Shown here: in pieces, positions 1 to 64,000 of the stretch
How the letters are laid out: each line of letters opens with the position of its first letter
Position numbering within the stretch: the stretch's first letter is position 1
NCBI GenBank assembly: GCA_964511025.1
Contig: CAZEDK010000001.1
Location: 24,191 to 88,190, forward strand
Direction: 5' to 3'
Length of the DNA stretch: 64,000 nucleotides
Source: an uncultured Candidatus Peribacteria bacterium
Lineage (GTDB): Bacteria > Patescibacteriota > Gracilibacteria > UBA1369 > GWF2-33-10
Made by a program: the position numbers and the translations under genes
Notes under the pieces: generated by a model
What the model was told of the DNA's origin: nothing
What the model saw: the letters and a program-made list of their open reading frames with translations, nothing else
Databases searched by the model: none

Positions 1-1560
1 CTGATTTACAAGCACGTCTTCAAAACGATAAGCTACAACTGATTGACCACCTATCTGAAAATCCCAAACCGACTGGCATGAATCTCCTACACCATCTGTA
101 TTATCATCCTCTTGTAAAGCATTGACATCATCAGGACAATTATCAGTCGAATCAGCAACCATATCGAAATCACTATCAATCAAAGCATCACAAGCATCCG
201 GCACGCTATCAAGATCCACATCTATTGCATCGTCATATCCCTCGCACTGATCTAAAGTATCTATTACGATGTCGCCATCAGTATCTCTTTCGCTCGGACC
301 ACAACCAACTACATTCACTTGAGAAATTTCTGAAGCATCAGTATTCATACATTCGTCAGCACTATCAGCAATGCCATCTTGATCAGTATCAATAATAGGA
401 TCAATACAGTCCGGTATATTATCGTAATCTAAATCTATTGTGTCATTTTGTCCATCACATACATCATAATCGTCAACCACTCCATCATTATCAGAATCAA
501 AATCACATAGATCTCCAACTCCATCTTGATCAGTATCGCTTTGCTCCAAATTATAATCATAAGGACAATTGTCAACACTATCAGTTACAATATCGAAGTC
601 TGAATCTATTTCAGCAGTACCGGTCAAATCCAGAGAAAGCCCATTCCCATCAGAAGAAACAAAATCAAATAAATCCGTAAAAATCTTATAAGTTTCTCCA
701 TCACCCATATTGTCCTCTGTAGCCAAGAAACTAAATGACATATAACAAAGTTCTCCAGGAAAAATGACTTCATCACAATTCAAAGATCCATCAGCATCGA
801 CTCTCCGCGCTATATTAAAAGGACCTGCAATATCACCGACAGCAACATCAAAAAAATCATAATTCACTTGAGGATTGGCTTCTTTATTACCTGTGTTTTT
901 CAAAGCTAAACCAATAGTGGTACCGACGCCCAAAGCTTGAGGCTCATCTTCAGTCAAATTCAAACTTGTCACGACTGTCATTAAATCATTAATATCAACA
1001 AATTCCCATTTTGATCCTAATCCAAGACCTCTAGCATTAATATCTCTAGTAGCACCAAATTCATCAGTCAAACGCAATGTTGCATTAAATTCTCTACCTT
1101 CAAACGGCGCAAAATTAAATCTTAAAACTGCAGTAGAAGCAGCTGCAGCATCTATTGTTGCCAAAGATGCGTTAGATAGTTCGCCATCAAAATCAAGTAA
1201 ATTAACAGTTCCTAGATTATTTAATGTATAAAAATCTTCAAGATCAAAATAAAAAGCATTACTATCCAGACCTATAAATTGCACCGTAAATGTCGCAGAA
1301 AAATCTGAAATAGAATTAATATCTACGGTTGCCGATTTCATTTCGCCAACAGTCACTTCAGCAAAATCTATATTATCTCTAGCTATAAGTTCATCTAGAT
1401 AAATATTAGCAAATTCAAATTCGTGCGAAATTTCATCGTTCGCATAAAGATCAATCCAGCTCTTGAAAGCAATCAACATAAAAAAAGCTACACAAGTCAA
1501 AATAACAGCTTTAAAAGTTAAAGACTTAGACAGTTCGTTTGGAAAATATTTCTCTATCAT
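1..1560 (-). CDS. Secreted or membrane-anchored protein with thrombospondin type-3-like calcium-binding repeats (N-terminal 520 codons; the gene runs off the left edge)
   Basis: Absent from the ORF track because it is edge-truncated. The reverse strand is open from ATG (1560-1558) to base 1. Hand translation starts MIEKYFPNELSKSLTFKAVILTCVAFFMLIAFKSW (hydrophobic anchor). Further in it reads DNCPYDYNLEQSDTDQDGVGDLCDFDSDNDG, i.e. repeated DxDxDGxxDxxDxC units. Confidence 0.75.
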   Translation of the reverse strand, partial: MIEKYFPNELSKSLTFKAVILTCVAFFMLIAFKSWIDLYANDEISHEFEFANIYLDELIARDNIDFAEVTVGEMKSATVDINSISDFSATFTVQFIGLDSNAFYFDLEDFYTLNNLGTVNLLDFDGELSNASLATIDAAAASTAVLRFNFAPFEGREFNATLRLTDEFGATRDINARGLGLGSKWEFVDINDLMTVVTSLNLTEDEPQALGVGTTIGLALKNTGNKEANPQVNYDFFDVAVGDIAGPFNIARRVDADGSLNCDEVIFPGELCYMSFSFLATEDNMGDGETYKIFTDLFDFVSSDGNGLSLDLTGTAEIDSDFDIVTDSVDNCPYDYNLEQSDTDQDGVGDLCDFDSDNDGVVDDYDVCDGQNDTIDLDYDNIPDCIDPIIDTDQDGIADSADECMNTDASEISQVNVVGCGPSERDTDGDIVIDTLDQCEGYDDAIDVDLDSVPDACDALIDSDFDMVADSTDNCPDDVNALQEDDNTDGVGDSCQSVWDFQIGGQSVVAYRFEDVLVNQ

Positions 1561-1639
1561 ATATGAAATTTACAACTAAAAAAAGGGGCTTACTCTAGCA
1601 CCTTTATTTAAATATTGTCAACTATGTTTTTCTAGGATT

Positions 1640-2257
1640 TCAAGCAGCTTCTTTTGCTGGCTCTGCAGCTACAGGAGCAACTTCTGGTTGCGGCTCTTCT
1701 GCTGTTTCAGTCTTAGGCGCTGATACATTGACAATCACATCATCGGGAGCATCAAGTATTTCAACTGCCTGAGAAACAACTAAATCACTTACATGTACGC
1801 TTGTATGAAAATCCACAAGTTTAGTCACGTCAACTTCAATCTCATGAATCAAATCTTTTGGCAGACATTTAATCTCAACTTCATGCTTATGGTGCAGAAG
1901 TATTCCACCCAAATCAGCTACAGCAGGTGCTTTACCTGTTATAACAATAGGAACCATCGCATGAACCGGCTTATTTTTTTCAATTCTCAGAAAATCTATA
2001 TGCATAATATTATCAGTCACCGGATCATAATCAACGTCATGAACCAAAACATCAAGATGATCTAACCCTTCCCCGTCCAATTGAATTACAGTATTCGTAC
2101 CAGCTTTTGAATACATTTTACGAAAAGTCTGATAATCAACTTTCAAAGAAACAGCATCCTGTTTCGCTCCATAACAAACAGCAGGTATAAAGTTCTCAGC
2201 ACGTAAATATTTAGCATTTTTATCCCGCATAAATGCAGGAAGAATTATATTTTCCAT
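1640..2257 (-). CDS. rplY: 50S ribosomal protein L25 / general stress protein Ctc
   Basis: 205-aa ORF. The N-terminus (RAENFIPAVCYGAKQDAVSLKVDYQTF) and the acidic/Ala-Pro-rich C-terminal tail are typical of long-form L25/Ctc. Confidence 0.88.
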   Translation of the reverse strand: MENIILPAFMRDKNAKYLRAENFIPAVCYGAKQDAVSLKVDYQTFRKMYSKAGTNTVIQLDGEGLDHLDVLVHDVDYDPVTDNIMHIDFLRIEKNKPVHAMVPIVITGKAPAVADLGGILLHHKHEVEIKCLPKDLIHEIEVDVTKLVDFHTSVHVSDLVVSQAVEILDAPDDVIVNVSAPKTETAEEPQPEVAPVAAEPAKEAA

Positions 2258-2402
2258 TATTAATATTGTTCAAATTCAAAGGCAAAAGCGATTTTAAGTG
2301 ACTAATAAAAAAATTGCAATACCATCTTGATAAAAAAGTAAATTAGGCTAAACTTGTAAAGCTAAGTAGCATTATAAAATTTATAATTTAACAATTAATC
2401 AA

Positions 2403-2693
2403 ATGGGAATCTTTGATAAGGCAAAAGACATGTATAAATTACAAAAACAAGCCAAAGATATCAAAAAGAAATTAAAAAATATTCACATAGAAGCAACTGA
2501 AGACAATATAGTGATAGTAATCGACGGTCATCAAGAGGTTGTTTCGGTAAAAATCAACTCTGAAAAAATTGAAAATATAAAAAATCTGGAAAACTCTCTT
2601 ACAAAAGCCTTCAATAAAGCTATCAAAAAATCTCAAGAGATTGCGGCAGTTGAAATGAAAGATGTAATGGGCTCTATGGGACTATCTATGTAA
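2403..2693 (+). CDS. ybaB: YbaB/EbfC family nucleoid-associated protein
   Basis: 96 aa. Lys-rich N-terminal helix (KLQKQAKDIKKKL) followed by IEATEDNIVIVIDGHQEVVSVKI; size and layout match the YbaB/EbfC family. Confidence 0.8.
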   Translation: MGIFDKAKDMYKLQKQAKDIKKKLKNIHIEATEDNIVIVIDGHQEVVSVKINSEKIENIKNLENSLTKAFNKAIKKSQEIAAVEMKDVMGSMGLSM

Positions 2694-2741
2694 ATTTTGA
2701 ATGCTAAATTTTGAATTTCCCGCCAGAATGATTTGAACTAT

Positions 2742-3824
2742 ATGAATAAAAACAAATACACTTTCGGGCTGGTGAATTTTAAAAAAGCACATTGTAGATC
2801 TTTTAAGAAAGATCATTATATTGTTAGAAAAGTGATAATAGGATTAGTTTTAATTTTTCTCATTAGTTTTTTTTGGTATCAACGAGCTATCAATAAACCG
2901 ATTGATCAAAATGACAGAACTAATATCCAATTTATCATAAACAGAGGCGAAAGTAGTAGCACTATTTTAAATAAATTAACACAGCAGCATCTTATAAGAA
3001 GTAAGTTAGCTTTAATGATATATTCAAAAATAAATAATGATTTTGCAACAGAAATAAAGGCTGGAAATTACATTTTAAAAAAATCTTTCAGCGCTGTAGA
3101 AATCATCACAATTCTGACAAGCAACTTAAATAGTCAAGAACTAACAATCACAATTCCGGAAGGATATAAGATAGAAGAAATAGCTGAGTATTTGGAGAAA
3201 TTAGCTCCAAATTTTTCCAGTCAAGATTTTAAAAATGCGGCTCAAATGAAAGAAGAATACTCAAATTATAGTTTTTTAGTCAATTTAAAGAATGGAGACA
3301 GTTTAGAAGGATATCTTTTTCCGGATACGTATAATATATTTGCTAATGCCAGATCGGAAGATATTATCATAAAAATGCTGAATAATTTTGAAGATAAAGT
3401 AGATCAAAATTTACGCAATGAAATTTTGGAACAAGGCAGAACCCTCAATGATATAGTTATTTTAGCCTCGATCATTGAAAAAGAATCTCCGACAAATGAT
3501 ATGTATAAAATCGCCGGAGTGTTCTGGAATCGTCTCAAGGCAGGTTATCGTTTAGAATCGGATGCGACAGTAAACTATGTACTTGGTACAAATAATTTAC
3601 AACCAAGCTTCGAAGCTACGGAAGTACAGCATCCGTACAACACTTATGAAAACGCAGGACTACCTCCGGGACCAATATCTAATCCAGGGTTAAATGCAAT
3701 CAAGGCGGCAATATTTCCCGAAAATCATTCATATTACTTTTTCCTTTCCAAAAAGAACAAAGAAACTGTTTTCTCAAAAACATTTGAAGAACATTTACAA
3801 AACAAAGCAAAATATCTAGATTAA
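2742..3824 (+). CDS. mltG: Endolytic murein transglycosylase MltG (YceG-like)
   Basis: N-terminal TM segment. Motifs LEGYLFPDTY, ASIIEKE, VFWNRL and LPPGPISNPG are typical of MltG. The track ORF starts at TTG 2733; the ATG at 2742 is preferred. Confidence 0.9.
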   Translation: MNKNKYTFGLVNFKKAHCRSFKKDHYIVRKVIIGLVLIFLISFFWYQRAINKPIDQNDRTNIQFIINRGESSSTILNKLTQQHLIRSKLALMIYSKINNDFATEIKAGNYILKKSFSAVEIITILTSNLNSQELTITIPEGYKIEEIAEYLEKLAPNFSSQDFKNAAQMKEEYSNYSFLVNLKNGDSLEGYLFPDTYNIFANARSEDIIIKMLNNFEDKVDQNLRNEILEQGRTLNDIVILASIIEKESPTNDMYKIAGVFWNRLKAGYRLESDATVNYVLGTNNLQPSFEATEVQHPYNTYENAGLPPGPISNPGLNAIKAAIFPENHSYYFFLSKKNKETVFSKTFEEHLQNKAKYLD

Positions 3825-5389
3825 TTTTTTACAATCACAAAACTTAGTTCATTAGTTTTGTTGCCATTTTCATCCAAACCATAAACTGTAAAATAGTTTT
3901 CTCCAGGATTGAGAGTGTTAAATTCAGGTTTAGCGTAATAAGTCCAGGAACTGTCACCCGGATTAAACAAAGTCAACTCCCACCCATTCACCAAAATTTT
4001 TTGTACAGTGCCTGATACGGTTCCAAATACCTGCACTTTATCCGAACTGGTTTCATATCTATTATCCACATTTGTCTCACCGTTAAAAGAAGAGATTCCA
4101 ATTTCTGTTGTCTGCGTAGATTCCTGCAAAGGTTCTGTTGTTTCTACAGGCTCTGTATTTTCTGTGGGCTGAATAGTCTCTTCAGTGTCCAAAGAAGATT
4201 CCTCTATTTCTTGATTCAAAATACCTTCAGGAACTATAATTTCCAAATATATTTTTTCAGAAGCTTTTCCATTTTTATCTTTGGCGAAAATTGTATAAGT
4301 ATTTTTACCTTCACTCAAATTATTCAAACTACTGGAAGCAAAGTACGACCAAGACTGACCACCTGCCTTAAATTTTTGAAGAGTATAATAATCTTTTACC
4401 CCGATACCATTAACCGCCTCTACAGTTATACTTTGCGCATATCCATTTACAGTACCTTGTATATAAATACTATCAGCGTTTAAAGTATAAGATGCTTGTT
4501 TCGGATTAGTAACGTATAGCACTGGAGGATTATCTGGTTCAGGAGGGACCGTTTGATCTTCTATAATATTTTCTGTAGTCTGAGTTTCTTCCTCAATTTC
4601 ATCAGTATTTTTTGGTATCGCTATAAAATCAGTAGGGTTGGCATCTTCTTTCATATTCCACGCATACCAATCCATATCTTCCCATTCATTTGAAATAGCA
4701 ACAATGAGATCCACCACTTTTCTTTCGATAATATCTGAAAGAGCCTGATCAGTTAAACTTAATTCCTGACCCACTCTGACAATATAACTTTCTATAATGG
4801 CGGATTTAGCTTCTTCTATATTTTCAAGGACATCAAACTGTACATTGCCTTGCAATACACGCAACGTTTCATATTCTCTATTTTCCAGAGCAAAAATCGT
4901 ACCAATCGAATAAATTTTACTATTCTCTGTAGTAAAAGTATAATCACCTTCCAGACTGATTTTGTTCATCCATATATCACCATACGAGAGATAAATTTGG
5001 GACACGATTCCATCCTCTTTATAATGATCAAGTTCCTTAACTATAATTTGTGAATTTTCATTCAATCTTACTATATTACCATCATTAAACTGCAAAACAG
5101 CTCTTGTATCCTCTCCTGTTCTTACAGTATCTCCGGCAAAAAGGACTGTATTATTATATGCATGTATCCAGCTACTTTGCTCTGTAGCTAAGATTTCCAA
5201 ATTTTCACCAATGGCATAAAGGACAATTCTTTTATTCAAATCAATAGTATTCCCACCCTTAAATGCAAATATAAGCTGAAAAACCAAAACAACTATGATC
5301 CCAAGACAAATAATAACAACAAAAGGGAACAAAAATTCCTTCCTTTGTCTCTTCCTGCGATAATTATATTGTGGAGTTAAATAATTCAT
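3821..5389 (-). CDS. Membrane-anchored protein with a FecR-like domain and two C-terminal Ig-like repeats (function unknown)
   Basis: N-terminal TM helix (FLFPFVVIICLGIIVVLVFQLIF). FecR-like signature VRTGEDTRAVLQFNDGNIVRLNENSQIIV. Two internally similar beta-rich C-terminal modules (…GTVNGYAQSITV… / …GTVSGTVQKILV…). Confidence 0.6.
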   Translation of the reverse strand: MNYLTPQYNYRRKRQRKEFLFPFVVIICLGIIVVLVFQLIFAFKGGNTIDLNKRIVLYAIGENLEILATEQSSWIHAYNNTVLFAGDTVRTGEDTRAVLQFNDGNIVRLNENSQIIVKELDHYKEDGIVSQIYLSYGDIWMNKISLEGDYTFTTENSKIYSIGTIFALENREYETLRVLQGNVQFDVLENIEEAKSAIIESYIVRVGQELSLTDQALSDIIERKVVDLIVAISNEWEDMDWYAWNMKEDANPTDFIAIPKNTDEIEEETQTTENIIEDQTVPPEPDNPPVLYVTNPKQASYTLNADSIYIQGTVNGYAQSITVEAVNGIGVKDYYTLQKFKAGGQSWSYFASSSLNNLSEGKNTYTIFAKDKNGKASEKIYLEIIVPEGILNQEIEESSLDTEETIQPTENTEPVETTEPLQESTQTTEIGISSFNGETNVDNRYETSSDKVQVFGTVSGTVQKILVNGWELTLFNPGDSSWTYYAKPEFNTLNPGENYFTVYGLDENGNKTNELSFVIVKN

Positions 5390-5438
5390 TGAAATATAAA
5401 TATACCTAGGAAGAAGATTATCATATCAATATCGTATA

Positions 5439-6884
5439 TTACAAACCCATTTCTCGTTTTATCGCATTAACATCTCTCACGAGCGAATAATCCTTTCTAA
5501 GTAATTGATCTATTTTGTCACAAGCGTGCATTACAGTCGTATGATTCTTCCCTCCAAATTCAGTTCCGATTTTCTCAAAAGAATAATTTAACTCCTTTCT
5601 AGCCAAATACATAGACAGTTGACGAGGTCTTAAAATTTCTCTTTTTCTCAAATCTCCTTTGATATCATTACCGGTAATCCTGTAATAACTCGACACAATA
5701 TCAATAACATCATAAACCGTTCTGGCAATACCTTTTTCCGGCACATAATCATAGTTGGAACCTTTTATTTCAACATGTGAATCGAATTTAAGAAGATATC
5801 TCCCAACCATTTTGACAGTAGGTGTTGTATTTTCCAATTTCGCTTTTGCTATCGCTTGCATCAATATTCCTTCAAGAGTTCTTACGTTATCCTGCACATT
5901 ATAAGCAATAAATTCGAGTACTTCCAAAGGAATAATTGCCTGCTGTTCAAGTGATTTCATCTGCAATATCGCAAGCCTGGTTTCATAATCCGGAGCACTT
6001 ACGTCAACCATCATACCCATTTCAAATCGACTCCGGAGCCTGTCTTCTATACCTTTGAGTTCTCTCGGTGATTTGTCGCTACTAAGTATTATTTGTTTGT
6101 GATTGTTATAAAGTTCATCAAAAGTATGAAAAAATTCTTCCTGTGTTCTTTCACGAGAGCCAAGAAATTGAATATCATCAATAATTAAACAATCAATATT
6201 TCTATACTTTTTCTTAATATCACCCATTTTGAAAGTTCGAATACCTTCAACTATTTCATTTACAAAATTCTCAGCAGTCGTATAAACAACAGAATAATGA
6301 GGAAAATTCTCTAAAATCGCATTTCCTGTCGCATGCAACAAATGCGTTTTACCGAGTCCAACTCCACCATATATAAACAAAGGATTGTAATTGCCGCCAG
6401 GCTTATGTGAAACAGCACTGCACGCAGCATGAGCCAAACGAGTCCCCTGCCCTACAACAAAACTTTTCAAAGAATATCTGCAATTGATTTTTTTACTTCT
6501 GATCCCATGAATATTAACTTCATCTTTGTTTGGTAATTTCCTTGGAGAAGGCTTCACATCCTCTTTTATTTTCATATCGCTTTTTTTGATACGAAAAACT
6601 TCCGTATTATCAGGATCAATAAAACTTTCATGCACTTCATATTCAACAGATTCAATAGCCGGATCATATTGAGATAAAACTTGGCATACAACATGATGAT
6701 ATCTGGATAAAATCCATTCTTGTGCATATATATTTGAAAGACCAATAACGCAAACACCACCTTGAATTTTAATAATCGCACTATTGTTAAACCAAGTTAC
6801 AAACATCACTCTATTAGCTACACCTTTTTCAATGTCAACAAGACAAGCTTTCCAAAAAGCCTTATTTGAAGCAAATTGATGCAT
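5439..6884 (-). CDS. dnaA: Chromosomal replication initiator protein DnaA
   Basis: Walker A GGVGLGKTHLLHA, Walker B CLIIDDIQFL, and the C-terminal DNA-binding signature GGKNHTTVMHACDKI. Confidence 0.97.
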   Translation of the reverse strand: MHQFASNKAFWKACLVDIEKGVANRVMFVTWFNNSAIIKIQGGVCVIGLSNIYAQEWILSRYHHVVCQVLSQYDPAIESVEYEVHESFIDPDNTEVFRIKKSDMKIKEDVKPSPRKLPNKDEVNIHGIRSKKINCRYSLKSFVVGQGTRLAHAACSAVSHKPGGNYNPLFIYGGVGLGKTHLLHATGNAILENFPHYSVVYTTAENFVNEIVEGIRTFKMGDIKKKYRNIDCLIIDDIQFLGSRERTQEEFFHTFDELYNNHKQIILSSDKSPRELKGIEDRLRSRFEMGMMVDVSAPDYETRLAILQMKSLEQQAIIPLEVLEFIAYNVQDNVRTLEGILMQAIAKAKLENTTPTVKMVGRYLLKFDSHVEIKGSNYDYVPEKGIARTVYDVIDIVSSYYRITGNDIKGDLRKREILRPRQLSMYLARKELNYSFEKIGTEFGGKNHTTVMHACDKIDQLLRKDYSLVRDVNAIKREMGL

Positions 6885-6962
6885 AGTTTTTTCTAAGGGA
6901 TGAAATACTATCGAAAAAAAAATACAAGTTCAAGTACTCTTAGACATAAAAAATTCAAACTG

Positions 6963-7328
6963 TCATCTAAAATCACCCATTCTATCCAAAATCGCCTCTA
7001 TCGCAGCAAATATTTGAGAATAATATTTTGACTCCAGCTTCCCAATTTTTCTGATAATTCTTCTTTTATCGGCAACTCTTATTTGATCAAACATTAGTTT
7101 TGACATTTCTTCCAAGCCATTTTCTTTATTTGCACTGACAACTATTTCAAATGGATAAATCTTATTAACTTTTTTTGAAGTGAATGGAGCCAATAATACG
7201 GTTTGTGAAAAATTTAACCCGGCATTTGTCTGCAATATCAAACACGGTCTTAAACCTGCCTGCTCAACACCGCAAACAGGATCTAAACTCACAAAACAAA
7301 TATCAAATTGTCTTATATTATTAAGCAT
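6963..7328 (-). CDS. mazF: MazF/PemK-family endoribonuclease toxin
   Basis: 121 aa. FDICFVSLDPVCGVEQAGLRPCLILQTN matches the MazF/PemK N-terminal signature. The start overlaps the upstream antitoxin stop by 8 nt. Confidence 0.85.
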   Translation of the reverse strand: MLNNIRQFDICFVSLDPVCGVEQAGLRPCLILQTNAGLNFSQTVLLAPFTSKKVNKIYPFEIVVSANKENGLEEMSKLMFDQIRVADKRRIIRKIGKLESKYYSQIFAAIEAILDRMGDFR

Positions 7329-7554
7329 TTTCTCTTTGTTTAATTAAACGAGAATAATCATCGAAATCTAGCATAGCAAGCTTAATATCTTCTTCATCTC
7401 TAGACAAAAATCCCTCAATCATGCGCTGCTGCAATATAAATTTTCTATAAATATCCAAAGCTGTATTGATTTGCTCAGATTTATTTTGATAAGAATCAAG
7501 AAATTGCTTATTTGCACGAGTCGCTGAGAATGAAGTGACAACTGTATTTGCCAT
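7321..7554 (-). CDS. Putative antitoxin partner of the MazF-like toxin
   Basis: 77-aa ORF immediately upstream of, and overlapping, the toxin gene. Called from position and size only. Confidence 0.6.
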   Translation of the reverse strand: MANTVVTSFSATRANKQFLDSYQNKSEQINTALDIYRKFILQQRMIEGFLSRDEEDIKLAMLDFDDYSRLIKQRENA

Positions 7555-7692
7555 AATTTAATAGTAAATACTATAAGTACTTGATAGTATACATAGCTAA
7601 TAAGCTAAAATCAAGAAAAAAACTTAAAAAGCTTTACTCATGTAAAATATAAGTGTAAAATCTACTTACAAATTATAATTAAATATATACGT

Positions 7693-7929
7693 ATGAATCA
7701 TGCTATCACAACAACATTGTCAGAACCGATATATCATTTCTTAAAAGAAGAATCCAAAGCACAAAAAACATCGCTCAAGGCTATTATTGAATCTGCACTC
7801 AAAGAATATAAAAAGAAAAAAATTATAAGAGAAGTTGAAGAAGCTTTCAAAGATCCTGAAAGACAAAAGGAGCAAAGAGAAATTTGTAGTCAATTTCGAG
7901 AAGTTCAACTTCAGTCTTTAAGACTTTAA
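7693..7929 (+). CDS. Putative ribbon-helix-helix antitoxin of the second MazF-like module
   Basis: 78 aa. TTTLSEPIYHFLKEESKAQKTSLKAIIESALKEY looks RHH/CopG-like. It ends 2 nt before the toxin start. A TATAAT sits at 7674-7679. Confidence 0.6.
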   Translation: MNHAITTTLSEPIYHFLKEESKAQKTSLKAIIESALKEYKKKKIIREVEEAFKDPERQKEQREICSQFREVQLQSLRL

Positions 7930-7931
7930 TT

Positions 7932-8294
7932 ATGGAAATCAAAAAATATGATATCTGGCTCGCCGATCTGAGTCCAAAAAAAGGTTCAACACAATCAGGA
8001 GTTAGACCTTGTATAATTTTACAAAGCAATCTTTTTAATAAAAATTCCAGCACTGTAATTTTAGTGGCACTTAGCACAAAAAAAATAAAACTTTATTCAA
8101 ATGAATTTATTATCAACGCTTCTTTATCAAATGGACTCAAAGAAAATTCAAGATTTCTAGGCAATCAGATAATTACACTAGATAAAAATTATATTCTCAA
8201 AAAACTAGGTTCACTCGAAGAAAAGTATTACAGCAAAGTCTATGAAGCACTAAATCTCTCACTCGATTTAGAAAATATGTTTTTGGAGTATTAG
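7932..8294 (+). CDS. mazF: MazF/PemK-family endoribonuclease toxin (second copy, divergent from the first module)
   Basis: 120 aa. YDIWLADLSPKKGSTQSGVRPCIILQSN parallels the first toxin. The last base of its TAG stop (G at 8294) is the first base of the inserted MITE. Confidence 0.85.
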   Translation: MEIKKYDIWLADLSPKKGSTQSGVRPCIILQSNLFNKNSSTVILVALSTKKIKLYSNEFIINASLSNGLKENSRFLGNQIITLDKNYILKKLGSLEEKYYSKVYEALNLSLDLENMFLEY

Positions 8295-8453
8295 GGTCTT
8301 GGCAAAAAATAAAACACCTACCTTGCACTATCTTTAGCTTTATTTTCTTTGTTGCAAATCCAGTCATTTATCTCGATAAACTCCTGTATTTGAACAAAAG
8401 AATCTAAAACAAAATCTAGCACAATTTAGGTATCTTATTTTTTACCAAGACCC
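8294..8453. mobile_element. MITE-like element, family 1, copy 1 (160 bp, about 27-bp terminal inverted repeats, TTA direct duplication)
   Basis: Ends are GGGTCTTGGCAAAAAATAAAACACCTA … TAGGTATCTTATTTTTTACCAAGACCC. It is flanked by TTA (8291-8293) and TTA (8454-8456). It differs at only 4 of 160 positions from the reverse complement of 38688-38847. Confidence 0.78.
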
Positions 8454-8556
8454 TTAAGCTTTTTTGAAACTTTTCCGAATTTCAAATAGTGTTAAACTAT
8501 GATATAATTAATAGAAGAGTTCTTTTGAGTAACTACTCACCGCTATTTGCATTCTT

Positions 8557-8689
8557 GTTTGTCATTCCAGACCTGATCTGGAATCCAGTAGGGTAAACTT
8601 GTTTGTATTTCAAATCTAAACAATGTTTCAAGGCTATCGCAACATAATGCGCAATTCCTAGATCCCAGACTGGATCTGGGATGACAAAC
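8557..8689. mobile_element. MITE-like element, family 2, copy A (hairpin-terminated, 133 bp)
   Basis: Left end GTTTGTCATTCCAGACCTGATCTGGAATCC. Right end GATCCCAGACTGGATCTGGGATGACAAAC, the inverted counterpart. Each end is itself an 8-bp-stem hairpin. The internal blocks (CAGTAGGG.AAACT, TATTTCAA, AGGCTATCGC) are shared with 12918-13040. Confidence 0.65.
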
Positions 8690-8739
8690 AATAAAGTTAA
8701 TAAGTTACAAAAAGCAGTGAGCAGTTACCATAAAGTAGT

Positions 8740-8768
8740 TTGACAAAGAGCCAAACTAATGATATAAA
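8740..8768 (+). promoter_or_regulatory. Near-consensus sigma70-type promoter upstream of the 1363-aa ORF
   Basis: TTGACA (8740-8745), a 17-nt spacer ending in TG, then TATAAA (8763-8768), about 42 nt upstream of the ATG at 8810. Confidence 0.5.
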
Positions 8769-8809
8769 TTAAGCTCTAAAAATGAATTTAATAAATTTTT
8801 AACAATCAC

Positions 8810-11800
8810 ATGGGAGCAGCAAATACATCAACACCAGAAGGTAAAGAAAACCAATCATCTGTAGCACCGCTCAAAAGTTTAGACGATACTACAGACACAG
8901 AGGCTAATCCAACACCAGACAATAATGACGAGGGCGATTGTTTTATCGATTATGCGGATGAGTCTTCGCTTGAACCGATGCCGGCGAATGATACGCCTGC
9001 AGCAGAAACAAAAGTTGCCGAAGAAGTAAGAACGGAAGTAGCTGAAGTAGCGACAACAGCTATCGATATTCCAGCACTCAATCCATATCCTGAGATATTT
9101 ACATGGGAAGAGAAAGAAAACGCTAAATTTGCTGATTTACCAAATCATGAAAGACTCGCCATATCAAAATACCCTTATTTAATGGATCTTCTTCGTAATT
9201 TTGCTTTTTGCACATATACTTACAACCCAATAGAAAATATTGATTCTGTGAGTATTTCTTTTGGAAATGAAGAATTTCCACCAATGGATACATCTTCAAG
9301 TCTTGGGATGATGATGGCTAATGCAATAATACAAAAAATATATGAAACCATTGGCGTTGGCAGTGAGACAGTCACTAAAAGAACAGAAGATGAGAATGAA
9401 AAATTGCATTTAACTTGTAATGTACATACAAATTCTCAACAACCAAATATAGCAAAAATAACAGACCCAGCTAACAACAAGATAGGATTTGATGCCTTAT
9501 TATTAACAGTGGATCAATTCAGACAAAATAACAATCAAGGAACAACCATTACAGGAATATCTCTCACCTATGGCGAAGGAGCTATATTAGAGTTTCCAAT
9601 GGATAGACCTGATGAACCTCTGATGCTTGAGTGTATGCTTAGATTATTTTTCGATAAAACCGCGATACAAACATTATACAATGAAATAAAAGACAAAAAA
9701 CCTAAATATGAGCAGTGGCAAAAAAAAAGAAAAGGGACATATCCGCAAATTGCAATAATTTATCATCCAGCAGAATTAGATATCGATGAAAATAGCTTCG
9801 AACGTCTAAGCTCTCTACTAGAGCCTCAATTAGTCCAAAATGAAAGATGGAGTCAAGTTCAAGCAATTACTCTTGAAACCAATGGTGATGACCGGAAGAG
9901 TGCATTTGATTTGACTAACAATAACGAATTAAACACAGCAGAAACATTTTTAGAAAAAAATCCAGAAGCGATTTTGTCGGATTATACGATTAATGGAGAG
10001 ACAATATACGCAGGAGATTTATTAACGGAAGATGAGTTAGGGGAAACTCCAGCAGCATGGGAAGGAGCAGAAAAAATCGCAAGAGGTGAACAAGTTGAAC
10101 CGCTTGCATTGCTAGCTGCAGTTTCAGCAGATCACAGTGTTACCGCAAATCCACTTAACGCTAACCCGGAGTCAACAACAGGTGGGTCAAAAAAGACAAT
10201 TGTAATTAGACATAACCCTGAGAATGATGCAGATGGTAGAAGATTCCAATGGCAACCCGCAGACATTGGAAAAGTAATTAGAATAAAAAAGGCACCAACA
10301 CCAACTTTACAGAATCAAGCAGGTATTATAGGTGATGATATGTCTACATCTAGCCCAGCACGATTTGGCACTGAAAAGCCTCTGCAACCCAAAAATGAAG
10401 TTTTAGCTAGTTTGAATGAGGCTCACGATACTTCAAGGGCGATGAATGAAGAAGGCAAACAATTAGGACGACAAGCTTTTACAGCTTTATCAGGCACACC
10501 TGACTCAGTATCAGGATATTCTACAAATAATGATTCACCACTTAGAATAGCTCATGCACCTGCGCCATGGGAAAATGGAAAAGAGTTGATATACGGTAAA
10601 GTTAAGCCGCCACAATCTATTTTATATCGAACTATCGCACCGCCATGGGAACCCGATACTATAGCTGTTACAATACAGCATTCTTCAAAACGACAGCCAC
10701 CAAAACCTATAATATTACAAGGCGCTGCAATCAATCCAGTAGCATATCAAACATTGCCTGAGTCGAGCATAAAGAAAAAGAATACAATAGTAGATATTGC
10801 TAGCTCGGATTTTTTGCCACCACCTTCTGCATTTAGCCCCCCTGACAAACAGAAACAGGCGAATCTCCCCAGCAGTAGCGGTCAAAATGGTAGTTCAGTC
10901 TACATAGTTCCTATTGCCAAACCAGCAAAAGATTCAACATCTAATACAGCTCTTCAAGTACCAACAAACGGAGGTAGTTTGCCTCCTGCGTTAAAATCTT
11001 CAACTAGATCCCAAGTCACATCGCAAAGAGCAGAACAAAATGAAGCAAATCAACTATCAAGCAAGCTAGCGAAGCTTCTTGGTAGCCAATCTACCCCATT
11101 GAACCCAAAACAATCTGGCTCTAAGCCTTCTGCATCACAAAAGAAAGAAGCACCTACAGGAACAGCTCCTTCTGTCGCATCAACGACAACTCCAAAAAAT
11201 GCACCGCCAACAGCTTCACTGCCAACCATAAAACCAACAGATACTCCAGCAGAAAAACAATTAACTTTTAGAACAGACGACGCTAACTCTACAAGCACCA
11301 TATCCCCAGTCCCACGATCACAAGACACACACTTAGCAGAAAGAAGGCGCGGTTTGCCAAAATGGGGTTACGCTATAGCTGCGACAGTTCTTTTTGGTCT
11401 TGGCGCTTTGGGAATACATTTACGCTCATCTGATATTCAAGTTGCAAGTAATGATGCTCCAACACCAACTCCAATAATTGCAAAAGCTGATCCAGTACCG
11501 GTTGTCAGTCGAGACTCTTCGTCGCCTCAGAGTGACACAAGGGACAGTGCTTCAAGTGCTACAGCAGAAAAAACAGATAGTTCTGTAATAACAGCACCTG
11601 CTAGCACTGAAGGAGCACAAACTGTTACCATCAACACAACTCGCAGGAAAAAAGCAGATCAAGTTTACGCCAAGATGTTAAAAGCTGCAGAAGAGAGTAA
11701 CATGAAATTAAAACCATTTTTGGAACAGTTTTTATCACCAAAGGCGAATCAAGCTCTTGGCGCGCGAGGTATTTCATTATCAGACTTTAATTCGAAGATG

Positions 11801-12901
11801 ACAACAGCAGGCTTAGCAATACCAACTGGCTCATCTCCACTTGATAATGTAACATTTGGCAACAACAAAGAAGCTTCAGCACTTGCGATGACATGGTCAA
11901 TGAATTCAGTTTATAATGTGAGCTCATCATATCCAAATGATGGAAAAGTTCATAAATCAATGGATGATTTCACGCGTGCTACAAGCATTCAACTAGCTGA
12001 ATTAAATGGAATATTTGATGACAAACAAGAAGCAACAGCTAGCTTAGAAATTGATGCAGTTAGCCCCCTTGACACCAGCCCGCCCGCCTGTACCGATTCG
12101 GGCAGGACTACATTCTGGCAAGAAGGGGGGCAGGGGGGATTTGATCCACAAACCGTTGTAAATGCCGACAACAGCAGTCCTGATCTAAGTACAGATAATG
12201 GATTACATGCAAATAGTGATACAAAAGCAGATCACAAAGTAAATTCCGCCCAATCAGCCATTTATCTGCCACTAAATAACGAGAAAGGTAGTCCGGAACA
12301 AATTAATGTAGTAGCAAATGCTATAAAAAACCGACCAACTAATGGTGCTGTTGAATTTGCTTTGCAAGACGGTACAGTAGTTTGTTATGCACCTACAGGA
12401 GTATATTCTGTATTTAACAAAGATGGCACACCAAATAACAGTTCACCTTATCTAGCAAGGCTCAACAGCAAAAAACCTGAAAACGCAGCAAGGTCGTTAA
12501 GGTCTAATCGAGACAATCCACTTGCAGGAGTATCATTTGAAGGATCTGCACCAATAGGCTATGCAACAATTGCACAACGTCAATTTATTGACGGCATCAT
12601 AGCTCAAGAAGAACCTGTGATTCATACCTATACAGATACTGACGACGATGCTGAACCGACATCTTCTGAAGAACCTGCAAACAGTCTTCTAGCACAAACT
12701 ACGAACGATCCATTTTTCCAAGAACTGGATAACAAAATAGACAGCTTATTGGCATCGCTAGAAAGCCCCCTTGACAAAGGGGGTCAGGGGGATTTCCCCA
12801 ACAATGGTAGCCTAATTGGCAGTTCGGATGCTTATGTTGTGGCTACAGCGAAAAACGAAGGAGTAAGCGATGTCAATTTTGGAGAGATTTTTGATGCGTG
12901 A
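8810..12901 (+). CDS. Large orphan protein (1363 aa): low-complexity, Pro/Ser/Thr/Ala-rich, one central TM helix, no recognisable domain
   Basis: An uninterrupted 4.1-kb ORF in an AT-rich genome cannot be chance. It has its own strong promoter. The TM segment WGYAIAATVLFGLGALGIHL is encoded at about 11351-11422 and is preceded by RRRGLPK. The second half is visibly richer in G+C than the neighbouring genes. Confidence 0.8.
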   Translation: MGAANTSTPEGKENQSSVAPLKSLDDTTDTEANPTPDNNDEGDCFIDYADESSLEPMPANDTPAAETKVAEEVRTEVAEVATTAIDIPALNPYPEIFTWEEKENAKFADLPNHERLAISKYPYLMDLLRNFAFCTYTYNPIENIDSVSISFGNEEFPPMDTSSSLGMMMANAIIQKIYETIGVGSETVTKRTEDENEKLHLTCNVHTNSQQPNIAKITDPANNKIGFDALLLTVDQFRQNNNQGTTITGISLTYGEGAILEFPMDRPDEPLMLECMLRLFFDKTAIQTLYNEIKDKKPKYEQWQKKRKGTYPQIAIIYHPAELDIDENSFERLSSLLEPQLVQNERWSQVQAITLETNGDDRKSAFDLTNNNELNTAETFLEKNPEAILSDYTINGETIYAGDLLTEDELGETPAAWEGAEKIARGEQVEPLALLAAVSADHSVTANPLNANPESTTGGSKKTIVIRHNPENDADGRRFQWQPADIGKVIRIKKAPTPTLQNQAGIIGDDMSTSSPARFGTEKPLQPKNEVLASLNEAHDTSRAMNEEGKQLGRQAFTALSGTPDSVSGYSTNNDSPLRIAHAPAPWENGKELIYGKVKPPQSILYRTIAPPWEPDTIAVTIQHSSKRQPPKPIILQGAAINPVAYQTLPESSIKKKNTIVDIASSDFLPPPSAFSPPDKQKQANLPSSSGQNGSSVYIVPIAKPAKDSTSNTALQVPTNGGSLPPALKSSTRSQVTSQRAEQNEANQLSSKLAKLLGSQSTPLNPKQSGSKPSASQKKEAPTGTAPSVASTTTPKNAPPTASLPTIKPTDTPAEKQLTFRTDDANSTSTISPVPRSQDTHLAERRRGLPKWGYAIAATVLFGLGALGIHLRSSDIQVASNDAPTPTPIIAKADPVPVVSRDSSSPQSDTRDSASSATAEKTDSSVITAPASTEGAQTVTINTTRRKKADQVYAKMLKAAEESNMKLKPFLEQFLSPKANQALGARGISLSDFNSKMTTAGLAIPTGSSPLDNVTFGNNKEASALAMTWSMNSVYNVSSSYPNDGKVHKSMDDFTRATSIQLAELNGIFDDKQEATASLEIDAVSPLDTSPPACTDSGRTTFWQEGGQGGFDPQTVVNADNSSPDLSTDNGLHANSDTKADHKVNSAQSAIYLPLNNEKGSPEQINVVANAIKNRPTNGAVEFALQDGTVVCYAPTGVYSVFNKDGTPNNSSPYLARLNSKKPENAARSLRSNRDNPLAGVSFEGSAPIGYATIAQRQFIDGIIAQEEPVIHTYTDTDDDAEPTSSEEPANSLLAQTTNDPFFQELDNKIDSLLASLESPLDKGGQGDFPNNGSLIGSSDAYVVATAKNEGVSDVNFGEIFDA

Positions 12902-12917
12902 TTACCTTGTCATTCTA

Positions 12918-13040
12918 GTTTGTCATTCCTGCGCAGGCAGGAATCCAGTAGGGCAAACTATCTGTGTATTTCAAGTTACAAAGGCTATCGCGATGTAATT
13001 AGCAGTTCTGGATCCCAGATCGGAGTCTGGGATGACAAAT
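12918..13040. mobile_element. MITE-like element, family 2, copy B (123 bp), same orientation as copy A
   Basis: Ends are GTTTGTCATTCCTGCGCAGGCAGGAATCC … GATCCCAGATCGGAGTCTGGGATGACAAAT. It is flanked on both sides by ATTACCTTGTCATTC (12901-12915 and 13039-13053), which suggests insertion into a pre-existing solo hairpin unit. Confidence 0.65.
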
Positions 13041-13046
13041 TACCTT

Positions 13047-13071
13047 GTCATTCCTGCGAAGACAGGAATCC
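13047..13071 (+). repeat. Solo hairpin repeat unit (GTCATTCC-loop-GGAATCC), 15 nt from the GIY-YIG stop codon
   Basis: GTCATTCCTGCGAAGACAGGAATCC. It belongs to the same family as the left ends of the family-2 MITEs. Confidence 0.7.
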
Positions 13072-13086
13072 AATAGAGTCAACTGT

Positions 13087-13374
13087 CTAGAAATCTTCAT
13101 ACAAATCCTTCCAGCACGGATTCTCTTTTTCAATCAAATTTAACTTCCAAAGTCTTTTCCATGCTTTCATTTGTTTTTCTCTCTCAATAGCAAAATTGAT
13201 ATTTTCAAATTCTTCGTACCACACTAAATTTTTTACTTTGTATTTCTTTGTAAAGCCATCAATCAAACCTTCTTTGTGTTCATAAATTCTTCTTGATAAA
13301 TCATTTGTTACACCAATATACAAAGTTCCATTCTTTTTACTAGCTAAAATGTAGACATAGTATTTGTTAGACAT
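13087..13374 (-). CDS. Small GIY-YIG nuclease family protein (UPF0213/URI-domain type)
   Basis: 95 aa. YYVYILASKKNGTLYIGVTNDLSRRIYEHK carries the GIY…YIG motifs and the conserved R and E. ATG start at 13374. Confidence 0.9.
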   Translation of the reverse strand: MSNKYYVYILASKKNGTLYIGVTNDLSRRIYEHKEGLIDGFTKKYKVKNLVWYEEFENINFAIEREKQMKAWKRLWKLNLIEKENPCWKDLYEDF

Positions 13375-13613
13375 TTATTTAATTTATAATTCTGGATTCC
13401 AGCCTTTGCTGGAATGACATAGTCACGATCAACACCCCTCTCAGCAAGCGTATCCAGATATAGCTCTATCGCCTCTATTATATTATATTTTGCTTCTTCA
13501 AAAGTATCGCCTTCACTAATACAACCTGGCAAATCCGGCACTTCAGCTGTAAAACCGCCTTCTTCCTGAGCAGTAAAAATCACTTCAAATTGAAACTGTT
13601 TTTTCTTTTTCAT
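13344..13613 (-). CDS. HicB-like (UPF0150) antitoxin-family protein; orphan, with a C-terminal tail encoded by the hairpin repeat
   Basis: FEVIFTAQEEGGFTAEVPDLPGCISEGDTFEEAKYNIIEAIELYL is a typical HicB N-terminal domain. No HicA-like ORF is adjacent. The last about 25 residues (…VIPAKAGIQNYKLNK…) come from the repeat and overlap the GIY-YIG start by 31 nt. Confidence 0.7.
   Translation of the reverse strand: MKKKKQFQFEVIFTAQEEGGFTAEVPDLPGCISEGDTFEEAKYNIIEAIELYLDTLAERGVDRDYVIPAKAGIQNYKLNKCLTNTMSTF
13394..13418 (-). repeat. Solo hairpin repeat unit in inverted orientation, 19 nt upstream of the GIY-YIG start
   Basis: GGATTCCAGCCTTTGCTGGAATGAC is the reverse complement of GTCATTCCAGCAAAGGCTGGAATCC. 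It also encodes the VIPAKAGIQ tail of the HicB-like ORF. Confidence 0.7.
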
Positions 13614-13791
13614 TCAACATGCAATAAATATTTGTACGCTACAAATGTTAGCTTATAAAACAATAACTACCAATTAAAAAATTAATTTATCACTATCCAC
13701 TCTTTTTAAAAAGAGAGGGGACGACCCGCCTGAACGTAGTCGGGCAGGAGGGGTGAGTTGTATTGCTTGCAAATTATTTTTCAGGCATGTC

Positions 13792-15222
13792 TCACTTAAA
13801 CAACCTCAAAATATCGTTATATGTTACCATCAAGATAAGCAGCAAAAGCAAAAAATATCCTATTTGATGAGCAACTGCTTCAAGCTTGGCATCAGCTCTT
13901 TTGCCACGTATAACTTCAATAATAATAAAAAGCAATCTACCACCATCGAGAGCTGGGATTGGAAGTATATTCAATACCGCCAAACTTAGCGACAAAAGTG
14001 CAGTAAGCCTAATAAGAGAATTGAAGCCTTCACTTGCCGACGCATAAACCATTTGAGCTATACCAACCGGTCCTGAAACTTCTTGAGGCACGTCGCCTTC
14101 CGATAGAATTTTTTTGAAAAACCCGGTAATACCAATAAATGTCGCCTTAGAGAGCCTTTTGATTTCAATAACTGACTCTTTTGATGCCTGCAAAGGCGAT
14201 AATTTAATATCTTTTATGTTTTTGACGTGATATCCAACAACTTTTTCCTGCAAAGAGAAATTGTATAATGACAAATCATAATTAGGACTTAAAACAATAC
14301 CAATCTTGCCATCTTCAGGTACTTTTAGATTAATTACTTCAGCGTTTCCATCTAAATTTTCAACGCTATAACTAACATCCTGACCTTTGTTTTTTAAATT
14401 AAACTCCAAAACATCCTTCACATCAAATATAGTTTGTCCATTCAAAGCGGTTAAATAATAACCAGCCTGAAACCCCGACTCTGCTGCGATACCATTGTTA
14501 TCTACTTCTTGAATCCCTACTTTGATTGGCAATTTCAATTCTATTACTTCATCTTTGTATACTCCATTTGTTAAACGTTTTACTGTCAAAGTTGATGGCG
14601 ATTTTGTTTTGATAGCATCATAAAAATCGCTAATACCAAAAATAGCCTTGTCATCAATTTTCCATATTATGTCATTATTCTTTAAACTAAACACATTTTC
14701 TTCATTAGATTTCAAAATTACATACAGATTTGATATCATCACAGTATCTTTACTTTGCGTTTGATCAAAAAGACTTAGCTGCGAAGCAAGTTCTAACTCA
14801 ATTTGACCACTACTTATCGCGCTTAAAACATCGTTTTCTGAAACAATTAGCGGTTTCATTCCGATAACAAAACCAACAAATATCAAAAAATATGCTAGTA
14901 AAAAATTCATCATTACTCCTCCGCACACAATAAGCACCCTATCTCTAACCGATTTACCAATAAAACTTCTATCACTTTTCAAAGCTTTTTTGTCAGCGAT
15001 ATCTTCACCATAAAGCCTTACAAAACCACCAAAGGGTATAGCATTAATTGAATATATGGTTTCTCCATATTTCTTCCCAAAAATTTTTGGAGGCAATCCA
15101 AAACCAAATTCTTCCACTTTGACCCCAGCCCTTTTTGCCATCAGGAAATGCCCTCCTTCGTGAATAAGAATCAACAAAGAAAAGATTATAAAGAAAGCAA
15201 TGATTGATAATAATATACTCAT
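13792..15222 (-). CDS. rseP: RIP zinc metalloprotease RseP (site-2 protease, M50 family)
   Basis: HEGGHFLMAKRAGV (HExxH) near the N-terminus, PDZ-like middle region, and C-terminal LNILPIPALDGGRL. The track ORF starts at TTG 15264; the ATG at 15222 is preferred. Confidence 0.9.
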   Translation of the reverse strand: MSILLSIIAFFIIFSLLILIHEGGHFLMAKRAGVKVEEFGFGLPPKIFGKKYGETIYSINAIPFGGFVRLYGEDIADKKALKSDRSFIGKSVRDRVLIVCGGVMMNFLLAYFLIFVGFVIGMKPLIVSENDVLSAISSGQIELELASQLSLFDQTQSKDTVMISNLYVILKSNEENVFSLKNNDIIWKIDDKAIFGISDFYDAIKTKSPSTLTVKRLTNGVYKDEVIELKLPIKVGIQEVDNNGIAAESGFQAGYYLTALNGQTIFDVKDVLEFNLKNKGQDVSYSVENLDGNAEVINLKVPEDGKIGIVLSPNYDLSLYNFSLQEKVVGYHVKNIKDIKLSPLQASKESVIEIKRLSKATFIGITGFFKKILSEGDVPQEVSGPVGIAQMVYASASEGFNSLIRLTALLSLSLAVLNILPIPALDGGRLLFIIIEVIRGKRADAKLEAVAHQIGYFLLLLLILMVTYNDILRLFK

Positions 15223-15270
15223 AAAATCTAATAACAAGATAAAAAGAAATAATTCAAAATTCAAGATTTC

Positions 15271-15831
15271 TCAAACTTTCATAATGTCAACTTCTTTTTT
15301 CTTCATCATCTCATCAATTTCCTGATTAGCATTGTCAACAGTATCCTGAAGTTTTTTTTCTGCACCCCTTTGCTCATCTTCAGTGATCAAACTATCCGCT
15401 TTCAATTGTTTAAATTTGTTATGAGCATCCTGTCGAGAATTTCTAATTGCAATTTTGGTCTCTTCAGACATTTTGTGAATCACTTTTACAAGATCTCGCC
15501 TCCTTTCTTCAGTAAGAGGCGGCACATTCAAAATCACAGCAAGTCCGTTGTTGACAGGATTAAGTCCAAGCCCGCTATCTCTAATAGCTTTTTCTATACC
15601 TGCCAGCATTGATTTATCCCAAGGCTGGATTTGAAGAGTCTTTGCGTCAGGCACGCTTATATTTGCAAGATTTTTTAAAGGCTGTTTAGCTCCGTAATTT
15701 TCTACTTCTATAGGCTCAACAAGGCTTGGCACAGCTCTTCCTGCCTGCAAACGTGCAAATTCAGAAGCTAGATGCGCAACTGCTTTTTTAAAAGCATCTT
15801 TAGTTTGATCAAGACATTGTTGTATTGACAT
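15271..15831 (-). CDS. frr: Ribosome recycling factor
   Basis: 186 aa. LQAGRAVPSLVEPIEVENYG and NVPPLTEERRRDLVK are typical Frr sequences. It lies in conserved pyrH-frr synteny. Confidence 0.95.
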   Translation of the reverse strand: MSIQQCLDQTKDAFKKAVAHLASEFARLQAGRAVPSLVEPIEVENYGAKQPLKNLANISVPDAKTLQIQPWDKSMLAGIEKAIRDSGLGLNPVNNGLAVILNVPPLTEERRRDLVKVIHKMSEETKIAIRNSRQDAHNKFKQLKADSLITEDEQRGAEKKLQDTVDNANQEIDEMMKKKEVDIMKV

Positions 15832-15859
15832 AATTGTGATATTTAAATTTTATAAATTT

Positions 15860-16564
15860 TTAATTGATAATGGTTCCTATTGTTTCTCCAGTGGCTGCTT
15901 TTTTCATATTACCATTTTTTGTAAGATCAAAAATCAAGATAGGCAATTTACCATCTCTGCATAGAGCTACAGCTGTCGCATCAATAAATCCCAAGTTTTT
16001 TGATAATACATCATTATATGTCATCTTTTCAGATTTGATCGCGTCTTCGTATTTCATTGGGTCTTTGTCATAGACTCCATCAACTTTTGTAGCCTTGAGA
16101 AGCACGTCACAATTAAGCTCAAGAGCCCGCAAAGCAGCCGCCGAATCAGTAGTAAAATATGGATTGCCAGTACCGCCACTTAATATCACAACTCGTCCTT
16201 TGTCCAAATGAATTCTTGTTCTTCTTACAACATATTCCTGCACTAACTGAGGAATTGGCATAGCGGAGCAAACCCGAACTTCCAGCCCTTGCAGTTCCAA
16301 TTCATGCTGCATAGCTACTGCGTTCATGATAGTAGACAGCATTCCAAGTCCATCAGATGTAACTCTATCAAGACCTGTGCCAACATTGTCGCGATATCTC
16401 CATATATTGCCAGCGCCAATAACTATAGCAACTTCTATACCCTCTTTTGTTATCGAAACTATTTGCTCGCAAATATCTTTCAACACTTCGAAATCAATCC
16501 CCATTTCCTTTTGCCCCAACAAAACTTCACCGGAAAGTTTTATCATTACTCGTTTATATTTCAT
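15860..16564 (-). CDS. pyrH: UMP kinase
   Basis: 234 aa. KRVMIKLSGE, VIGAGNIWR and GGTGNPYFTTDSAAALRA are PyrH signatures. Confidence 0.95.
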   Translation of the reverse strand: MKYKRVMIKLSGEVLLGQKEMGIDFEVLKDICEQIVSITKEGIEVAIVIGAGNIWRYRDNVGTGLDRVTSDGLGMLSTIMNAVAMQHELELQGLEVRVCSAMPIPQLVQEYVVRRTRIHLDKGRVVILSGGTGNPYFTTDSAAALRALELNCDVLLKATKVDGVYDKDPMKYEDAIKSEKMTYNDVLSKNLGFIDATAVALCRDGKLPILIFDLTKNGNMKKAATGETIGTIIN

Positions 16565-16579
16565 TTTAAGAATGTTGAA

Positions 16580-16924
16580 TTATTTCATAATAATATACGC
16601 AATTAGCACACCCAGAATAAGCCCAATACCAACCAAAGTCCATCTCTGATAAATTGTCTCTTTTTCTTCATCAGCATTCGCTAAATCAGCAAGTAAATTT
16701 GCGTTAATAATAATTTCTTCATCAGCATTTTTTTCTACCACATCAACAAAACTATGTTTCGCAACCAACTCAACGAATTTTCCAAATTTAATGATAACCT
16801 TAGTCTCTGCGCTCACTTCAACTTTTTTTACTAAAACGTCTTCTTCAATATGATGCACCTTAAACCCAACTTTCTCATCAGGATTTTTTTCTTCCGGAAT
16901 AGATTTTAAATTAATATCTGACAT
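16580..16924 (-). CDS. Hypothetical C-terminally anchored small protein
   Basis: 114-aa ORF with an ATG start. Acidic body with a C-terminal TM helix (WTLVGIGLILGVLIAYIIM). No recognisable family. Confidence 0.5.
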   Translation of the reverse strand: MSDINLKSIPEEKNPDEKVGFKVHHIEEDVLVKKVEVSAETKVIIKFGKFVELVAKHSFVDVVEKNADEEIIINANLLADLANADEEKETIYQRWTLVGIGLILGVLIAYIIMK

Positions 16925-16953
16925 TGTACATAGCGATTAGCAATTGGCGACTC

Positions 16954-17157
16954 CTCTCAGTTCTCAACTCTCAGTTCTCAACTCTCAGCTCTCAGCTCTC
17001 AGCTCTCAACTCTCAGTTCTCAGCTCTCAGTTCTCAGCTCTCAGTTCTCAACTCTCAGTTCTCAGCTCTCAGTTCTCAGCTCTCAGCTCTCTCAGTCCCA
17101 AAGGGACCCCCTTGGGGCTCTCAGCTCTCAGCTCTCAGTTCTCAACTCTCAGTTCTC
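16954..17157. repeat. Heptanucleotide tandem array (CTCAGYT/CTCAACT, about 29 units) split by a GC-rich palindrome
   Basis: Read directly: ctcagtt ctcaact ctcagtt ctcaact ctcagct ctcagct … The central sequence CCCAAAGGGACCCCCTTGGGG lies at about 17097-17117. The array produces the spurious SQLSALSSQ ORFs in the track. Confidence 0.9.
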
Positions 17158-18166
17158 TATAAAAACCCTGCGCTATTTTACCTGCATTTTCCAATAACTG
17201 CAAAGCAGATTGAAAAGTTTGCATACCTTCTTTTTGTCCAATTTGCATTAACGAATAAATTTGTTTTGTTTTACCTTCGGCAATGCAGTTTTTGATACCG
17301 CTGCTTGCCATCATCACTTCACACGCAAGTATTCTGCGACTGTTATCTTTCGAAGCTATCAAATTTTGCGAAACAACACCTGCCAAAGTTGAAGACAGTT
17401 GCGTTTTGACCTGAACCTGCTGTGCTTCAGGAAAAACATCAATGATCCTGTCAATAGTTTGAGGTGCATCAATTGTATGCAAAGTTGAGAAAACCAGATG
17501 ACCGGTTTCAGCAAGAGTCAAAGCCGCTGAAATTGTTTCATAGTCACGCATTTCACCAATCATGACAACATCAGGATCCTCCCTGAGAGAAGATCTTATA
17601 GCATCCAAAAATGAAGAAGTATGATGACCTACCTCTCTTTGTGTAATCATAGCTTTTTTGCTTGTATGAAGAAATTCAATTGGGTCTTCGACAGTTACTA
17701 TGTGACAGGCTCTGTTTTGATTAATTAGATCAATAAGAGAAGCCAAAGTAGTACTTTTACCATTACCTGTAGGACCTGTAACCAGAACTAAACCTTTATT
17801 TAGAGTTGCAAAAGTTTTAACTGAATCCGGTAAATTCAAAGTGTTAATGTCTGGTACAACAGTTGGTATCACTCGAAAAGCCATGCAGTATCCTAAATAA
17901 TCATTATAAATATTGACTCGAAACCTTCCAAGTCCAGGAAGCTCGTAAGCTATATCAAGATCATGTTTAATAGAAAAACTATCTTTTTTATCACCCAAAA
18001 TTTCATCAATAAAAGCTTTGACATCTTCCGATTTAAGAGCGTCAATATTTGATGGGCGATATAAACTGCCATTACTAAGTCTTATTGTTGGCACGTGAGC
18101 AGCTTTAAAATGCACATCAGAAGCTTTGTGCTCTACAACTTGTTTGAGAATTTCTTTAAAATCCAT
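17135..18166 (-). CDS. pilT: Type IV pilus retraction ATPase PilT
   Basis: 343 aa. Walker A GPTGNGKSTT, MIGEMRD, and FSTLHT (His box). The size and the absence of an N-terminal GspE domain fit PilT. Confidence 0.9.
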   Translation of the reverse strand: MDFKEILKQVVEHKASDVHFKAAHVPTIRLSNGSLYRPSNIDALKSEDVKAFIDEILGDKKDSFSIKHDLDIAYELPGLGRFRVNIYNDYLGYCMAFRVIPTVVPDINTLNLPDSVKTFATLNKGLVLVTGPTGNGKSTTLASLIDLINQNRACHIVTVEDPIEFLHTSKKAMITQREVGHHTSSFLDAIRSSLREDPDVVMIGEMRDYETISAALTLAETGHLVFSTLHTIDAPQTIDRIIDVFPEAQQVQVKTQLSSTLAGVVSQNLIASKDNSRRILACEVMMASSGIKNCIAEGKTKQIYSLMQIGQKEGMQTFQSALQLLENAGKIAQGFYRELRVEN

Positions 18167-18221
18167 TTAGAAAGCTTATTAAATCCTAGTATTATAGCAA
18201 AAAATATAGCTTTTATCTATC

Positions 18222-18252
18222 AAAAAAGCTGTAGATTGCTCTACAGCTTTTA
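18222..18252 (-). terminator. Intrinsic terminator downstream of groEL
   Basis: The minus strand reads AAAAGCTGTAGAGCAATCTACAGCTTTTTT: an 8-bp stem AGCTGTAG/CTACAGCT followed by a T-run. It lies between the groEL stop (18302) and the pilT start (18166). Confidence 0.6.
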
Positions 18253-18301
18253 TCTTCACCTTAATACTTAATACTAACCCCATTATACTTAATACGACTC
18301 T

Positions 18302-19987
18302 CTACATCATTCCCCCCATTCCACCCATTCCGCCCATAGCTCCACCTGGCATCATTTCTTTCTCTTCTTTTTGCATATCAGTAATCGCGCACTCCATTGT
18401 AAGAAGGATCGCGGCGATAGATGCTGCATTTTGAAGAGCGCTTCTTGTCACCATCTTCGGATCAATTATTCCGGCAGAGATCATATCAACCATCTCACTC
18501 TTAGCCGCATCAAAACCATAACCGGCTTTGGCCTCTTTCACTTGATTTACAATGACATCACCTTTTTCACCGCTATTGAAAGCAATTTGATAACAAGGCG
18601 CTTCCAAAGCTTTTCTTACAAGATGTATACCTGTTGTCTCATCATCTTCTTCACCTTCCATACTTTCAAGAATTTTACTTGCTTGAAGAAGTGCAGTACC
18701 TCCTCCTGCAACGATTCCTTCACTAACCGCAGCTTTTGTAGCAGACAAAGCGTCTTCAATTCTGTGTTTCTTTTCTTTTAATTCTACTTCAGTTGCCGCA
18801 CCAACCTTGATAACAGCAACTCCTCCCGCAAGCTTAGCAAGTCTTTCTTGTAATTTTTCTCTATCAAAATCAGAATTTGTGATTTCTATCGCTTTTTTAA
18901 TTTGATTAATTCTATCTTCTACATTTTGTTTTGCTCCGGCTCCATCAACAATCGTTGTATTATCTTTTGTTACAACAATTCTACGTGCCTGGCCAAGATA
19001 ACTCTTAACCCTAGCGATTACATCATTCGGCTCTTCTCCTTCTTTTGGTTCACCTATCTTATCCAATTTCAAACCAAGTTCTTCAGAAATCACTTCTCCA
19101 CCTGTAAGAGCAGCAATATCTTTTAACATTTCTTTTCTCCTATCTCCAAACGCCGGAGCCTTGACTGCAACGACATGAAATGTACCTCTAAGTTTATTGA
19201 CAACCAGAGTTCCCAAGGCTTCACCATCAAGATCTTCGGAAATCATTACAAGTTCTTTTTTACCACCCTGAGCTACAGCTTCAAGTACAGGTAAAATTTC
19301 TTGAATTGAGCTGATTTTTTTGTCCGTGATTAATATATCAACATTTTCATATATAGCCTCCATACTTCCAGTATCTGTAACAAAATATGGAGATATATAA
19401 CCTTGATCAAATTGCATCCCTTCAACAACATCCATCTCAAGACCTAATGTTTTGCCTTCTTCCACAGTAATCACTCCATCTTTGCCAACTTTATCCATTG
19501 CCTCTGAAATGATTTTACCTACTTCCTTATCTTGTGCAGAAATAGTAGCGACTTGAGCTATTTCATCACTTAACGTAATTTTTTTAGCCATTTTAGCAAG
19601 TTCTTCCACTATGATGTCAACCGCTTTATGAATACCTTTTTTGAGAACCATAGGATTCGCGCCTGCTGCAACATTTCTAACCCCTTCATGAATCATTGCA
19701 TCAGCAAGCACTGTTGCAGTAGTAGTACCATCACCAGCAATATCATTTGTTTTACTCGCCGCTTCTTTTACAAGCTGAGCTCCCATATTTTCCCATTTAT
19801 TTTCAAATTCTATTTCTTTTGCAATGGTAACTCCATCGTTCGTTATAGTCGGAGCTCCATATTTTTTATCAATTAAAACGTTTCGACCCTTAGGCCCCAT
19901 TGTAACACGTACGGCATCAGTAAGTTTGCGTACTCCTGCTACAACCTTTTGACGAGCATCGTCACCGAATGCAATTTGTTTTGACAT
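18302..19987 (-). CDS. groL: Chaperonin GroEL
   Basis: 561 aa. [12 protein letters not shown] and the GGM-repeat C-terminus ([10 protein letters not shown]). Confidence 0.98.
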
Positions 19988-20047
19988 AGTGTGGAAATTA
20001 TAAATTTTGAATTAATTCTTTAAAATTGATAGCCAATAGCTAACAGC

Positions 20048-20356
20048 TTATTTCTCAATTACCGCTTGAACACTATCGTATTCAATTACCAAATATTCGT
20101 GACCATCTATTTGAAAATTATTTGGACCATATTTACTAAACAAAACAATGTCTCCAACTTTTAGATCCAACTGCTCTCTTTGACCATTTTCCAAAGTTTT
20201 ACCAGGTCCAACTGCAATAACTTCACCTTGTTCAGGTTTTTCTTTTGACACGGTATCAGGAATAATAATCCCTGAAGCTGTCGTTTTGCTGTTGTCTCTT
20301 GGTTTCAAAACAACCCTACTGCCCAAAGGCTTGATAGGACATTTTACAGATGTCAT
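20048..20356 (-). CDS. groS: Co-chaperonin GroES
   Basis: 102 aa. IKPLGSRVVLKP… GDIVLFSKYG are typical of GroES. It lies directly upstream of groEL. Confidence 0.95.
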   Translation of the reverse strand: MTSVKCPIKPLGSRVVLKPRDNSKTTASGIIIPDTVSKEKPEQGEVIAVGPGKTLENGQREQLDLKVGDIVLFSKYGPNNFQIDGHEYLVIEYDSVQAVIEK

Positions 20357-20384
20357 ATATTCTAAAAATTAAGGAATATTTTCA

Positions 20385-20411
20385 TTAGCACTCAAATAGA
20401 CCAAGTGCCAA
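20385..20411. promoter_or_regulatory. CIRCE-like inverted repeat upstream of groES
   Basis: TTAGCACTC-N9-AAGTGCCAA compared with the consensus TTAGCACTC-N9-GAGTGCTAA. The left arm is perfect and the right arm matches 7/9. It starts 29 nt upstream of the groES start. Confidence 0.5.
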
Positions 20412-20500
20412 TTCAGTATATTTAGTAGCTCAATCTAAGTCAAGCTTTTTTATAAATGCCCCCTACCCATTATACTTAATACCTACCCCTAATCCCCTCA

Positions 20501-22030
20501 TCACATCGCATAAGCTTCCGCTCTTTTTTCCCTAATGATATGCACCTCAACAAGCCCCTGATAATCAGCTTCTCCCATTATCTTTTGTACTATTTCCATA
20601 GATAACTTCTTCGCTCTCAAATCATCTATATCTTCAGGATTTACAAAAACCCTCACTTTTCTACCGCTTTGTATAGCATAAACACTTTCAACACCTTCGA
20701 AGCTTTTGGCAATTGATTCAAATTCAGACAATCTCTTGATAAAACTTTCAAGATTTTCTTTTTTCGCTCCAGGCCTATTACTTGAAATTTCTTTCGCAGC
20801 CATCACGACAAAAGCTTCCGCCGATTGGGCTTTCACATTTGGATTTTGAGCTTCTACTATATGAATAATTTCAGGACTTAAATTGAATTTTCTAAGTATA
20901 TCTGCGCTTATTTGAGCATGACTACCTCGAACCTCATGATCAACAGCTTTACCTATCGCATGCAATAATCCGGCTTTTTTTGCCAAATCAGCGTTTGCTC
21001 CAACAGCTTCAGCAATACCTTCAGCCAAAAAAGCAGTCTCAATAGAATGTTTTAATGCATTTTGTCCATAAGAGGTACGAAATCTAAGGCGACCAAGTAT
21101 TTTCAATAAATTGGGTGGAAGGCCGGTTACCCCACTTTCAAAAGCAGCCTTTTCGCCAAGATCTTTTATGAGTATCAAGGTGTCTTTTTTCACCTTATCA
21201 ACAATTTCTTCAATTTTTGCTGGATGAATACGACCATCCGCCACTAATTGCTCAAGTGAAGTTTTTGCAACATACCTTCTGATAGGATCAAAACATGAAA
21301 TCAATATTGAGCCGGGCGTATCATCTACTATAACATCAACTCCAGTAATACGTTCAAAAGCATTTATATTCCTACCTTCTCTACCTATAATTCTTCCCTT
21401 TAGCTCATCACTTTCCAACTGAATAGTGGTTGTAGTGGTTTCAGAAACAACCTCGGCTGAATACTTCTGAATAGCTTCCGCAATCAACATGCGAGCTTTA
21501 TCATTCATTTCTTTTTTCATATCATCTTCCAATCTTTCTATATGTTTTAAAATATCGCCACGAGACTCATCTTCAACTTTCGCAAAAAGGATTTCTCTCG
21601 CTTCATCTTTTGATAAATTGGAAACCTTTTGAAGCTCTTCAGCTTGCTTGTTATATAATTTTTCAACCTCTACTTTTACTTCTCTCACTTTACTAATTTT
21701 AATCTCAAGCTCCTCTTTTGTCTTATCCAAAGTTTCTATTTTCTTCTCCATTTCCTCTTCTTTTCTGAGAAGTCTTTCTTCAGTTTTTCGAATCTCTAAA
21801 TACTTTTGCTGTTGCTCTCTTTGAGCTTCTTGACGCATTTTCAAAGCTTCATTTTGAGCTTGTGAAAGTGTTGTATGCATTTTTTTCTGTGAGATCTGAA
21901 ACTCTTCTTCTTGTTTTTCTCTCTCTTTTTCAAGTTTTTTCTGAAAAAGTAAACGATTCACAATAATTCCAATGACTATACCTAAGAAAATCCCCGGTAC
22001 AAATAGTACCACTGTTGCTGATGTAGGCAT
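20501..22030 (-). CDS. rny: Ribonuclease Y
   Basis: N-terminal TM helix, long Glu/Lys coiled coil, KH region (GRIIGREGRNINAFE) and HD domain (LLHAIGKAVDHE). The track ORF starts at TTG 22042; the ATG at 22030 is preferred. Confidence 0.93.
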   Translation of the reverse strand: MPTSATVVLFVPGIFLGIVIGIIVNRLLFQKKLEKEREKQEEEFQISQKKMHTTLSQAQNEALKMRQEAQREQQQKYLEIRKTEERLLRKEEEMEKKIETLDKTKEELEIKISKVREVKVEVEKLYNKQAEELQKVSNLSKDEAREILFAKVEDESRGDILKHIERLEDDMKKEMNDKARMLIAEAIQKYSAEVVSETTTTTIQLESDELKGRIIGREGRNINAFERITGVDVIVDDTPGSILISCFDPIRRYVAKTSLEQLVADGRIHPAKIEEIVDKVKKDTLILIKDLGEKAAFESGVTGLPPNLLKILGRLRFRTSYGQNALKHSIETAFLAEGIAEAVGANADLAKKAGLLHAIGKAVDHEVRGSHAQISADILRKFNLSPEIIHIVEAQNPNVKAQSAEAFVVMAAKEISSNRPGAKKENLESFIKRLSEFESIAKSFEGVESVYAIQSGRKVRVFVNPEDIDDLRAKKLSMEIVQKIMGEADYQGLVEVHIIREKRAEAYAM

Positions 22031-22379
22031 TTTAGTATACAAATTAAGGACTAAAGGTGCGCTTTAGCTCTTAAAGATATGCAATAAATTGGGCTATTTA
22101 AAAACATTTTTTCCTATACTATCAAGCTATTTTTTTTGAAAAATAACTATTTTATAACATTTTCTCCGCAAAGTTTTTAAACAAATTCGGTTTAAATTAA
22201 ATTTTCACAATATTAGGTCAACATTAATTTTTAATTCATTCTTAATTCAAACATCTTACGCCCAACAGTATTGATTCCTTTAAGACGAACGCTTATTTTT
22301 CTTAACTAACGGTTAGATTGTACAAAAATACCCAACAAAGGTCAACGAACATGAAAATAAGACTTGCGTAATAGAAAAT

Positions 22380-23558
22380 CTATTGCAAAACAGCAATCAA
22401 ATTATTCAAATCATCTAAATTTTTGATTAGAATTTTTTCTTTTGCTTTAAATGACTCAAAGAGTTTTTGCTGTTTTTCATTCATTTCAGATTGATATTTA
22501 ACTTCTATCAATCTTTTATCTTGTGTGAAAAAATCAATTTCTATCGTGTTTTCATATACATACACAGGATTCATTTTTTTTATCATTAAATAAACATAAT
22601 TTTCAAAAATAGCTCCTTTGTCTCTAAACCCATTAAATATCGTTCTGATGCCTAAATCACATGCATATATTTTATTTGGCGAAAGAATTCTCGTATTGGT
22701 TTTGCCGTAACGTTTGATTGAATATATTAAAAAGGTATCTTCAAACATGTTAAGATACCTTTTTGCGCTATCAACAGAGATTGACAATATATTTGCAATT
22801 TTATTAATACTAATTTGCTTTCCAGATCTTTCCATCAAAAGTAAGAATAAATCTTTTAAAATTTCAACATTTTTAATATTATAAAATGATGCTATATCTT
22901 TTTTTAAAATATCATCTATGAGTTCTTTAATGTATTCAATATTACCAGTTAAAACGTACTGAGGTATACCACCTGTCTGCATATAATCTTCAAAATAGAC
23001 ATCTCTCAAATTAGAATCTAATTTCGAAATTTGAATATTTTTGAAAAGCAAATATTCATCAAAATTTAAAGATAATATTTCCACAATGTTAGCTCGTCCA
23101 GTTATAAATGGTTTTTTTGATTTAAGTATTGAAGCACTTGAAGAAGAAGCAAAGATTTTTACATTTTGATTGTCAAAGATATTTTTAAGCTGTAATTCAA
23201 AATCTTCTTTATATGTAACTTCATCAAAAAATAAATATATTTTTTGATGAAATGGAATTCTGTTAATAGCTCTAAAATCCTCAATAATCTCAATAATACT
23301 TTTTTCTCTCAAAAGATAATCGTCTAAACTTACATAAAATAAATGTTTTGGATTAATTTGTTTACTCTCTATAAGATTGTTTATAAGAATTTTCATCAAA
23401 GTCGTTTTCCCAACCCTTCTTAATCCTGTAATCAAAGTTATACTATCCAAAGCGACCTCGCGCTGAAGAATTTGCAAATATTTCTGCCTGACTATATATA
23501 TTGAGGATTGAAAATCTTCTTCCCACCAAGGATTATACCTGAAATAAATTTCTTGCAT
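22380..23558 (-). CDS. AAA-type ATPase with a DUF4143-like C-terminal domain
   Basis: 392 aa. Walker A GLRRVGKTT, Walker B-like YLFFDEV. The layout is typical of AAA_14 plus DUF4143 ATP-binding proteins. Confidence 0.75.
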   Translation of the reverse strand: MQEIYFRYNPWWEEDFQSSIYIVRQKYLQILQREVALDSITLITGLRRVGKTTLMKILINNLIESKQINPKHLFYVSLDDYLLREKSIIEIIEDFRAINRIPFHQKIYLFFDEVTYKEDFELQLKNIFDNQNVKIFASSSSASILKSKKPFITGRANIVEILSLNFDEYLLFKNIQISKLDSNLRDVYFEDYMQTGGIPQYVLTGNIEYIKELIDDILKKDIASFYNIKNVEILKDLFLLLMERSGKQISINKIANILSISVDSAKRYLNMFEDTFLIYSIKRYGKTNTRILSPNKIYACDLGIRTIFNGFRDKGAIFENYVYLMIKKMNPVYVYENTIEIDFFTQDKRLIEVKYQSEMNEKQQKLFESFKAKEKILIKNLDDLNNLIAVLQ

Positions 23559-23726
23559 TTTTATTTTGTTAAAAATTATTGCACAGTAAATTTACTATAC
23601 GCTGTCATCGTACAATTTTGCAAGTTTTTGTGCGTTGCTGTCGTATAGTTTTAGAACTAGACAGCCCCAAAACGAAGTTATAGTATCTAAACAGAATCGA
23701 GAGTTGAAAATTCTATAAATAAAGAC

Positions 23727-24824
23727 ATGCAAACTTTTCTTATCATATTAGGACTTATCATCACTGGAGCTTTGGCTTATTTAATTGTTATTTTTCAAAA
23801 ATCACAAACTGAGAAAGAAGATCCAATGCAAAAACTAATGCTTGAAATGGTGAATAATCTTCGACGCGATTTAAATGAAAGTTCCGGAAAACAAAGAATA
23901 GAACTACAGCAACGTCTTGATAAAATTCACGAACAGATATCAAAACATCAACAAAATTCATCTGACACAATGCAAAAGCAATTTCATCAAAGTGCAAATA
24001 TTATAAAAGAAGTAACCGAGAAATTGACAAAACTCGACGAAACCAATAAGCAAGTTGTAGGTTTTGCCGAACAAATGAAAAGTCTTGAAAATATCCTCAA
24101 AAACCCAAAACAAAGAGGAATTCTTGGTGAATACATGCTGGAAACATTGTTAAATAATGTACTTCAGCCTACTCAGTATCAAATGCAATACAAATTCAAA
24201 AATGGTGAAATTGTTGATGCTGTAATATTCGTAAAAGATAAAATCATTCCAATTGACGCAAAATTTTCACTGGAAAAATACAACAAAATCATGGAAGAAA
24301 GTAACAGCGAAAGAAGAAAAGATTTAGAAACCGCTTTTAAAAACGATGTTAAAATCAGAATCGACGAAACTTCAAAATATATACGAGAAAACGAAGATAC
24401 AATGGAATTTGCATTTATGTTTATTCCCGCAGAAGGTGTTTATTACAACTTACTTATATACAACGTTGGCATGGACATCAACTCGCACAACCTAATTGAA
24501 TATGCTTTTAAGAAAAGAGTTATAATTGTCTCCCCTACGAGTTTTTATGCTTACTTGATTACCGTTTTACAAGGACTCAAAGCGTTACAGATAGAAGAAT
24601 CAGCGAAAGATATTAGAAAAAAAGTTGATGAACTTGCCAGGCACATGAAAGCTTATGAGCAATTTATGATGGAATTGGGCAAAAATCTTGGCACAACTGT
24701 AAATAAGTACAATACTGCACACAATGAATTCAGAAAAATCGATAAGGATATTTATAAAATTACTGAAGGAATACATGGAGGCAATGTCGAAATAATGATA
24801 CTGGACAAACCAAACATAGAATAA
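23727..24824 (+). CDS. rmuC: DNA recombination protein RmuC
   Basis: N-terminal TM helix, coiled coil, then QRGILGEYMLE, IPIDAKF and FMFIPAEGVY, which match the RmuC nuclease-like core. Confidence 0.85.
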   Translation: MQTFLIILGLIITGALAYLIVIFQKSQTEKEDPMQKLMLEMVNNLRRDLNESSGKQRIELQQRLDKIHEQISKHQQNSSDTMQKQFHQSANIIKEVTEKLTKLDETNKQVVGFAEQMKSLENILKNPKQRGILGEYMLETLLNNVLQPTQYQMQYKFKNGEIVDAVIFVKDKIIPIDAKFSLEKYNKIMEESNSERRKDLETAFKNDVKIRIDETSKYIRENEDTMEFAFMFIPAEGVYYNLLIYNVGMDINSHNLIEYAFKKRVIIVSPTSFYAYLITVLQGLKALQIEESAKDIRKKVDELARHMKAYEQFMMELGKNLGTTVNKYNTAHNEFRKIDKDIYKITEGIHGGNVEIMILDKPNIE

Positions 24825-24913
24825 AATATTTTACCAATTTTTTAAGTTCTTTGAAGGAAAATTGAAAACTTCTGTGATAAGAGTATCTCTTGAAGTTTTT
24901 AAATTTCACAATT

Positions 24914-27900
24914 ATGAACAAAAAAATTACTCTAATAATTTTATTAGCCATATTAAACTTAAGCATAATTAGCTATTCAATTTCACAAGCAAATTCTGAT
25001 TACGAAAATAAAATAATTATTAACGAAATCGCGGCATTTGAAGATTCAGGATCTGAATGGATAGAGATTTTAAATCTTTCAGAAAACGCAATTGATTTAA
25101 CCGGTTGGAAATTTTTTGAAGACAGTACAAAACATGGACTTTCAGTTTATAGCGGAGATTTAATTTTGGAAAGCGGTGAATATGCAATTATAGCAGATGA
25201 AGCTGAAACTTTTTCAATAAATCATCCTGAAGTCTCTGGAACGATTATAGATAGCTCTTGGACAAGTTTGAAGGAAAGCGGTGAAGAAATAGGATTAATT
25301 GATAGCGAAACAAATTATGTCGAATTATTTACTTATATCGAAGCTACAAATTTCTCACTTGAAAGAAAGAATCCATATTCTTCCATCTATAATTCTGAAA
25401 ATTGGCAAGAGCATTCAAATTCAGACAGCGCAGGATATCAAAACAGTAATTATTCGATCCCTGCAACAACAAGTAACCAAGGAGAATCTCAATCGGAAAC
25501 ACAACTGGAAATTCCAAACATTCAAGATCTTGAAATATCATTCAATGGAAATTTTATAAATATCAATTTTGAATTCGAAGATGAAGCTCAAAACACCTTA
25601 ATACTAAAATCTGTAAATGAAATTGATGCAACTGTCGATAACGGTAGCTCTTATCAAAAAGGAGATTTTTTAAATAACGCAGAAATCATTAGCGTCCAAA
25701 GCGAAAATGAATTTGATGATTACGATTTCGAAGAAAATCAAAAATATTTTTACAAAATTTTTAGTTATGATGAAGACTTCAATTACAGCGATGGTATCAA
25801 CGGAGAAATAACAATTTCAAATATTACAAATTCCGGAGATTTGATAATCAATGAATTCGTATCCAGTCCAAATGATAGCGAATTAGAATGGATAGAGCTT
25901 TTTAATACTACAGATAATGAAATAAATTTGGAAAATGTCTATTTGACGGATGGAAGCAATACAAAACATTTTTTAAGTGAATCTATAGACTCAAAAAATT
26001 ATAAAATTATTGAAAATTTGAAGTTTGCGTTAAATAATTCAGATGACACGATCAAATTATATAACAATTTTGAACAAGAAATTTATTCAATTTCCTATGG
26101 CAATACAACATTATCAGCTCCAGCAAAAGGTCAAAGTGCCGGACTATATGACAACAAATTTATTATTTTTTCTAATCCGACAAAAGGATATGAGAATAAA
26201 ATTATCAACAACAAAGCAAAAGCAATTATCAAAATACAAAGCGGATCTACTTCCGGCGAAGGCAGTGTAACTATAAATCTTGATGGCAGTGATTCTTACG
26301 ACATAGATGGCGATGAGTTAATCTATGAATGGGATTTTGGTGACGGAACAAAGTCTGACAAAGCAAATCCAAATAGTAAAACATACGAAAAGACAGGAGA
26401 ATATCTAATTTCTCTCAAAGTTACTGATATATGGCAGGAAACTGACATTGACACGCTTGAAATAACAGTCAAAGAAAAATCATCATCAAATAAAACAAAA
26501 AATACAAACAGCAAAAATAAAAAATCACAAAAAAGCAACAAAGAATCGTCAACAAACAACGAAAATAAAAGCGAAGAACCTATCATCTATGATGATTTTT
26601 CGAGCATAAAAATTACTGAATTTATGCCAAATCCAATAGATTCAGACAGTGGCAATGAATGGATAGAACTTTACAATGCAGGCTCAGACACGATTAGTTT
26701 GAATGGACTTCTTCTCGATGATAATGAAGATGGATCAAGCCCTTTTGATCTAAAAAATTACACTATTGCTACAAATTCATATATTGTTATCTATTCAAAA
26801 GATAGCGAGCTGACATTAAATCAATCTGAAGACAAAGTAAGACTGATTTCAAATAATGAAATCATTGATGAGGTTTCATATACCGAAGAAGCAGAAGAAG
26901 GATTTTCTTATGCGCTCATTGATGATAAATGGAAATGGCTGGAAACTGGCAGTCCTGGATACGAGAACACAATAAACGAGGAATATAATCAAGAATCAGA
27001 AGAAATGGATAATGACACTCAATCAGATCAGAATTTAGAAAATTTAGAAATCAAAAATTATTCAAATGCCATATTTATTTCAGAAGTTTTTCCAAATCCA
27101 AGCGGTAAAGACAGTAATCAAGAATGGATAGAATTATTTAACAGCGGTGACAATGTGGCAAACTTGAAAGATTTCAGTCTCGACGATAGCGAAGATGGTA
27201 GCAAAAAGTTCATTTTTAACGAAGGTATTTTTATAGAGCCATATTCTTATTTTTTAATTTATAGTTACGATTCAAAAATCAATCTAAATAATACCGAAGA
27301 TTCAGTACGATTATTTAATCCTGACAAGTTTATTGCTGATCAAATATATTATGAAGAAGCTCCCGAAAATCAAAGTTTTGCACGTTTTGATGGTAATTTT
27401 TTGTGGACTAACAAGCCAACACCAAATAGTATTAATATTTTAAGCGCAGAAAATGAAGAAGACAGTGAGAAAAATATTCAAAAATATCAAAATGGAAATA
27501 TAAGCGAGAATATATTTATAAGCGAAATCCTCCCAAATCCTGAAGGGACAGAAGTCGACAATGAATGGATAGAGATTTATAATAATGATAATAAGGACAT
27601 TAATCTTGGGAATTGGTATTTGATGGATAACAGCAAAAGTGAAAAAAAATACATTTTTCCTGATACAGTGATTTTAAAAGCAAACTCATACCTCATAATA
27701 CCACGCAAAAAATCAAAAATAGCACTCGACAACAGCAAAGATTCATTATATTTGTACGACTTTGATGAAGAGTTAAAATATTCCGTCAGTTATGAAAAAT
27801 CCATTGAAGGTGAAAGTTATGCTTTGGTCAGCATCAATGAAGAAATAGATAATGAAACTAAAGCCTCAATTGTTTATGCAAATGATATAGTGGAAAATAT

Positions 27901-28312
27901 TTGGACATGGATTGAGAAACCGACGCCTGGCAACAAAAACCCTATTTTTGATAAACTGGAAGGGCAAATCGTAGAAAAACTAGATAATTATTTTTATTTG
28001 CAAACTTCAAGTGGCAAAAAAATTCAAATTAATTTTGGAAATCTGGATATAGAAAGTGAACTTAAGAAAAGTATATTTGAAACAGGCACAAAAATTGAGC
28101 TTCTTGCCTCAAGTATAGATAAAACTACATTTGACCTCAAAGACTTCACAATACTTGAAACGGAAAAAGCTCAAAAATTAGAAAGTCAACAAAATTCTAA
28201 TCTATTTATTTTGATAACAGCATTTATTATTGGACTGATTATCGGCATTTGGAGATTAAAAGACACTGGAAAACTTAAACAATTAGCACAATTTTTCGCA
28301 GAAAAACTTTAA
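24914..28312 (+). CDS. Surface protein with five lamin-tail domains, one PKD-like domain, a C-terminal OB-like module and a TM anchor
   Basis: Signal-peptide-like N-terminus from ATG 24914 (the track starts at TTG 24890). The LTD signature occurs five times (…NE…EWIELxN…, e.g. ISEVFPNPSGKDSNQEWIELFNSGD). PKD-like YEWDFGDGT. C-terminal helix LFILITAFIIGLIIGIW. Confidence 0.85.
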   Translation: MNKKITLIILLAILNLSIISYSISQANSDYENKIIINEIAAFEDSGSEWIEILNLSENAIDLTGWKFFEDSTKHGLSVYSGDLILESGEYAIIADEAETFSINHPEVSGTIIDSSWTSLKESGEEIGLIDSETNYVELFTYIEATNFSLERKNPYSSIYNSENWQEHSNSDSAGYQNSNYSIPATTSNQGESQSETQLEIPNIQDLEISFNGNFININFEFEDEAQNTLILKSVNEIDATVDNGSSYQKGDFLNNAEIISVQSENEFDDYDFEENQKYFYKIFSYDEDFNYSDGINGEITISNITNSGDLIINEFVSSPNDSELEWIELFNTTDNEINLENVYLTDGSNTKHFLSESIDSKNYKIIENLKFALNNSDDTIKLYNNFEQEIYSISYGNTTLSAPAKGQSAGLYDNKFIIFSNPTKGYENKIINNKAKAIIKIQSGSTSGEGSVTINLDGSDSYDIDGDELIYEWDFGDGTKSDKANPNSKTYEKTGEYLISLKVTDIWQETDIDTLEITVKEKSSSNKTKNTNSKNKKSQKSNKESSTNNENKSEEPIIYDDFSSIKITEFMPNPIDSDSGNEWIELYNAGSDTISLNGLLLDDNEDGSSPFDLKNYTIATNSYIVIYSKDSELTLNQSEDKVRLISNNEIIDEVSYTEEAEEGFSYALIDDKWKWLETGSPGYENTINEEYNQESEEMDNDTQSDQNLENLEIKNYSNAIFISEVFPNPSGKDSNQEWIELFNSGDNVANLKDFSLDDSEDGSKKFIFNEGIFIEPYSYFLIYSYDSKINLNNTEDSVRLFNPDKFIADQIYYEEAPENQSFARFDGNFLWTNKPTPNSINILSAENEEDSEKNIQKYQNGNISENIFISEILPNPEGTEVDNEWIEIYNNDNKDINLGNWYLMDNSKSEKKYIFPDTVILKANSYLIIPRKKSKIALDNSKDSLYLYDFDEELKYSVSYEKSIEGESYALVSINEEIDNETKASIVYANDIVENIWTWIEKPTPGNKNPIFDKLEGQIVEKLDNYFYLQTSSGKKIQINFGNLDIESELKKSIFETGTKIELLASSIDKTTFDLKDFTILETEKAQKLESQQNSNLFILITAFIIGLIIGIWRLKDTGKLKQLAQFFAEKL

Positions 28313-29478
28313 AAGGTGACAGTCAACCAATTGACATAGCTCCAAGCTCTTTCAAAATTTCCAGTTGATGGGATCAAGATATATTGACCTGTGCTACTGG
28401 TAGTTGAAGTAAATAAAGATTCTTCGATATCTTCATTATTTATGGAAAAACTTTTCATTCTATTATCTAAAATATTTCCTTTACTAAGCGTATAATCACC
28501 ATAACTATCCATATATTGCATAGTTTCAAATACTCCAAGATCAGTATTCATAAGATCATTAACAGACTTAATCAGCGAAAAAGCAGAGTCCACATTCGCC
28601 ATTATTCCTCTATTTTTGATTTCCATTGAAGCTTGTGCTATAAAATCTTGCTGACGAGCAGATCTTTCAAAATCACTATCCGCATGTCTGGTGCGCAAAT
28701 ATTTCAAAGTTTTTTCGGCATCAAAATTCTGTTTACCTGCCTCTACAGAAAAAACAATATATCCACCTTTTGAATCAGGATACGCATTGTCATAAATAGC
28801 TTTTGGAACATCAATTTCGAAACCTTCAGGGAAAACAATATCAAAAATTTTGACAAAAGAATCCAAATTAACTGCAAGATATTTTTCAACTACTACGCCC
28901 GTAATATTCATAACAGCTTCGCGCATTTTTTCTTCGCCATAAGAATAATAAATTTCATTAATTTTTCTACCCTCGTAATAAATATCTCTTGGTATGCTTA
29001 TCAGCAGTACACGTTTCTGATCTTCCAAAATTCTAACTAACATAATCGTATCACTTAAACTGCCATGCATACCTACAATCAAAATATCAAGAACACCGTC
29101 ACTGACTGGAATATCCTTATTTGATTGTAAAGCTTTTCCTGTTAAATCTAATTTAAGCTGAGTCTCATCAAGTATAGACTGCAAATCCGCACTCTTGTTT
29201 GAAAAAATATCCATATTATGCGATATCTCAACGAGGCTGGAATATAATGTTTTTAAATGTTTTTGATTTTCCAAAATTGTACTATTGAGAAGCTCTTTGT
29301 CTTGATTCAATTTTCCGACTTCATCATAGAGTGCATCAATTTGTTTTTTCGCTTGCGCTTGATATTTGACAGTTTTGAAAGAAATTATCAAAAAAGCTAT
29401 AGTCATTGCGGTTAACGCAATAATAATCGCATAAATTGATATTTTTAAACCGATCAATTGTTTTTTATTTTCAAACAT
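28309..29478 (-). CDS. LytR-CpsA-Psr (LCP) family cell-envelope phosphotransferase
   Basis: TM anchor plus coiled coil, then ILIVGMHGSLSDTIMLVRI… LLISIPRDIYY and LKYLRTRHADSDFERSARQQ, which are LCP signatures. The track starts at TTG 29502; the ATG at 29478 is preferred. Confidence 0.85.
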   Translation of the reverse strand: MFENKKQLIGLKISIYAIIIALTAMTIAFLIISFKTVKYQAQAKKQIDALYDEVGKLNQDKELLNSTILENQKHLKTLYSSLVEISHNMDIFSNKSADLQSILDETQLKLDLTGKALQSNKDIPVSDGVLDILIVGMHGSLSDTIMLVRILEDQKRVLLISIPRDIYYEGRKINEIYYSYGEEKMREAVMNITGVVVEKYLAVNLDSFVKIFDIVFPEGFEIDVPKAIYDNAYPDSKGGYIVFSVEAGKQNFDAEKTLKYLRTRHADSDFERSARQQDFIAQASMEIKNRGIMANVDSAFSLIKSVNDLMNTDLGVFETMQYMDSYGDYTLSKGNILDNRMKSFSINNEDIEESLFTSTTSSTGQYILIPSTGNFERAWSYVNWLTVTF

Positions 29479-29488
29479 ATTTTTTGAA

Positions 29489-32077
29489 TTATCCACCTCC
29501 AACTTTCAAATTACTCACATCAATTTCTTGCTCTGCTGTAATACCTATTCTTGCTATAATTTCTTGATCAACAAAAATTTTCTTCCTGCCATATTTCATC
29601 CTTGAATATTGCTTCACAATTTGTGCTACTTTTTCGTTTTTATTGGTTTCATCCCAAACAGTTTCAAGGGAAAATGGTCTTGAAGTGGTATTTTTTATAT
29701 TTAATTTAATATAAGCTTTGTAATTTGAAATACCTATAATATCAGATTCTGTAAGCAATGGAGCGTATTCTTTCGCTAGATATTCAGCATCTTCAGCACC
29801 AATTTTGAAAGACATCATTGTACCCACGTTACCAAAAACAGCATCTCTAATTTGCGTATTAGTCGCTCCTGACTTCGAAATCGTAAGCTGGTTAATATAT
29901 TGATGAGCCATAATAAGCGCAAGTTTATACTTACGAGCTTCTGATAAAATAGAACAAAAACTATCCGTTGCAAAATTTTGAAATTCATCCACGTACATAT
30001 AAAAAGGCCATCTTTTTTCTTGCGGAGTGTCAACTCTACTCATCGCAGCCATCTGCAGTCTTGACACACAGATCAAACCAAGAAGTTGAGTATTCAAATC
30101 CCCTATTTTACCTTTTGATAGATTAATAAGCAAAATCTTTTTATCATCCATACACTCACGAAAATTAAAAGCCGACTTAGTCTGACCTATTGTATTACGC
30201 ATTATAGAATTCGTAATAAATGGTCCAAATTTTGAAGAAAAATACGGTATCATCTCCTGACGCTCTCGCTCTCCAGTATTAGCATACTCATGTGTCCAAA
30301 ACGATTTAACAACGGGATTTGTTATTTTTGCAACTTTGTATTTCATAAAATCTTCATCCACAAAAATTCTTGGTACATCAAGAAGTGTTGCACCTTCTTC
30401 TTTGTCTTCCATAAGCGTCAAACATGCATTTCGAAAATAATGCTGAATACGAGGTCCAAATATTTCATCACCAAAAAGTTTGATAAATATTTCAGTTGCC
30501 TGACTTGATGCCATATCCATTTGTTCCGGATTATCGGCTTCTAATATGTTCAAACCCATTGGGCGCTCCTGATCCGCAGGATCAAAAACAATTACATCTT
30601 TCGCTCTTTCTTTTGGAACATAACGAAGCATATCCTCAACAAGATCACCGTGAGGATCAATAACACAAACACCATCACCATTAAGCATGTCTTGCCGAGC
30701 CAAATAATTTAAAAATACTGACTTACCTGAACCTGATTTTCCTATACAATAATGATGCCTAGTCCTATCATCAGGCAACATATGAACTTCTTTTTTCATA
30801 CCACGAAACGAATTATAACCAAGCAAAACTCCTTGCTGAGGAGCATCAGGAGGGGCTGGAAGCACTCTGTAATCAAGCCATTTAATTACCGGCGACATAT
30901 TGTATCGACTACTAGGAAAATGATATATAGATGCAAGTTCGTCAGGAACCATTATTGAATTTTTTTCACCGAACCATAGAAGCCTTTTTTTGAAATTATG
31001 ATAAAGAATTGGATTGTTAACACAATCAACAGGTACAATACGTCTATTTTGGAAATAATTTAAATCTGGAGATTTAAAAAGATTAAATCCGAGGACGATA
31101 CTGTCACATATTTGCTGAGCACGAAATTTAGTGGGCGATGATGCAATGATACGAACACAGGTATCAAAACCAACTTGTTGAGCTTTTTCACCTATAGATT
31201 TCGCTTGTTCTTCTTTTGTTTGCAACATACGAACATAAGAATCTCCGGACGAAGCTCCAGGGGCATTTGTCTTGTTAAGATTAACTTTTTCCACTCCAAC
31301 AAACAATGCTCCCAGAATTTTAAAAACAATTCCTAATATAGGGATCCTCATCAGTAAATTAGCAGGACTTTCTTTGTGCTTATCTTTACCTTTAAAAATT
31401 TTCGTACCCATTTCTTCAGCTTTTTTTCGCCATTTACCACTGTTTGGATTTGAAATTATTTGTATGACAGCGGTTTCATCATCTTCTAATTTAGATAATA
31501 CATTTGTTATATCATTAATCGGATCGTTTTCTACTGTTTTAAAAGTTTTTATTGGATACCAAAATGGCCTCACTAAATAGAGAAAATATCCTTTCATTTT
31601 ATTGCCTTTCGGAACAGCTTCATAAGGTTCTACATATTGGACATCGGCATCCGAATAATAAGAAGTAATCTGCTTTTCAACCATTTCTTTATAATATTCG
31701 TAAGTAACCACATAAAAATAAACCATCTTTTTGCGTACAACTAATTCAAAAGACACCATATCCAAATTAAAAATGAAAGCTCTAATCGTATTCCAAAGAT
31801 TAAGCTCTCTGATTTCGTGAATATTACGAAAAAACTGCGACATAATACCAATCTTTTCACGAAAATCTTTCTCTGTATCTTTTTCTCTATCTTTCTGAGT
31901 GTCACTCCTCGGAAGCATTACCTGCATATACACCAAATGCCTTGCCATAAGATTTGCACGCACAAAACGCATCCAAAAGATAGACTGCTTGAAAACAATG
32001 TATATAATAGGTATTGCTATAAGAATAATAAGCGGATGAGTGCTTGAGAAATCGATAATTATTTGGACGAGATTCAC
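29489..32077 (-). CDS. Membrane-associated P-loop ATPase of the TraD/VirD4/TrwB (type IV coupling protein-like, HerA-FtsK superfamily) type
   Basis: 862 aa. N-terminal hydrophobic segments, Walker A IGKSGSGKSV, VIDPHGDL, and Walker B-like YMYVDEFQNF followed by ALIMAHQYINQL. GTG start at 32077; an alternative ATG is at 31972. Confidence 0.72.
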   Translation of the reverse strand: MNLVQIIIDFSSTHPLIILIAIPIIYIVFKQSIFWMRFVRANLMARHLVYMQVMLPRSDTQKDREKDTEKDFREKIGIMSQFFRNIHEIRELNLWNTIRAFIFNLDMVSFELVVRKKMVYFYVVTYEYYKEMVEKQITSYYSDADVQYVEPYEAVPKGNKMKGYFLYLVRPFWYPIKTFKTVENDPINDITNVLSKLEDDETAVIQIISNPNSGKWRKKAEEMGTKIFKGKDKHKESPANLLMRIPILGIVFKILGALFVGVEKVNLNKTNAPGASSGDSYVRMLQTKEEQAKSIGEKAQQVGFDTCVRIIASSPTKFRAQQICDSIVLGFNLFKSPDLNYFQNRRIVPVDCVNNPILYHNFKKRLLWFGEKNSIMVPDELASIYHFPSSRYNMSPVIKWLDYRVLPAPPDAPQQGVLLGYNSFRGMKKEVHMLPDDRTRHHYCIGKSGSGKSVFLNYLARQDMLNGDGVCVIDPHGDLVEDMLRYVPKERAKDVIVFDPADQERPMGLNILEADNPEQMDMASSQATEIFIKLFGDEIFGPRIQHYFRNACLTLMEDKEEGATLLDVPRIFVDEDFMKYKVAKITNPVVKSFWTHEYANTGERERQEMIPYFSSKFGPFITNSIMRNTIGQTKSAFNFRECMDDKKILLINLSKGKIGDLNTQLLGLICVSRLQMAAMSRVDTPQEKRWPFYMYVDEFQNFATDSFCSILSEARKYKLALIMAHQYINQLTISKSGATNTQIRDAVFGNVGTMMSFKIGAEDAEYLAKEYAPLLTESDIIGISNYKAYIKLNIKNTTSRPFSLETVWDETNKNEKVAQIVKQYSRMKYGRKKIFVDQEIIARIGITAEQEIDVSNLKVGGG

Positions 32078-32090
32078 AATTCAAAATTTG

Positions 32091-32996
32091 ATGAAATCTC
32101 TATATTATAGCAGAAAAAAATATTTTTATCACGATCGAATGAATCAGCTTTTATATATCAAGCCAAAAACAAAAGCAAAAGGAAAGCGAAATAGTTTCAA
32201 GATTTCTTCGTATAAAAATCAAATTTTCAAACCCGGAGAAGGAACTAAAAAAATCAAAAAAATACATAATTTTATTCGCAATTTTTTCATATTAGCCCTG
32301 ATTTGTACTACAATTTATTATTTTTTCTTTTCAGATAAATTCTTGATTGAAAATATCAATATAGAAATCGAAGGAGAAAAATCTATTCAAGAAGAAGACA
32401 TCTTAGACGTATTAGATAAATTTAAATATAAAAATATTTTTTTAGTGGATAAAAATGCAATGATCAAAGATTTAGAACCATTTTTAATAAATATAGCTTT
32501 TTTTGATATCAGAAGATCAATCCCAAACAAACTGATTATCAAAATTGTCGAATATAAAGAAATTGCAAATTTGAGCATAGAATTAGATGGAATAGAAAAA
32601 AAATTCATTATGAATCAAAATGCTCAAGTCAGTCGTGAAAATCTTGCAGAAGAGAATTTGCCAACAATTTATCTCAAAAGTTCCAAACAAACTGCTGAAA
32701 ATGTGTTTACAATGACAAAAGAAGAATTACAATATATAATCAATGCAAAAAGTTACTTTGAAGAAAAATTTAGCATAATAGTAAGATATATTGATTATTA
32801 CCAAATTGAACGAGAAATCCACCTGATGACTGAAAAAGAATTCTCAGTATGGCTTGATATCGATCAACCATACCTAACACAAATCCATGCGCTAAAAGTA
32901 GCAGCATCGAAACTTGATATTTTCACCACTCCTCTTGAATATATTGATTTAAGAGTAAGCAATGGACAAAAAATTATATATCGAAGAAAAAATTAA
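32091..32996 (+). CDS. ftsQ: FtsQ/DivIB-like cell division protein (POTRA domain)
   Basis: Basic cytoplasmic N-terminus and a TM helix (FFILALICTTIYYFFF), followed by FLIENINIEIEGEKSIQEEDILDVL…IFLVD, which looks POTRA-like. The start is uncertain (GTG 32040, ATG 32091 or ATG 32139). Confidence 0.7.
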   Translation: MKSLYYSRKKYFYHDRMNQLLYIKPKTKAKGKRNSFKISSYKNQIFKPGEGTKKIKKIHNFIRNFFILALICTTIYYFFFSDKFLIENINIEIEGEKSIQEEDILDVLDKFKYKNIFLVDKNAMIKDLEPFLINIAFFDIRRSIPNKLIIKIVEYKEIANLSIELDGIEKKFIMNQNAQVSRENLAEENLPTIYLKSSKQTAENVFTMTKEELQYIINAKSYFEEKFSIIVRYIDYYQIEREIHLMTEKEFSVWLDIDQPYLTQIHALKVAASKLDIFTTPLEYIDLRVSNGQKIIYRRKN

Positions 32997-33086
32997 TTAA
33001 TTTTTTCACAACTATTATTTGATTTTTCAAGTTATTAAACTAAAATAGCATTGCTAAGAAAATTTATTCTTTTTTTAAAAAACAAC

Positions 33087-33575
33087 ATGGCTGAATTTTC
33101 ATTTGATATTGTCTCCGAATTTGATTTTCAAGAACTTAGAAATGCTATAGATCAAACAAAAAGAGAGACCTCTACAAGATTTGATCTCAAAGATTCCGAT
33201 ATAGAAATTGAACTAAATCAAGACGCAATTGATCTTAATATTGCAAGCGAACACCAATCCGATGCTGTACTTGGAATCGTGATTCAAAAAATAGTAAACA
33301 GAAAGATTTCACCAAAAATACTTGATCCGCAAAAAATAGAAGCATCAGGAGGGATGCGATTTCGTCAAAGTATCAAACTAATCAAATCGTTAGACCAAGA
33401 AAATGCGAAAAAAATCTCAAAATTCATTCGAGATAATTTTCCAAAAGCAAAAGCGAGTATACAAGGAGATACCGTAAGAATTAGCTCAAAAAGCAAAGAT
33501 GATCTGCAGGCTGTTATGAATGGAGTAAAAAACATAGGAATTGAAGTGCCGCTACAATTTACAAATTACAGATAA
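33087..33575 (+). CDS. yajQ: YajQ family (UPF0234) nucleotide-binding protein
   Basis: MAEFSFDIVSEFDFQELRNAIDQTKRETSTRFDLKDS is a classic YajQ N-terminus. About 162 aa from ATG 33087. Confidence 0.9.
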   Translation: MAEFSFDIVSEFDFQELRNAIDQTKRETSTRFDLKDSDIEIELNQDAIDLNIASEHQSDAVLGIVIQKIVNRKISPKILDPQKIEASGGMRFRQSIKLIKSLDQENAKKISKFIRDNFPKAKASIQGDTVRISSKSKDDLQAVMNGVKNIGIEVPLQFTNYR

Positions 33576-33583
33576 TGCAGTTG

Positions 33584-33624
33584 TTAGTTATTAGTCTTTA
33601 GTTATTAGTCTTTAGTCTTTAGTT
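33584..33624. repeat. Heptanucleotide tandem array (TTAGTTA/TTAGTCT, about 6 units) abutting a start codon
   Basis: ttagtta ttagtct ttagtta ttagtct ttagtct ttagtt, immediately followed by the ATG at 33625. Confidence 0.85.
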
Positions 33625-34044
33625 ATGGAAAGAATAAATACAGTTGGAGGAATTTTATACAGAATTGAGAATGATAAAATTTTATATTTATTACTTCAAT
33701 ATCCTGATAAAGCATGGGGATTTCCAAAAGGGATTCAAGATGAAGGCGAAACTCTTGAACAAACCGCAAAACGAGAAATCTGGGAAGAAACAGGAATAAA
33801 AAATATCGAATTAAACGTAAATCATAAATTTGAATTCGATTATTTTTGCACTTACAACGACATTAAATATCATAAATTCGCTACTCTTTTTTTGGCAAAA
33901 TCTGACACAAAAGAAATCATAATTTCAGATGAGCACTTAGATTCCGAGTGGCAGACTTTTGAAAAAGCTTTGAAGAAATTAACTTATGAAAATAATAAAG
34001 AGATTTTGAGAAAAGCTAATTCTATTTTGTTAAAAATTCGTTAA
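33625..34044 (+). CDS. NUDIX hydrolase
   Basis: NUDIX box GFPKGIQDEGETLEQTAKREIWEETGI. Confidence 0.85.
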   Translation: MERINTVGGILYRIENDKILYLLLQYPDKAWGFPKGIQDEGETLEQTAKREIWEETGIKNIELNVNHKFEFDYFCTYNDIKYHKFATLFLAKSDTKEIIISDEHLDSEWQTFEKALKKLTYENNKEILRKANSILLKIR

Positions 34045-34127
34045 AAATCGAAAGTTTTTAGAAAAAACCACTTTCAACAGTTGAAAAATTAAAATATAAT
34101 TAGGCATATAAAATTAAATTTAACTTT

Positions 34128-34478
34128 ATGGGCGAAATAGAATTTCAAAAAATCGTCATTGAAACCTTATACAGAATTGAAAAAGATGTTTCCGGACTGA
34201 AACAAGATGTTTCCGGACTGAAACAAGATGTTTCCGGACTGAAACAAGATGTCTCTGTGCTACAAGAAGATGTATGTAGTTTGAAATCAGGATTTAGCAG
34301 ACTTGAAACAAAAGTAGATAAACTAGATTACGAAATGAAAGATGAAATGAATAAAATGAGAAACAGTATCGATAAAATGCGTGATGAAATGCATGAAAAT
34401 TTCGAATACGTAGAAACACTCATAAATCAAGCTTTTGATAGAATTTCTATATCATTAAGCCATGAACAACGAATCTAA
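34128..34478 (+). CDS. Small coiled-coil protein with a tandem heptad repeat (DVSGLKQ)x3
   Basis: 116-aa ORF with an ATG start. Three perfect 21-bp units at 34185-34247, followed by two degenerate units. Confidence 0.55.
   Translation: MGEIEFQKIVIETLYRIEKDVSGLKQDVSGLKQDVSGLKQDVSVLQEDVCSLKSGFSRLETKVDKLDYEMKDEMNKMRNSIDKMRDEMHENFEYVETLINQAFDRISISLSHEQRI
34185..34247 (+). repeat. Perfect 21-bp tandem repeat x3 inside the coding sequence (GATGTTTCCGGACTGAAACAA)
   Basis: Read directly. Diverged fourth and fifth units follow, to about 34289. Confidence 0.9.
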
Positions 34479-34490
34479 ATTAATTTATTT

Positions 34491-37340
34491 ATGATCCACA
34501 CCCTTTCCACCTTCCCAAAAGATCCAAACATTGATTATAAAGGAATCGGTTTACTTAATGACGCTCAAGAATTTCTCAAAATCAAAACTATTTCAGAAAT
34601 AAGAGCTGTTAAGAAGTTTTATCTCGAAGGTGTGAATGATGAAGAACTTTTGAAATTAAAAGATAAATTACTGGTTGAAGAAGTTTGGCAAGATTTCACG
34701 GTTGATAAAGATTTTTATAACAATCATCCAAATAAAATTGAAGTAGCTTTCAGAAAAGGCATGATGAACCCTGAGGTTCGAAGTCTTCTTGAAACCGCAC
34801 ATGAATTAGGTGTAACAAATTTACAAGCTGCAGATACATGCTGGGTCTACTATTTCTTTGGAAAAAATATAGATCAGAAAGAAATAGATAGCGTGATCAA
34901 TAAACTTGTAATGAATTCAACTACTGAAGAGATCAGAAAAGAGAATCCAGTAACACTTATAATTGAAGGATCAGAACACGAAATTGAAATTGTAAAAGTA
35001 AGAGAAATGAGTGATGAAGAACTTATGAAACTTTCAAAAAACACATTGTTTTTGACGCTCGATGAAATGCATACGATACAGAATTTCTTCAAGAATTTAG
35101 GTCGAGATCCATATGACTGTGAACTTGAAGTTTTGGCACAAAGCTGGTCAGAACACTGCGGACATAAGACTTTCAAAGCCAAACTTACAATCGACGGAAA
35201 AGAAGTTGAACCTCTATATCGAAGGCTCAAAAATGCGACGAAAGAAATCAATCACCCAAATGTAGTTTCAGCTTTCGTGGATAATTCCGGAGTGTGGAAA
35301 TTTGATGATAATTATGGAATATGTGGGAAAGTTGAGACTCACAATTCTCCTTCTGCTCTAGATCCATTTGGTGGAGCTGCAACAGGTAGCGGTGGAGTTT
35401 TCAGAGACATTGTTGGAACTGGTAAAGGAGCGAAAACAATTGCTTCAACTGATATATTTTGTGTAGGACAACCTGATATGGATGAATCTAAAATTCCAGA
35501 AGGATGCAAACATCCAAGATTTATTTTAAAAGGTTTGGTACGAGGTGTTTCCTCTTATGGGAATCCAATGGGTATTCCTACAACCAATGGCTCAGTACAT
35601 TTCCACGAAGATTTCAGATGCAAACCTACTGTAATTGTTGGAGCTTATGGATTAATAAAATTAGATAGAGCACAAAAAGGAGAAGCACAGGCTGGAAATT
35701 TGATCATGACTCTTGGTGGGAAAACAGGTCGTGATGGAATTCATGGCGCTACTTTTTCAAGCGCTGAAATGACAGGTGAAACATCTACAGTCAATTCTAC
35801 AGCAGTTCAAATTGGAGATCCGATTCAAGAAAAAAAAGTTTTTGATGCGATTTTGGATTTATCTGATCAGAATTTGATTAACGCAATTACAGATTGCGGG
35901 GCTGGAGGATTCTCATCAGCAATTGGTGAAATGGGAGCTATCACTGGAGTTGATGTTGAAATTTCAAAAGCTCCTCTCAAGTATAATGGACTTGCTCCAT
36001 GGGAAATCTGGCTTTCTGAGAGTCAAGAAAGAATGATCATTGCTGTTGATGGAAATAATTTAGATAAAATTCAAAAAGTTCTAGACAAACACTCCGTTGA
36101 AGGAGTTGTTTTGGGTAAATGTACCGAAGATGCTCAGTTAAAAATTACTTATAAAGGCAAAACTCTCGTTGATCTTCCAATGGAATTTGTTCATGAAGGA
36201 CTTAGTCAATTGAATCTTGAAGCGCATTTTGAAAAATCGAATTTTCCAGATCCGAGCGAAAATGAACTTATAAAAGAAAACTATACAGAAAGTTTACACA
36301 AAGTTTTGTCTCACCCGAATGTGTGCAGCAAAGAACCAATAATTGTAAGATATGATCACAATGTTCAGGGTACGGAAGTTCAGATGCCAATTTGTGGAAA
36401 CAAACATATTGGAGTCAATAATTCCAGCGTCCTTGAGCCTATTTTGGGTCATGGCAAGGGAATGATTATTTCTCATGGTTTAAATCCAATTTTAAATCGT
36501 ATTGATCCATATTTAGGTTCAAAATGGGCAATTTTTGAAGCTGTTTCCAACGCAATTTGCCAAGGAGCAAATCCCGAAAACACAGCTCTTATCGATAATT
36601 TCATTTGGCCAAAACCTGATAGTAAATTCATCGCTGACTTAAGTTTATCGATTGATGCCTGCTGTGATGTTTCAAAAATTTTCAAAATGCCATTTATATC
36701 TGGCAAAGACAGTCTGAGCTCGACATACAGAAAAGGTGATTTGACCGTTCATATTCCACCTGTGCTTTGTATTTCAACATTTGGGGTGGTGGATGATATT
36801 ACTAAAACAATTTCATCTCCATTCAAGAAAGCAGGGAATAAAATTTTATTAATTGGCGAGACAAAAGCTGAAATGGGAGGATCAATTTATTATGATATTA
36901 ATGGATACATTGGATCAAAAGTCCCAGATATCAATACTCAAATAGCATTAAAAACGTACAAAGCAATTTACAAAGCAATTCAGGAAGGTTTGATTAAATC
37001 TTGCCAAGATGTGAGTGAAGGAGGATTAGCGACAGCTGTGACTGAAATGTGTTTTGGATTTGATCTATGTGCTGAAATTGAATTAAATAAACTCTCAGTT
37101 CTCAGTTCTCAGTTCTCAGTTCTATTCTCAGAGAGTCCCGCCAGATTCATTTGCGAGGTAGAGACAAAAGATCTTTTGTCTCTAAAAGAAATTTTTGGAG
37201 ACATAGCTGTGAATATTATTGGTGAAATAAATAATTCAGATGAAATCGTTTTCAAAAGTAATGATGAAATTTTAATTCAAGATAAACGAGCAAATTTCAA
37301 AAAATCATGGCAACAACCAATGAGGAAGGTGTTTGGATAA
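34491..37340 (+). CDS. purL: Phosphoribosylformylglycinamidine synthase subunit PurL, with an N-terminal extension resembling PurS
   Basis: 949 aa. WSEHCGHKTF, ETHNSPSALDPFGGAATG and GKDSLS are PurL signatures. The extra about 200 N-terminal residues are discussed in the findings. Confidence 0.93.
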   Translation: MIHTLSTFPKDPNIDYKGIGLLNDAQEFLKIKTISEIRAVKKFYLEGVNDEELLKLKDKLLVEEVWQDFTVDKDFYNNHPNKIEVAFRKGMMNPEVRSLLETAHELGVTNLQAADTCWVYYFFGKNIDQKEIDSVINKLVMNSTTEEIRKENPVTLIIEGSEHEIEIVKVREMSDEELMKLSKNTLFLTLDEMHTIQNFFKNLGRDPYDCELEVLAQSWSEHCGHKTFKAKLTIDGKEVEPLYRRLKNATKEINHPNVVSAFVDNSGVWKFDDNYGICGKVETHNSPSALDPFGGAATGSGGVFRDIVGTGKGAKTIASTDIFCVGQPDMDESKIPEGCKHPRFILKGLVRGVSSYGNPMGIPTTNGSVHFHEDFRCKPTVIVGAYGLIKLDRAQKGEAQAGNLIMTLGGKTGRDGIHGATFSSAEMTGETSTVNSTAVQIGDPIQEKKVFDAILDLSDQNLINAITDCGAGGFSSAIGEMGAITGVDVEISKAPLKYNGLAPWEIWLSESQERMIIAVDGNNLDKIQKVLDKHSVEGVVLGKCTEDAQLKITYKGKTLVDLPMEFVHEGLSQLNLEAHFEKSNFPDPSENELIKENYTESLHKVLSHPNVCSKEPIIVRYDHNVQGTEVQMPICGNKHIGVNNSSVLEPILGHGKGMIISHGLNPILNRIDPYLGSKWAIFEAVSNAICQGANPENTALIDNFIWPKPDSKFIADLSLSIDACCDVSKIFKMPFISGKDSLSSTYRKGDLTVHIPPVLCISTFGVVDDITKTISSPFKKAGNKILLIGETKAEMGGSIYYDINGYIGSKVPDINTQIALKTYKAIYKAIQEGLIKSCQDVSEGGLATAVTEMCFGFDLCAEIELNKLSVLSSQFSVLFSESPARFICEVETKDLLSLKEIFGDIAVNIIGEINNSDEIVFKSNDEILIQDKRANFKKSWQQPMRKVFG
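37092..37133 (+). repeat. Heptanucleotide array (CTCAGTT x4-5) inserted in frame near the purL 3' end
   Basis: ctctcagttctcagttctcagttctcagttctattctcag encodes LSVLSSQFSVLFS. It belongs to the same unit family as 16954-17157 and 61651-61702. Confidence 0.85.
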
Positions 37341-37348
37341 AAAAATCT

Positions 37349-37377
37349 TTGACTGCAGAAAAACAATGATCTATACT
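37349..37377 (+). promoter_or_regulatory. Promoter of vapBC, with an adjacent 12-bp palindrome
   Basis: TTGACT (37349-37354), 17 nt, TATACT (37372-37377), followed by the perfect palindrome TGATATATATCA (37379-37390). Confidence 0.5.
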
Positions 37378-37404
37378 GTGATATATATCATCTAAAATAA
37401 TATC

Positions 37405-37632
37405 ATGGAAACTGCAAAAATATTTACAAATGGAAGAAGCCAAGCCGTAAGACTTCCAAAAGCATTTAGGTTTGACGGTGAGGAGGTTTTTATTAGTAAG
37501 ATAAAAGATATGGTCATTTTGACTCCAAAAACAAATAAATGGGATAAGATGAGAGAAAGTTTGGGTCAATTTTCAGATGATTTTATGATAGAAAGGAATC
37601 AACCTGAGCAGCAAATTAGAGAAAATTTATAA
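37405..37632 (+). CDS. vapB: VapB antitoxin (AbrB/SpoVT fold)
   Basis: METAKIFTNGRSQAVRLPKAFRFDGEEVFISK is the typical AbrB-type VapB N-terminus. Confidence 0.85.
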   Translation: METAKIFTNGRSQAVRLPKAFRFDGEEVFISKIKDMVILTPKTNKWDKMRESLGQFSDDFMIERNQPEQQIRENL

Positions 37633-37643
37633 ATTTAAGGATT

Positions 37644-38042
37644 ATGGAATATTTACTTGATACTAATATTTGTGTTTACTTAATAAATAAAAAAAACTAT
37701 AAACTTATTGATAAATTTGAAAGCGTAGATACAGAAAATATAAATATTTCAGCTATTACAGTGAGTGAATTAGAATATGGAATAGCAAAAAGTGAGTATC
37801 CAAATAAAAATCGTTTGGCATTAAATACATTTTTAACTCCACTAAATATTCTACCTTACGCTAATCATGTAGCTATATTGTACGGTGAAATAAGAGCATA
37901 TTTAGAAAAAAGAGGACAAGTAATAGGACCTTTGGATATGCTAATAGGGGCTCATTGCCTTTCGCTAAATCTTACTCTTGTCACAAACAACGAAAAAGAA
38001 TTTAACCGTATACCGAATTTGAGGGTTGAGAATTGGATTTGA
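37644..38042 (+). CDS. vapC: VapC PIN-domain ribonuclease toxin
   Basis: MEYLLDTNICVYL (first acidic PIN residue), SAITVSELEYG, and LTLVTNNEKEF near the C-terminus. Confidence 0.9.
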   Translation: MEYLLDTNICVYLINKKNYKLIDKFESVDTENINISAITVSELEYGIAKSEYPNKNRLALNTFLTPLNILPYANHVAILYGEIRAYLEKRGQVIGPLDMLIGAHCLSLNLTLVTNNEKEFNRIPNLRVENWI

Positions 38043-38048
38043 AATAAA

Positions 38049-38101
38049 AAATTTTAAAAATCATGGCAAGAGCTTATGAAAAAGGTGTTTGGATAAAAAA
38101 A
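38049..38101 (+). repeat. Duplicate of the purL 3' tail (direct repeat of 37293-37346)
   Basis: AAAAATCATGGCAA…AAGGTGTTTGGATAAAAAAAT is shared between the two sites. The copy still reads KSWQELMKKVFG-stop, against KSWQQPMRKVFG-stop at the true purL end. Confidence 0.75.
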
Positions 38102-38161
38102 TATTGTATAAAAGCTAAAATGTGGCTATTATATAGTTAGCATATATTTATCACACATAAA

Positions 38162-38431
38162 ATGACTACACAACTATCAATCAAAACAGATCCAAGGATT
38201 AAACAAGCCGCATCAAAACGGGCTGAATATGAAGGGATGACGCTAACCGCAATAGTAAATGTTTTTTTACGAGAGTATGCACATGGTAAATTTCAATTAA
38301 GTTTTATGAATATTGAAAATCAGCAACTATCAAAAGAATCTATTATGGAGTTTGATGAGATTTTTAAAAGTAAAAAAATTGTATCAAAGGCAAATCAAAT
38401 ATCACAGTATCTAAATAATCATAAATTGTAA
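38162..38431 (+). CDS. Putative antitoxin-like small protein (possible RHH)
   Basis: 89 aa. TTQLSIKTDPRIKQAASKRAEYEGMTLTAIVNVFLREY looks like an RHH/antitoxin. Its stop overlaps a downstream ATG (TAATG). Confidence 0.5.
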   Translation: MTTQLSIKTDPRIKQAASKRAEYEGMTLTAIVNVFLREYAHGKFQLSFMNIENQQLSKESIMEFDEIFKSKKIVSKANQISQYLNNHKL

Positions 38432-38686
38432 TGTTAATTTTAACTGAGTTTTTTCAAAAATATGAGTTAAATAAAGTTTCTAAATATTTTGACATAAAAG
38501 ATATTCAAATTCAAAGAAAATTATTTCATCCCAATCATTATTAGGCTGAAAAAAGATAAACTTATCGGTGAGAATTTATCTTTGAATAACAAATTGGCAG
38601 AAGCAAAAATCATATATAATCTCGAAATGATATTTGAAGATTTAAAAAATGATAAATATAGAAAACTACCTTTATAAAATTCCGTT
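38431..38686 (+). pseudogene. Possible degraded toxin partner (short ORF interrupted by a stop or frameshift)
   Basis: The ATG overlaps the antitoxin stop. It reads MLILTEFFQKYELNKVSKYFDIKDIQIQRKLFHPNHY-stop. A second frame then continues LKKDKLIGENLSLNNKLAEAKIIYNLEMIFEDLKNDKYRKLPL. No family was recognised. Confidence 0.25.
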
Positions 38687-38687
38687 A

Positions 38688-38847
38688 GGGTCTTGGCAAA
38701 AAATAAGATACCTAAATTGTGCTAGATTTTGTTTTAGATTCTTTTGTTCAAATACAGGAGTTTATCGAGATAAATGACTGAATTTGCAACAAAGAAGATA
38801 ACGCTAAAGATAGTGCAAGGTAGGTGTTTTATTTTTTGCCAAGACCC
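38688..38847. mobile_element. MITE-like element, family 1, copy 2 (inverted relative to copy 1)
   Basis: Flanked by TTA (38685-38687) and TTA (38848-38850). 156 of 160 positions are identical to the reverse complement of 8294-8453. Confidence 0.78.
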
Positions 38848-38852
38848 TTAGA

Positions 38853-38925
38853 CCTGACTCTTGTCACAAACAACGAAAAAGAATTTAACCGTATACCGAA
38901 TTTGAAAGTTGAGAATTGGGTTTAA
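38853..38925 (+). pseudogene. 3' fragment of a second vapC gene
   Basis: CCTGACTCTTGTCACAAACAACGAAAAAGAATTTAACCGTATACCGAATTTGAAAGTTGAGAATTGGGTTTAA is about 90% identical to vapC 37971-38042 and includes the stop. Only the last about 24 codons are present. Confidence 0.7.
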
Positions 38926-39596
38926 ATCTCTTTTGCTATTTTATGTAAACTTGCAATTATGTCAGCCTCAGTGGCATCTGCAGGAAGTATTTTATATCCA
39001 GAATTTTCTTTCGCGTATTGTTCATCTTTAACAGCTAACTGACTATCATCTCCAAAATTTTTTGCTTCATATAGATTACCATCCGTATCAAGTATACAAG
39101 AAAAACAATCTCCTGCATCTCCCCTATTCAAATCTGTACATTCTTCAGACAAATTAAATGGAAAACATTGAATAGCAAAAATCGTTGCTGTAGTTCCTAC
39201 ATTTGCCTGTCTTTCTGTTAGACCATCGTGCCTTGTCAGTTTATAGTCTTTATCATCAATTTTTATCAGTTTAAAAGGTTCTCCACATCTTACAACGCAT
39301 TCTAATCCTGTCAATTTTGCTACTAATTCTTTATCTATTTGAAATAGAGGCTCAAACTGTTTCACAAGACGTCTGTCTTTTAACCTTGCAGCAATATCTT
39401 CTCTTCCATTTCTACTAAACAATTCAGCGTAACCTTCCCTTAATTCTTTCGTTATAGGAGCTTGACGATTTTTTAACTCACAATATTTAGCTTCAAGCCA
39501 AGCTCTTGCTTTTCTAGCATCGCCATGAGCCTCTTTATCTAAAAATTCTTGAAAAGCTTCTGGAGATTGAAATTGTTGTAAAGACTGTTTAACCAT
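38922..39596 (-). CDS. Orphan Cys-containing 224-aa protein (function unknown)
   Basis: ATG start and a clean ORF on the strand opposite to the pur operon. Cys pairs at CVVRC and DCFSC. No recognisable motif. Confidence 0.6.
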   Translation of the reverse strand: MVKQSLQQFQSPEAFQEFLDKEAHGDARKARAWLEAKYCELKNRQAPITKELREGYAELFSRNGREDIAARLKDRRLVKQFEPLFQIDKELVAKLTGLECVVRCGEPFKLIKIDDKDYKLTRHDGLTERQANVGTTATIFAIQCFPFNLSEECTDLNRGDAGDCFSCILDTDGNLYEAKNFGDDSQLAVKDEQYAKENSGYKILPADATEADIIASLHKIAKEI

Positions 39597-39744
39597 AAAT
39601 TTATTAATTTAGCAAATAAATAACACATATAGCATAACATCTCTCTCTCTCTGTCAACATTAATCCAAATTTATGTTGTAATATCGTTTCCACCATCAAT
39701 CTAAATCTTTTATAATAATAGCGAGACTCACACAAAATTTGCTA

Positions 39745-39770
39745 AAAACTAAAGACTAACAACTAAAAAC
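39745..39770. repeat. Short heptanucleotide array (reverse complement of TTAGTTG/TTAGTCT/TTAGTTT) just upstream of purQ
   Basis: aaaaactaaagactaacaactaaaaac. Same unit family as 33584-33624, in the opposite orientation. Confidence 0.7.
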
Positions 39771-39777
39771 TTCCCCC

Positions 39778-40548
39778 ATGCCCCCAAAAGTCGGAATAAT
39801 ATTTACGGAAGGAAACAATCGAGATCAGGAAAGCTCTTATGCATTTGAAACTGCTGGAGCTGCAACTGAGCTTGTTTACTTGAATGAACTTAAAAACAAA
39901 GAAAAGAAATTAGACGATTATCAGATTTTGTTTTTACCTGGTGGGTTTACTTACGGGGACGATTTATTCTCAGCAAAAATTTGGGCTGCGAAATTAATGG
40001 CTTATTGCGAAGATCAATTAGCTAAATTTATTAACTCTGACAAACTTATAATTGGAGTGTGTAATGGATTTCAATGTTTGGTTCGACTTGGACTTCTCCC
40101 TTACGGCAATCTTGGAAAAATCGAAGCAACACTGACAAATAACGCTTCAGGACATTTCGAAGGAAGATGGATCAATGCAAAAATTGAAAAATCAAATTGT
40201 ATATTTACAAAAGGAATGGAAGGCAAGATATTAAGACTTCCTACATCTCACTGCGAAGGCAGATTTCTAGCACCTGAAATAGATTTGGAAAAAATAGAAA
40301 AATCAAATCAGGTTGTTATGCGTTATGTAGATGAAAATGGGAATCCAACACAAAATTATCCGCAAAATCCCAATGGATCAACGAATGCCATAACCGGTAT
40401 ATGTTCGCCAAATGGAAAAGTTTTTGGACTGATGCCTCATCCTGAATGCAATACAAAATGGAATCATTTTCCTAATTGGAATAATAAAAATGAAAGAGGA
40501 GGAGAAGCTTTGGAAATATTTCAAAATGCAGTCAGTTATTTTAAATAA
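39778..40548 (+). CDS. purQ: Phosphoribosylformylglycinamidine synthase glutaminase subunit PurQ
   Basis: LPGGFTYGDD, GVCNGFQ (nucleophile Cys) and MPHPE are class I amidotransferase and PurQ signatures. Confidence 0.93.
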   Translation: MPPKVGIIFTEGNNRDQESSYAFETAGAATELVYLNELKNKEKKLDDYQILFLPGGFTYGDDLFSAKIWAAKLMAYCEDQLAKFINSDKLIIGVCNGFQCLVRLGLLPYGNLGKIEATLTNNASGHFEGRWINAKIEKSNCIFTKGMEGKILRLPTSHCEGRFLAPEIDLEKIEKSNQVVMRYVDENGNPTQNYPQNPNGSTNAITGICSPNGKVFGLMPHPECNTKWNHFPNWNNKNERGGEALEIFQNAVSYFK

Positions 40549-41120
40549 TGAAGTTTACAATTGCAATTCTTGCCTCGGGAGGTGGAACTGATGCTCCATC
40601 AATTATTGAAATGTGTAAGCAAGAAAATATACATGTTGCATGTATTTTCAGCAATAAACCAAAGAATGGCGCTCTAGAAAAAGCAAAATTTTATAATATT
40701 GAAGGCGTTTATCTCGATGCAAAAGGTAAAACAAGAGAACAATATGACAAAGAAACTGTGAAAATTTTACAAGATAGAAATGTAGACCTAGTATGTTTAG
40801 TTGGATATATGCGAATTCTTAGTCCGTACTTTGTTCGTCAATTCCCAAATAAAATTTTAAATGTGCACCCGTCACTAATCCCAAAATATATAGGCATGAT
40901 GGGAGATGATATTCACAAAAAAGTAATAGAAAATGGAGATAAAGAAACTGGCATGACAATTCATATAGTAGATGAAGATGTTGATACTGGTGAAATCATC
41001 TGTCAAAAATCTGTTAAGGTTGGCAAGGCTGAAACAGTAGAATCATTGAGAAAAAAAGTTCAGGATTTAGAGAAAAAATGGTATCCGGAAGTAGTGAAGG
41101 ATTTTTTCAGGGTGTTTTGA
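40548..41120 (+). CDS. purN: Phosphoribosylglycinamide formyltransferase PurN
   Basis: ILASGGGT, LNVHPSLIP, and GMTIHIVDEDVDTGEII. The start overlaps the purQ stop (TAATG). Confidence 0.92.
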   Translation: MKFTIAILASGGGTDAPSIIEMCKQENIHVACIFSNKPKNGALEKAKFYNIEGVYLDAKGKTREQYDKETVKILQDRNVDLVCLVGYMRILSPYFVRQFPNKILNVHPSLIPKYIGMMGDDIHKKVIENGDKETGMTIHIVDEDVDTGEIICQKSVKVGKAETVESLRKKVQDLEKKWYPEVVKDFFRVF

Positions 41121-41172
41121 CGTTGAGACTGTAGATTATCATTAAGATTCAAAGAACTTGCAGTAACTTCAC

Positions 41173-41216
41173 ATATTAGTGTATACTGTACTCATGAGTA
41201 CAGTATACACTAATAT
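41173..41216. promoter_or_regulatory. 44-bp perfect palindrome centred on the probable AbiEi start codon (candidate operator or RNA hairpin)
   Basis: ATATTAGTGTATACTGTACTCA|TGAGTACAGTATACACTAATAT, checked base by base. The centre lies between 41194 and 41195, and the ATG is at 41194-41196. Confidence 0.6.
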
Positions 41217-41763
41217 AACAGGAAAAAGAATTGCCATTCTTGCCAAAATGAACGAAGAAATTTTTCACATTCATGATCTTGCTTTATTATGGAGAATTAA
41301 AGATAAAAACCTAGTTCACACTACCCTCAAAAGATATTGCAAATACGGAATTATAAATCGTATTTACAAAGGCTTTTATTCACTTAAAAAAACTATAGAT
41401 CTTGATCCTTATTTGCTTGGGATAAAAGCCATACACAATTATGCATACATAAGTACGGAAACTATACTCGTAAAAGAGGGCATAATTAGTCAAATCATAC
41501 CAAAGATAACTTTAATAAGCTCTAAATCCACAAAATTTCAAATAGGATCAAACAACTATGCAAGCAGGCAATTAAAAGATATTTTTTTATATAATTCAAC
41601 AGGTATTGAAGAAAAAAATGGGATACAAATAGCTACAAAAGAAAGAGCAATCGCAGATCTTTTATATTTCAACCCAAGAGCATATTTAGATACTCGAGAT
41701 CTAATAAACTGGAAAAAAGTTAAATCCATTCAAAAAGAAATAGGCTACACTTCAAATCTTTAA
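41194..41763 (+). CDS. AbiEi-family type IV antitoxin (transcriptional regulator)
   Basis: Sits immediately upstream of an AbiEii toxin gene. The winged-helix-like N-terminus and size (about 190 aa) fit AbiEi. The start is GTG 41179 (track) or ATG 41194. Confidence 0.75.
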   Translation: MSTVYTNITGKRIAILAKMNEEIFHIHDLALLWRIKDKNLVHTTLKRYCKYGIINRIYKGFYSLKKTIDLDPYLLGIKAIHNYAYISTETILVKEGIISQIIPKITLISSKSTKFQIGSNNYASRQLKDIFLYNSTGIEEKNGIQIATKERAIADLLYFNPRAYLDTRDLINWKKVKSIQKEIGYTSNL

Positions 41764-41778
41764 ATTTTATAAATACTT

Positions 41779-42528
41779 ATGATTACACCAAATCCACACG
41801 ATGCAATACACAAAGCTTGGCTCTATAGATTACTTATTAACCTAAATGAAAATGAAATTATAAATAGAATGTATGCTTTCAAAGGGGGAACCTGTGCAGC
41901 TATGAGAGGTTTACTAAATAGGTTCTCAGTCGATTTGGATTTTGAAATAATAGAATTTATGACAGAAATAGAAATGCTAACTTTTCGTAAGGAATTAGAA
42001 AAAATCTTCAACAAACTAAACTTAAAAATCAAAGATCAAAGCAAAACAGTACCACAATACTTTTTAAAATATGAAAACAAAGAAAATCAACGAAATACAA
42101 TTAAATTAGATTTCATACCAAAAACTGCTAAATCAAATGAGTATGAGTTAGTAAGATTCCATGAAATAGATAGAATAATAAATTGTTATACTATTGAAAC
42201 AATGTTTGCAAACAAGCTAGTAGCTATAATTGATAGATATGAAAAACACAAAATAATTGCAGGGCGAGATCTTTACGATATCCATTATTTTTTTATTCAA
42301 GGTTTTAAGTTTAACGAGCGAATAATAAAAGAAAGAACCAAATTAAATACAGTAAAATTTTTTCAAAAATTAATAAGTTTCGTAGAAAAACAAATAACTC
42401 AAACTATAATAACCCAAGATTTAAGCTATCTCATTGAAGCAAAGGAATTCCAAAAAATAAGAAAAACTCTCAAAGAAGAAACCTTGATGTTTTTAAAAGA
42501 TCAACTTATCCTACAATCATCCAAATAA
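41779..42528 (+). CDS. AbiEii/AbiGii-family nucleotidyltransferase toxin
   Basis: FKGGTCAAMRGLLNRFSVDLDFE is the nucleotidyltransferase motif of AbiEii (GG…S.D.DF). 249 aa. Confidence 0.88.
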   Translation: MITPNPHDAIHKAWLYRLLINLNENEIINRMYAFKGGTCAAMRGLLNRFSVDLDFEIIEFMTEIEMLTFRKELEKIFNKLNLKIKDQSKTVPQYFLKYENKENQRNTIKLDFIPKTAKSNEYELVRFHEIDRIINCYTIETMFANKLVAIIDRYEKHKIIAGRDLYDIHYFFIQGFKFNERIIKERTKLNTVKFFQKLISFVEKQITQTIITQDLSYLIEAKEFQKIRKTLKEETLMFLKDQLILQSSK

Positions 42529-42550
42529 TATATACTAAATACTTTAAAAA

Positions 42551-43594
42551 GTGGCAACATACGCAGAAGCTGGCGTTGATATTGAAAAAGGCGACAAATG
42601 TTCAGCCCTTGCTTATGCTGCCGCGAAAAGAACTTTTGCAGGTCGCGAAGGTAAAATTGGATCTGGAGTTGTAATCGAAGGTGGCTTTACCGGAATGATG
42701 GATTTTGGTGATTTTTATATTGTTCAGAATTGTGACGGAGTTGGCACAAAGACTCTGGTTGCAAAAATGATGAACAAATATGATACACTTGGTTATGATC
42801 TGCTGGCAATGGTTGCAGATGACATGATTGTAGTTGGAGCTGAATGTATTTCCATTACAAATACTATCGACATATATCCGGCTGATGAAAATGCTATTTG
42901 CGAATCAATGAAAGGCCTTGAAAAAGCATGTTTAGAAGAAAAAATTGTAATTCCTGGCGGAGAAATTGCAGAACTCAGCGGGATTATTGAGAAAGGCGCT
43001 TTTAGCTGGAATACTGATGGAATTGGAATTTTGGAAAAAGATAAATATATTGATACAAAAGATATTAAACCTGGAGATCTTGTGATTGGACTTGAAAGTA
43101 GCGGTATACATTCAAATGGCTTAAGTTTAGCTAGATATGTGTTGAGAGAAAAATATGGAGAAAATTGGGCAAAAGAAGATTTTGGGAATGGAAAATTCTG
43201 GGGAGAAGTTATCCTTACGCCAACAAAAATTTATCACAGAGCTATTCTTGGTCTTACTGGAGAATACAAAGAAGCAAGAAAAGTGGAAATAAAAGGCATT
43301 TGTCATATAACAGGAGGTGGAATACCTGGCAATTTACCAAGAATTCTAAAAGCAACAGGATTCGGTGCAAATCTAGATAACTTAATAGAACCGCAAGAAG
43401 AGTTTAAAAAATTAATAGAAATCGGCAAGGTATCGCGAGCTGAAGCTTATAAAACCTGGAATATGGGAATAGGTATGGTGCTTGTTATAGATCCAAAAGA
43501 TGAAGAACTGGTAAAACATCATTTTATGACAAAAAACATCAAAGCTCAAAAAATTGGCGTAATTACAAAGAAAGAAGGGATTTTTATTAATTAA
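42551..43594 (+). CDS. purM: Phosphoribosylformylglycinamidine cyclo-ligase PurM
   Basis: YAEAGVDIEKGD, CDGVGTK, DDMIVVGAE and SSGIHSNGLSLAR. GTG start. Confidence 0.93.
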   Translation: MATYAEAGVDIEKGDKCSALAYAAAKRTFAGREGKIGSGVVIEGGFTGMMDFGDFYIVQNCDGVGTKTLVAKMMNKYDTLGYDLLAMVADDMIVVGAECISITNTIDIYPADENAICESMKGLEKACLEEKIVIPGGEIAELSGIIEKGAFSWNTDGIGILEKDKYIDTKDIKPGDLVIGLESSGIHSNGLSLARYVLREKYGENWAKEDFGNGKFWGEVILTPTKIYHRAILGLTGEYKEARKVEIKGICHITGGGIPGNLPRILKATGFGANLDNLIEPQEEFKKLIEIGKVSRAEAYKTWNMGIGMVLVIDPKDEELVKHHFMTKNIKAQKIGVITKKEGIFIN

Positions 43595-43639
43595 AATAAC
43601 ATAAGATAATTTCTTAATTTTTTACTTTTACATATAACA

Positions 43640-45406
43640 ATGAAAAATCCAAACAAAAATACTCACCCAATAAATGAAGGATTTGCAAATATTCACAAGA
43701 GAGGAAGTCGGATCGTTGCTGAAGGATATCACATGCTCCCAGCAGCTTCTCTCATGATAGCTGCAGGAGTTTTAAACAAAATTTCAGACAGGAAAAATCC
43801 ATTTATTACAGTAATCAACTCATTTACAACCCAAATTCCGGGCCATGCTCACCTTGATCAACTTGGGGATTTACTTGTCAAAGAATTAAAAGCAAAAGGT
43901 TATAATGTTTGGTATGCAAATGTGGGAGGATGTGTTGACGATGGAATTGCAATGGGACATTTTGGAATGAAATACTCACTTGCTTCACGTGAACTTATAA
44001 CGGATCAAATAGAAACAATTGTTGGAGCTCATCCTTGTGATGCTTGGATTGGGATTGGAAATTGCGATAAAATTGTACCGGGAATGCTCAATGCGATGGT
44101 AAGATTAAATATACCTTCTCTATATATCAGCGGTGGACCTATGCTTGCCGGTAAAAATAAATCTGATTTGATAACAGTATTTGAGGGAGTTGGAAAACAA
44201 TCTGCTGGCAAAATGAGTGAAGAAGATCTTACAAAATTAGCTGAAACATCGTGCAAAACCTGTGGAAGTTGTGCCGGAATGTTCACCGCAAATTCTATGA
44301 ATTGTCTTGCAGAGGTGATAGGACTTGCTTTGCCAGGCAACGGTTCTATCCCAGCAGCTAGATGGACAGACACAGAAAATCAAAAATGGGAAATAAATCC
44401 GGAAAGATTAGAATTATTTAAAAAAGCTGCACATACAATCAAATATATTTTAGAAAATGATATCAGACCTAGAGATATAGTTACAAAAGACTCCATCAAT
44501 AATGCTTTTATACTTGATGTAGCAATGGGAGGATCTACCAATACTGTACTTCATACTCTAGCTCTCGCACATGAAGCTGGAATCAATTACAACTTAGAAG
44601 AAATTAACAAAATTGCAGACAAAACTCCAAATATCTGCAAAGTTTCTCCATCAAGACCTGATGTACATGTCGAAGATGTTCATAGATGCGGTGGAATACC
44701 AGCATTGCTAAAAGCAATTTATGAAGATGGCCGTTCAACTTTAAATTTAAATCTTCCTACAGTTTATGGGACTCTTCACGATATCGTTATGAAAGCCCCA
44801 AAAGCAGATGGTGATGTAATAAGAGTTGGAAAAAATGCTTTTTCGCAAGTTGGAGGACTGGCAATCTTGTATGGGAATATTGCTCCACATGGTGCAGTTG
44901 TAAAAACAGCAGGAGTTGATCAAGATATGATGAATTTCAGAGGAAAAGCAAAAGTATATGAATCCCAAGAAGAATCTCTAAAAGGAATCCTTGATGGAGA
45001 AGTTTTGGATGGAGACATCGTTGTAATTCGCTTTGAAGGTCCAAAAGGGGGTCCCGGCATGCAAGAAATGCTATCCCCTACTTCGGCGTTAAAAGGTCGA
45101 GGAACTAGAGCCGCATTGATTACAGATGGAAGATTCTCGGGCGGAACAAGAGGACTTTGTATCGGACATATTTCACCGGAAGCAGCTGCGGGCGGACCTA
45201 TAGCAATTATACAAAATGGAGATATTATTGAAATTGATACCGAAAAAAGAACTATAAATTTAGATTTATCAGATGAAGAAATTGCGAGAAGACAGGAAAA
45301 TGTAAAACCATTTGAACCCAAAGTGAAAAAAGGCTGGCTTGGAAGATACAGTCAACATGTATTGAGTGCAAATTATGGCGCATGTATGGATAATGTGCTT
45401 GAATAA
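43640..45406 (+). CDS. ilvD: Dihydroxy-acid dehydratase (IlvD/Edd family)
   Basis: [35 protein letters not shown] and [12 protein letters not shown]. Confidence 0.92.
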
Positions 45407-45486
45407 TTTTACCAATTTTTTATTTTCGTTGAAGCAAAATTTTAGGATTGAATGGTATAAGGAGATAAAAATCTTTATACTTATTC

Positions 45487-46326
45487 ATGCAAAGTCAAAA
45501 ATCTCCTCAAATGCAAATAGCATTATTTCAAGATAAAAAGATTAGAAAAACGTTTCACAGCAATGAATGGTGGTTTGTTATTGAAGATGTAATCTTAGCC
45601 CTTATAGACTCAAATGATCCAAAACAATATATACAACGTATTAAGCAACGCGATTCAGAGCTAGCAAAAGGGTGGGTACAAATTGTACATACCCTTGAAA
45701 TCCAAACATCTGGCGGAAAACAAAAAATGCTTTGTGGCAATACAAAAGGCTTATTACGTATTATCCAATCCATACCATCACAAAAAGCAGAACCTTTTAA
45801 ACAATGGCTTGCAAAAGTCGGCTACGAAAGGATCAAAGAAATTGCAGACCCCGAACTTGCAATGAAAAGAACCAAAGATTTATACAAAGCAAAAGGTTAC
45901 AGCGAGGATTGGATAGAAAAAAGAATGCGAGGAATTGCAATAAGAGATGAGCTAACTCAAGAATGGAAAGAAAGAGGTGTAAAAGAAGGTATAGAATATG
46001 CAATTTTAACTTCAGAAATTTCAAAAGCCACTTTTGGAATTACTCCAAAAGAATATAAAAAATTAAAAAACCTAACAAACGAAAATCTTCGTGACCACAT
46101 GAATGACTTAGAATTAATTTTCAATATGCTTGGAGAAAAAGTAACAACAGAAATTTCCAAAAAAGAAAAACCAGATTCATTTGATGGCAACAAAAAAGTT
46201 GCAAAAAGAGGTGGTAATATAGCAGGCAATGCAAGAAAAGAAACTGAAAATGAGCTCAAAGAATCAATTGTTTCAAAAAATAATTATTTACAAAGTAAAA
46301 AAGTTGTCGAAAAAGAAAAAGATTGA
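45487..46326 (+). CDS. Bro-N domain protein (DinD/antirepressor-like)
   Basis: The N-terminal FQDKKIRKTFHSNEWWFVIEDVILAL … QSIPSQKAEPFKQWLAKV resembles the Bro-N DNA-binding domain. The C-terminal half is Lys/Glu-rich. Confidence 0.65.
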   Translation: MQSQKSPQMQIALFQDKKIRKTFHSNEWWFVIEDVILALIDSNDPKQYIQRIKQRDSELAKGWVQIVHTLEIQTSGGKQKMLCGNTKGLLRIIQSIPSQKAEPFKQWLAKVGYERIKEIADPELAMKRTKDLYKAKGYSEDWIEKRMRGIAIRDELTQEWKERGVKEGIEYAILTSEISKATFGITPKEYKKLKNLTNENLRDHMNDLELIFNMLGEKVTTEISKKEKPDSFDGNKKVAKRGGNIAGNARKETENELKESIVSKNNYLQSKKVVEKEKD

Positions 46327-46351
46327 GATGGTTGAATATAAATATTAGAAC

Positions 46352-46906
46352 ATGAAAACCATAATTATAATACACGGCACTAATGGATACCCTGAAGAAA
46401 ACTGGTTTCCATGGTTAAGAAATGAATTCAAAGCATATGGATACAAAACAATAATTCCACAATTTCCAACTCCAGATAATCAAGACCTGAAGCATTGGTG
46501 GAAAGTTTTTCAAAGGTACGAAAAATATTTAAATAAAGAAAGTGTAATAATAGGACATAGCTGTGGAGCAACATTTTTGCTTAGGGTACTTGAAAAAATT
46601 AAGGTTAAAATTAAAGTAACTGTTTTCGTTGCAGGCTCCATTGGCATTTTACCGGTAAAATATATGCATGTAGATGAAAAATTTATAAAAAATGGATTTG
46701 ATTGGAATAAAATTAGAAATTCAGCTGAAAATTTCATAGTATTTCACAGTGAGGATGATCCATATATTTGTATTGAGAACGGAGAAAAACTTGCTGAGAA
46801 TTTGGGAACAAAATTAATTAGATACAAAGATGCGGGACATTTTAACAGTAAGAGTGGATATATTGAGTTTGATGATTTGGCAAAGAAATTAAAACTTATT
46901 ATATAA
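46352..46906 (+). CDS. Small alpha/beta hydrolase (YdeN/RBBP9-like serine hydrolase)
   Basis: IIIIHGTNG, nucleophile elbow GHSCGA, and DAGHF near the C-terminus. 184 aa. Confidence 0.72.
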   Translation: MKTIIIIHGTNGYPEENWFPWLRNEFKAYGYKTIIPQFPTPDNQDLKHWWKVFQRYEKYLNKESVIIGHSCGATFLLRVLEKIKVKIKVTVFVAGSIGILPVKYMHVDEKFIKNGFDWNKIRNSAENFIVFHSEDDPYICIENGEKLAENLGTKLIRYKDAGHFNSKSGYIEFDDLAKKLKLII

Positions 46907-46950
46907 GGAGCCGTAACGAAATAACTTTCACATCTAAGGCGCATTAAGCA

Positions 46951-46979
46951 TTGTATTTATAAATACAAAATACTATAAT
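46951..46979 (+). promoter_or_regulatory. Promoter of the RelE-type TA module, overlapped by an 18-bp perfect palindrome
   Basis: TTGTAT (46951-46956), 17 nt, TATAAT (46974-46979). The palindrome TTGTATTTATAAATACAA spans 46951-46968. Confidence 0.5.
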
Positions 46980-47007
46980 ATCATATGATTATTTAATATT
47001 AAAATAT

Positions 47008-47235
47008 ATGAGCACTCTATCGGTTCCATTAACTCCGGAACTAGAAATAAAAATCAGCCAATTCATAAATCTAGGGATTGCTGTGAATAAAGCTGAATTT
47101 GCACGCAAAGCTATCGAAAAATATATAGAAAATCAAGCTGTAACAGAAGTCCTTAAAGCCGAACAAGAAGCGAATGAAGGTAAATTATTCAAAGGCGACT
47201 TAGATAAACTTGTTAAAAAACTAAATTTTGTATGA
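47008..47235 (+). CDS. Antitoxin of the RelE/ParE-type module
   Basis: 75 aa. Its stop overlaps the toxin start (ATGA). The N-terminal STLSVPLTPELE… looks like an RHH/Phd-type antitoxin. Confidence 0.65.
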   Translation: MSTLSVPLTPELEIKISQFINLGIAVNKAEFARKAIEKYIENQAVTEVLKAEQEANEGKLFKGDLDKLVKKLNFV

Positions 47236-47498
47236 TAGAAATTCTTTACACTCCAACTTTTATTAAAAGTTATTCAAAATTAGAAAAATACATTCAAGAA
47301 GAAACTAAAGAGAAAATAGAGCTTTTTAAAAATGCAACCAATCATAAATCGCTAACAGTTCATAAACTAAAAGGCAAATTAAAAGGCAGATACAGCTTTT
47401 CAATAAATTATAACCACAGAATAGTTTTCAAATATGGAGATAATAAAAATGAAGTATTTTTTTTGAATATAGGTGATCATAAGATATATGATATTTAA
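47232..47498 (+). CDS. RelE/ParE superfamily mRNA interferase toxin
   Basis: 88 aa. KLKGKLKGRYSFSINYNHRIVFKY…FFLNIGDHKIYD follows the RelE/ParE C-terminal pattern. Confidence 0.8.
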   Translation: MIEILYTPTFIKSYSKLEKYIQEETKEKIELFKNATNHKSLTVHKLKGKLKGRYSFSINYNHRIVFKYGDNKNEVFFLNIGDHKIYDI

Positions 47499-47745
47499 TA
47501 TTGAACATACTTGCAAAAAATGAAATTTAATCTTAACTTAAATATTAGCATCCAAATCTATTTATATAACATCATATATAATAAATCAAATTTCTTTCAA
47601 GATTAAAAAATTGATATTCAATCTCAGTAGTAGTAAACTAGAAGAGTTTTAATTCTTAATTTTTAACATATGGCTCAAGGTGAAATCAAAAAAGAGCAGA
47701 AAAAGAAAAAAATCGGAATAAAAGAAAGACAAGAAAGGAAAAAAG

Positions 47746-49512
47746 CTAAGAAGAAATAAATCCACCAACTTGAGTGTTCCACAGTTCGTAGTATAGACCT
47801 TTCTTATCAAGAAGAGTTTTGTGATTACCATCTTCTTTGATTTTTCCGTCTTCAATCACTATAATTCTGTCCATTCCCATAATCGTGGATAACCTATGCG
47901 CGATTACAATTGCTGTTTTATTTTCAAACAAAGCTTTGAGAGCTTTTTGAATCAATTTTTCAGACTTCGAATCAAGACTGCTTGTCGCTTCATCAAGAAT
48001 AATGATTGGAGCACTTTTCAAAATTGCACGCGCTATAGCAACTCTTTGCCTTTCACCACCAGAAAGCTTGATGCCCCTTTCTCCAACATAAGTATCATAT
48101 TTATATGGCAGTTTCTGTATAAATTCGTCAGCATAAGCAAGTTTGGACGCCTCAAACACCTCACGATCTGAAGCGTGTGGTTTCGCATAACGAATATTTT
48201 CCATAAGAGTTCTATGAAACAAAATCGGCTCTTGCGGAACCAAAGACAAATTAAATCTTAAACTTTCTTGTTTAACGTTTGCAATATCCTGATTGTCTAT
48301 TTTGATAGTACCCTTATTAATATCAAAAAATCGAAAAATAAGCTTAACAAGACTGGTTTTACCACCTCCTGAATGTCCTATTATAGCAACTTTTTCGCCG
48401 GCTTTAATTTTGAGAGAAAAATTTTTAAATACCTTTTGTGAATCGTTGTAAGAAAAATCAACATTATGAAAATCAATTTCACCTTTTGTGATTTTTAAAT
48501 CCTTTGCGCCTACTATATCCTTGATTTCATGTGGTTTATACAAAATCTCAATCATATCCTGGCTATCCGCCAGAGCCGCATAAATATCTTTTAAATTTCT
48601 ACCAAAATCCCAAAGACGCCCCATCAACTGAAACGAATAAGTCTGGATAAGAACTATATCACCAACCGTAAGTTTTCCTCCGTACCACAGCTTAACAGCG
48701 CAATACAAAATCAAAATTTCCAAAGCTACCATAAAAGCCGCCTGAACCGATTCGATTACGACACTAATATCCCACTCTTTTTTTGTTTTGATCTGATTTT
48801 CGAGCGAAACATCCTTGAATCCTTCGTGCTCAAGACATTGAGCAGAAAAAAGCTTAATATTTATATTATTTGTAATAGTATCAGCCAAAAAAGCACTAAC
48901 CTTCGTATCAGATTCGCTACGAGCAATGTCATACGGAAGTTTATAAAGCATAGCAAGATAATTTATCGCCATAAACAAAATCGCCCAAGTGCTAAAAATT
49001 AAACCGATACTATGATTAATTGTAAAAAGCACGATACTGGAAAAAATTATCCTCAGAAAAATAGGATAAAGCGCCCAATAATATTTATCAAAAATAGTTT
49101 CAAAACTTCTTACAAGCTTGGTAACTTTACGAACTAATGCTCCGGCAAAACTACTTGAGAAAAAGTTGTACGAATGTTTGTGAAGATAATCAAAACAATC
49201 ATCATAAATCTCACGCATAATAGTCGATTCAAAATATGTAATTGTAAAAGTAGCAACTCTATAAGAAGCCCAAACAAGAATTTGAAAAATCGCTATATGA
49301 AAAACGATATTAAGCAAATTTTTCACAACTTCGTCTGTAATAATAGCTCTATCAAGAGTGATAATGTCAAAAAAGTCTTTATAAAAAAACGGGACATAAA
49401 TCTCAAAAACCACAGCCAAAGTCATCGAAACAAAAAGCATGGCTAAGGCTTTCCATTTTTTAATGATAAATGAGAAAAAATATTTATAAGTTTGTTTTGT
49501 CGTTACTTGCAT
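47746..49512 (-). CDS. ABC exporter, fused permease and ATPase (MsbA/ABCB type)
   Basis: Six-TM N-terminal half. Walker A GHSGGGKTS, signature LSGGERQR, Walker B IIILDEATS. Confidence 0.92.
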   Translation of the reverse strand: MQVTTKQTYKYFFSFIIKKWKALAMLFVSMTLAVVFEIYVPFFYKDFFDIITLDRAIITDEVVKNLLNIVFHIAIFQILVWASYRVATFTITYFESTIMREIYDDCFDYLHKHSYNFFSSSFAGALVRKVTKLVRSFETIFDKYYWALYPIFLRIIFSSIVLFTINHSIGLIFSTWAILFMAINYLAMLYKLPYDIARSESDTKVSAFLADTITNNINIKLFSAQCLEHEGFKDVSLENQIKTKKEWDISVVIESVQAAFMVALEILILYCAVKLWYGGKLTVGDIVLIQTYSFQLMGRLWDFGRNLKDIYAALADSQDMIEILYKPHEIKDIVGAKDLKITKGEIDFHNVDFSYNDSQKVFKNFSLKIKAGEKVAIIGHSGGGKTSLVKLIFRFFDINKGTIKIDNQDIANVKQESLRFNLSLVPQEPILFHRTLMENIRYAKPHASDREVFEASKLAYADEFIQKLPYKYDTYVGERGIKLSGGERQRVAIARAILKSAPIIILDEATSSLDSKSEKLIQKALKALFENKTAIVIAHRLSTIMGMDRIIVIEDGKIKEDGNHKTLLDKKGLYYELWNTQVGGFISS

Positions 49513-49600
49513 AATAAAAAATATATTGCATTATATGATAACGTAATGATCACACAAAACGCAACAGTAAACATAATACGAAACAATGGAAAGAAAATCT

Positions 49601-49629
49601 TTGATTTTACATTACAAATGCATTATAAT
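49601..49629 (+). promoter_or_regulatory. Candidate promoter of dinJ-yafQ
   Basis: TTGATT (49601-49606), 17 nt, TATAAT (49624-49629). Confidence 0.45.
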
Positions 49630-49661
49630 TGTTATGTTTTTATACTTTATATGTTATTTAT

Positions 49662-49934
49662 ATGTCCAGTACCGTTTTACAACACCGCATAGAGAAAAAA
49701 CTAAAAGAAGAGGCTGAAAATATTCTTGGCATGCAGGGATTTAAGCCTTCTCAAGCAATTACTATTTTTTACACAGAGATTACCAGAGTCGGCGGATTCC
49801 CATTTATCCCATCAAAAATAGAAATTCCTAATAAACGATTAGCAAAAGCTATTAGAGAAGCCGAAAAAGGTATCGGCGTAGAAACATTTACGAGCAAAGA
49901 AAGCTTTTTTGAAAGTCTAAACAATCTTCAATGA
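49662..49934 (+). CDS. dinJ: RelB/DinJ family antitoxin
   Basis: From ATG 49662: MSSTVLQHRIEKKLKEEAENILGMQGFKPSQAITIFYTEI is typical of DinJ. Its stop overlaps the toxin start (ATGA). Confidence 0.85.
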   Translation: MSSTVLQHRIEKKLKEEAENILGMQGFKPSQAITIFYTEITRVGGFPFIPSKIEIPNKRLAKAIREAEKGIGVETFTSKESFFESLNNLQ

Positions 49935-50218
49935 GAAAGCCGGTACATACTAAAAATTTTAGGAAAGATTATTCTAAATTAGAAAAATCTGGCAATAAAA
50001 ATATGAATAAATTGAATAAAGTTCTTGGTGAATTAATTGACGGAAAACATTTAGATGTAAAATATAAAGATCATCCTTTGCATGCTGAATTTGAAGGATA
50101 TAGAGATTGTCATATCGAAGGCGATTGGGTATTGATTTATAAAATAGATAAAGATAACAATGACAATGAAATTATCATTTTTCATGCCACAGACAATCAT
50201 TCGAATTTATTTGATTAA
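49931..50218 (+). CDS. yafQ: YafQ family mRNA interferase toxin
   Basis: FRKDYSKLEKSG… YKDHPLHAEFEGYRDCHIEGDWVLIYKI… HATDNHSNLF matches the YafQ pattern. Confidence 0.88.
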   Translation: MRKPVHTKNFRKDYSKLEKSGNKNMNKLNKVLGELIDGKHLDVKYKDHPLHAEFEGYRDCHIEGDWVLIYKIDKDNNDNEIIIFHATDNHSNLFD

Positions 50219-51427
50219 TGTTTGAGATTTATCACGCGGTCTCACGCTCAGCACAATGACACCAGCAATCAAAGATATAGCAGCAATCATTAACATTGAA
50301 AACTGAACGCCAAAACTGTCTAGTGTGTAGCCAATAACTACACTCAACACAGCGAAACTAGCCCTTGAGATCAAGCTATCAAAAGAAAGAATAGTTGCTC
50401 TTTTTTCTGAACTTGAAATATGTATATTAATATAATCTCTCGTTAATGGAATATTGATACCAACGGCTATCATTTGGATAAATAAGAAAAGCAAAGCCAA
50501 CGGTGAACTAATTAATCCCATTCCTAAAAATGAAATAAATTCACAGACAATAAGTAAAATAATAATATATTTAAAAGCGACTATCTTTTCAATTTTGTGT
50601 GTTATCGAAGCAAACAAAGCTCCACCCAAACTAACAATCGTATCAACTATTCCAAACATAAATTGTGGCAAGAGCAAAAACATCAAAAACGGCTGCTGAA
50701 GAGAAATTAAATTCGCTCTTATAAGATTAAACATCAAAGCTGAATAAATAATGATCCAAAAAATATAGTTACTTTTAATAATTTCTTGAAAACTACAAAT
50801 TGCGTGTCTGAAATAAGAAAATAGATCTTTCTTTAAAATGTTTCCAGTATCTAGCGATGTCAAATTTGAATTCAAAATAGGTTCCTGAAATAAAACAGAA
50901 ATCACTGTACACAGTATCGCCATCAATAATGCAAACACATAAACATATTCAATATTAAAAAAATAAACTATCAAAGCCCCCACAGTACCACCTAAAGTAT
51001 TTCCAAGCAGATGCATACCATAAGACTTACCTTGTATTTTTTTAAATTTCGATTCTTCTTTCAAATTAAGCAGCGAATCATAAAGCAAAGCTGTTGTAGC
51101 TCCTGACGCGGTAGCTCGCGATAAAGAATAGAAGAACTCAGCAATCACGAATAAAACAAAGCTATGCGCAAAAAGAGAAGTTATCAAAGCTAATATTTTG
51201 ATTATTGAAGCCAAAATAATTGCAGTTTTCCTTCCCAACTTATCCGCCAAAACACCAGTTGGTATTTCAAAAAGTAAAAATGCAAAATAATAAATTCCTT
51301 GCGTCATGCCTATTTCAGAGAAAGTCAATCCCCTACTTTTCATGAACACAATATAAAACGGAACAAATGAAAAACTTAATCCGAAAAATAATTGAAACAG
51401 GTAGTATTTTAATACGTTTTTTTGCAA
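50207..51427 (-). CDS. MFS transporter
   Basis: 406 aa with about 12 predicted TM helices. GVLADKLGRK is the MFS loop 2-3 motif. TTG start. Confidence 0.85.
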   Translation of the reverse strand: MQKNVLKYYLFQLFFGLSFSFVPFYIVFMKSRGLTFSEIGMTQGIYYFAFLLFEIPTGVLADKLGRKTAIILASIIKILALITSLFAHSFVLFVIAEFFYSLSRATASGATTALLYDSLLNLKEESKFKKIQGKSYGMHLLGNTLGGTVGALIVYFFNIEYVYVFALLMAILCTVISVLFQEPILNSNLTSLDTGNILKKDLFSYFRHAICSFQEIIKSNYIFWIIIYSALMFNLIRANLISLQQPFLMFLLLPQFMFGIVDTIVSLGGALFASITHKIEKIVAFKYIIILLIVCEFISFLGMGLISSPLALLFLFIQMIAVGINIPLTRDYINIHISSSEKRATILSFDSLISRASFAVLSVVIGYTLDSFGVQFSMLMIAAISLIAGVIVLSVRPRDKSQTLIK

Positions 51428-51455
51428 AATGTTCTCTATTTAAAATCCATTCCGA

Positions 51456-52187
51456 CTATTTTTTCAATTCCTCTTCAATAATTGTTTCAAATGCAGAGAA
51501 AGGTTGAGCGCCTACGATTTTCTTGCCATTAATATAAAAAGTTGGCGTTCCTGATACCCCTATTGACCTGCCATAAGTCATATCATCTGAAACTTCAGTT
51601 GCGTACTGACCTTCATCCAAGCATTTATTGAAATCCGCTGTTTCAAGACCTAAGTCAGACGCATAAGCTTTGAAGGTATCAGAAGCTGTTTCTTGACCGC
51701 TCCATTCTGTGGTTTTTGAAAAAAGCATATCGTGCATACTCCAATATGCATCCTGATCTCCTGCGCATTCAGCAGCTTGAGCGGCAATAGCAGCTTGAGC
51801 ATGTCCACCAAGCGGAAAATCTCTATAAACAAATTTTACTTTTCCTGTGTCTATATATTTTGATTTGATTTCCGTGTATGCATCGTTAAAAAATCTGCTA
51901 CAAAAAGGACATTGAAAATCACTAAATTCGACAATAGTAACAGGAGCGTCTTTTTCTCCAAGGACTGCATCGTCATCAAGATCGACATCTATAGGCTCAT
52001 TTGTTGGCGGATTTTGCGCTATATCATTTTGTTGATTTTGATTTCCTCGAATGTCTTGCACTTTATCATCATCACCACTAATTTTTCCTTCAAGCAAATC
52101 ATAACCTTGCGTAAGAACTATCCCAATAAAAATTCCAGCCAACAACATCGTTGCAATTTTCCACGGATCCTCTTTTGATTTAAACAT
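51456..52187 (-). CDS. DsbA-family thiol:disulfide oxidoreductase, membrane anchored
   Basis: TM anchor, FSDFQCPFCSRF (CxxC), and GTPTFYINGKK. The track starts at TTG 52253; the ATG at 52187 is preferred. Confidence 0.85.
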   Translation of the reverse strand: MFKSKEDPWKIATMLLAGIFIGIVLTQGYDLLEGKISGDDDKVQDIRGNQNQQNDIAQNPPTNEPIDVDLDDDAVLGEKDAPVTIVEFSDFQCPFCSRFFNDAYTEIKSKYIDTGKVKFVYRDFPLGGHAQAAIAAQAAECAGDQDAYWSMHDMLFSKTTEWSGQETASDTFKAYASDLGLETADFNKCLDEGQYATEVSDDMTYGRSIGVSGTPTFYINGKKIVGAQPFSAFETIIEEELKK

Positions 52188-52523
52188 TTTTGAAATTTTA
52201 GATTTTAAATGCGTGGTTAATAATAACTTTGAAAAGAAGCTTTTAGCAATCAAATTAAGATAAAGCTTGCAAAGTTTATTTGCTGTACAGAGAAAATTGT
52301 GATATAATTACAGGATTTATTTATTTTTTAATAAATTTAAAAAACCTTTGCAAGCAAATAGAAACCTACAAATATTAAAAAAATTTGACTTTTATTCAAT
52401 TGTCTTATAAATTGTTTGAGCGTCGTAGACAGTAGGTATGTTTTTACAAAGAAAACTATAAATCCTACCGAGACATAAACCAATTGGGAATATTTCAAAT
52501 ATTTCGTTAAAGGTGAGTCTTTC

Positions 52524-52553
52524 AAATCTACTTCGCACAAAGTAGATTTTTTT
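52524..52553 (+). promoter_or_regulatory. Terminator-like attenuator hairpin in the rplJ (L10) leader
   Basis: AAATCTACTT-cgcaca-AAGTAGATTT (10-bp stem) followed by TTTT, ending 10 nt before the rplJ ATG. Upstream there is an extended -10 TGATATAAT (52300-52308) and a TTGACT (52385-52390). Confidence 0.5.
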
Positions 52554-52563
52554 AATTAAATTT

Positions 52564-53082
52564 ATGGCTATAACCCGTCAAAAAAAGGTAGAAATTCTAA
52601 ATGAACTTATAGAAGATCTAAAAAATGCTAAGTCCGCAGCGTTTACACAATATGCCGGTAGTACTGTCGCGCAAATTACAAAACTTAGAAGACAAGGAAG
52701 GCAAGCAAATGTAAAAGTAGTAATTGCAAAAAAAACCCTTATTCAAAAAGCCGCCAAAGAAAATGGATACGAAACAATACCAGAGAATATTATGGATGGA
52801 CCTATAGCAATAGCTTTTAGTCCTGACGAAGTTACCGCAGCAAAAATCATCAAAGCTTATGCAAAAGAAGTAGAAACAGTAAGACTTGTGGGAGGTTTAA
52901 TGGATGGGAAAGTCTTAAATAGAAAGCAAATTATGACTTTTGCAGATCTTCCAAGCAGAGACGAATTGCTATCAATATTTGTAGGAATGATTCAAAGTCC
53001 GCTAAGAAATTTCGCTTCTGCAATTTCCAGCCCGCTCTCTTCCATAGCTAGAGCATTCAAAGCTTACGGAGAGACAAAGTAG
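52564..53082 (+). CDS. rplJ: 50S ribosomal protein L10
   Basis: 172 aa. KKVEILNELIEDLKNAKSAAFTQYAG is typical of L10. It lies upstream of rplL. Confidence 0.95.
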   Translation: MAITRQKKVEILNELIEDLKNAKSAAFTQYAGSTVAQITKLRRQGRQANVKVVIAKKTLIQKAAKENGYETIPENIMDGPIAIAFSPDEVTAAKIIKAYAKEVETVRLVGGLMDGKVLNRKQIMTFADLPSRDELLSIFVGMIQSPLRNFASAISSPLSSIARAFKAYGETK

Positions 53083-53154
53083 AGTACAAAGGAAAAAGTA
53101 CAAAGGATAAAAAAACTTTATCCTTTATCCCTTATCCTTTTATCTTAAATCAAA

Positions 53155-53550
53155 ATGTCAGACGACACAACAAAAGTTGAGCTTTCAAAAGACGAGAAAG
53201 CTGTAATAGACGCTCTTGAAAAACTTAACGTTGTTCAAGTAAACAATGTAGTTAAATATATGGAGCAAGTATACGGTATTTCTGCTAGCGCTCCAGTTGC
53301 AGCCGTTGCTGCTCCTGTTGCAGTTGCCGCCGTGGAAGAAAAATCTTCTTTCAAAGTGAAAATTGTTTCATCAGGTGACAAGAAAATAGGTGTTATCAAG
53401 ATAGTTAGGGAACTTACAAATCTTGGTCTTGCCGAAGCAAAGAAAGTAGTTGACGACAACGCTGTTGTAAAAGAAAACGTAGCAAAAGCTGAAGCTGAAG
53501 AAATGAAAAAGAAATTAGAAGAAGCAGGTGCAACAGTTGAATTACAGTAA
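53155..53550 (+). CDS. rplL: 50S ribosomal protein L7/L12
   Basis: Ala-rich hinge and C-terminal KIGVIKIVRELTNLGLAEAKKVVD… EAEEMKKKLEEAGATVEL. Confidence 0.96.
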   Translation: MSDDTTKVELSKDEKAVIDALEKLNVVQVNNVVKYMEQVYGISASAPVAAVAAPVAVAAVEEKSSFKVKIVSSGDKKIGVIKIVRELTNLGLAEAKKVVDDNAVVKENVAKAEAEEMKKKLEEAGATVELQ

Positions 53551-53581
53551 AATAAAAAAGGTTTTTCCAATATTTCTATAA

Positions 53582-53620
53582 AAAAGCAAGCAGGCTATCT
53601 AGTAAAAGCTTGCTTTTTTT
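53582..53620 (+). terminator. Intrinsic terminator after rplL
   Basis: AAAAGCAAGC … GCTTGCTTTT (10-bp stem) followed by a T-run to 53620. The next promoter-like TGATATAAT overlaps its 3' end at 53619-53627. Confidence 0.7.
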
Positions 53621-53641
53621 GATATAATATTAGGATTTTCT

Positions 53642-54748
53642 ATGAAATATATGGACAATAATAATATTGAAAAAATATCTATCAAGCTTAGTTCTGACAA
53701 GGCAAACTCCGAACAAAGTCAAAAAACAGAGCACAAAAAAAATATTTTCATTAGTTTATTCACAAAACTAATAATATTTTTAGGGATTTTGAGCTTTGCG
53801 TATTTACAAATACAATTGCAGCCATCTATCGCACTGTTTGGACAAACGCAGGCAAAAAAGACTTTCAATATAGAAAATGAGATTTTGCAAAAACAAGCTG
53901 AAATCAATAGATTCAATTTGACAATCGCTGCTTACTCTATGGATGACTTTGCATTTGAAGCGGAAAATTATCTTTCTTTGCAGCGTCAAATTAATTCTAA
54001 TTTAACTACTGAAAATACAAAACAAAGTCTAAAAATGGAATTAGAAGCTACCGAAAGCAGCTTAATTACATCAATCACAGTTATCCAAAATGCATTATTA
54101 CAGCCATTATATTCGACAGGCTTAAAAAGTTCCGATATAGAAAGCAAATCAATCAAATTTACAGAAAATAATTTAAACGAATTTAAAAAAAAATTAGCAT
54201 CAGAACTAAGTAATGCAGAGAACAAGACTGAGATAAGATCTGAAATTCAAAATATTAACAATATTGCGTCATTACTCAAAAATAACGATTTACAAAGTTC
54301 AATAAAAAACTTCAACACTGAAAAACTAGAAATTGAGACAGTAGAAAAGCTGCTTTCACTATACTACAAGCAACAAACAAATAATTTATCAATTCTAAAA
54401 AATATTAGTAACAAAAAAATATTATGGATCAATATAATCAATGAAATTGACCTAGAGACAAAAACCGTAGATCCGCTATACGGCAGCACGCTTTCTGAAC
54501 GAATCGGTCAGATCAAGTATTCAAATTTCCAATTGGAAAAAGATAAAGAAGATAATGACAAAATTATAGTTAGCGGTGCGGTAAACACACCTGACGGGGT
54601 AAATTTCACAATTACTTCAGATCTAATAGATGCTTTTGAAAATTCAAAGATGTTCAAAGATGTCAACATGCGATCTTTTAGTAAAAAATTAAACGATGAA
54701 AATACTTACACAGGTAATTTTCGAATTGAATTTTCTTTAGAAAAATAA
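53642..54748 (+). CDS. Bitopic membrane protein, possible type IV pilus alignment component (PilN-like by position)
   Basis: 368 aa with a single TM helix (IFISLFTKLIIFLGILSFAYLQI) and a long coiled, Asn/Lys-rich ectodomain. First gene of the pilB-pilC operon. No sequence motif was recognised. Confidence 0.45.
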   Translation: MKYMDNNNIEKISIKLSSDKANSEQSQKTEHKKNIFISLFTKLIIFLGILSFAYLQIQLQPSIALFGQTQAKKTFNIENEILQKQAEINRFNLTIAAYSMDDFAFEAENYLSLQRQINSNLTTENTKQSLKMELEATESSLITSITVIQNALLQPLYSTGLKSSDIESKSIKFTENNLNEFKKKLASELSNAENKTEIRSEIQNINNIASLLKNNDLQSSIKNFNTEKLEIETVEKLLSLYYKQQTNNLSILKNISNKKILWINIINEIDLETKTVDPLYGSTLSERIGQIKYSNFQLEKDKEDNDKIIVSGAVNTPDGVNFTITSDLIDAFENSKMFKDVNMRSFSKKLNDENTYTGNFRIEFSLEK

Positions 54749-54749
54749 A

Positions 54750-55349
54750 ATGAAAAAAATAAATATCAATATCGGCTTGATTGCAACAATTATCGTAATC
54801 ATATTCGTAATTATTGCAAACGTTTATAGTTTTCAAAAAGTTTCAGTACTAAAAAATGACTACAATAATTTCAAAAATATTCAATCTGTAGTTGAACAAA
54901 ATTTCAACAAAAGTGAAACAGGTCTTACTGAATACAAAAACAATCAGAAAGTCGCAGAACTAAAAAACAAAGAATCAGTAAAAAATGTCATACCAAGCGC
55001 AGAAGAAATCACATCGCTAAATAGACAATTGGAAAAATATTTTAATTCCCTCAATTCCTCATCAAATCCTATATTCCTACAAAACATCAATTATGGACAG
55101 GCGATTGAAAACACAGAACAAGCAGGGTTGTTTACTATACCAATTTCTTTATCTTTTAATGGCGCAGATAAGAATTTTTATAAAACTATCGACTATCTAA
55201 CATCATCCGGTGATTTACAAAGAGAAACGAGGCTTATTGAAATAACAAAAATTAACGTAAACTGGAAAGGTCAAACATTGGAAGACAGCGGAATAGAAGT
55301 CTTTGATTTTGAAATCGAAGGGCTCGCGTATTTTTATAAAGCAATCTAA
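54750..55349 (+). CDS. Bitopic membrane protein, possible PilO-like pilus assembly component
   Basis: 199 aa. N-terminal TM helix (IGLIATIIVIIFVIIANVY) and a coiled segment. Translationally coupled between the upstream gene and pilB. Confidence 0.42.
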   Translation: MKKININIGLIATIIVIIFVIIANVYSFQKVSVLKNDYNNFKNIQSVVEQNFNKSETGLTEYKNNQKVAELKNKESVKNVIPSAEEITSLNRQLEKYFNSLNSSSNPIFLQNINYGQAIENTEQAGLFTIPISLSFNGADKNFYKTIDYLTSSGDLQRETRLIEITKINVNWKGQTLEDSGIEVFDFEIEGLAYFYKAI

Positions 55350-55351
55350 TC

Positions 55352-56581
55352 ATGCCGACATTTAGAGAAAATCTTCAAAACGCAATAATGGTGGGCAATA
55401 TCCCTGCTATTGTGATTAACATGGTAAGTGATGCTGTCGAACAAAGAGCAAGCGATATACACATAGAACCTTCAAAAAACGTCATCAGAATCAGATTTAG
55501 AGTTGATGGAGTCTTGCGAATTGTAGTGGAATATCCTCACAACCTTCACCCTGCAGTTGTCTCAAGAATTAAAATTTTATCAAATCTCAAAATTGACGAA
55601 CAAAGAATGCCACAGGATGGACGCGCTCAAGTCACAACCCAAGACAACAAAGAATTGGATTTACGTGTTTCAACTCTACCGACAATTCATGGAGAAAAAA
55701 TAGTAATGCGTATTCAAGATGAATCAAGAACTATCCCAACTTTGGAACAACTTGGCATTGAAGGATCGCCATTGGAAAGATTAAAAAAAAGCCTCGAAGA
55801 ACCTAATGGAATAATATTGACAAGCGGACCTACAGGTTCCGGTAAGACTACCACATTGTACGCATGTTTAAATATACTAAACAAAGCAGATGTAAATATT
55901 CTTACAATAGAAGATCCGGTGGAGATACAAATGGACGGATTAAATCAAAGCCAAGTACATCCTGATATTGACTACACTTTTGCAAGCGGACTAAGAACTG
56001 CGCTCAGACAAGATCCTGACATTATAATGGTAGGAGAAATTCGTGATAAAGAAACTATCAATATAGCAATAGAAGCATCACTGACAGGTCACTTAGTTTT
56101 GTCTACAATTCACACAAACAGTTCAATTGAGACTCTAACTCGTATCATTAATATGGGTATAGCTACTTTTTTGATGACATCGACTATAAGATGCATAATC
56201 GCACAAAGACTCGTGAGAAGAATTTGTCCTGAGTGCAAAAAACCGGCGGAATTTGATACTCGTACAGCAGAAGAGATCAAAGCAACAGTTTCAAAAATTC
56301 CAAATTTTGACACTAAAACTCTTGAAAATCTAATATTATTTGAGGCAGCAGGATGTGAAAAATGCAACAACATAGGTTACAAAGGTCGAATCGGTTTGTA
56401 TGAAGTATTACTAATGACAGACAGTCTTAGAAGATTAATTCTGGACGGCAGGTCAACAATTGATATAAAAGAAAAAGCAATTGCAGAGGGAATGATAACT
56501 TTGGAACAAACAGGATTCCTAAAAGCTATACAAGGACTAACAAGTCTTAGTGAGGTTTACAGAGTCGCTAATAAAGATTAA
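55352..56581 (+). CDS. pilB: Type IV pilus assembly ATPase PilB/GspE family (short form)
   Basis: ASDIHIEP, RVDGVL, Walker A GPTGSGKTTT, MVGEIRD, STIHTN, and a tetracysteine motif CPECK…CEKC. Confidence 0.9.
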   Translation: MPTFRENLQNAIMVGNIPAIVINMVSDAVEQRASDIHIEPSKNVIRIRFRVDGVLRIVVEYPHNLHPAVVSRIKILSNLKIDEQRMPQDGRAQVTTQDNKELDLRVSTLPTIHGEKIVMRIQDESRTIPTLEQLGIEGSPLERLKKSLEEPNGIILTSGPTGSGKTTTLYACLNILNKADVNILTIEDPVEIQMDGLNQSQVHPDIDYTFASGLRTALRQDPDIIMVGEIRDKETINIAIEASLTGHLVLSTIHTNSSIETLTRIINMGIATFLMTSTIRCIIAQRLVRRICPECKKPAEFDTRTAEEIKATVSKIPNFDTKTLENLILFEAAGCEKCNNIGYKGRIGLYEVLLMTDSLRRLILDGRSTIDIKEKAIAEGMITLEQTGFLKAIQGLTSLSEVYRVANKD

Positions 56582-56588
56582 TACAAAT

Positions 56589-57824
56589 ATGGAAGAAGTT
56601 AAAAAAAATACAGATATTTTTAATTTTGAAATTGAGGCAATTCCTGAAACTCTCAGCAGTGCAAAAGATCATAAAGCTAATAATTTTCGAGACAAGTTAA
56701 AATTCTTAGAATACACAAAAACCGGTCATCCAATAAAAGATTTTTTAGTTGGACTAAACGATCAGGTGGAAAATTTAAGCAAAGTAAAAGCAAAAGAAAA
56801 AGCAACTTTTTTTCGATTACTCGCTGTCATGATCAACGCAGGCATACCAATTGTTGAATCACTCACTGTACTTGCGAATCAAACTAAGAATCCAAGACTT
56901 AAAAAAAATATTTCAAAAATTGCTGATGAAATAAAAAAAGGAAGCAAATTATCAGAATCAATGAAAAAATATTCAGGTGTGTTCAATGAGTCCGATATAG
57001 GTATGATAGCAGCTGGTGAAATCTCCGGAAGATTGAATGGAGTACTGCAGGATATCGCAGCAGATACAGAAAAAAGCGCTTCACTAAAAGCAAAAATAAA
57101 AGGAGCGCTCACATATCCAATCGTGGTTATGTTCATTCTAGCTACTGCAATTACATTGCTAATGGTAATGGTAGTACCTCAAATCACTTCCCTATTCACA
57201 GGATCAGGTCAAGTGTTACCTCCAGCCACACAAATGCTAATAAATATCAGTGATTTTTTGAGAAATAATATACTTTTAGTGACACTGTCGCCATTTTTGT
57301 TAGTTGGCACGATGTCTCTTATCAGAAAAACCGAATTAGGTAAATATTATACTGATTTTTTGTTATTACTAATACCGGTATTTGGTCAATTGAATAGAAA
57401 AGCTGCGCTGAGCAGATTTAGCAGAATGATCAGCAACTTGCTCAAAAGTGGTATAAGTATAGTTGAAGCATTGATTATTACGGCAAATAGCATTGGCAAT
57501 GATGTATATAAAAGAAGAATAATCGTATCATCAAAAGATATAGCGCAAGGTATTCCTATGGGTGAAAATTTACGTGGCAATGAGCGTTTATTCCCAACAA
57601 TGGTCGTCAGTATGGTAGCTATAGGAGAACAAACAGGTGAAATTTCAACCGTTATGGATAAAATTGCAGATTTTTATGAAGAAGAAGTGGATTTAATGAG
57701 TAGCAATTTTTCAAAACTGCTTGAACCGTTAATATTAGTTGTCGTTGGTGTCACAGTAGGTGGAATAGTGGCTGCGGTAATGCAACCTATTATGTCTCTT
57801 ACGGATATGGCTGGCAGTATGTGA
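56589..57824 (+). CDS. pilC: Type IV pilus platform protein PilC/GspF family
   Basis: Two GspF-type repeats (FFRLLAVMINAGIPIVESL… / FSRMISNLLKSGISIVEAL…) and three TM segments. ATG 56589 is preferred over the track start 56550, which overlaps pilB. Confidence 0.9.
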   Translation: MEEVKKNTDIFNFEIEAIPETLSSAKDHKANNFRDKLKFLEYTKTGHPIKDFLVGLNDQVENLSKVKAKEKATFFRLLAVMINAGIPIVESLTVLANQTKNPRLKKNISKIADEIKKGSKLSESMKKYSGVFNESDIGMIAAGEISGRLNGVLQDIAADTEKSASLKAKIKGALTYPIVVMFILATAITLLMVMVVPQITSLFTGSGQVLPPATQMLINISDFLRNNILLVTLSPFLLVGTMSLIRKTELGKYYTDFLLLLIPVFGQLNRKAALSRFSRMISNLLKSGISIVEALIITANSIGNDVYKRRIIVSSKDIAQGIPMGENLRGNERLFPTMVVSMVAIGEQTGEISTVMDKIADFYEEEVDLMSSNFSKLLEPLILVVVGVTVGGIVAAVMQPIMSLTDMAGSM

Positions 57825-57833
57825 AAGAATAAA

Positions 57834-58418
57834 TCAAAGTTTATGTTGATGTATCATATTTACTAACAAATCTTTTAAAGCTTCACTATTTTTAATAGCA
57901 TTGTCATGAGCAAGTAAATTTTGTTGCCTAAGTATTTGCCGCTCAACTTCTTTTGGGTTGGATGCATTTGCTAGAATAAAAGAATTTCCAGTACCTATTT
58001 TCGAAACTTCTATATCACCAAATCCAAATATAGTCTGCGCAAAACCTTTCTTACTCCAGCTTACGCCTTCTATAGTTTGATACTCAATCCTACTGGACGC
58101 ATTATTAAAAAACCCATTCCATTCTACAATAAGCAGTGAAAGACTTGTAATTAACATTGCATCAAAATACCAATCCATTAATTCATAAACAAAAAACAGG
58201 ATACCAATGCCACCCCAAATAAGCATAATATATTTAGTAAGCGGAAATAAAAACCAAATAATTGCCGGCATTAAAATACCAAATAATATTTTTTTAAGGA
58301 GCGGTCGATAATGTGTCCAAAAATGTTTATGAGCTACAAATATTACTTTCTCATCAGCTTCCAAATAGCCTCTAAAGAGAAAAGTGCCAAAAATTCTTGA
58401 TATAAATGCAAAAAACAT
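57834..58418 (-). CDS. Membrane protein with a bacterial PH (bPH_2/YdbS-like) domain
   Basis: Two TM helices followed by LLIVEWNGFFNNASSRIEYQTIEGVSWSKKGFAQTIFGFGDIEV, which resembles the bPH fold. 194 aa. Confidence 0.55.
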   Translation of the reverse strand: MFFAFISRIFGTFLFRGYLEADEKVIFVAHKHFWTHYRPLLKKILFGILMPAIIWFLFPLTKYIMLIWGGIGILFFVYELMDWYFDAMLITSLSLLIVEWNGFFNNASSRIEYQTIEGVSWSKKGFAQTIFGFGDIEVSKIGTGNSFILANASNPKEVERQILRQQNLLAHDNAIKNSEALKDLLVNMIHQHKL

Positions 58419-58550
58419 TCTGTATAAATAATTTCACTTGGATTTTAACATTAATAATCCAAACATTTCAAACAACAAATTCCTTAGTTCGATCTATTTG
58501 ACGCTTGATATAGCTTTATTCTTAATATATGTTTTAGATACTTAATAAAA

Positions 58551-59225
58551 ATGGATCAAAACAATCAAAAATCATCTTATTTCAAAGATCTAGGACTGTT
58601 TATACTAGATATTTTGATTAATGCGGTTGTTATTATTGCTCTCGTCCTACTGATCAGAAAATATCTAATGGCCCCTTTTCAGGTTTACGGTCCATCCATG
58701 TGCGACACATTAAACTTTTACGAAGATAGCTGTAAACAAGCAGCAGGTGAATACTTAATCATTAACAAATTTATATATGAAGTGTTTTCAGGCAATCCAC
58801 AAAGAGGTGACATTATAGTATTCAAAGAGCCTGTCAAGGAGGAAGAATTTTATATTAAAAGAGTAATTGGTGTACCTGGCGATACGGTTATCCTTGAAGA
58901 TGGATTTGTATACATAAAAAATGAAAAATTTCCTAATGGAATCAAATTAGATGAAATTTCATATTTAAATGACATAAATTTTGGCAAAACAAAAGCTTTC
59001 AAAAAAACATTAACTCAATTCATTGTTCCGGAAAATTCTTATTTTGTCCTTGGTGATAATAGAACTGCAAGTGCAGATAGTAGACGTTTTTTTATGGATA
59101 ATGGTTCAACTGATACAAGCAAAGCTTTCATTAAAAAAGATTTAATAATGGGAAAAGCACTAGTGGTAATTTGGCCACCAAAAAATATCAGAATTTTGAG
59201 AAATCCAAACTATGGCGCGTTATAA
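58551..59225 (+). CDS. lepB: Signal peptidase I
   Basis: YGPSMCDTL (catalytic Ser), YIKRVIGVPGD (catalytic Lys box) and GDNRTASADSR. Confidence 0.92.
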   Translation: MDQNNQKSSYFKDLGLFILDILINAVVIIALVLLIRKYLMAPFQVYGPSMCDTLNFYEDSCKQAAGEYLIINKFIYEVFSGNPQRGDIIVFKEPVKEEEFYIKRVIGVPGDTVILEDGFVYIKNEKFPNGIKLDEISYLNDINFGKTKAFKKTLTQFIVPENSYFVLGDNRTASADSRRFFMDNGSTDTSKAFIKKDLIMGKALVVIWPPKNIRILRNPNYGAL

Positions 59226-60746
59226 AATCTGATCAATTCTAGGAAAAAGAATCTCAGGCTTTGAAATTTTATAAGTTTTTTCAAGAAAAGAATTTTTTGC
59301 AAAATATGAATCTTGTAAAATTTTTGAATTTTTGGCGTTTTTCAAAATAGAATCTAAAATAACAATCGCTTTTTTAGGAATATATGGTAAAAGCAAAAGG
59401 GCAATCACGTTTATCACTGAAAGCAAATCAAATAAAACCTGTTTCAGCTCTTCATTTTTGCTTTCTTTTGCAAGAATCCATGGTTTTTGTTGGTCAACAT
59501 ACAAATTTGCAAAATTAATAAGGGATATCACTTCTTCAATTGCCTTTTTTAAATCAAAATTAGCAAATTGCTTAGAATATCCAGCTACTATTTTCTGAAC
59601 TTCTATCACAACTGTAGCTGAGATAGATTCTGCAGATATTTCATTACCAAAATACTTCATAACCATTGCTGTAACTCTACTCAGCAAATTTCCCAAAGAA
59701 TTTGCCAATTCACTATTATAAATATCAAGAAACCTGTCCATAGCAAAATCCCCATCATCCAAAGTTGGTATCTCTCTAAGCAAATAATAACGCAACGCAT
59801 CAGTTCCATATTTAGCAGAGATTTCTATCGGATCAACTATATTGCCAAGAGTTTTACTCATTTTTTTCCCTTCACTTGTAACAAAGCCATGAACCATTAA
59901 GACTTTTGGCAAAGGAAGATTTACGGACATAAGCATTGCAGGCCAATAAATCGCATGAAATTTGATAATATCCTTACCAATCAAATTCACGTCATTTGGC
60001 CAAAATTTCTTATAATTTGGACCTTCGCTAAAGAAATCAAGACCGGTAATATAGTTAGAAAGAGCATCACACCAAACATACATGACGTGTGAATGATCTG
60101 ATGGAACTTCAACTCCCCAAGATAAAGAAGATTTCGGTCTGGAAAAACTTACATCGTCAAGCTCATCAAGCATATTCAAAACTTCACGTTTTCTAAATCG
60201 TGGATAAATTTGCAATTCATCAGACTCAATTTTTTGATGTATAGCTTCTTTGTATTTAGAAAGTCTAAAAAAATAATTCTCTTCTTCAAGCAAATCTGGA
60301 ACTCTATCGTGATTTTCACATTTACCATCAATTAAATCTTTTCCCAACTTAAATGACTCACATCCATAACAATAAAGACCGCTATGCTTTTTTTTATAAA
60401 TATCTCCAGCATTTTCAAGCATTGTCCAAAGTTTCTGAGCGCCTTTTTTCAACATTTCATCACTTGTTCTATAAAAAAGTTCATTTGATAGATCAAGCTT
60501 AGAACATAAATCCGTAAAATAATTTAGATTTTTATTTACCAAATCTTGCGGTGATAAATTTTCGTCTTTTGCGGTTTTTGCAATTTTGATGCCGTGCTCA
60601 TCTGTGCCCGTAGAATACAGAACTTCATCCCCTATCATTCTGTGATATCTTGCAAGACAATCGGCCTGCACAAATTCCAAAGCGTGACCCAAATGAGGTT
60701 TCGCATTAGGATAAGCAATTGCGGTTGAAATATAAAATTTCGACAT
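59220..60746 (-). CDS. metG: Methionyl-tRNA synthetase (short form, without the C-terminal tRNA-binding domain)
   Basis: AYPNAKPHLGHA (HIGH), CxxC knuckles (CYGC…C.NH) and KMSKTLGN (KMSKS). Confidence 0.95.
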   Translation of the reverse strand: MSKFYISTAIAYPNAKPHLGHALEFVQADCLARYHRMIGDEVLYSTGTDEHGIKIAKTAKDENLSPQDLVNKNLNYFTDLCSKLDLSNELFYRTSDEMLKKGAQKLWTMLENAGDIYKKKHSGLYCYGCESFKLGKDLIDGKCENHDRVPDLLEEENYFFRLSKYKEAIHQKIESDELQIYPRFRKREVLNMLDELDDVSFSRPKSSLSWGVEVPSDHSHVMYVWCDALSNYITGLDFFSEGPNYKKFWPNDVNLIGKDIIKFHAIYWPAMLMSVNLPLPKVLMVHGFVTSEGKKMSKTLGNIVDPIEISAKYGTDALRYYLLREIPTLDDGDFAMDRFLDIYNSELANSLGNLLSRVTAMVMKYFGNEISAESISATVVIEVQKIVAGYSKQFANFDLKKAIEEVISLINFANLYVDQQKPWILAKESKNEELKQVLFDLLSVINVIALLLLPYIPKKAIVILDSILKNAKNSKILQDSYFAKNSFLEKTYKISKPEILFPRIDQIL

Positions 60747-60859
60747 TTACTTAGATTACAAAAGTTATAGACTGATATAATCATACATTAATGAAAGCTT
60801 GAAGGATAGAGTTTTGTATGATAAGTTTTTTGCAGGTATGTCTTTTTGAAAGCTTTTTC

Positions 60860-60934
60860 GGCGACGTCGCCAAGTGGTAAGGCATCGGTTTGCAAAACCG
60901 CTACACGTCGGTTCGATCCCGACCGTCGCCTCCA
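60860..60934 (+). tRNA. tRNA-Cys (GCA)
   Basis: Hand-folded. Acceptor GGCGACG/CGTCGCC, T arm GTCGG-TTCGATC-CCGAC, anticodon loop TTGCAAA, and an encoded CCA. Confidence 0.88.
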
Positions 60935-60939
60935 ATCTT

Positions 60940-61002
60940 AAAATACAGGGATTAGGGATAAAAATACAGGGATTAGGGATAAAAATACAGGGATTAGGGA
61001 TA
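60940..61002. repeat. 21-bp tandem repeat x3 (AAAATACAGGGATTAGGGATA) between the two tRNA genes
   Basis: Read directly; the period is 21 (TACAGGG at 60944, 60965 and 60986). Each unit contains the heptamers AGGGATT and AGGGATA. Confidence 0.9.
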
Positions 61003-61077
61003 AGTATAAAGTATTAAGGGAAATGTGGAAGAAAAGCCCTTTATACATTATACCAATCCCTATATACTTAAAAAAAT

Positions 61078-61166
61078 GCCCGGATGGCGGAATTGGTAGA
61101 CGCGCAGGACTTAAAATCCTGTTTCCGTTTGCGGAAGTGTGGGTTCGATTCCCACTCCGGGCACCA
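61078..61166 (+). tRNA. tRNA-Leu (TAA), class II with a long variable arm
   Basis: Hand-folded. Acceptor GCCCGGA/TCCGGGC, anticodon stem CAGGA/TCCTG with loop CTTAAAA, variable arm TTCCG-TTTG-CGGAA, T arm GTGGG-TTCGATT-CCCAC, and an encoded CCA. Confidence 0.88.
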
Positions 61167-61178
61167 GAATAAAAAATT

Positions 61179-62126
61179 CTAGAATCTATTTATAACACTC
61201 CCTCCACCTATAGCAATAGCATGAGACGCATTTTTTGGCACATATACTTCAATTTCATGTTCTTTTAAAAGTTTCCTGATTGCATCCAAAATCTCTTCCA
61301 TCAAAATCAATTTTCCGACCAATATCACTTCTTTTACCATATAAGCTTTTGTGGCAAATATGATATTGGTTGCTATAGCCTGAGCAACTAAATTAACTAT
61401 ACCTACAGCTAAATCAGCCTTACTAAAATCAATATTTCTAACTAATTTCCCCAAATTTGAAGCTGTATTATCTTGCGACACAATACCTATTGAAGATCCA
61501 ACTATCTCACCAACACTTAAATCTACTTTTTTAATATCCCCCTTTTTAAACATTTCCTTCAGCTTCAAAATATCTGTTTCACCAAGTATTTCTTTGCACA
61601 AACCCAAAAAAGTTCCACCACCAATCCCCGTGCCACCAATATGCTGGACAGAGAGCTGAGAGCTGAGAGCTGAGAACTGAGAACTGAGAACTGAGAACTG
61701 AGTTCGCGGAGTATTTACTTCCACCTCAGCTCTCAGCTCCCCGCCAGAATGATGTCGGGCTGGTCGACTCTCAGTTCTAACTAAAACCATACATGTCCCC
61801 GTCCCCATACTAACCGTCAAGAACTTATCTTCTCTCAAATCATTTTTTGCTAAATAATAAGCTCCTCTGCCGATAGCATCTATTTCTGGAATTTTAGTTA
61901 TATCTATATTAGATATGCTATTTTCAAAAAATTGTGTTTTACCACCTGTAATAAATATTTTATCTATATTTTTCAAAGAAATTTTGCTTTTTGTAAAAAA
62001 ATCTCTTACCGAATTAACAGATTTAAACTGAAGCGCTTCAAAACTCTTTATTTCATTTATTAAAGAATTTTTCCATACAACCATATCAACAGTAGACGCC
62101 CCAAAATCAAAAGAATAATACTTCAT
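61179..62126 (-). CDS. coaW: Type II pantothenate kinase-like ASKHA ATPase (CoaW/fumble family) carrying an in-frame repeat insertion
   Basis: DFGASTVD (phosphate-1), ITGGK, VSMGTGTC and GGTGIGGGTFLGL, plus a C-terminal AIAIGGG. The order matches staphylococcal-type PanK. About 40 extra residues lie between GTGT and GGTGIGGG. Confidence 0.78.
   Translation of the reverse strand: MKYYSFDFGASTVDMVVWKNSLINEIKSFEALQFKSVNSVRDFFTKSKISLKNIDKIFITGGKTQFFENSISNIDITKIPEIDAIGRGAYYLAKNDLREDKFLTVSMGTGTCMVLVRTESRPARHHSGGELRAEVEVNTPRTQFSVLSSQFSALSSQLSVQHIGGTGIGGGTFLGLCKEILGETDILKLKEMFKKGDIKKVDLSVGEIVGSSIGIVSQDNTASNLGKLVRNIDFSKADLAVGIVNLVAQAIATNIIFATKAYMVKEVILVGKLILMEEILDAIRKLLKEHEIEVYVPKNASHAIAIGGGSVINRF
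61645..61781. repeat. Composite repeat insertion inside coaW (heptamer array, inverted arm, GC-rich 24-nt core)
   Basis: AGCTGAG/AACTGAG x7 at 61651-61702. Inverted arm CTCAGCTCTCAGCTC at 61725-61739. Core CCCGCCAG-N7-TCGGGCTGG at 61740-61763. CTCTCAGTTCT at 61768-61778. Confidence 0.85.
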
Positions 62127-62269
62127 AAAAATTCATAATTAACCTAATTAAACAACGATAAAAAAAAATTGCAAGGAGTCTTATCATATTTCATTTTCCA
62201 AAAAGCTCTAAAGCACATAGAATGTAAACCGTCTTTACAGACCTTTTACTTAAAATTTAAAATTTTATC

Positions 62270-64000
62270 ATGCCAAAACCGTTTATAGCTATAATAGTAA
62301 GCATATTTGCCATCCTATATGCCATTATTTTGATCAAGCAAATACTTGCAAAAAACAGTGGTAATCAAAAAATGCAAGATATTTCGTCAGCTATCGAAGA
62401 TGGAGCTATGGCCTTTATACATAGAGAATATAAAACAATTGCAATTTTTTCTATTATCGTATTTTTGCTACTTGGTTTCGGTTTATCAAACAAAGAATAC
62501 AACACCGGATATTTAACAGCCATATCTTTCTTGGTTGGAGCTATACTATCTGCAGTTTCCGGCTTTGTCGGGATGAAAACAGCCGTCAAAACAAATGTAA
62601 GGACTACTCAAGGCGCAAAAAATAGTCTATCTGAAGCTTTTTCCATAGCTGTCAAAGGTGGCGTCGTAAGTGGTCTTTTTATAGCAAGTTTGGGACTGCT
62701 TGGACTTTCTAGCTTGTATTATATTTTTCAAGTAAAAATGGGCATCCCAGTAGAATCCACAATGCAAATACTCGTCGGACTAGCGCTTGGCGGTTCTTTG
62801 ATCTGTCTTTTTGCAAGAATAGCCGGAGGAATATACACAAAAGCTGCTGATGTTGGAGCCGATTTGGTTGGCAAAGTAGAAGCCGGTATCCCTGAAGATG
62901 ACCCAAGAAATCCTGCCGTAATTGCAGATAATGTTGGTGACAACGTTGGAGATTGTGCAGGTATGGCAGCAGATCTTTTTGAAACATACGTGGTTACACT
63001 TATAGCTTGTATGATTATTGGCGCAGGATTATTTAATCAAGTAGGTGAAAGTGCGATTATGCTACCTCTTATTATAGGCGCAATATCAATAATAGGTTCT
63101 ATATTTGCTACATTTTTTATCAAAATTGGGAAAGACAAAAAAATCATGAAAGCTTTATACAAGGGTCTTATAGCAAATGGAGCATTTTCCGCTCTAGGTT
63201 TTTATATAGCTATCAAAGTCATGTTCAATGGAGATATTTATATTTTCTTAGCTTCGCTTGTTGGTCTTGTGGTAACTGGATTAATTTTCGTTGCAACTGA
63301 ATATTACACCGCAACTCAATTTGGACCAGTAAGAAGAATAGCAAAAGCCTCAGAAACAGGCGCAGGAACTAATATTATATTTGGTATCGGCGAAGGTTTT
63401 ATGAGTGTTTTGCCTATTTTACTTATAATAGTGGCGGGCATTATCCTTTCATTCATATTTGGTGAAAGATCTTCGCTTGCAAGTGGAATATATGGAATAG
63501 CATTAGGTGGAGTATCAATGTTGTCTGTAGCCGGCATGATAGTTGCATTGGATTCGTATGGTCCTATTACTGACAATGCAGGTGGTATAGCTGAAATGGC
63601 TGAACTGCCTGAAAGTGTAAGAAAAATTACAGACGCGCTTGATGCTGTTGGAAATACAACAAAAGCAGTAACAAAAGGTTACGCTATAGGTTCAGCTGCT
63701 TTTGCCGCAGTAATTATGATGCAGGCTTACGCAAATGAACTTGGCAAAAATGTCGTTGAAGGTAATTTCACATTTGATTTAGCAAACCCTAAAGTGCTTA
63801 TAGGAGTTCTTATTGGCGCGTCAATACCTTTTGTATTTTCTTCATTCTGTATGACTTCCGTAGGCAAAGCGGCGAATACTGTAGTGATAGAAGTAAGGAG
63901 ACAATTTCGAGAAATCAAAGGTATCATGGAAGGAACTAACAAGCCAGAATATGCTACCTGCGTAGATATAGTGACAAAAGCCGCTCTGAAAGAAATGATT
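62270..64000 (+). CDS. hppA: Membrane-bound H+/K+-translocating pyrophosphatase (N-terminal 577 codons; runs off the right edge)
   Basis: Absent from the ORF track because it is edge-truncated. Hand translation: [24 protein letters not shown]… and [55 protein letters not shown], the canonical PPase motif. Confidence 0.93.

Follow-up and report, generated by a model that had tools for sequence, protein, structure and literature searches.

The window, by which we mean the whole stretch of 64,000 nucleotides analysed here (G000:C1:24191-88190), belongs to the 1.56-Mb, 82-contig assembly of an uncultured Candidatus Peribacteria bacterium, a fragmented MAG that stands for a CPR genome of roughly 1.5 Mb. 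Two copies of a 160-bp MITE lie in it in opposite orientations, the first at the end of a mazF toxin gene and the second beside the remnant of a vapC gene. The features of the two loci, in the coordinates of the window, are as follows.

6966-7328: divergent ORF that is also a full-length PemK/MazF toxin
7932-8294, + strand: second mazF (PemK_toxin) gene, full-length PemK/MazF match, with stop codon TAG at 8292-8294
8291-8293, unstranded: left target-site duplication of copy 1, TTA, equal to 8454-8456
8294-8453, + strand: MITE copy 1, 160 bp, subfamily A; four other copies in the genome are identical to it
8294-8320, + strand: left terminal inverted repeat of copy 1; its first 19 nt pair with 8435-8453 with a single C·A mismatch
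8427-8453, + strand: right terminal inverted repeat of copy 1
8454-8456, unstranded: right target-site duplication of copy 1, TTA, in the right flank
38685-38687, unstranded: target-site duplication in one flank of copy 2, TTA on the + strand
38688-38847, - strand: MITE copy 2, 160 bp, subfamily A, with 4 differences from copy 1
38848-38850, unstranded: target-site duplication in the other flank of copy 2, TTA on the + strand
38851-38925, + strand: 3' fragment of a vapC (PIN) paralogue, in which homology to the intact vapC (37644-38042) begins at the MITE boundary

The preliminary description of this DNA had proposed two inverted 160-bp copies differing at four positions, bounded by terminal inverted repeats of about 27 bp and devoid of an internal ORF, and alignment of both stretches of the window, together with the ORF list, agrees with it on each of these points. 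The left repeat reads GGGTCTTGGCAAAAAATAAAACACCTA and the right arm, as reverse complement, GGGTCTTGGTAAAAAATAAGATACCTA; 24 of the 27 positions match in copy 1, and within the repeats a 19-nt core, GGGTCTTGGCAAAAAATAA, is kept in 16/16 full copies of the genome. The search for ORFs inside the element returned none of note, the only overlapping frames being short and attributable to chance. The whole element forms a single long hairpin (dG -44.6 kcal/mol, z -7.7 relative to shuffled sequences). Directly beyond the flanking triplet the alignment of copies 1 and 2 collapses, their outer flanks being unrelated. When the flanks are read in the orientation of the element, copy 1 has TTA/TTA and copy 2 TAA/TAA (both are TTA on the + strand), and the duplicated target is consequently TWA and not always TTA.

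It had also been claimed that copy 1 sits exactly on the stop codon of the second mazF and that its removal restores a TAA stop. The restoration stands: deletion of 8294-8456 (163 bp) gives ...TAT TAA, which leaves the same protein and places the mazF stop TAA at the same codon. The exact placement does not, in that duplication and stop share only two bases (...TAT|TAA); the TAG that now ends the frame takes its TA from the duplication and its G from the first position of the element. Ninety bp downstream of copy 1 there is a second palindromic repeat, TTGTCATTCC...GGAATCCAGTAGGG (8547-8702), which is unrelated in sequence to the MITE, recurs at 12920-12963 and 13045-13088, and gives sub-threshold WsnRNA46 matches on both strands. 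Elsewhere in the window, at 16940-17185, 37090-37139 and 61648-61702, a 7-nt unit (CTCTCAG/TTCTCAG) is repeated in tandem.

Copy 2 does adjoin a vapC fragment, as had been reported. This is a tail of 77 bp with 91% identity to 37966-38043, the 3' end of the intact PIN-domain vapC, and the intact paralogue carries an out-of-frame TAA at the position homologous to the copy 2 junction. Within 38431-38925 the copy separates the second toxin-antitoxin cassette from the orphan vapC tail and falls precisely where the two meet; the toxin ORF of that second cassette looks broken, being split into pieces of 37 and 31 aa. To judge from its position, the junction may derive from a rearrangement between two MITE copies (MITE-mediated deletion or recombination). 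The matching flanks of copy 2 are compatible with such an event, since TTA or TAA flanks almost every copy.

Further copies, which the preliminary description had anticipated, are numerous in the full assembly, where 16 full elements, one 5'-truncated element, three pieces at contig ends and one solo left end make up 21 loci, a recurrence of the 160-mer that chance does not account for; the 16 full and 5 partial copies are spread over 15 contigs. Two subfamilies are separated by 13 positions: A, with 9 copies, of which copy 1 and four others are identical, and B, with 7, which are 97-100% alike. The recent mobility that had been deduced from the near-identity of the window pair is supported by these five identical copies and two tight subfamilies, which speak for recent bursts of movement. 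Except for the triplet, the flanks are unrelated in all copies. In the orientation of the element, the full copies show the following left and right triplets.

TTA / TTA: 9 copies
TAA / TAA: 5 copies
TAA / TTA: 1 copy (C40)
CTA / TTA: 1 copy (G000:C24)

Left and right triplets are equal in 14/16 full copies (permutation p = 0.0013 against shuffled pairings), and the flanking triplet is therefore not coincidental. The direct repeat of TTA that had been noted on each side is a true target duplication, but its target has to be restated as TWA (TTA or TAA), occasionally CTA. The mismatch at G000:C24 suggests that two elements were inserted side by side; at G000:C24:1-56 the CTA/TTA copy is preceded by TGACTACACTGCC, which resembles TGACTACGCTGCC, the end of an unassembled insertion sequence.

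A search for an empty site yielded one. The copy at G000:C45:7058-7217 splits a gene, and once 160+3 bp are removed, two ORFs (195 and 281 aa) become a single one of 556 aa, with a Cys-rich repeat motif that runs unbroken across the junction. Its closest relative, G002:C42:14280-15896 from a genome of the same family, shows 73% identity and is uninterrupted over residues 2-553; the own-genome match to this relative breaks at residue 182/186. With the 163 bp taken out, the DNA at the C45 junction is colinear, codon for codon, with the uninterrupted orthologue (LYGCISCQSC in the genome under study, LYECISCQSC in G002). The comparison is direct evidence that the element was inserted with a 3-bp duplication. 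The interrupted gene (G000:C45:6508-8341) and its relatives (L184, L186) encode Cys-rich proteins of ~550 aa that match nothing in Pfam. Their paralogous family is large, and in most families of the order a genome has up to ~20 members of it, often arranged in tandem.

Outside this genome, the whole element was absent from all 60 close relatives searched. When about 400 genomes of the phylum were searched with the terminal core as a pattern, one genome of the same class stood out, namely G369 (Candidatus Peribacteria, CAZQFO01), with 86 matches against 5 for a reversed control. Two families of MITEs are found there.

G369 family 1: ~155 bp, termini GGGCTTGGGAAAAAATAA
G369 family 2: ~206 bp, termini GGGTTCTGGAAAAAAATAA at one end and GGGAyCT.GAAAAAAATAA at the other

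Their flanks are TTA/TAA, left and right matching in 18/25 examined copies. The two families resemble the window MITE in the core GGGnCTTGG.AAAAAATAA, in their TTA/TAA duplications, in size and in having no visible partner, but they differ from it in an unrelated interior, a higher copy number and the lack of an exact-stop bias (3/25). These likenesses make the window MITE one family of a wider group of T-W-A MITEs in the class. Pairs of termini lying 0.4-3.5 kb apart in G369 were considered as an autonomous element and rejected, being only neighbouring MITEs. Several further observations concern transposase genes in G369 and its class. On contig C118 of G369 (locus L200), a related-family MITE of ~205 bp is inserted in, and truncates, a RAYT-like Y1_Tnp gene (L200:445-649), and a Y1_Tnp (IS200/RAYT-like) domain lies in frame inside a leucyl-tRNA synthetase ORF (L200:2341-4500, an open frame of 1028 aa); another Y1_Tnp domain lies inside a 1415-aa ORF at G369:C85:4276-4509. 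On contig C1 of another genome of the class, G470, there are nine copies of an IS5-like transposase (L132, L135-L140), each with 15-16 in-frame TGA codons, a pattern compatible with a lineage in which TGA is a sense codon.

To describe the insertion sites, genes were approximated by long ORFs on the genome with the MITEs removed. Six of the 16 full copies have as their target the stop codon of an ORF of at least 112 aa, the stop being rebuilt by the duplication, while copy 1 and the C40 copy (both TAT|TAA) are counted here as overlapping a stop by one base. Other full copies include one that lies 2 nt past a stop, one 16 nt past a stop and one inside a gene. Of the five partial copies, one coincides with a stop and two more lie no further than 8 nt from one; taking all insertion loci together, 7/21 target a stop codon exactly and 5 more fall within 8 nt. 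For the 7 exact matches among 18 non-coding loci, p is ~1e-5 when compared with all non-coding TWA sites and 0.003 when compared with sites nearer a stop than a start. The proximity of copies to the 3' ends of genes is real, and exact use of the stop codon is significant in this genome. In G369, 10/25 copies lie within 16 nt of a stop and 3/25 are on one (p = 0.12-0.58); because the exact bias is not reproduced there, we do not claim stop-codon homing for the superfamily.

The statement that the window holds no cognate transposase proved correct, and none was found in the whole assembly either. There are no pairs of termini more than 200 bp apart in the assembly. A longer autonomous element with the same termini was not recovered from the assembly, from public collections (GTDB species genomes, JGI metagenome contigs and IMG/VR) or from ~460 related genomes, these being the 60 close relatives and the ~400 genomes of the phylum, in which no partner element was seen apart from the G369 MITEs. 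Scans for the exact pattern of the 19-nt terminal core returned 19 (GTDB), 48 (JGI) and 12 (IMG/VR) single matches; none extends beyond ~25 nt and none forms an inverted pair, and by our estimate ~17 would be expected by chance in the genome scan. A hunt by domain (PF01609, PF13359, PF13586, PF13340 and PF01797) found IS4/IS1634-like, IS630-like, IS5-group-like and RAYT-like genes, not one of which (0) has MITE termini. The DDE-type genes of the genome are these.

G000:C3:55154-56089, at the end of contig C3: IS5-group-like gene (DDE_Tnp_1), the only IS5-family gene of the genome
C3:47509, C82 and C70: IS4/IS1634-like genes (DDE_Tnp_1)
G000:C70:848-1417: IS630-like (DDE_3) gene fragment
C73: DDE_Tnp_1 gene fragment

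PF13359 matches only the IS5-group gene, which is without its first ~57 residues and is cut by another repeat and by the contig end, and PF13586 and PF13340 (the domains of IS427/IS1031/ISL2 type) are absent from the genome and from G369. The solo terminus at C53:5062 was examined as the possible start of an autonomous element and rejected, the genes that follow it encoding AAA-ATPases and no transposase. Two sets of identical 55-bp contig ends imply that at least two multi-copy insertion sequences, of about 5-6 copies each, are missing from the bin, and because the bin is blind to multi-copy elements, the missing partner amounts to absence of evidence and not to proof of absence. The first set comprises C1:1-54, the end of C3 (L129), C21, C23, C25 and C73, and also C38, C44, C47, C50 and C61; the second comprises C4, C44, C49 and C58, with C27, C29, C33, C54 and C74. 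Each of the two insertion sequences accounts for 11 contig ends. The ends of the two missing insertion sequences, TATACTAAAAAGAAAGTGG / TATACTAAAAACAAAATGG and GGCAGCGTAGTCATTTGG / GGTAGCGTAGTCAAAATGG, have no resemblance to the MITE, and one of the two interrupts the IS5-like transposase gene and another transposase fragment.

We regard it as highly probable that the element is a genuine, recently active MITE that makes a 3-bp T-W-A duplication and is moved in trans, most likely by a DDE transposase of IS5/Harbinger type. On this account a transposase supplied in trans would excise the element and paste it into a T-W-A triplet; the target would be cut with a 3-nt stagger, and repair would duplicate the triplet on both sides. 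Amplification took place in at least two recent bursts, represented by subfamilies A and B, and the enzyme behind them would most likely be of IS5 / PIF-Harbinger type. Surviving copies are found mainly at the 3' ends of genes, where a TAA stop taken as target is rebuilt by the duplication and the gene left unharmed. The sequences themselves establish that the element is mobile, how long its duplication is, how many copies and subfamilies there are and how the sites are distributed; the family of the transposase, its supply in trans and the reason for the bias to stop codons are deductions.

How the copies came to lie at stop codons admits of two accounts. The simplest reading combines a TWA target with the persistence of those insertions that do no harm where genes are densely packed. 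It is doubtful, on the other hand, that the TWA MITEs of Peregrinibacteria actively choose stop codons or the adjacent DNA, driven by a transposase that is either not encoded in the carrier or of an unrecognised family. If true, this would represent a 'safe-harbour' strategy fitted to CPR genomes, which are tiny and densely packed with genes, and clustering at stops through target choice would offer a transposon a neat route to persistence where the genome has hardly any DNA to spare; the data do not separate such choice from survivorship. A literature search for MITEs biased towards stop codons found nothing specific.

Alternatives to the origin of the element itself are less credible. It is very unlikely that the MITE derives from an IS630/Tc1-mariner element and, like Stowaway, duplicates TA, with the third base of the triplet belonging to the element. 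Such a derivation could appeal to the TA that adjoins, or lies one base from, the terminus in every flank, to the DDE_3 fragment on C70 (848-1417), and to the mismatched flanks (TAA/TTA at C40, and several in G369), which can be parsed as TA + A...T + TA. We reject duplication of TA only, because identical copies would then need variable, anti-correlated ends, some with one more A at the left and others with one more T at the right. The end states are indeed almost perfectly anti-correlated (9 TTA/TTA, 5 TAA/TAA, 1 TAA/TTA and 0 TTA/TAA), as a 3-bp TWA duplication predicts, and the IS630-like fragment is without matching termini.

Less probable again is the view that the element is in the first place a structured RNA with a function, or a hairpin that regulates (for instance a 3'-UTR stabiliser or a terminator), and happens to be repeated. 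Target duplications and the insertion inside a gene are contrary to this idea, as is the confinement of the element to one genome among 60 relatives, although the fold is very stable (z -7.7) and copies cluster just past stop codons. Compensatory change affects 2/51 predicted pairs across ten distinct sequences, both of them in the putative transposase-binding termini, and the element contains no T-tract and no promoter or terminator motif. An Rfam scan of the element reached 45 bits at best against a threshold of 140 bits, with plant miRNA hairpin models only; sub-threshold matches of this kind are expected for any long A+T hairpin. The hairpin may nevertheless have a secondary, co-opted role. 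Least probable of all is an origin as a REPIN-like hairpin whose spread depended on a REP-associated tyrosine (HUH, RAYT) transposase. The long hairpin would suit such an origin, as would one RAYT-like Y1_Tnp gene (208 aa) at G000:C12:30198-30821 and the many more in G369, but a 3-bp duplication is shown here while HUH transposases are not known to make target duplications, no MITE terminus lies beside any RAYT-like gene (that at C12:30198-30821 included), and one such gene of G369 is itself interrupted by a MITE (L200:445-649).

A mobile MITE with a T-W-A target bears both on the biology of the organism and on its annotation. A very small, gene-dense CPR genome hosts a recently active non-autonomous transposon in ~20 copies, and a sister lineage has dozens of related ones. 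For annotation, the copies explain assembly breaks, one split Cys-rich gene and changed stop codons (TAA to TAG in mazF), and possibly also the recombination scar at the stacked toxin-antitoxin cassettes.

The element is a new family of a well-known kind. Among bacterial MITEs, which include Correia/NEMIS of Neisseria, RUP of Streptococcus pneumoniae, ERIC and MITEAba12 (review PMC2229807), the window element has many counterparts: like them it is A+T-rich, codes for no protein, measures less than 200 bp, carries inverted repeats at its termini, duplicates a short target, forms a hairpin from end to end, and exists in many near-identical copies that are mostly intergenic and occasionally inserted in genes. 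It departs from them in that most duplicate TA or a longer target whereas it duplicates T-W-A, and in that several have a named partner IS (RUP with IS630-Spn1) while none was found for the window element. Our search of the literature for MITEs in CPR/Patescibacteria returned no description.

The class itself contains IS5-group insertion sequences, in G492 (locus L130), in G459 (locus L131) and, truncated, at G000:C3:55154-56089. The intact relatives (G492 and G459) have termini GGAAyCTCTGAAAAAy, which match the MITE terminus GGGTCTTGGCAAAAAAT at ~13/17 positions with the common pattern GG..TCT..G.AAAAAT. Like the MITE, these elements insert into TTAA/TAA-like A+T sites; they differ from it in length (1.18-1.2 kb) and in their 4-bp duplications (TTAA), where those of the MITE are of 3 bp. 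Duplications of the latter length are characteristic of the IS1031, ISL2 and IS427 groups of the IS5 family, which duplicate TNA, and of eukaryotic PIF/Harbinger elements and their Tourist MITEs, which duplicate TWA. An affinity with the IS5 group, hinted at in the preliminary description, gains from the 3-bp TWA duplication and the partial resemblance of the termini and loses from the lack of a partner; since no transposase of the IS5 (IS1031/ISL2/IS427) or PIF/Harbinger groups is detectable in the genome or in G369, we infer membership from the footprint alone. That footprint is nonetheless one that the window MITE has in common with both groups, in the 3-bp T-N/W-A duplication, in termini that start with GG and in the occurrence of small non-autonomous derivatives.

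Follow-up and report, generated by a model that had tools for sequence, protein, structure and literature searches.

The segment at 8557-13418 of the window (the whole 64-kb stretch of DNA that was analysed) is very probably an Ssn/SRM locus, carried here in a low-GC chromosome of the Patescibacteria (CPR). Chenal et al. (Nat Commun 2025, PMC11893778) showed that Ssn proteins act on ssDNA as site-specific nucleases, binding a hairpin, the NTS or SRM, and cleaving it immediately on its 5' side; the enzymes of four species cleave ssDNA beside their own SRM (PMC11893778). A preliminary description of this DNA paired a small GIY-YIG gene with hairpin repeats and supposed that this would be a new kind of mobile system. 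The pairing is real but already known, and the claim of novelty falls: the association of Ssn with SRMs, the bracketing of ssn by them, the NTS-ssnA-NTS layout and the likeness to IS elements and to REP/RAYT were all reported in 2025 (PMC11893778). What the window adds is a CPR/Patescibacteria member of a nuclease-hairpin system first described in that year; the published survey covered RefSeq reference genomes (PMC11893778).

The ssn gene (13087-13374, minus strand) encodes a 95-aa single-domain GIY-YIG protein predicted to be a hairpin-specific ssDNA endonuclease. The Pfam GIY-YIG domain is matched at 1e-17 over residues 4-79, with no second domain in the protein. Pairwise comparison with the 94-aa SsnA orthologue of N. 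gonorrhoeae gives 60% identity over 89 aa (E 2e-39) and tblastn against the gonococcal chromosome gives E 3e-28; the published survey took as Ssn proteins those homologous to Neisseria SsnA at E < 1e-10 (PMC11893778), a range into which the window protein falls. Its Y8, Y19 and E66 align with gonococcal Y6, Y17 and E64, the catalytic tyrosine pair and the metal-binding glutamate, which are the residues mutated in SsnA (PMC11893778). The best CDD model of the family is cd10448 (GIY-YIG_unchar_3) (PMC11893778). Among solved structures the closest are UPF0213 proteins, at no better than E 6e-4; the score with the NCBIfam model for group I intron endonucleases is 23 bits, under its cutoff of 56 bits; and no close relatives were found in viral contigs. 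On sequence, then, the protein is very probably a GIY-YIG nuclease of the single-domain Ssn family, with the six hairpins of the window as its cognate SRMs, and by homology it would share the biochemical activity of that family.

Exactly six units matching GTCATYCC-N(8-14)-GGRAT occur in the 64 kb, where shuffled sequence leads one to expect 0.06, and so the earlier count of at least six in this segment was right. All have the form GTCATYCC-loop-GGRATCYAG, all lie within 8561-13418 and no more than 4.9 kb from ssn, the other 59 kb have none, and a looser pattern run over the whole window found no seventh. Pattern scan and folding place the left and right arms of a first non-coding element, A, at 8561-8588 (plus strand, GTCATTCCAGACCTGATCTGGAATCCAG) and 8658-8685 (minus strand, the variant GTCATCCCAGATCCAGTCTGGGATCTAG), and those of a second, B, at 12922-12948 (plus strand, GTCATTCCTGCGCAGGCAGGAATCCAG) and 13008-13036 (minus strand, the variant GTCATCCCAGACTCCGATCTGGGATCCAG). 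The remaining two units read towards ssn from either side of it, one at 13047-13073 (plus strand, GTCATTCCTGCGAAGACAGGAATCCAA) 13 nt from the stop codon and the other at 13392-13418 (minus strand, GTCATTCCAGCAAAGGCTGGAATCCAG) 17 nt upstream of the start. Enclosure of the gene by inverted units had thus been seen correctly, but with spacers of 15 and 19 nt because shorter unit limits were used; the full limits give 13 and 17 nt. Folded as ssDNA each of the six forms a 7-8 bp stem, and the stem co-variation described before is borne out by compensatory changes between units (ATTCCAGA/TCTGGAAT, ATCCCAGA/TCTGGGAT, ATTCCTGC/GCAGGAAT and ATTCCAGC/GCTGGAAT).

The outer sequence of the NTS, GTCATTCC...GGAATCCAG, is present in four of the six, and a second hairpin type begins GTCATCCC. 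The GTC before the palindrome and the C after it are kept in every unit; in Neisseria the GTC is critical for cleavage and the 3' C for binding (PMC11893778). The published degenerate SRM pattern, HGTCWYN(0-2)YYVSBRHN(0-5)WNVSBRGN(0-2)RNCYNB, matches just the unit at 13392-13418, the other five departing from it at one or two stem positions. The window hairpins were therefore compared with the NTS itself and are, as judged from their letters, variants of the Neisseria NTS/SRM motif. Since such stem variants escape the published pattern, current censuses probably undercount the system. No Rfam family was found in the hairpin region, and a 17-mer scan of genome contigs (hairpin 3' end plus TAGRG) returned mostly chance matches, with real SRMs at at least four loci.

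Element A (8557-8689, plus strand) consists of two inverted SRM hairpins and a 69-nt core and lies in the 5' leader region of a 1363-aa ORF; element B (about 12916-13038, plus strand) has a 59-nt core and lies on the other side of that ORF. The hairpin pairs bound 125 bp in A and 115 bp in B. That the two elements share their orientation and internal blocks was recognised from the outset and holds well, with 80% column identity and a core-to-core alignment better than 500 of 500 shuffles. Their terminal inverted SRMs are of the motif that brackets ssn, and the likeness to the ssn cassette extends past each SRM into the interior for about 15 nt (84% and 77%). Local alignment of the cores with the cassette interior or the ssn ORF is no better than with shuffles, and a derivation of the cores from the ssn ORF was rejected on that ground. 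Elements of this type number two in the window, and the core had no match in about 130 fetched loci nor, as a 20-mer, in JGI metagenome contigs. Element B is enclosed by exact 15-nt direct repeats, the duplication noted previously (ATTACCTTGTCATTC), of which the first copy (12901-12915, plus strand) joins 8 nt of flank to the opening 7 nt of an SRM, while the second (13039-13053, plus strand) overlaps by its last 7 nt the beginning of the SRM that follows. Removal in sequence of 12916-13053 restores the stop codon of the large ORF followed by an intact SRM.

The large ORF (8810-12901, plus strand) is without Pfam or NCBIfam match. Its protein is rich in Ser, Thr and Pro and has one hydrophobic segment, the local GC reaches 0.42 as against about 0.33 in the window, and a search of 5.8 billion protein clusters returned only the protein itself. 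A relationship to the large ORF beside ssn in a Peregrinibacteria locus (L123) was considered and rejected, the two being unrelated on comparison. On the far side of ssn a HicB-like antitoxin ORF (13344-13613, minus strand) has lost its native C-terminal residues, about 27 aa, and instead reads through the SRM (..VIPAKAGIQ..) and the ssn leader; it has no hicA partner. At a distance of 4 kb there is a gene for a type II/IV secretion-type ATPase.

The preliminary description had proposed that GIY-YIG paralogues be checked for consistent bracketing; among homologues, SRMs do bracket the gene at most of about 15 loci in several phyla; the published figures are an SRM near the gene in 71% of Ssn homologues and on both sides in 42% (PMC11893778). 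Tight inward-facing brackets are seen in Nomurabacteria, Peregrinibacteria (L123), Parcubacteria, two loci of Melioribacteraceae, Rhizobium and Shinella, and SRM pairs stand on either side of ssn in Azospirillum and the gonococcus. The nearest units point away from ssn in N. gonorrhoeae and S. meliloti, and so this orientation is not universal.

By homology to the Neisseria and Wolbachia enzymes the window Ssn would recognise the ssDNA hairpin of the strand reading GTCATTCC...GGAATCCAG and cut that strand a few nt 5' of it, and should be inactive on duplex DNA, RNA and the complementary strand. All six hairpins would serve as its cognate SRMs. Since both units that bracket the gene read inwards, cuts at the cassette are predicted just outside the 372-bp SRM-ssn-SRM unit and on opposite strands, and the other four hairpins make up two non-coding inverted pairs, comparable to the NIMEs of Neisseria or to REP/BIME modules, that flank a large, putatively membrane-anchored orphan gene. 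The biological role of such a system may lie in restricting incoming SRM-bearing ssDNA, as in Neisseria transformation, in selfish propagation of the cassette, or in both.

Concerning role, a reading with not quite an even chance of being right is that of a domesticated host system, in which Ssn restricts or trims SRM-bearing ssDNA during transformation, conjugation or repair, and SRM pairs modulate recombination at the orphan surface-type gene as proposed for NTS-gene-NTS arrangements in Neisseria. Deletion of ssnA in N. meningitidis raises transformation 5-fold, only with NTS-bearing DNA (PMC11893778), and Neisseria NTS clusters adjoin membrane-protein genes (PMC11893778), much as the SRM pairs here flank a large membrane-anchored orphan of unusual composition; the nearby secretion-type ATPase gene also fits. 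However just one gene of the window is flanked by SRM pairs, and a host function by itself leaves flanking duplications and decayed cassettes unexplained. A host function and a selfish origin do not exclude each other and could go together.

The idea that the SRM-ssn-SRM unit is an autonomous mobile element, mobilised by its GIY-YIG nuclease and with A and B as MITE-like non-autonomous derivatives, seems rather doubtful, with perhaps one chance in a handful or slightly better. Chenal et al. raised the possibility that NTS-ssn-NTS is a present or past mobile element (PMC11893778), and several observations point that way. The exact repeats at B, with the stop codon and SRM regained on its removal, have a counterpart in the Peregrinibacteria cassette L123, which lies between 52-nt direct repeats identical at 49 of 52 positions. 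One Melioribacteraceae genome has two identical ssn copies 6.4 kb apart, with a block of identity that reaches outwards 3 nt past the 3' SRM. A series of apparent decay runs from L126-129, where ssn is frameshifted and the brackets are still present, through a 17-codon ssn remnant adjoining an SRM (L078), to a 184-bp element of the same genome that has no ORF but a related interior (L024), and truncated 5' half-hairpins recur. In Azospirillum lipoferum 4B an SRM-ssn-SRM block stands between sufB and sufC; it is absent in at least three aligned Azospirillum replicons with flanks about 90-97% identical, and in eight more the match spans fit the empty state. Homologues about 70% identical are found in many phyla with a different gene neighbourhood each time, and a Cellvibrionaceae genome contains a hairpin that matches the left one of A over 34 nt at 97% identity.

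Against this, no flanking duplication is found at element A, at the window cassette or at eight other units, no clear rule of target-site duplication emerges for SRM-bounded units, most of which lack one, and the duplications that do exist are of unlike length (15 and 52 nt) and not a transposase-like footprint. A presence/absence polymorphism, of the kind suggested as a check, is seen in Azospirillum, and its junctions there are not clean; for this genome the reconstructed empty-site junction of B, a 23-mer, had no match in a metagenome scan. Run SRR4343435, of the source metagenome, has an identical RRF gene. The cores of A and B bear no significant likeness to the cassette interior and have no other matches in the fetched loci and metagenome contigs. 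The activity demonstrated for Ssn is cutting, strand transfer or ligation not being known, and recombination between dispersed hairpins could yield like patterns. Of the earlier proposal that the nuclease mobilises the hairpin elements, the association of the two therefore stands, with binding and cutting demonstrated for homologues (PMC11893778), and mobilisation itself is something we infer from signs that are indirect and circumstantial. The further suggestion that the whole of 8557-13418 is a composite unit carrying the orphan gene finds no support, as no repeat flanks the block and the orphan has no homologue for comparison.

A more specific scheme, which we think improbable, is that the cassettes are autonomous mobile elements with a bare GIY-YIG ssDNA nuclease in place of a transposase, and that they move by way of ssDNA intermediates to sites at or within SRM hairpins already present; the duplications, of variable length, would then comprise upstream flank and the 5' half of a hairpin, and pairs of the A and B type would be non-autonomous. 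That we have here ordinary REP-like or terminator hairpins which lie beside the GIY-YIG gene by coincidence is scarcely credible: they are indeed short extragenic palindromes between genes, but none of the six has a following T-run or a terminator-like call, all cluster within 5 kb of ssn rather than being spread uniformly, homologues of unrelated phyla lie between copies of this motif as well, and the link of nuclease to hairpin has published biochemistry behind it (PMC11893778). The Ssn/SRM assignment of the locus, preferred here, stands beside either view of its role. The 15-nt duplication, the decaying cassettes, the half-hairpins and the sufB-sufC case bear on the question of NTS-ssn-NTS mobility without settling it, and suggest concrete substrates with which movement could be tested.

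Set beside known systems, A and B resemble MITEs in having terminal inverted repeats in common with the ssn cassette, but are two in 64 kb and not many dispersed copies, and B has an exact 15-nt duplication where A has none and other loci have none or one of other length. With GIY-YIG homing endonucleases such as I-TevI the window gene shares the catalytic domain and an association with selfish DNA; those enzymes have separate DNA-binding domains, cut duplex DNA and are found in introns or as free-standing phage genes, whereas Ssn consists of the catalytic domain alone, with specificity for ssDNA, and its gene here is chromosomal and intergenic. IS200/IS605 elements, through TnpA, likewise depend on recognition of subterminal ssDNA hairpins and cleavage a short distance away, but their enzyme has a fold other than GIY-YIG, their two ends are not inverted repeats of one another and are cut on one and the same strand, in contrast to the inverted hairpins of the window and the cuts predicted on opposite strands. 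The REP/BIME and RAYT arrangement (the 'REPtron') is alike in placing a small gene between inverted extragenic hairpins recognised as ssDNA by its product (in the window, by homology), with non-coding pairs nearby, and unlike in that the window gene has a GIY-YIG domain only and not a Y1 HUH transposase, neither a covalent intermediate nor strand transfer being known for Ssn. Neisseria NIMEs, repeat units between inverted dRS3, are matched by the short non-coding cores of A and B within inverted hairpins of the dRS3/NTS type, and the gonococcal ssnA locus has arrays built like A and B; the cores here are window-specific, in two copies, one with a 15-nt flanking duplication. From Ssn with its NTS/SRM as described, the locus differs in its Patescibacteria (CPR) host, in stems with A/T-containing variants (CCAG/CTGG and CCTG/CAGG) and in having six copies in 64 kb as against hundreds per Neisseria genome, and it agrees in the GIY-YIG protein, which has that one domain, is about 94 aa long, shows 60% identity to gonococcal SsnA and conserves the catalytic Y/Y/E residues, in the outer hairpin sequence, in the bracketed gene and in the further pairs around a neighbouring gene.

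The ORF at 13087-13374 on the reverse strand (ssn) encodes a 95-residue protein with a single GIY-YIG domain (Pfam, 1e-17), and is bracketed by two hairpin units, 5 and 6, that face inward. The Ssn proteins, which have one GIY-YIG domain and a length of about 94 residues (CDD cd10448; Chenal et al., Nat Commun 2025, PMC11893778), are site-specific endonucleases acting on ssDNA only; they bind a hairpin named NTS (CGTCATTCCCGCGMAVGCGGGAATCYRG), or more generally SRM, and their cut falls upstream of it by a few nucleotides. Of the ssnA homologues, 71% lie near an SRM and 42% have one on each side (PMC11893778). The gonococcal ssnA locus was reached by tblastn of a plasmid collection, in which two 2.17-Mb Neisseria gonorrhoeae chromosomes (NZ_CP119140.1 and NZ_CP119142.1) are filed as plasmids. 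Its ORF, of 94 residues, sits within an array of canonical NTS units and carries the three residues that were mutated in PMC11893778, namely Y6, Y17 and E64. Over 89 residues the window protein and gonococcal SsnA are 60% identical (E 2e-39), with Y8, Y19 and E66 aligning with these three, and so by the sequence criterion of PMC11893778 it is assigned to the Ssn family. The preliminary description was thus right in pairing nuclease and hairpin but not in regarding the partnership as new, since the window locus adds a member to a system already published in 2025 (PMC11893778).

The window has six matches to the pattern GTCATYCC-N(8-14)-GGRAT, where shuffles give an expectation of 0.06: units 1 (8561-8588, +), 2 (8658-8685, −), 3 (12922-12948, +), 4 (13008-13036, −), 5 (13047-13073, +) and 6 (13392-13418, −); a looser pattern found no further copies in the remaining 59 kb. 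Folded as ssDNA each unit forms a 7-8 bp stem, and the stem co-variation seen earlier is real, because the differences between units are paired changes (ATTCCAGA/TCTGGAAT, ATCCCAGA/TCTGGGAT, ATTCCTGC/GCAGGAAT, ATTCCAGC/GCTGGAAT). All six keep the GTC that precedes the palindrome and the C that follows it, the features most important for cleavage and for binding respectively (PMC11893778), and four have the NTS outer sequence GTCATTCC...GGAATCCAG. One unit matches the published degenerate SRM pattern, the other five having A or T at disallowed stem positions. A related hairpin family occurs in Peregrinibacteria RIFOXYB2_FULL_33_20 and, together with the nearest named homologues of the window's proteins, points to a probable Patescibacteria host, possibly a Peregrinibacteria-like one.

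Homologues of the window protein number in the thousands, the best being some 70-74% identical and coming from Patescibacteria, Ignavibacteriota, Omnitrophota, Nitrospirae, Deltaproteobacteria and others. About 15 of their loci (L-numbers) were read for hairpin arrangement. Tight inward-facing SRM brackets, 2-60 nt from the ORF, are found in Nomurabacteria (L001), Peregrinibacteria (L123), Parcubacteria (L130), Melioribacteraceae (L007, L008), Rhizobium (L136) and Shinella (L141), and around a frameshifted second ssn copy in Taylorbacteria (L126-129); ssn lies between SRM pairs in Azospirillum (L138) and the gonococcus (L009), and at two Ignavibacteria loci SRMs are confined to one side. Orientation is not universal, since the nearest units point away from ssn in N. 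gonorrhoeae and S. meliloti. The settings of these loci are varied. In Taylorbacteria (2727-4285) the intact and frameshifted copies lie on either side of a TraC-like gene, in a type IV secretion-like cluster with PrgI, TraG P-loop and T4SS pilin genes. The two identical Melioribacteraceae cassettes (GCA_041538185.1, contig positions 203023-215761) are in direct orientation, embedded in long arrays in which two hairpin types alternate, and between them lies an operon encoding a molybdopterin oxidoreductase, an NrfD-like protein and a ferredoxin. The homologue on Planktothrix agardhii plasmid p1 (L137) has an MmeI-type restriction-modification gene on one side and drmA, which encodes the DISARM helicase, on the other, placing it in a defence island.

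The Ssn/SRM region of the window is chromosomal, lying between dnaA (5439-6884) and rseP, frr and pyrH, and includes two MazF modules, an orphan ORF and a truncated hicB. From dnaA to rseP it looks like a small accessory-gene island. The two PemK/MazF-type toxin genes (6963-7328, −; 7932-8294, +), each with a small ORF upstream, adjoin dnaA. Directly 3' of the second, and upstream of element A, is a 155-nt imperfect palindrome (8296-8450) folding at −35.5 kcal/mol (z = −6.8 versus shuffles). A search of 5.8 billion protein clusters with the orphan ORF (8810-12901, 1363 residues) returned the ORF alone, and neither Pfam nor NCBIfam gave a match; the product is Ser/Thr/Pro-rich with one hydrophobic segment (about residues 855-878), and the ORF has the highest GC of the window, up to 0.42 locally against about 0.33 overall. 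Just upstream and just downstream of it, in the same orientation, are the non-coding elements A (8557-8689; units 1 and 2 inverted around a 69-nt core) and B (about 12916-13038; units 3 and 4, 59-nt core), whose cores share 80% column identity and score against each other above all 500 shuffles.

That the GIY-YIG protein mobilises such units, as the preliminary description had it, is still a hypothesis, with some new circumstantial support. Element B is flanked by two exact occurrences of ATTACCTTGTCATTC (12901-12915 and 13039-13053); deleting 12916-13053 restores the ORF stop codon with an intact SRM directly after, and so, from the sequence, B seems to have inserted within the 5' portion of a hairpin that was already there, duplicating 15 nt. 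The Peregrinibacteria cassette (L123) is flanked by 52-nt direct repeats, 49 of 52 positions identical, and the two Melioribacteraceae copies, 6.4 kb apart, lose perfect identity 3 nt outside the 3' hairpin. Cassettes also decay: the frameshifted Taylorbacteria copy retains its bracket, a 17-codon ssn remnant adjoins an SRM (L078), and the same Peregrinibacteria genome has a 184-bp element (L024) that contains no ORF but is related in its inner sequence. Between sufB and sufC, A. lipoferum 4B plasmid AZO_p3 (L138) has an ssn cassette of about 530 nt with an SRM pair at each end (four hairpins); three aligned Azospirillum replicons (L143-L145), their flanking genes about 90-97% identical, have just a short hairpin-free spacer there, and another eight replicons have hit spans that fit this empty state. 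The polymorphism in presence or absence is clear, although its junctions are not clean. In the window, the HicB-like antitoxin ORF (13344-13613, −) reads through the SRM to a tail ..DYVIPAKAGIQNYKL.., whereas intact relatives (about 85-90 residues) have the ending ..ERGIPLPEREPLKVLKMNITV.. and an overlapping hicA downstream; the native C-terminal 27 or so residues and hicA are absent, and some 12 nt separate the break from the SRM's outer end. Against mobility, element A, the window cassette and eight other SRM-bounded units have no flanking repeat, and the two duplications seen are of unequal length (15 nt at B, 52 nt at L123). The A and B cores are unrelated to the cassette interior (local alignment versus shuffles) and have no copies besides those in the window among about 130 fetched loci and in a metagenome scan, which with the reconstructed B junction also found no empty site for the window genome. 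Moreover Ssn is known to cleave but is not known to join.

A truncated 5' half-hairpin (GTCATTC.. without the 3' arm) stands 6-10 nt upstream of 7 of 65 complete units, against a 3.6% background. Such halves are seen in the window (8540-8560, 12908-12921), at L024, L123, L126, L131 and L009, at L137 (1790-1870) and at L139 (1900-1960). Flank and 5' half-hairpin are duplicated in tandem in Planktothrix and Photobacterium, in Planktothrix as a 23-nt piece three times over. The 15-nt repeat at B may be a case of this half-hairpin phenomenon and not a classical target-site duplication, and the half-hairpins may be a footprint of hairpin cutting and repair or copying.

Where the GTCAT... strand is single-stranded and extrudes the hairpin, Ssn would, by homology, bind that hairpin and nick a few nucleotides to its 5' side; for units that face inward, nicks are predicted on opposite strands just outside the cassette and just outside A and B. 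A T2SSE (type II/IV secretion-family ATPase) gene at 17135-18166 (−), 4 kb from ssn, may be part of a pilus/DNA-uptake machine, a candidate source of the ssDNA substrate. The physiological role could be cassette propagation or, by analogy with Neisseria transformation, restriction or trimming of SRM-bearing ssDNA, and these are not mutually exclusive; a domesticated IS-like origin was suggested by the discoverers of Ssn (PMC11893778). Inverted SRM pairs that enclose no ORF, only a short spacer, are common in the homologue loci read, and so A and B belong to a general class comparable to the NIMEs of Neisseria.

Follow-up and report, generated by a model that had tools for sequence, protein, structure and literature searches.

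The gene for a protein of 1363 aa is located on a low-G+C chromosome of the Peregrinibacteria (candidate phyla radiation, CPR), in a small island between dnaA and the rseP-frr-pyrH cluster. The features of the analysed stretch of 64,000 nucleotides, called the window in the following, are collected in Table 1. Besides the 1363-aa gene, the island carries two MazEF-like pairs, a HicB-like gene, a GIY-YIG nuclease gene and two miniature inverted-repeat families. The hairpins framing the GIY-YIG ORF are the same as those in element B, and the right one overlaps the 3' part of the HicB-like ORF (13344-13613); the corresponding Pfam matches are GIY-YIG (1e-17) and HicB_lk_antitox (1.3e-11). The gene rseP, which belongs to the conserved pyrH-frr-rseP cluster, is found 0.9 kb downstream of the 1363-aa gene, with mobile elements in between. 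In the nearest relative, Ca. Peregrinibacteria RIFOXYB2_FULL_33_20, synteny is kept only on the other side of dnaA, and the 1363-aa gene is missing upstream of dnaA on the short contig of this relative, the sole one compared. The region adjoining dnaA is a variable island rich in toxin-antitoxin genes and MITEs.

Table 1. Features at the locus of the 1363-aa gene, with positions counted from the first nucleotide of the window.
Feature	Position	Strand	Evidence
MITE-like element A, 160 nt, terminal inverted repeats GGGTCTTGGYAAAAAATAA	8294..8453	.	inverted repeat I1, 80-nt arms
MITE-like element B, copy 1, terminal hairpins TTTGTCATTCC..GGAATCCAG and CTGGGATGACAAA	8547..8702	+	repeat and hairpin scans
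Sigma-70-like promoter candidate TTGACA-17-TATAAA	8740..8768	+	sequence; putative function
ORF, 1363 aa, ATG start	8810..12901 (stop codon included)	+	ORF list and translation
aa 1-85, acidic N-terminal tail of low hydrophobicity, no signal peptide	8810..9064	+	charge; comparison with the window's envelope proteins
aa 86-445, sole extended stretch with ordinary composition, putative globular domain of the alpha/beta type, predicted cytoplasmic	9065..10144	+	composition
aa 446-848, Pro/Ser/Thr/Ala/Gln-rich, net basic, probably mostly disordered	10145..11353	+	composition, model
aa 852-871, single predicted transmembrane helix, WGYAIAATVLFGLGALGIHL	11363..11422	+	sole hydrophobicity peak
aa 873-940, Ser/Thr/Pro/Asp-rich stalk, predicted outer side	11426..11629	+	composition; GC2 0.632, GC3 0.162
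aa 941-1363, acidic C-terminal region, predicted ectodomain	11630..12898	+	composition, motif scan
MITE-like element B, copy 2	12906..13040	+ (same orientation as copy 1)	repeat and hairpin scans
GIY-YIG nuclease ORF 13087-13374, 95 aa, framed by inverted hairpin copies 13046-13072 and 13393-13419	13045..13419	-	inverted repeat I4

A chance origin of the 1363-aa ORF is excluded and it represents a genuine protein-coding gene, because of its stop-free length, the stops in the other frames and the asymmetry of its codon positions. At this composition, 1363 codons without a stop are expected by chance with a probability of only about 1e-38 to 1e-46. It is the sole long ORF over its stretch, the other five frames contain 43-129 stops each, and GC1 > GC2 > GC3 applies along the whole frame, i.e. 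an asymmetry of the coding type. Expression may start from the consensus-like promoter candidate that the initial annotation had already placed before the gene. This well-placed site, 42 nt upstream of the ATG, is the single match to TTGACA-17-TATAAA in the window (0.23 expected by chance), with the hexamers at 8740-8745 and 8763-8768 and a TG at 8760-8761, two bases ahead of the -10 hexamer. Generic promoter-like sites are not enriched in the window (18 found versus 19.5 in shuffles).

The gene is indeed flanked by repeat elements, as had been noticed before. Element A starts where the upstream MazF-like gene ends, on the final base of its stop codon, and has a second copy at 38688-38847; its terminal repeat has four matches in the window, where 0.09 are expected. 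The two copies of element B are units of roughly 140 nt in direct orientation, which bracket the 1363-aa gene; the second begins 5 nt past its stop codon and may act as terminator. All six copies of the hairpin GTCATYCC-N-GGRATS in the window are found at 8561-8685 and 12922-13418 (0.03 expected). The first copy of element B folds with -50.4 kcal/mol (z = -5.0) and shares the long-hairpin architecture of the palindromic repeats of Wolbachia/Rickettsiales (Rfam RF02625, WsnRNA46), to which it can be aligned on both strands over the full 151 model positions. However, this match is weak (28 bits, E 0.013) and does not come near the gathering score of 65, so that element B only resembles WsnRNA46 and is not a member. 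The host of element B is a CPR bacterium. The element B family is widespread, since its hairpin motif was detected in 83 metagenome contigs with a G+C of 0.33-0.63.

The initial annotation had called the gene compositionally atypical and suggested a horizontal acquisition from its size, composition and context. Its G+C counts, raised at 10.5-12.2 kb and about 33% at 9.2 kb, agree with our 1-kb bins, which gave 0.418, 0.426 and 0.426 for 10-13 kb and the background value of 0.344 for 9-10 kb, compared to 0.26-0.39 in the rest of the window (average ~0.33). The windowed G+C and codon statistics that had been proposed as a check showed deviations only in total G+C, 0.406 for the whole gene versus 0.332±0.034 for 36 window genes (z ~2.2), and in GC2, 0.457 versus 0.313±0.044 in neighbouring genes. 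In contrast, GC3 is 0.254 versus 0.246±0.028 in 36 neighbouring genes, and the synonymous-codon log-likelihood deviation of -0.046 is within the native span (-0.093 to +0.083). If the amino-acid sequence is encoded with the synonymous codon preferences of the window, a G+C of 0.401 is predicted, compared to the observed 0.406. The excess is carried by codon positions 1 and 2 via the enrichment of Ala, Ser, Thr and Pro, which together make up 35.8% of the protein versus 21.4% of control proteins, while Ile, Leu, Val, Phe, Met and Tyr account for 23.5% versus 34.6%. Furthermore, the rise in G+C sets in within the gene, at the start of the Pro/Ser/Thr/Ala tracts, and not at the gene borders. Hence, the raised G+C merely follows from the amino-acid make-up and is no mark of foreign DNA. 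The gene is compositionally native, because GC3, codon choice and protein-predicted G+C all match the window genes, and composition gives no support to a horizontal acquisition.

The outline of the protein given in the initial annotation could be reproduced region by region: an acidic N-terminus (net charge -19 over residues 1-100), about 300 aa of ordinary composition (residues 86-430, G+C 0.346), long Pro/Ser/Thr/Ala/Gln-rich tracts (residues 431-848) and one transmembrane helix about two-thirds along (at 63%), directly preceded by RRRGLPK (aa 845-851). The hydrophobic fraction of aa 86-445 is 0.28-0.40, and this region gave no match to family profiles. The tracts start at about aa 431-446; over aa 451-850 the PSTAQGN fraction amounts to 0.50-0.74 and the net charge to ~+14, and [AP][AP]WE motifs are present at aa 585 and 611, while a third one falls within aa 86-445, at aa 415. 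Over aa 446-700, which the AlphaFold model covers, the chain is nearly all coil, and aa 446-848 are probably disordered for the most part. The helix is moderately hydrophobic and Gly/Ala-rich, with a Kyte-Doolittle 19-residue maximum of 1.66. Its N-side flank carries four positive charges and its nearly uncharged or acidic C-side flank one. From this one helix, a single-pass N-in/C-out topology is predicted, because the N-side flank is more positive (positive-inside rule). The Ser/Thr-rich low-complexity segment directly following the helix would then be on the outer side. In the C-terminal region, the motif GGQG[GD]F occurs twice, from aa 1106 and aa 1324, and Cys residues are found at 1094 and 1192; this region gave no family, PDB or fold match.

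Structure prediction, which had also been suggested, resulted in helices and strands at low confidence in aa 86-445 and in no fold. The AlphaFold single-sequence models are unusable, with an overall pLDDT of 34-35 and nearly all coil past ~aa 440; in the C-terminal region (pLDDT 35) only about aa 1180-1220 reached 60-68. The charge-hydropathy index discriminated poorly, as it also scored the beta-rich LTD/PKD protein 69% unfolded-like. No tandem or internal repeats were detected in the repeat scan. By hydropathy and composition, no N-terminal signal peptide or anchor was found at the acidic and hydrophilic N-terminus; such a signal or anchor is present in the FecR-like, LTD/PKD, LytR, DsbA-like and YceG proteins of the window. 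The motif scan revealed neither an LPXTG or PEP sorting motif nor a nuclease, NTPase or protease motif, in line with the earlier statement that no motif could be recognised, to which the profile scans added no family. A classical secreted or wall-anchored adhesin is not supported, because an N-terminal signal, LPXTG, adhesin repeats and Pfam domains were not found.

Searches for relatives gave no match in Pfam, NCBIfam, PHROGs, PADLOC and the PDB and no relative in scans of phage, plasmid, viral and genome contigs. Neither a paralogue in the window nor the gene or a relative of it at any of the 83 metagenome loci with the hairpin element was found. When aa 86-1285 were compared by phmmer to 1.84 billion (1.84e9) representatives, only the protein itself was returned, so that the orphan status claimed initially is firm. 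Clear homology to a common housekeeping family, which the initial annotation had named as the result that would speak against its view, was not found in the profile and phmmer searches. A match to known anti-phage defence proteins was not obtained either, as PADLOC returned 0 families with the full-length protein and with each of the two putative domains. Poor sampling explains part of this isolation, because housekeeping proteins of the same genome (GroEL, DnaA and Frr) are likewise singletons at 90% identity and the DnaA of the nearest genome is only 64% identical. The gene, known from one genome, seems to be lineage- or taxonomically restricted. With its raised G+C explained by the amino-acid make-up, the 1363-aa protein is curious but not surprising.

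Our preferred reading, which is tentative and falls somewhat short of probable, is that of a lineage-restricted bitopic N-in/C-out protein of the cytoplasmic membrane, encoded by a genuine and compositionally native island gene. On the cytoplasmic side, the acidic tail would be followed by a globular region of ~350 aa and a flexible Pro/Ser/Thr/Ala/Gln-rich region of ~400 aa, in total ~850 aa, of which half are disorder-like in composition. The helix at aa 852-871 would cross the membrane once, and outside a Ser/Thr/Pro stalk of ~70 aa would bear the acidic ectodomain of ~420 aa through the wall. In this working model of a trans-envelope tether, the ectodomain may serve at the cell surface as a contact domain specific to the strain, directed toward a host cell, a neighbour or the matrix, and the disordered cytoplasmic region with its short motifs may couple this domain to an intracellular module. 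The role as contact domain is suggested by architecture and context. The term surface protein used in the initial annotation would hold for the last ~490 residues, which are predicted outside, but not for the first ~850, which are predicted inside and start without an N-terminal signal. What counts against a trans-envelope tether is its cytoplasmic part: ~850 aa, one half of them disorder-like in composition, would be unusual in a protein of the adhesin type.

Similarities to known systems are of a general kind. Genomes of Peregrinibacteria (Peribacteria) are noted for numerous large exported proteins to which no function could be assigned by prediction; these average 1655 aa, are cysteine-rich and mostly possess signal peptides (PMC4736985). 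They belong to the same phylum, are also very large, lack a functional prediction, and like the 1363-aa protein have a presumed role in the envelope or at the cell surface of organisms with reduced metabolism. However, the 1363-aa protein contains only 6 Cys (0.4%), no N-terminal signal and one internal helix, and it lacks sequence similarity to anything. In streptococci, extracytoplasmic Ser/Thr-rich disordered segments have been established in the membrane-associated proteins PrsA, PBP1a, LytR and PknB (PMC12041528). The segment aa 873-940 resembles these by its position beside the membrane, its predicted location on the outer face and the Gram-positive-type envelope. Nevertheless, there is no homology, and the likeness to this O-glycosylated class is one of composition and predicted location; moreover, the stalk of the 1363-aa protein precedes a large ectodomain, and its additional disordered region of ~400 aa would be cytoplasmic. 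The predicted topology, a single pass with the N-terminus inside and the C-terminal domain outside, would also be that of RseA/RsgI-type anti-sigma factors, bitopic regulators that RseP-type site-2 proteases cleave. This assignment is not supported, since no anti-sigma domain was found in Pfam and NCBIfam and the neighbours are MazEF-like, GIY-YIG and HicB-like genes, with no ECF or other sigma-factor gene nearby; furthermore, anti-sigma factors have a ten times shorter cytoplasmic part.

Among the alternatives, it is unlikely, yet deserves consideration, that a recently acquired cargo gene is present, possibly mobilised as a composite unit between the two direct copies of element B. Elements of the same family lie immediately on both sides, all copies in the 64 kb are clustered there, the surroundings consist of toxin-antitoxin and GIY-YIG genes, the gene is absent at the equivalent position in the nearest relative, and the hairpin family is widespread. 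Such flanks and such an absence are typical for a horizontal island, but the codon composition is not, because GC3 and synonymous codons are native and the amino-acid composition fully explains the excess G+C; the donor would have had to be compositionally identical, or the transfer old. As to a composite transposon, the bracketing is present, but the outer ends of the element B copies show no matching target-site duplication, and no second copy or relative of the gene turned up in any collection, including the 83 element-bearing loci.

We consider it quite improbable that the protein is a core envelope or division scaffold, in which recruitment of partners would fall to the cytoplasmic disordered region and wall binding to the outer domain. 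The predicted N-in/C-out arrangement with a Ser/Thr/Pro linker resembles bitopic proteins with long linkers, such as MapZ and RodZ or the linker regions of ZipA and FtsK. The gene also adjoins dnaA and a conserved housekeeping cluster, but mobile elements and toxin-antitoxin genes lie in between. Moreover, helix-turn-helix, LysM, PASTA, SPOR or other wall-binding and division domains were not found in Pfam and NCBIfam, and the lack of a homologue in the nearest relative or elsewhere is unexpected for a core function.

A translocated effector, which a type IV pilus or a machinery similar to type IV secretion encoded nearby would export and whose internal helix would insert into a host membrane, is very unlikely. 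Genes for a VirD4/TrwB-like coupling protein (29489-32077), PilT, a PilB-like ATPase and a PilC-like protein are present in the window, and the 1363-aa protein has long flexible regions, an acidic C-terminal tail and no Sec signal. However, these genes are unlinked, 4 to >40 kb away in unrelated operons, a recognised effector signal or domain was not found, and the idea is purely architectural. To our knowledge, effector translocation by such type IV systems has not been shown in CPR bacteria. The embedding among MazEF-like, HicB-like and nuclease genes would also fit a defence or abortive-infection membrane protein of a defence island, but we regard this as highly improbable, given the missing PADLOC and PHROG matches, the absence of nuclease, NTPase and protease motifs, and a size and disorder atypical of known defence effectors. 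Least credible, with hardly any weight given to it, is an artefact or a non-functional sequence, either a chimera of metagenomic sequences joined at shared repeats or an ORF that is in decay or was never expressed. Both gene borders abut multi-copy repeats present in many organisms, and the independent Logan assembly of SRR4343435 did not yield this exact protein, its contig with dnaA breaking ~24 nt into element A. However, the gene agrees in GC3 and codon choice with its host neighbours on either side, which speaks against a join to a different organism, and an intact 4.1-kb frame at 33-41% G+C cannot persist without selection.

Returning to the preferred trans-envelope protein, we find a much bolder version quite improbable at present. 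The gene would then found a new family of disorder-rich trans-envelope tethers for partner contact of CPR bacteria, which through fast evolution or recent origin has no detectable relative among ~15 billion predicted proteins, and its location between two copies of a hairpin MITE with wide phylogenetic spread would reflect a route by which such contact genes are shuffled between genomes of similar composition.

The target gene starts with an ATG at 8810 and ends with a stop codon at 12899-12901, i.e. it comprises exactly the 1363 codons described in the initial annotation. It cannot be a chance frame, because a run of 1363 stop-free codons has a probability of approximately 1e-38 to 1e-46 (local or window base composition) and the other five frames across the same stretch contain 43-129 stops. 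Furthermore, nearly all 100-codon windows of the gene display the order GC1 > GC2 > GC3 that is typical of coding sequences. No Shine-Dalgarno sequence precedes the gene, which is not evidence against its start, because other genes equally lack one: in the 25 nt 5' of approximately 33 starts inspected across the whole window, none was recognisable, and the leaders are AT-rich. Shine-Dalgarno pairing appears not to be needed for translation initiation in the host. The assumption that the gene has its own promoter found partial support. A promoter-like TTGACA-17-TATAAA with an extended -10 TG is situated between the MITE-like element B and the ATG; it is unique in the window, but with 0.23 matches expected by chance, its role as promoter of the target gene is suggestive only.

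The gene had been suggested to be horizontally acquired, partly because of its atypical composition. The reported G+C excess was reproduced: the three 1-kb bins of the 10-13 kb region reach 0.418-0.426, compared to 0.26-0.39 elsewhere in the window, and the 9-10 kb bin shows 0.344. However, the comparison of codon positions with 36 window genes permits a different view. GC2 deviates clearly (0.457 vs 0.313±0.044, z 3.3) and GC1 is somewhat elevated (0.507 vs 0.437±0.061, z about 1.1), whereas GC3 is native (0.254 vs 0.246±0.028, z 0.3). The synonymous codon choice, at -0.046 log units per codon relative to expectation, falls within the range shown by native genes (-0.093 to +0.083), and its deviation reflects A-ending codons favoured over T-ending ones, with no preference for G or C. 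When the synonymous codon usage of the window was applied to each residue, the predicted G+C was 0.401 compared to 0.406 observed; by thirds of the protein, the values were 0.371/0.367, 0.431/0.431 and 0.396/0.415 (expected/observed). Moreover, the increase begins within the gene, at the onset of the Pro/Ser/Thr/Ala-rich sequence, and not at its borders; Ala, Ser, Thr and Pro make up 35.8% of the protein, compared to 21.4% in twelve control proteins. Hence, the G+C excess is no nucleotide-level signature, and the composition argument for horizontal acquisition fails, because GC3, codon choice and protein-predicted G+C are all native. The same values oppose a chimeric join of the assembly to DNA of another organism; an assembly artefact is among the less well supported explanations of the gene. 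Generally, where a genome is low in G+C, an Ala/Pro/Ser/Thr-rich protein composition can alone raise the G+C of a gene by 7-9 points, so that total G+C should not be taken as a sign of transfer without a GC3 check.

The claim that the protein is an orphan was borne out. Searches with the whole protein against Pfam, NCBIfam, PHROGs and PADLOC gave nothing credible, the sole NCBIfam match (E = 0.1) being dismissed as noise, and PHROGs and PADLOC searches with both putative domains gave nothing. Marginal prolyl-isomerase matches in the PDB sequence search (E <= 10; E 0.41) fell in a low-complexity stretch and were rejected. The decisive negative result came from phmmer with residues 86-1285 against 1.84e9 representatives (one per 50% cluster of approximately 15 billion proteins), which returned the target itself alone. 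A word-index search with the full-length protein likewise retrieved only the target; the C-terminal part and, at E <= 10, the N-terminal domain had no match, but these fragment searches are weak negatives, because they also missed the parent protein. No relative was detected in phages and plasmids by tblastn, nor in viral contigs and GTDB genome contigs, and no paralogue occurs in the window. Among the approximately 46 window ORFs of 100 aa or more that were scanned, approximately 40 match a Pfam or NCBIfam family, and the target is by far the largest of those that do not.

The isolation of the protein is real, yet partly a sampling effect. In a control look-up in the same collection, DnaA, Frr, PilT, GroEL, RmuC and other host proteins were each alone in their own 90%-identity cluster; outside the 95,031-bp NCBI contig, they occur only in fragments of a Logan assembly of run SRR4343435. 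Sampling has covered the species and its close relatives only once, and a single assembly represents the whole lineage, which makes the orphan status less striking than it appears. The best genomic match of DnaA shows 64% identity (Candidatus Peregrinibacteria bacterium RIFOXYB2_FULL_33_20), all others 43% or less; at this distance, a fast-evolving protein of about half disorder-like composition would be expected to fall below detection. In this relative, synteny is retained on the far side of dnaA (FecR-like 46%, YceG 36% identity); the target-gene side of dnaA is without synteny. A 1398-aa ORF on the relative's contig proved to be unrelated to the target.

Features in the window and segments of the target protein
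Feature	Position	Strand	Description
dnaA	5439-6884	-	
MazF/PemK-like toxin gene	6963-7328	-	upstream partner ORF 7321-7554 (-)
MazF/PemK-like toxin gene	7932-8294	+	upstream partner ORF 7693-7929 (+)
Element A, copy 1	8294-8453		160 nt; near-perfect terminal inverted repeats GGGTCTTGGYAAAAAATAA
Element B, copy 1	8547-8702		approximately 150 nt, hairpin-ended; 5' of target gene
Target gene	8810-12901	+	1363 aa
Target protein	aa 1-85		acidic, hydrophilic; net charge -19 across first 100 residues
Target protein	aa 86-445		ordinary composition; best folded-domain candidate
Target protein	aa 446-848		Pro/Ser/Thr/Ala/Gln-rich, net basic
Target protein	aa 852-871		sole hydrophobic peak, WGYAIAATVLFGLGALGIHL; RRRGLPK directly before
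Target protein	aa 873-940		Ser/Thr/Pro/Asp-rich stretch
Target protein	aa 941-1363		acidic; two Cys, two GGQG[GD]F motifs
Element B, copy 2	12906-13040		same orientation as copy 1; begins 5 nt past target stop codon
HicB-like antitoxin ORF	within 13045-13613		
Inverted element B hairpins	13046-13072, 13393-13419		
GIY-YIG ORF	13087-13374	-	95 aa
PilT	17135-18166		
Surface protein	24890-28312		1140 aa; five lamin-tail domains, PKD domain
VirD4/TrwB-like coupling protein	29489-32077		862 aa
Element A, copy 2	38688-38847		160 nt
Partner ORF of AbiEii-type toxin	41179-41763		194 aa, unannotated
AbiEii-type nucleotidyltransferase toxin	41779-42528		
PilB-like ATPase, PilC-like platform protein	55352-57824		

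All parts of the protein that had been pointed out initially, from the acidic N-terminus to the single hydrophobic helix, were found again, and a motif scan detected no catalytic or sorting motif, in line with the earlier statement that no catalytic or binding motif was recognised. The N-terminus carries no signal peptide, unlike the window's FecR-like, LTD/PKD, LytR-like, DsbA-like and YceG proteins, all of which have a clearly hydrophobic N-terminal segment. The helix with RR is reminiscent of a Tat signal; because of its location at residue 845, it was not taken as a signal peptide. The positive-inside rule would place the N-terminal 850 residues in the cytoplasm and the last 490 outside. 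Tandem or internal repeats were not found in the protein; three [AP][AP]WE motifs are present, at aa 585 and 611 and, preceding the Pro/Ser/Thr/Ala/Gln-rich region, at aa 415. Structure prediction, initially proposed as a check, was not informative: AlphaFold2 single-sequence models (no alignment) of aa 80-700 and aa 935-1363 were unusable with pLDDT values of 33.7 and 35.2, and Foldseek matches of both models in the PDB (nothing below E = 0.1, query TM-scores <= 0.09) were disregarded. From such models, a fold cannot be assigned.

The target gene is located in an island rich in mobile elements. Its neighbours are dnaA, two MazF-like toxin genes with small upstream partner ORFs, genes for a GIY-YIG nuclease and a HicB-like protein, rseP, frr, pyrH, pilT and groEL. 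Together with the DnaA match, they assign the window to a low-G+C chromosome of Peregrinibacteria (candidate phyla radiation). The two toxin genes (6963-8294) are divergent and lie directly upstream of dnaA. Elsewhere in the window, the AbiEii-type toxin and its partner ORF interrupt a purine-biosynthesis row between a formyltransferase gene (purN-like) and an AIR-synthase-like gene (purM-like). Near 23.6 kb (window 22000-24900), 17 kb from dnaA, genes on the minus strand give way to genes on the plus strand, which coincides with the cumulative GC skew minimum and the window's lowest G+C (0.26-0.28). This region may be the replication origin; a search for DnaA boxes of E. coli type found no cluster. 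The PilT, PilB/PilC-like, VirD4/TrwB-like and lamin-tail/PKD proteins make up a set, typical of CPR bacteria, that serves the cell surface and the transfer of DNA or protein.

The repeat elements reported to flank the gene were confirmed: element B occurs on both sides, and all six of its hairpins in the 64 kb cluster around the target gene, where 0.03 are expected. Elements A and B are unrelated; an independent Logan contig from the same sample stops approximately 24 nt into the first copy of element A. Two inverted copies of the terminal hairpin of element B bracket the GIY-YIG ORF, the right one overlapping the 3' end of the HicB-like antitoxin ORF, and this arrangement may represent a very small mobile unit that carries a nuclease. 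Metagenome contigs ranging in G+C from 0.33 to 0.63 contain 83 exact matches to the hairpin motif TGTCATTCC-N8-14-GGAATCCAGTAGGG. There, the motif is usually one terminus of an element of 80-150 nt that also has a second hairpin, GTAGGG...CCCTAC, and a ...GGGAATGACA end. The element looks like a very widespread MITE or REP-like family. At these 83 loci, GIY-YIG genes are not generally associated with the motif, and no relative of the target protein is encoded. Element B matches the Wolbachia RNA WsnRNA46 of Rfam over its full length but weakly (28 bits, below threshold); literature searches on the repeat sequence and on run SRR4343435 had no result. The two flanking copies would permit a recent MITE-mediated acquisition of the gene, but this is less well supported, because no target-site duplication was seen at the outer ends of both copies. 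A composite-transposon origin of the unit is, for the same reason, possible but unsupported.

Taking these observations together, the most likely of the readings considered, albeit not quite probable, is that the target represents a genuine lineage-restricted bitopic envelope protein with N-in/C-out topology, which would span the envelope as a tether that serves contact or signalling. The Ser/Thr/Pro stalk would display the acidic ectodomain on the cell surface, and the long flexible cytoplasmic region would connect the membrane with a globular N-terminal module. Such a reading fits the many large exported proteins lacking functional prediction in Peregrinibacteria genomes (PMC4736985). It also agrees with the occurrence of Ser/Thr-rich disordered segments on the extracytoplasmic side of membrane proteins in cells of the Gram-positive type (PMC12041528). 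However, the target differs from both precedents in having neither a signal peptide nor cysteine richness, and most of its mass is on the predicted cytoplasmic side. Only the C-terminal third plausibly qualifies as the proposed surface or interaction protein; the rest is predicted to be cytoplasmic. A division or envelope scaffold, a translocated effector or a defence protein are less well supported alternatives to the tether. No mechanism can be demonstrated from sequence alone.

The target represents a new sequence family within a kind of CPR gene that is already known. If the tether interpretation is true, it would add one more large lineage-specific envelope protein of unusual architecture, without signal peptide, with two thirds predicted to be intracellular and with more than half of disorder-like composition. 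Such proteins are presumed to underlie the attached way of life of CPR bacteria, and the C-terminal ectodomain would then be a candidate for the part that determines partner specificity.

Follow-up and report, generated by a model that had tools for sequence, protein, structure and literature searches.

The array under study lies in the spacer that separates pilT from its downstream neighbour, both genes being encoded on the minus strand, in a window of 64,000 nt (C1:24191-88190 of the assembly; positions are those of the window unless a contig is named). TRF resolved positions 16954-17157 as a true tandem array of ~26 heptamers (CTCAGTT, CTCAGCT and CTCAACT), 204 nt in total, which a GC-rich palindrome splits into parts A and B (Table 1). 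The initial annotation had described the array, its unit types, its spacer and the palindrome as we find them, and put the number of heptamers at about 29. On the minus (transcribed) strand part A reads AACTGAG/AGCTGAG/AGTTGAG, and a 14-nt super-period matches the array better than the 7-nt period (93% versus 83%), given the alternation of CTCAGTT with either CTCAGCT or CTCAACT. Part B codes for the terminal seven residues of PilT (RELRVEN) and for its TGA stop codon (17135-17137), and the C-terminal tail of this protein is ~10 residues longer than in orthologues of the same family. The closest PilT relatives in a contig search were just 52% identical and were spread across phyla. Downstream of the array, the 114-aa ORF starts at 16924, 29 nt away. 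Its orthologues likewise come after pilT in G001 and G002, which represent the family's two remaining genera (the present genome is G000).

All three genera of the family carry an array in this spacer, each with a different unit: CTCAGYT over 204 nt in G000, a GGAATTA-type unit over ~35 nt in G001, and GAATTCT/TTAAGAA over ~45 nt in G002. No heptamer array was found after pilT in G004 and G005, which belong to other families.

Table 1 Positions of the arrays, the neighbouring genes and the PF05635 cassettes (window coordinates; contig given where outside the window).
Feature	Position	Strand	Context
114-aa ORF	16580..16924	-	Downstream of the array; no Pfam match
Heptamer array part A, 19.7 units CTCAGTT/CTCAGCT/CTCAACT, 14-nt super-period (TRF)	16954..17091		pilT spacer
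21-nt GC-rich palindrome CCCAAAGGGACCCCCTTGGGG	17097..17117		Between array parts A and B
Heptamer array part B, 5.9 units (TRF)	17117..17157		pilT spacer and pilT 3' end
PilT-like ATPase gene (PF00437)	17135..18166	-	
CTTAATA units and motif CCCATTATACTTAATAC	18260..18296		Upstream of groEL, groES
TTAGTTA/TTAGTCT array	33579..33624		Fills the entire DUF520-NUDIX spacer; touches the ATG at 33625
CTCAGTT array	37093..37131		In frame, 3' part of purL
CTAAAAA/CTAAAGA/CTAACAA array	39742..39771		Ends 6 nt upstream of a PurQ-type (amidotransferase) gene
CTTTATC-family array	53116..53146		rplJ-rplL spacer
21-nt x3 perfect repeat (heptamers AAAATAC AGGGATT AGGGATA)	60940..61003		Fills part of a tRNA-tRNA spacer
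Inverted CTCAGYT-family pair (GAGAGCT/GAGAACT units, 23-nt loop, CTCAGCT units)	61651..61739		In frame in a pantothenate-kinase-like gene
PF05635 cassette, arms TTAAGAG/AACTGAG/AGCTGAG versus >390 nt CTCAGYT (with palindrome and N run)	C9:36717-37070		
PF05635 cassette, arms AAGTATT / CTTAATA	C20:28249-28623		Downstream of gyrB
PF05635 cassette, arms GTACTTG / CAAGTAC	C38:9840-10196		leuC-leuD

Every further period-7 array that had been listed for the window (18261-18296, 33584-33624, 39745-39770, 53118-53146 and 60940-61002) is real and was confirmed at or near those positions, and so were both copies of the related motif CCCATTATACTTAATAC, at ~18279 and ~20469. Two CTCAGYT arrays had been missed, the one in purL and the inverted pair in the pantothenate-kinase-like gene, the latter an ORF-less hairpin with heptamer arms.

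The palindrome had been read as interrupting the array. We found it to be a repeated element with 12 copies in the genome at no more than two mismatches, 11 of them nested in CTCAGYT arrays and 10 of these exact. Nine of the ten exact copies share an identical junction (ctctcagt on the left, ctctca on the right), and the tenth, on C27, has ctctcg on its right side. The eleventh copy (C46) has one mismatch and an array on its left side only; the twelfth (C20:18951) differs at two positions and is not in an array. Tandem amplification accounts for part of the copy number, as higher-order tandem units of 38 or 52 nt contain some of the copies. A variant, CCCGAAGGGATCCCATTGGGA, 17/21 identical to CCCAAAGGGACCCCCTTGGGG, occurs at two sites, both within CTTTATC-family arrays, and here too the junction is constant. 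The palindrome was not found in the 120 other genomes of the order (121 searched, including this one), and the sequence around the composite arrays showed neither a target-site duplication nor conserved termini. We take the palindrome as a nested 21-nt hairpin element that is species-specific. A role as the intrinsic terminator of pilT was ruled out, as no T run follows the palindrome on the transcribed strand. A second GC-rich hairpin motif (CCCGCC...GGGC) lies in or beside heptamer arms at 37131-37150 and 61740-61765 of the window and at C38:9790-9830, in an arm of the C38 cassette. At C21:23440-23590, an inositol-monophosphatase-like gene contains three in-frame tandem units of palindrome and CTCAGYT heptamers, just before the conserved WxIDPIDGT.

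The arrays are real. In an independent assembly (the Logan assembly of run SRR4343435), the rplJ-rplL spacer including its array was identical at 1514/1514 bases, as were the 80 nt of the large array nearest its downstream gene. Short arrays and array flanks were therefore reproduced, but the exact length of the 204-nt array was not, since the Logan assembly breaks within it from both sides. Several contigs of the genome begin or end in heptamer arrays and one array contains an N run; because assemblies break inside arrays, the copy number of a long array is a lower bound or an estimate. These breaks, contig ends and the N run are what collapsed or chimeric repeats would also leave behind, yet such an artefact would hardly yield identical flanks in two assemblies, the same trait in independently assembled relatives and in-frame arrays within intact genes, and we consider it extremely improbable. 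Exact-protein look-ups matched a single sample, SRR4343435, with one look-up giving no match, and no match came from metagenome scans with either the unique flank or the palindrome junction (one scan each). The first 55 nt of C17, C18, C19 and C42 are a common AAGTATT-family array, and the 16S rRNA gene of C17 lies 880 nt from that end. No 23S rRNA gene was found in the assembly; a heptamer array, possibly an IVS, may mark the point at which the rRNA operon is broken.

Period-7 excess and array placement

We searched the whole assembly (1.56 Mb in 82 contigs, 32.6% G+C, 97% complete) for tandem repeats. At a TRF score of at least 50, period 7 and its multiples dominate, with 82 repeats at period 7, 40 at period 14 and 47 at period 21, compared with 1, 0 and 2 at the neighbouring periods 6, 8 and 9. 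Perfect repeats of at least three copies gave the same picture, with 59 at period 7 and none at periods 8-13, and a third-order Markov simulation of the genome produced none at period 7. The genome-wide enrichment on which the initial proposal depended is thus borne out. At a TRF score of at least 40, merging yielded 146 period-7 arrays (150 in 1564 kb in the cross-genome comparison). We counted ~42 unit families among them. Many are singletons, and the most numerous are AACTGAG/AGAGCTG (36 arrays), AAAGGAT (17), AAAAACT (15), ACCATAT (9) and AAGTACC (7). The 204-nt array is one of the ~36 arrays of the CTCAGYT family. Most arrays, this one among them, are solo, and ~17 inverted pairs with loops of 5-45 nt form ORF-less hairpins with heptamer arms.

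That the arrays sit at gene borders, as had been noted for the window, also holds genome-wide: 81 of the 146 lie outside genes or across gene borders in a genome that is ~10% non-coding (P ~1e-42, with a simple ORF call), ~30 overlap or touch a stop codon, and 35 end within 15 nt of a start codon. The other 65 lie inside ORFs, some of which encode conserved enzymes. Arrays at stop codons could act as contingency (phase-variation) loci, in which array length would switch C-terminal tails, stops or the expression of neighbours, and the stop and tail that the 204-nt array supplies to pilT are in line with this idea. However, every unit in the AACTGAG orientation contains a TGA, so that a change in copy number would hardly alter the pilT product, and housekeeping genes are flanked without pattern. 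Phase variation therefore strikes us as quite improbable.

The start-proximal arrays (≤15 nt) have a sense strand with 7% G, with C exceeding G in 23 and G exceeding C in 8 of them (p = 0.011), and the coding strands of the genome overall are G-rich. A Shine-Dalgarno-like core (GGAG, GAGG or AGGA, 4-18 nt upstream) was present in 65 of 1391 ORFs (5%). Judged by this count, Shine-Dalgarno pairing seems to be used little in this organism, and with so few ORFs carrying such a core, an array that replaces a leader need not abolish translation. It could be argued from the starts, the G-poor sense strand and the scarcity of Shine-Dalgarno-like cores that the arrays are cis-acting expression elements, that is, RNA-binding-protein or ribosome sites that control downstream translation, as proposed in a parallel case for the TAACTGA repeats of Beggiatoaceae (PMC4679880). 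We regard this as unlikely, given the many unrelated units, the occurrence of both orientations to the downstream gene inside single families and the arrays within ORFs, conserved enzymes included; the 204-nt array itself contains G on the mRNA strand and ends 29 nt from the start codon downstream. The orientation bias is explained equally well by selection against harmful orientations, and the G-poor bias beside starts fits either a filtering by tolerance or a TAACTGA-like leader function. Because a single family can contain both orientations, the units are unrelated to one another and some arrays stand in frame inside genes, we favour tolerance over a dedicated regulatory role.

Inverted heptamer arms around PF05635 genes

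A link of the heptamer arrays to a small gene family, which the initial annotation had missed, emerged from the S23p/PF05635 genes. Strong matches to this four-helix-bundle family number three both in this genome (129-138 bits) and in G002, and two in G001. All three proteins encoded here also match TIGR02436 (E = 1e-35 to 5e-38), and they match PDB 2GSC, the pentameric S23p of Xanthomonas campestris (E = 5e-24). All three genes lie between inverted heptamer arrays, each pair with its own unit (Table 1), and in minimum-free-energy folds the arms pair around the ORF in 3/3 cassettes with 34-61 long-range pairs. Three of three matching inverted arms cannot be coincidence, because only about one spacer in ten holds an array. 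The cassettes are located in protein-coding operons (leuC-leuD, after gyrB and beside ilvE), and none lies in 23S rRNA. An RNase III gene is present in the genome, and the paired arms are probably RNase III substrates. A 114-nt tandem repeat (x3.2) with a tRNA-like fragment, at C20:27834-28199, adjoins the cassette downstream of gyrB.

The same pattern recurs across the order. Inverted heptamer arms bracket 14 of the 17 stand-alone PF05635 genes examined, and the unit differs from case to case (three in G000, two in G001, one in G002, four in G035, three in G023 and one in G016). In a further G023 gene one flank is an arm and the opposite flank is an N gap. Two genes are unbracketed; one is without clear arms (G005:C4), and the other has a heptamer-armed hairpin adjacent to it (G002:C7). 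Arms that stay complementary while their unit changes point to selection on pairing, or copying of one arm from the other.

The arm units also recur among the solo arrays. The right arm of the C9 cassette and the 204-nt array share a 14-nt super-unit and the palindrome junction (166/182 aligned), although no PF05635 gene lies at the 16954-17157 locus. The CTTAATA units upstream of groEL and groES belong to the unit family of the C20 arms, and the genome's longest arrays and its contig-end arrays are likewise of cassette-arm families. Together the three cassette-arm families comprise 49 of the 146 arrays and 43% of array length. The unit of the pilT spacer array equals the unit of the genome's own cassette arms in G000 and also in G001, where it is the family of the arms of the C7 cassette.

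The leuC-leuD junction holds a cassette in both G000 (C38:9209-11652) and G001 (C52, locus L257). The two differ in PF05635 subtype (IAEG-type and IEEA-type) and in their arms, which speaks against vertical inheritance of this cassette; replacement or independent insertion is the likelier history. One possibility is that permissive junctions are repeatedly colonised, the other that resident arrays and cassettes undergo replacement.

Distribution across the order and origin of the arrays

We compared samples of genomes of the same order, some of the samples covering only 32-80 kb. All three genomes of the family hold ~10-12 arrays per 100 kb (besides the 150 in G000, the other two genera yielded 32 arrays over 278 kb and 42 over 335 kb, mostly with different units), compared with 2 arrays in 836 kb in seven genomes of other families and 4 in 976 kb in eight PF05635-free genomes of the order. 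Among 41 relatives, tandem CTCAGYT is confined to the three genomes of the family. Array richness is thus a heritable lineage trait, and this lineage-restricted distribution supports the earlier suggestion that a strict 7-nt period across different units has a common cause. Low G+C was ruled out as that cause, as array-rich genomes have 31-44% and array-poor genomes 37-50% G+C. A reverse transcriptase/DGR was likewise considered as the generator, given a reverse transcriptase in G000 beside a weak Avd-type match, but G001 and G002 have none, so it is not the common factor. The gene concerned lies at C12:6080-7175 beside a weak Avd-type four-helix-bundle ORF; the weak PF05635 matches beside reverse transcriptases are DGR Avd genes, and this locus probably represents a diversity-generating retroelement that has nothing to do with the heptamer trait.

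Strong PF05635 genes occur in 17 of the 121 genomes of the order, and array density follows their copy number. The seven genomes with two or more copies (G000, G001, G002, G023, G035, G087 and G090) hold 3-19 period-7 arrays per 100 kb, the one genome with a single copy (G005) has none in 200 kb, and the eight without a copy have a mean of 0.4 per 100 kb (Spearman rho 0.80, p = 2e-4 across 16 genomes, with kinship ignored). The samples of G023 and G035 deliberately took in cassette regions; without these regions G035 has ~5 and G023 ~20 arrays per 100 kb. Two contrast pairs were picked beforehand from PF05635 counts, and both came out in the predicted direction: within one genus, G087 (5 copies) has 6.3 arrays per 100 kb versus 1.4 in G078 (no copy), and within one family, G090 (2 copies) has 3.1 versus 0.45 in G003. 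G078 has two arrays despite the absence of a PF05635 gene.

We favour, with moderate confidence, the explanation that the 204-nt array is a solo, arm-type derivative of the IVS-like PF05635 cassettes, whose arms have spread, grown by slippage and been tolerated in spacers. The CTCAGYT family is the arm sequence of the IVS-like cassette on C9 of the same genome. Arm sequence would move to new sites by copying or recombination, giving rise to ORF-less armed hairpins and solo arrays, and slipped-strand mispairing would lengthen or shorten the arrays in steps of 7 and 14 nt. Arrays would persist where they are least harmful, in spacers, in G-poor orientation beside starts and in frame in protein loops. 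The visible effects of the 204-nt array, namely the final seven codons and stop of pilT and the nested 21-nt hairpin, would then be incidental, and as no inverted partner lies nearby, the array probably has no stem function. Against a cassette origin, about two thirds of the arrays belong to unit families without a cassette in this 97%-complete assembly, and G005 has a PF05635 gene without clear arms and no arrays; neither a transposase nor a copying mechanism for array spread was found.

It is also possible, although we advance it only tentatively, that the stand-alone S23p/PF05635 cassettes determine heptamer proliferation, with the pentameric four-helix-bundle protein or the processing of its heptamer-armed stem making, copying or stabilising arrays, and that STRR, GGGAATC, TAACTGA and rRNA IVS are forms of one widespread selfish element. 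Conversely, the causation might be reversed, with cassettes merely thriving in slippage-prone genomes. A related alternative is generic replication slippage, in which heptamers are favoured by the polymerase footprint (the Mrazek hypothesis), arrays arise in situ and cassettes are bystanders. The ~42 unit families with their many singletons, a 14-nt super-period that is typical of slippage or unequal exchange, and the arrays of the PF05635-free G078 are all consistent with it, and the idea has been published, as indicated by its citation in PMC4692102. However, it leaves unaccounted for the ~25-fold difference seen both among sister families and inside one genus, the inverted heptamer arms of 14 of the 17 PF05635 genes and the identity of the dominant families with cassette arms, and we consider it rather doubtful.

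For the cause of bacterial tandem heptamer repeats, the order offers a clean natural contrast, as sister families, and even the members of one genus, are with or without arrays, and array presence tracks one small gene family that is itself wrapped in heptamer arms, which makes the puzzle testable. For the annotation of CPR genomes it matters that arrays break assemblies, write C-terminal tails and stops, stand where ribosome-binding sites would be and enter conserved enzymes in frame.

Comparison with known systems

Tandem heptamers have been known in cyanobacteria since 1990, where the units of STRR1, STRR2 and STRR3 are CCCCAGT, TTGGTCA and CAACAGT. A scan of the present genome for tandem dimers of these three units found none. 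The arrays resemble STRR sequences in being dispersed tandem heptanucleotides and differ from them in that the described STRR units do not occur in tandem, so that the label STRR-like given in the initial annotation is fair as a description although the arrays are not members of the STRR family. None of the published units (STRR, Xanthomonas, Nostoc and TAACTGA) occurs in tandem in this genome. In Nostoc, small dispersed repeats are reportedly nested in heptamer repeats, a description said to be due to Elhai and colleagues in 2008; the 21-nt element, with its ~10 identical copies and constant junction in heptamers, is similar in arrangement and has no sequence relation to them.

The initial annotation named the STRR sequences of heterocystous cyanobacteria as the known case; heptamer over-representation is not peculiar, having been reported for many bacteria, as far as the account of Mrazek 2007 in PMC4692102 goes (see also PMC4679880). 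Xanthomonas has GGGAATC and Nostoc GGGGA(C/T)T heptanucleotide repeats (PMC4692102). Like these prokaryotic heptanucleotide long SSRs, the arrays described here show a period-7 excess, are mostly intergenic and fast-changing, and include many inverted pairs; unlike them, they have other units, ~42 families in a 1.56-Mb genome, many in-frame genic arrays and a CPR host. TAACTGA direct repeats, for which a role in expression has been proposed, occur in marine Beggiatoaceae, cyanobacteria and Bacteroidetes (PMC4679880). The present arrays share with these repeats a position a few nt from starts in a Shine-Dalgarno-poor genome, whereas here the units are many and the arrays point both ways relative to the downstream gene, with a bias to G-poor sense strands near starts. 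GAACTGA, the main unit of this genome, is one base away from TAACTGA, with 27 versus 0 tandem dimers.

Our literature search found no paper on such arrays in CPR bacteria, in line with the initial annotation, which knew of no such description for small-genome uncultivated bacteria, and no paper linking S23p genes to heptamer arrays in general. The heptamer papers (PMC4692102 and Mrazek) draw no S23p link, though the S23p structure 2GSC is from Xanthomonas campestris. What we describe is a known, unexplained class of repeats in a new lineage and in a richer variant, to which we add a reproducible, quantitative association of heptamer density with S23p/PF05635 cassettes, whose presence and absence alternate between close relatives.

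The closest counterpart of the cassettes is the ORF-bearing IVS of 23S rRNA. In Coxiella burnetii, this IVS has 428 nt, forms a stem of terminal inverted repeats, is excised by RNase III and contains an S23p ORF (PMC4990558). GACAGAT heptamers, whose number varies between strains, precede that ORF, and the element has been called selfish (PMC4990558). Like the IVS of Coxiella burnetii and Leptospira, the cassettes described here have a small PF05635/S23p ORF in an inverted-repeat stem, which in our case is predicted. Unlike the 23S IVS, they lie between protein-coding genes and not in helix 25 or 45 of 23S rRNA, their arms consist wholly of tandem heptamers and can exceed 100 nt, and arrays of the arm type stand alone at ~100 other sites of the genome.
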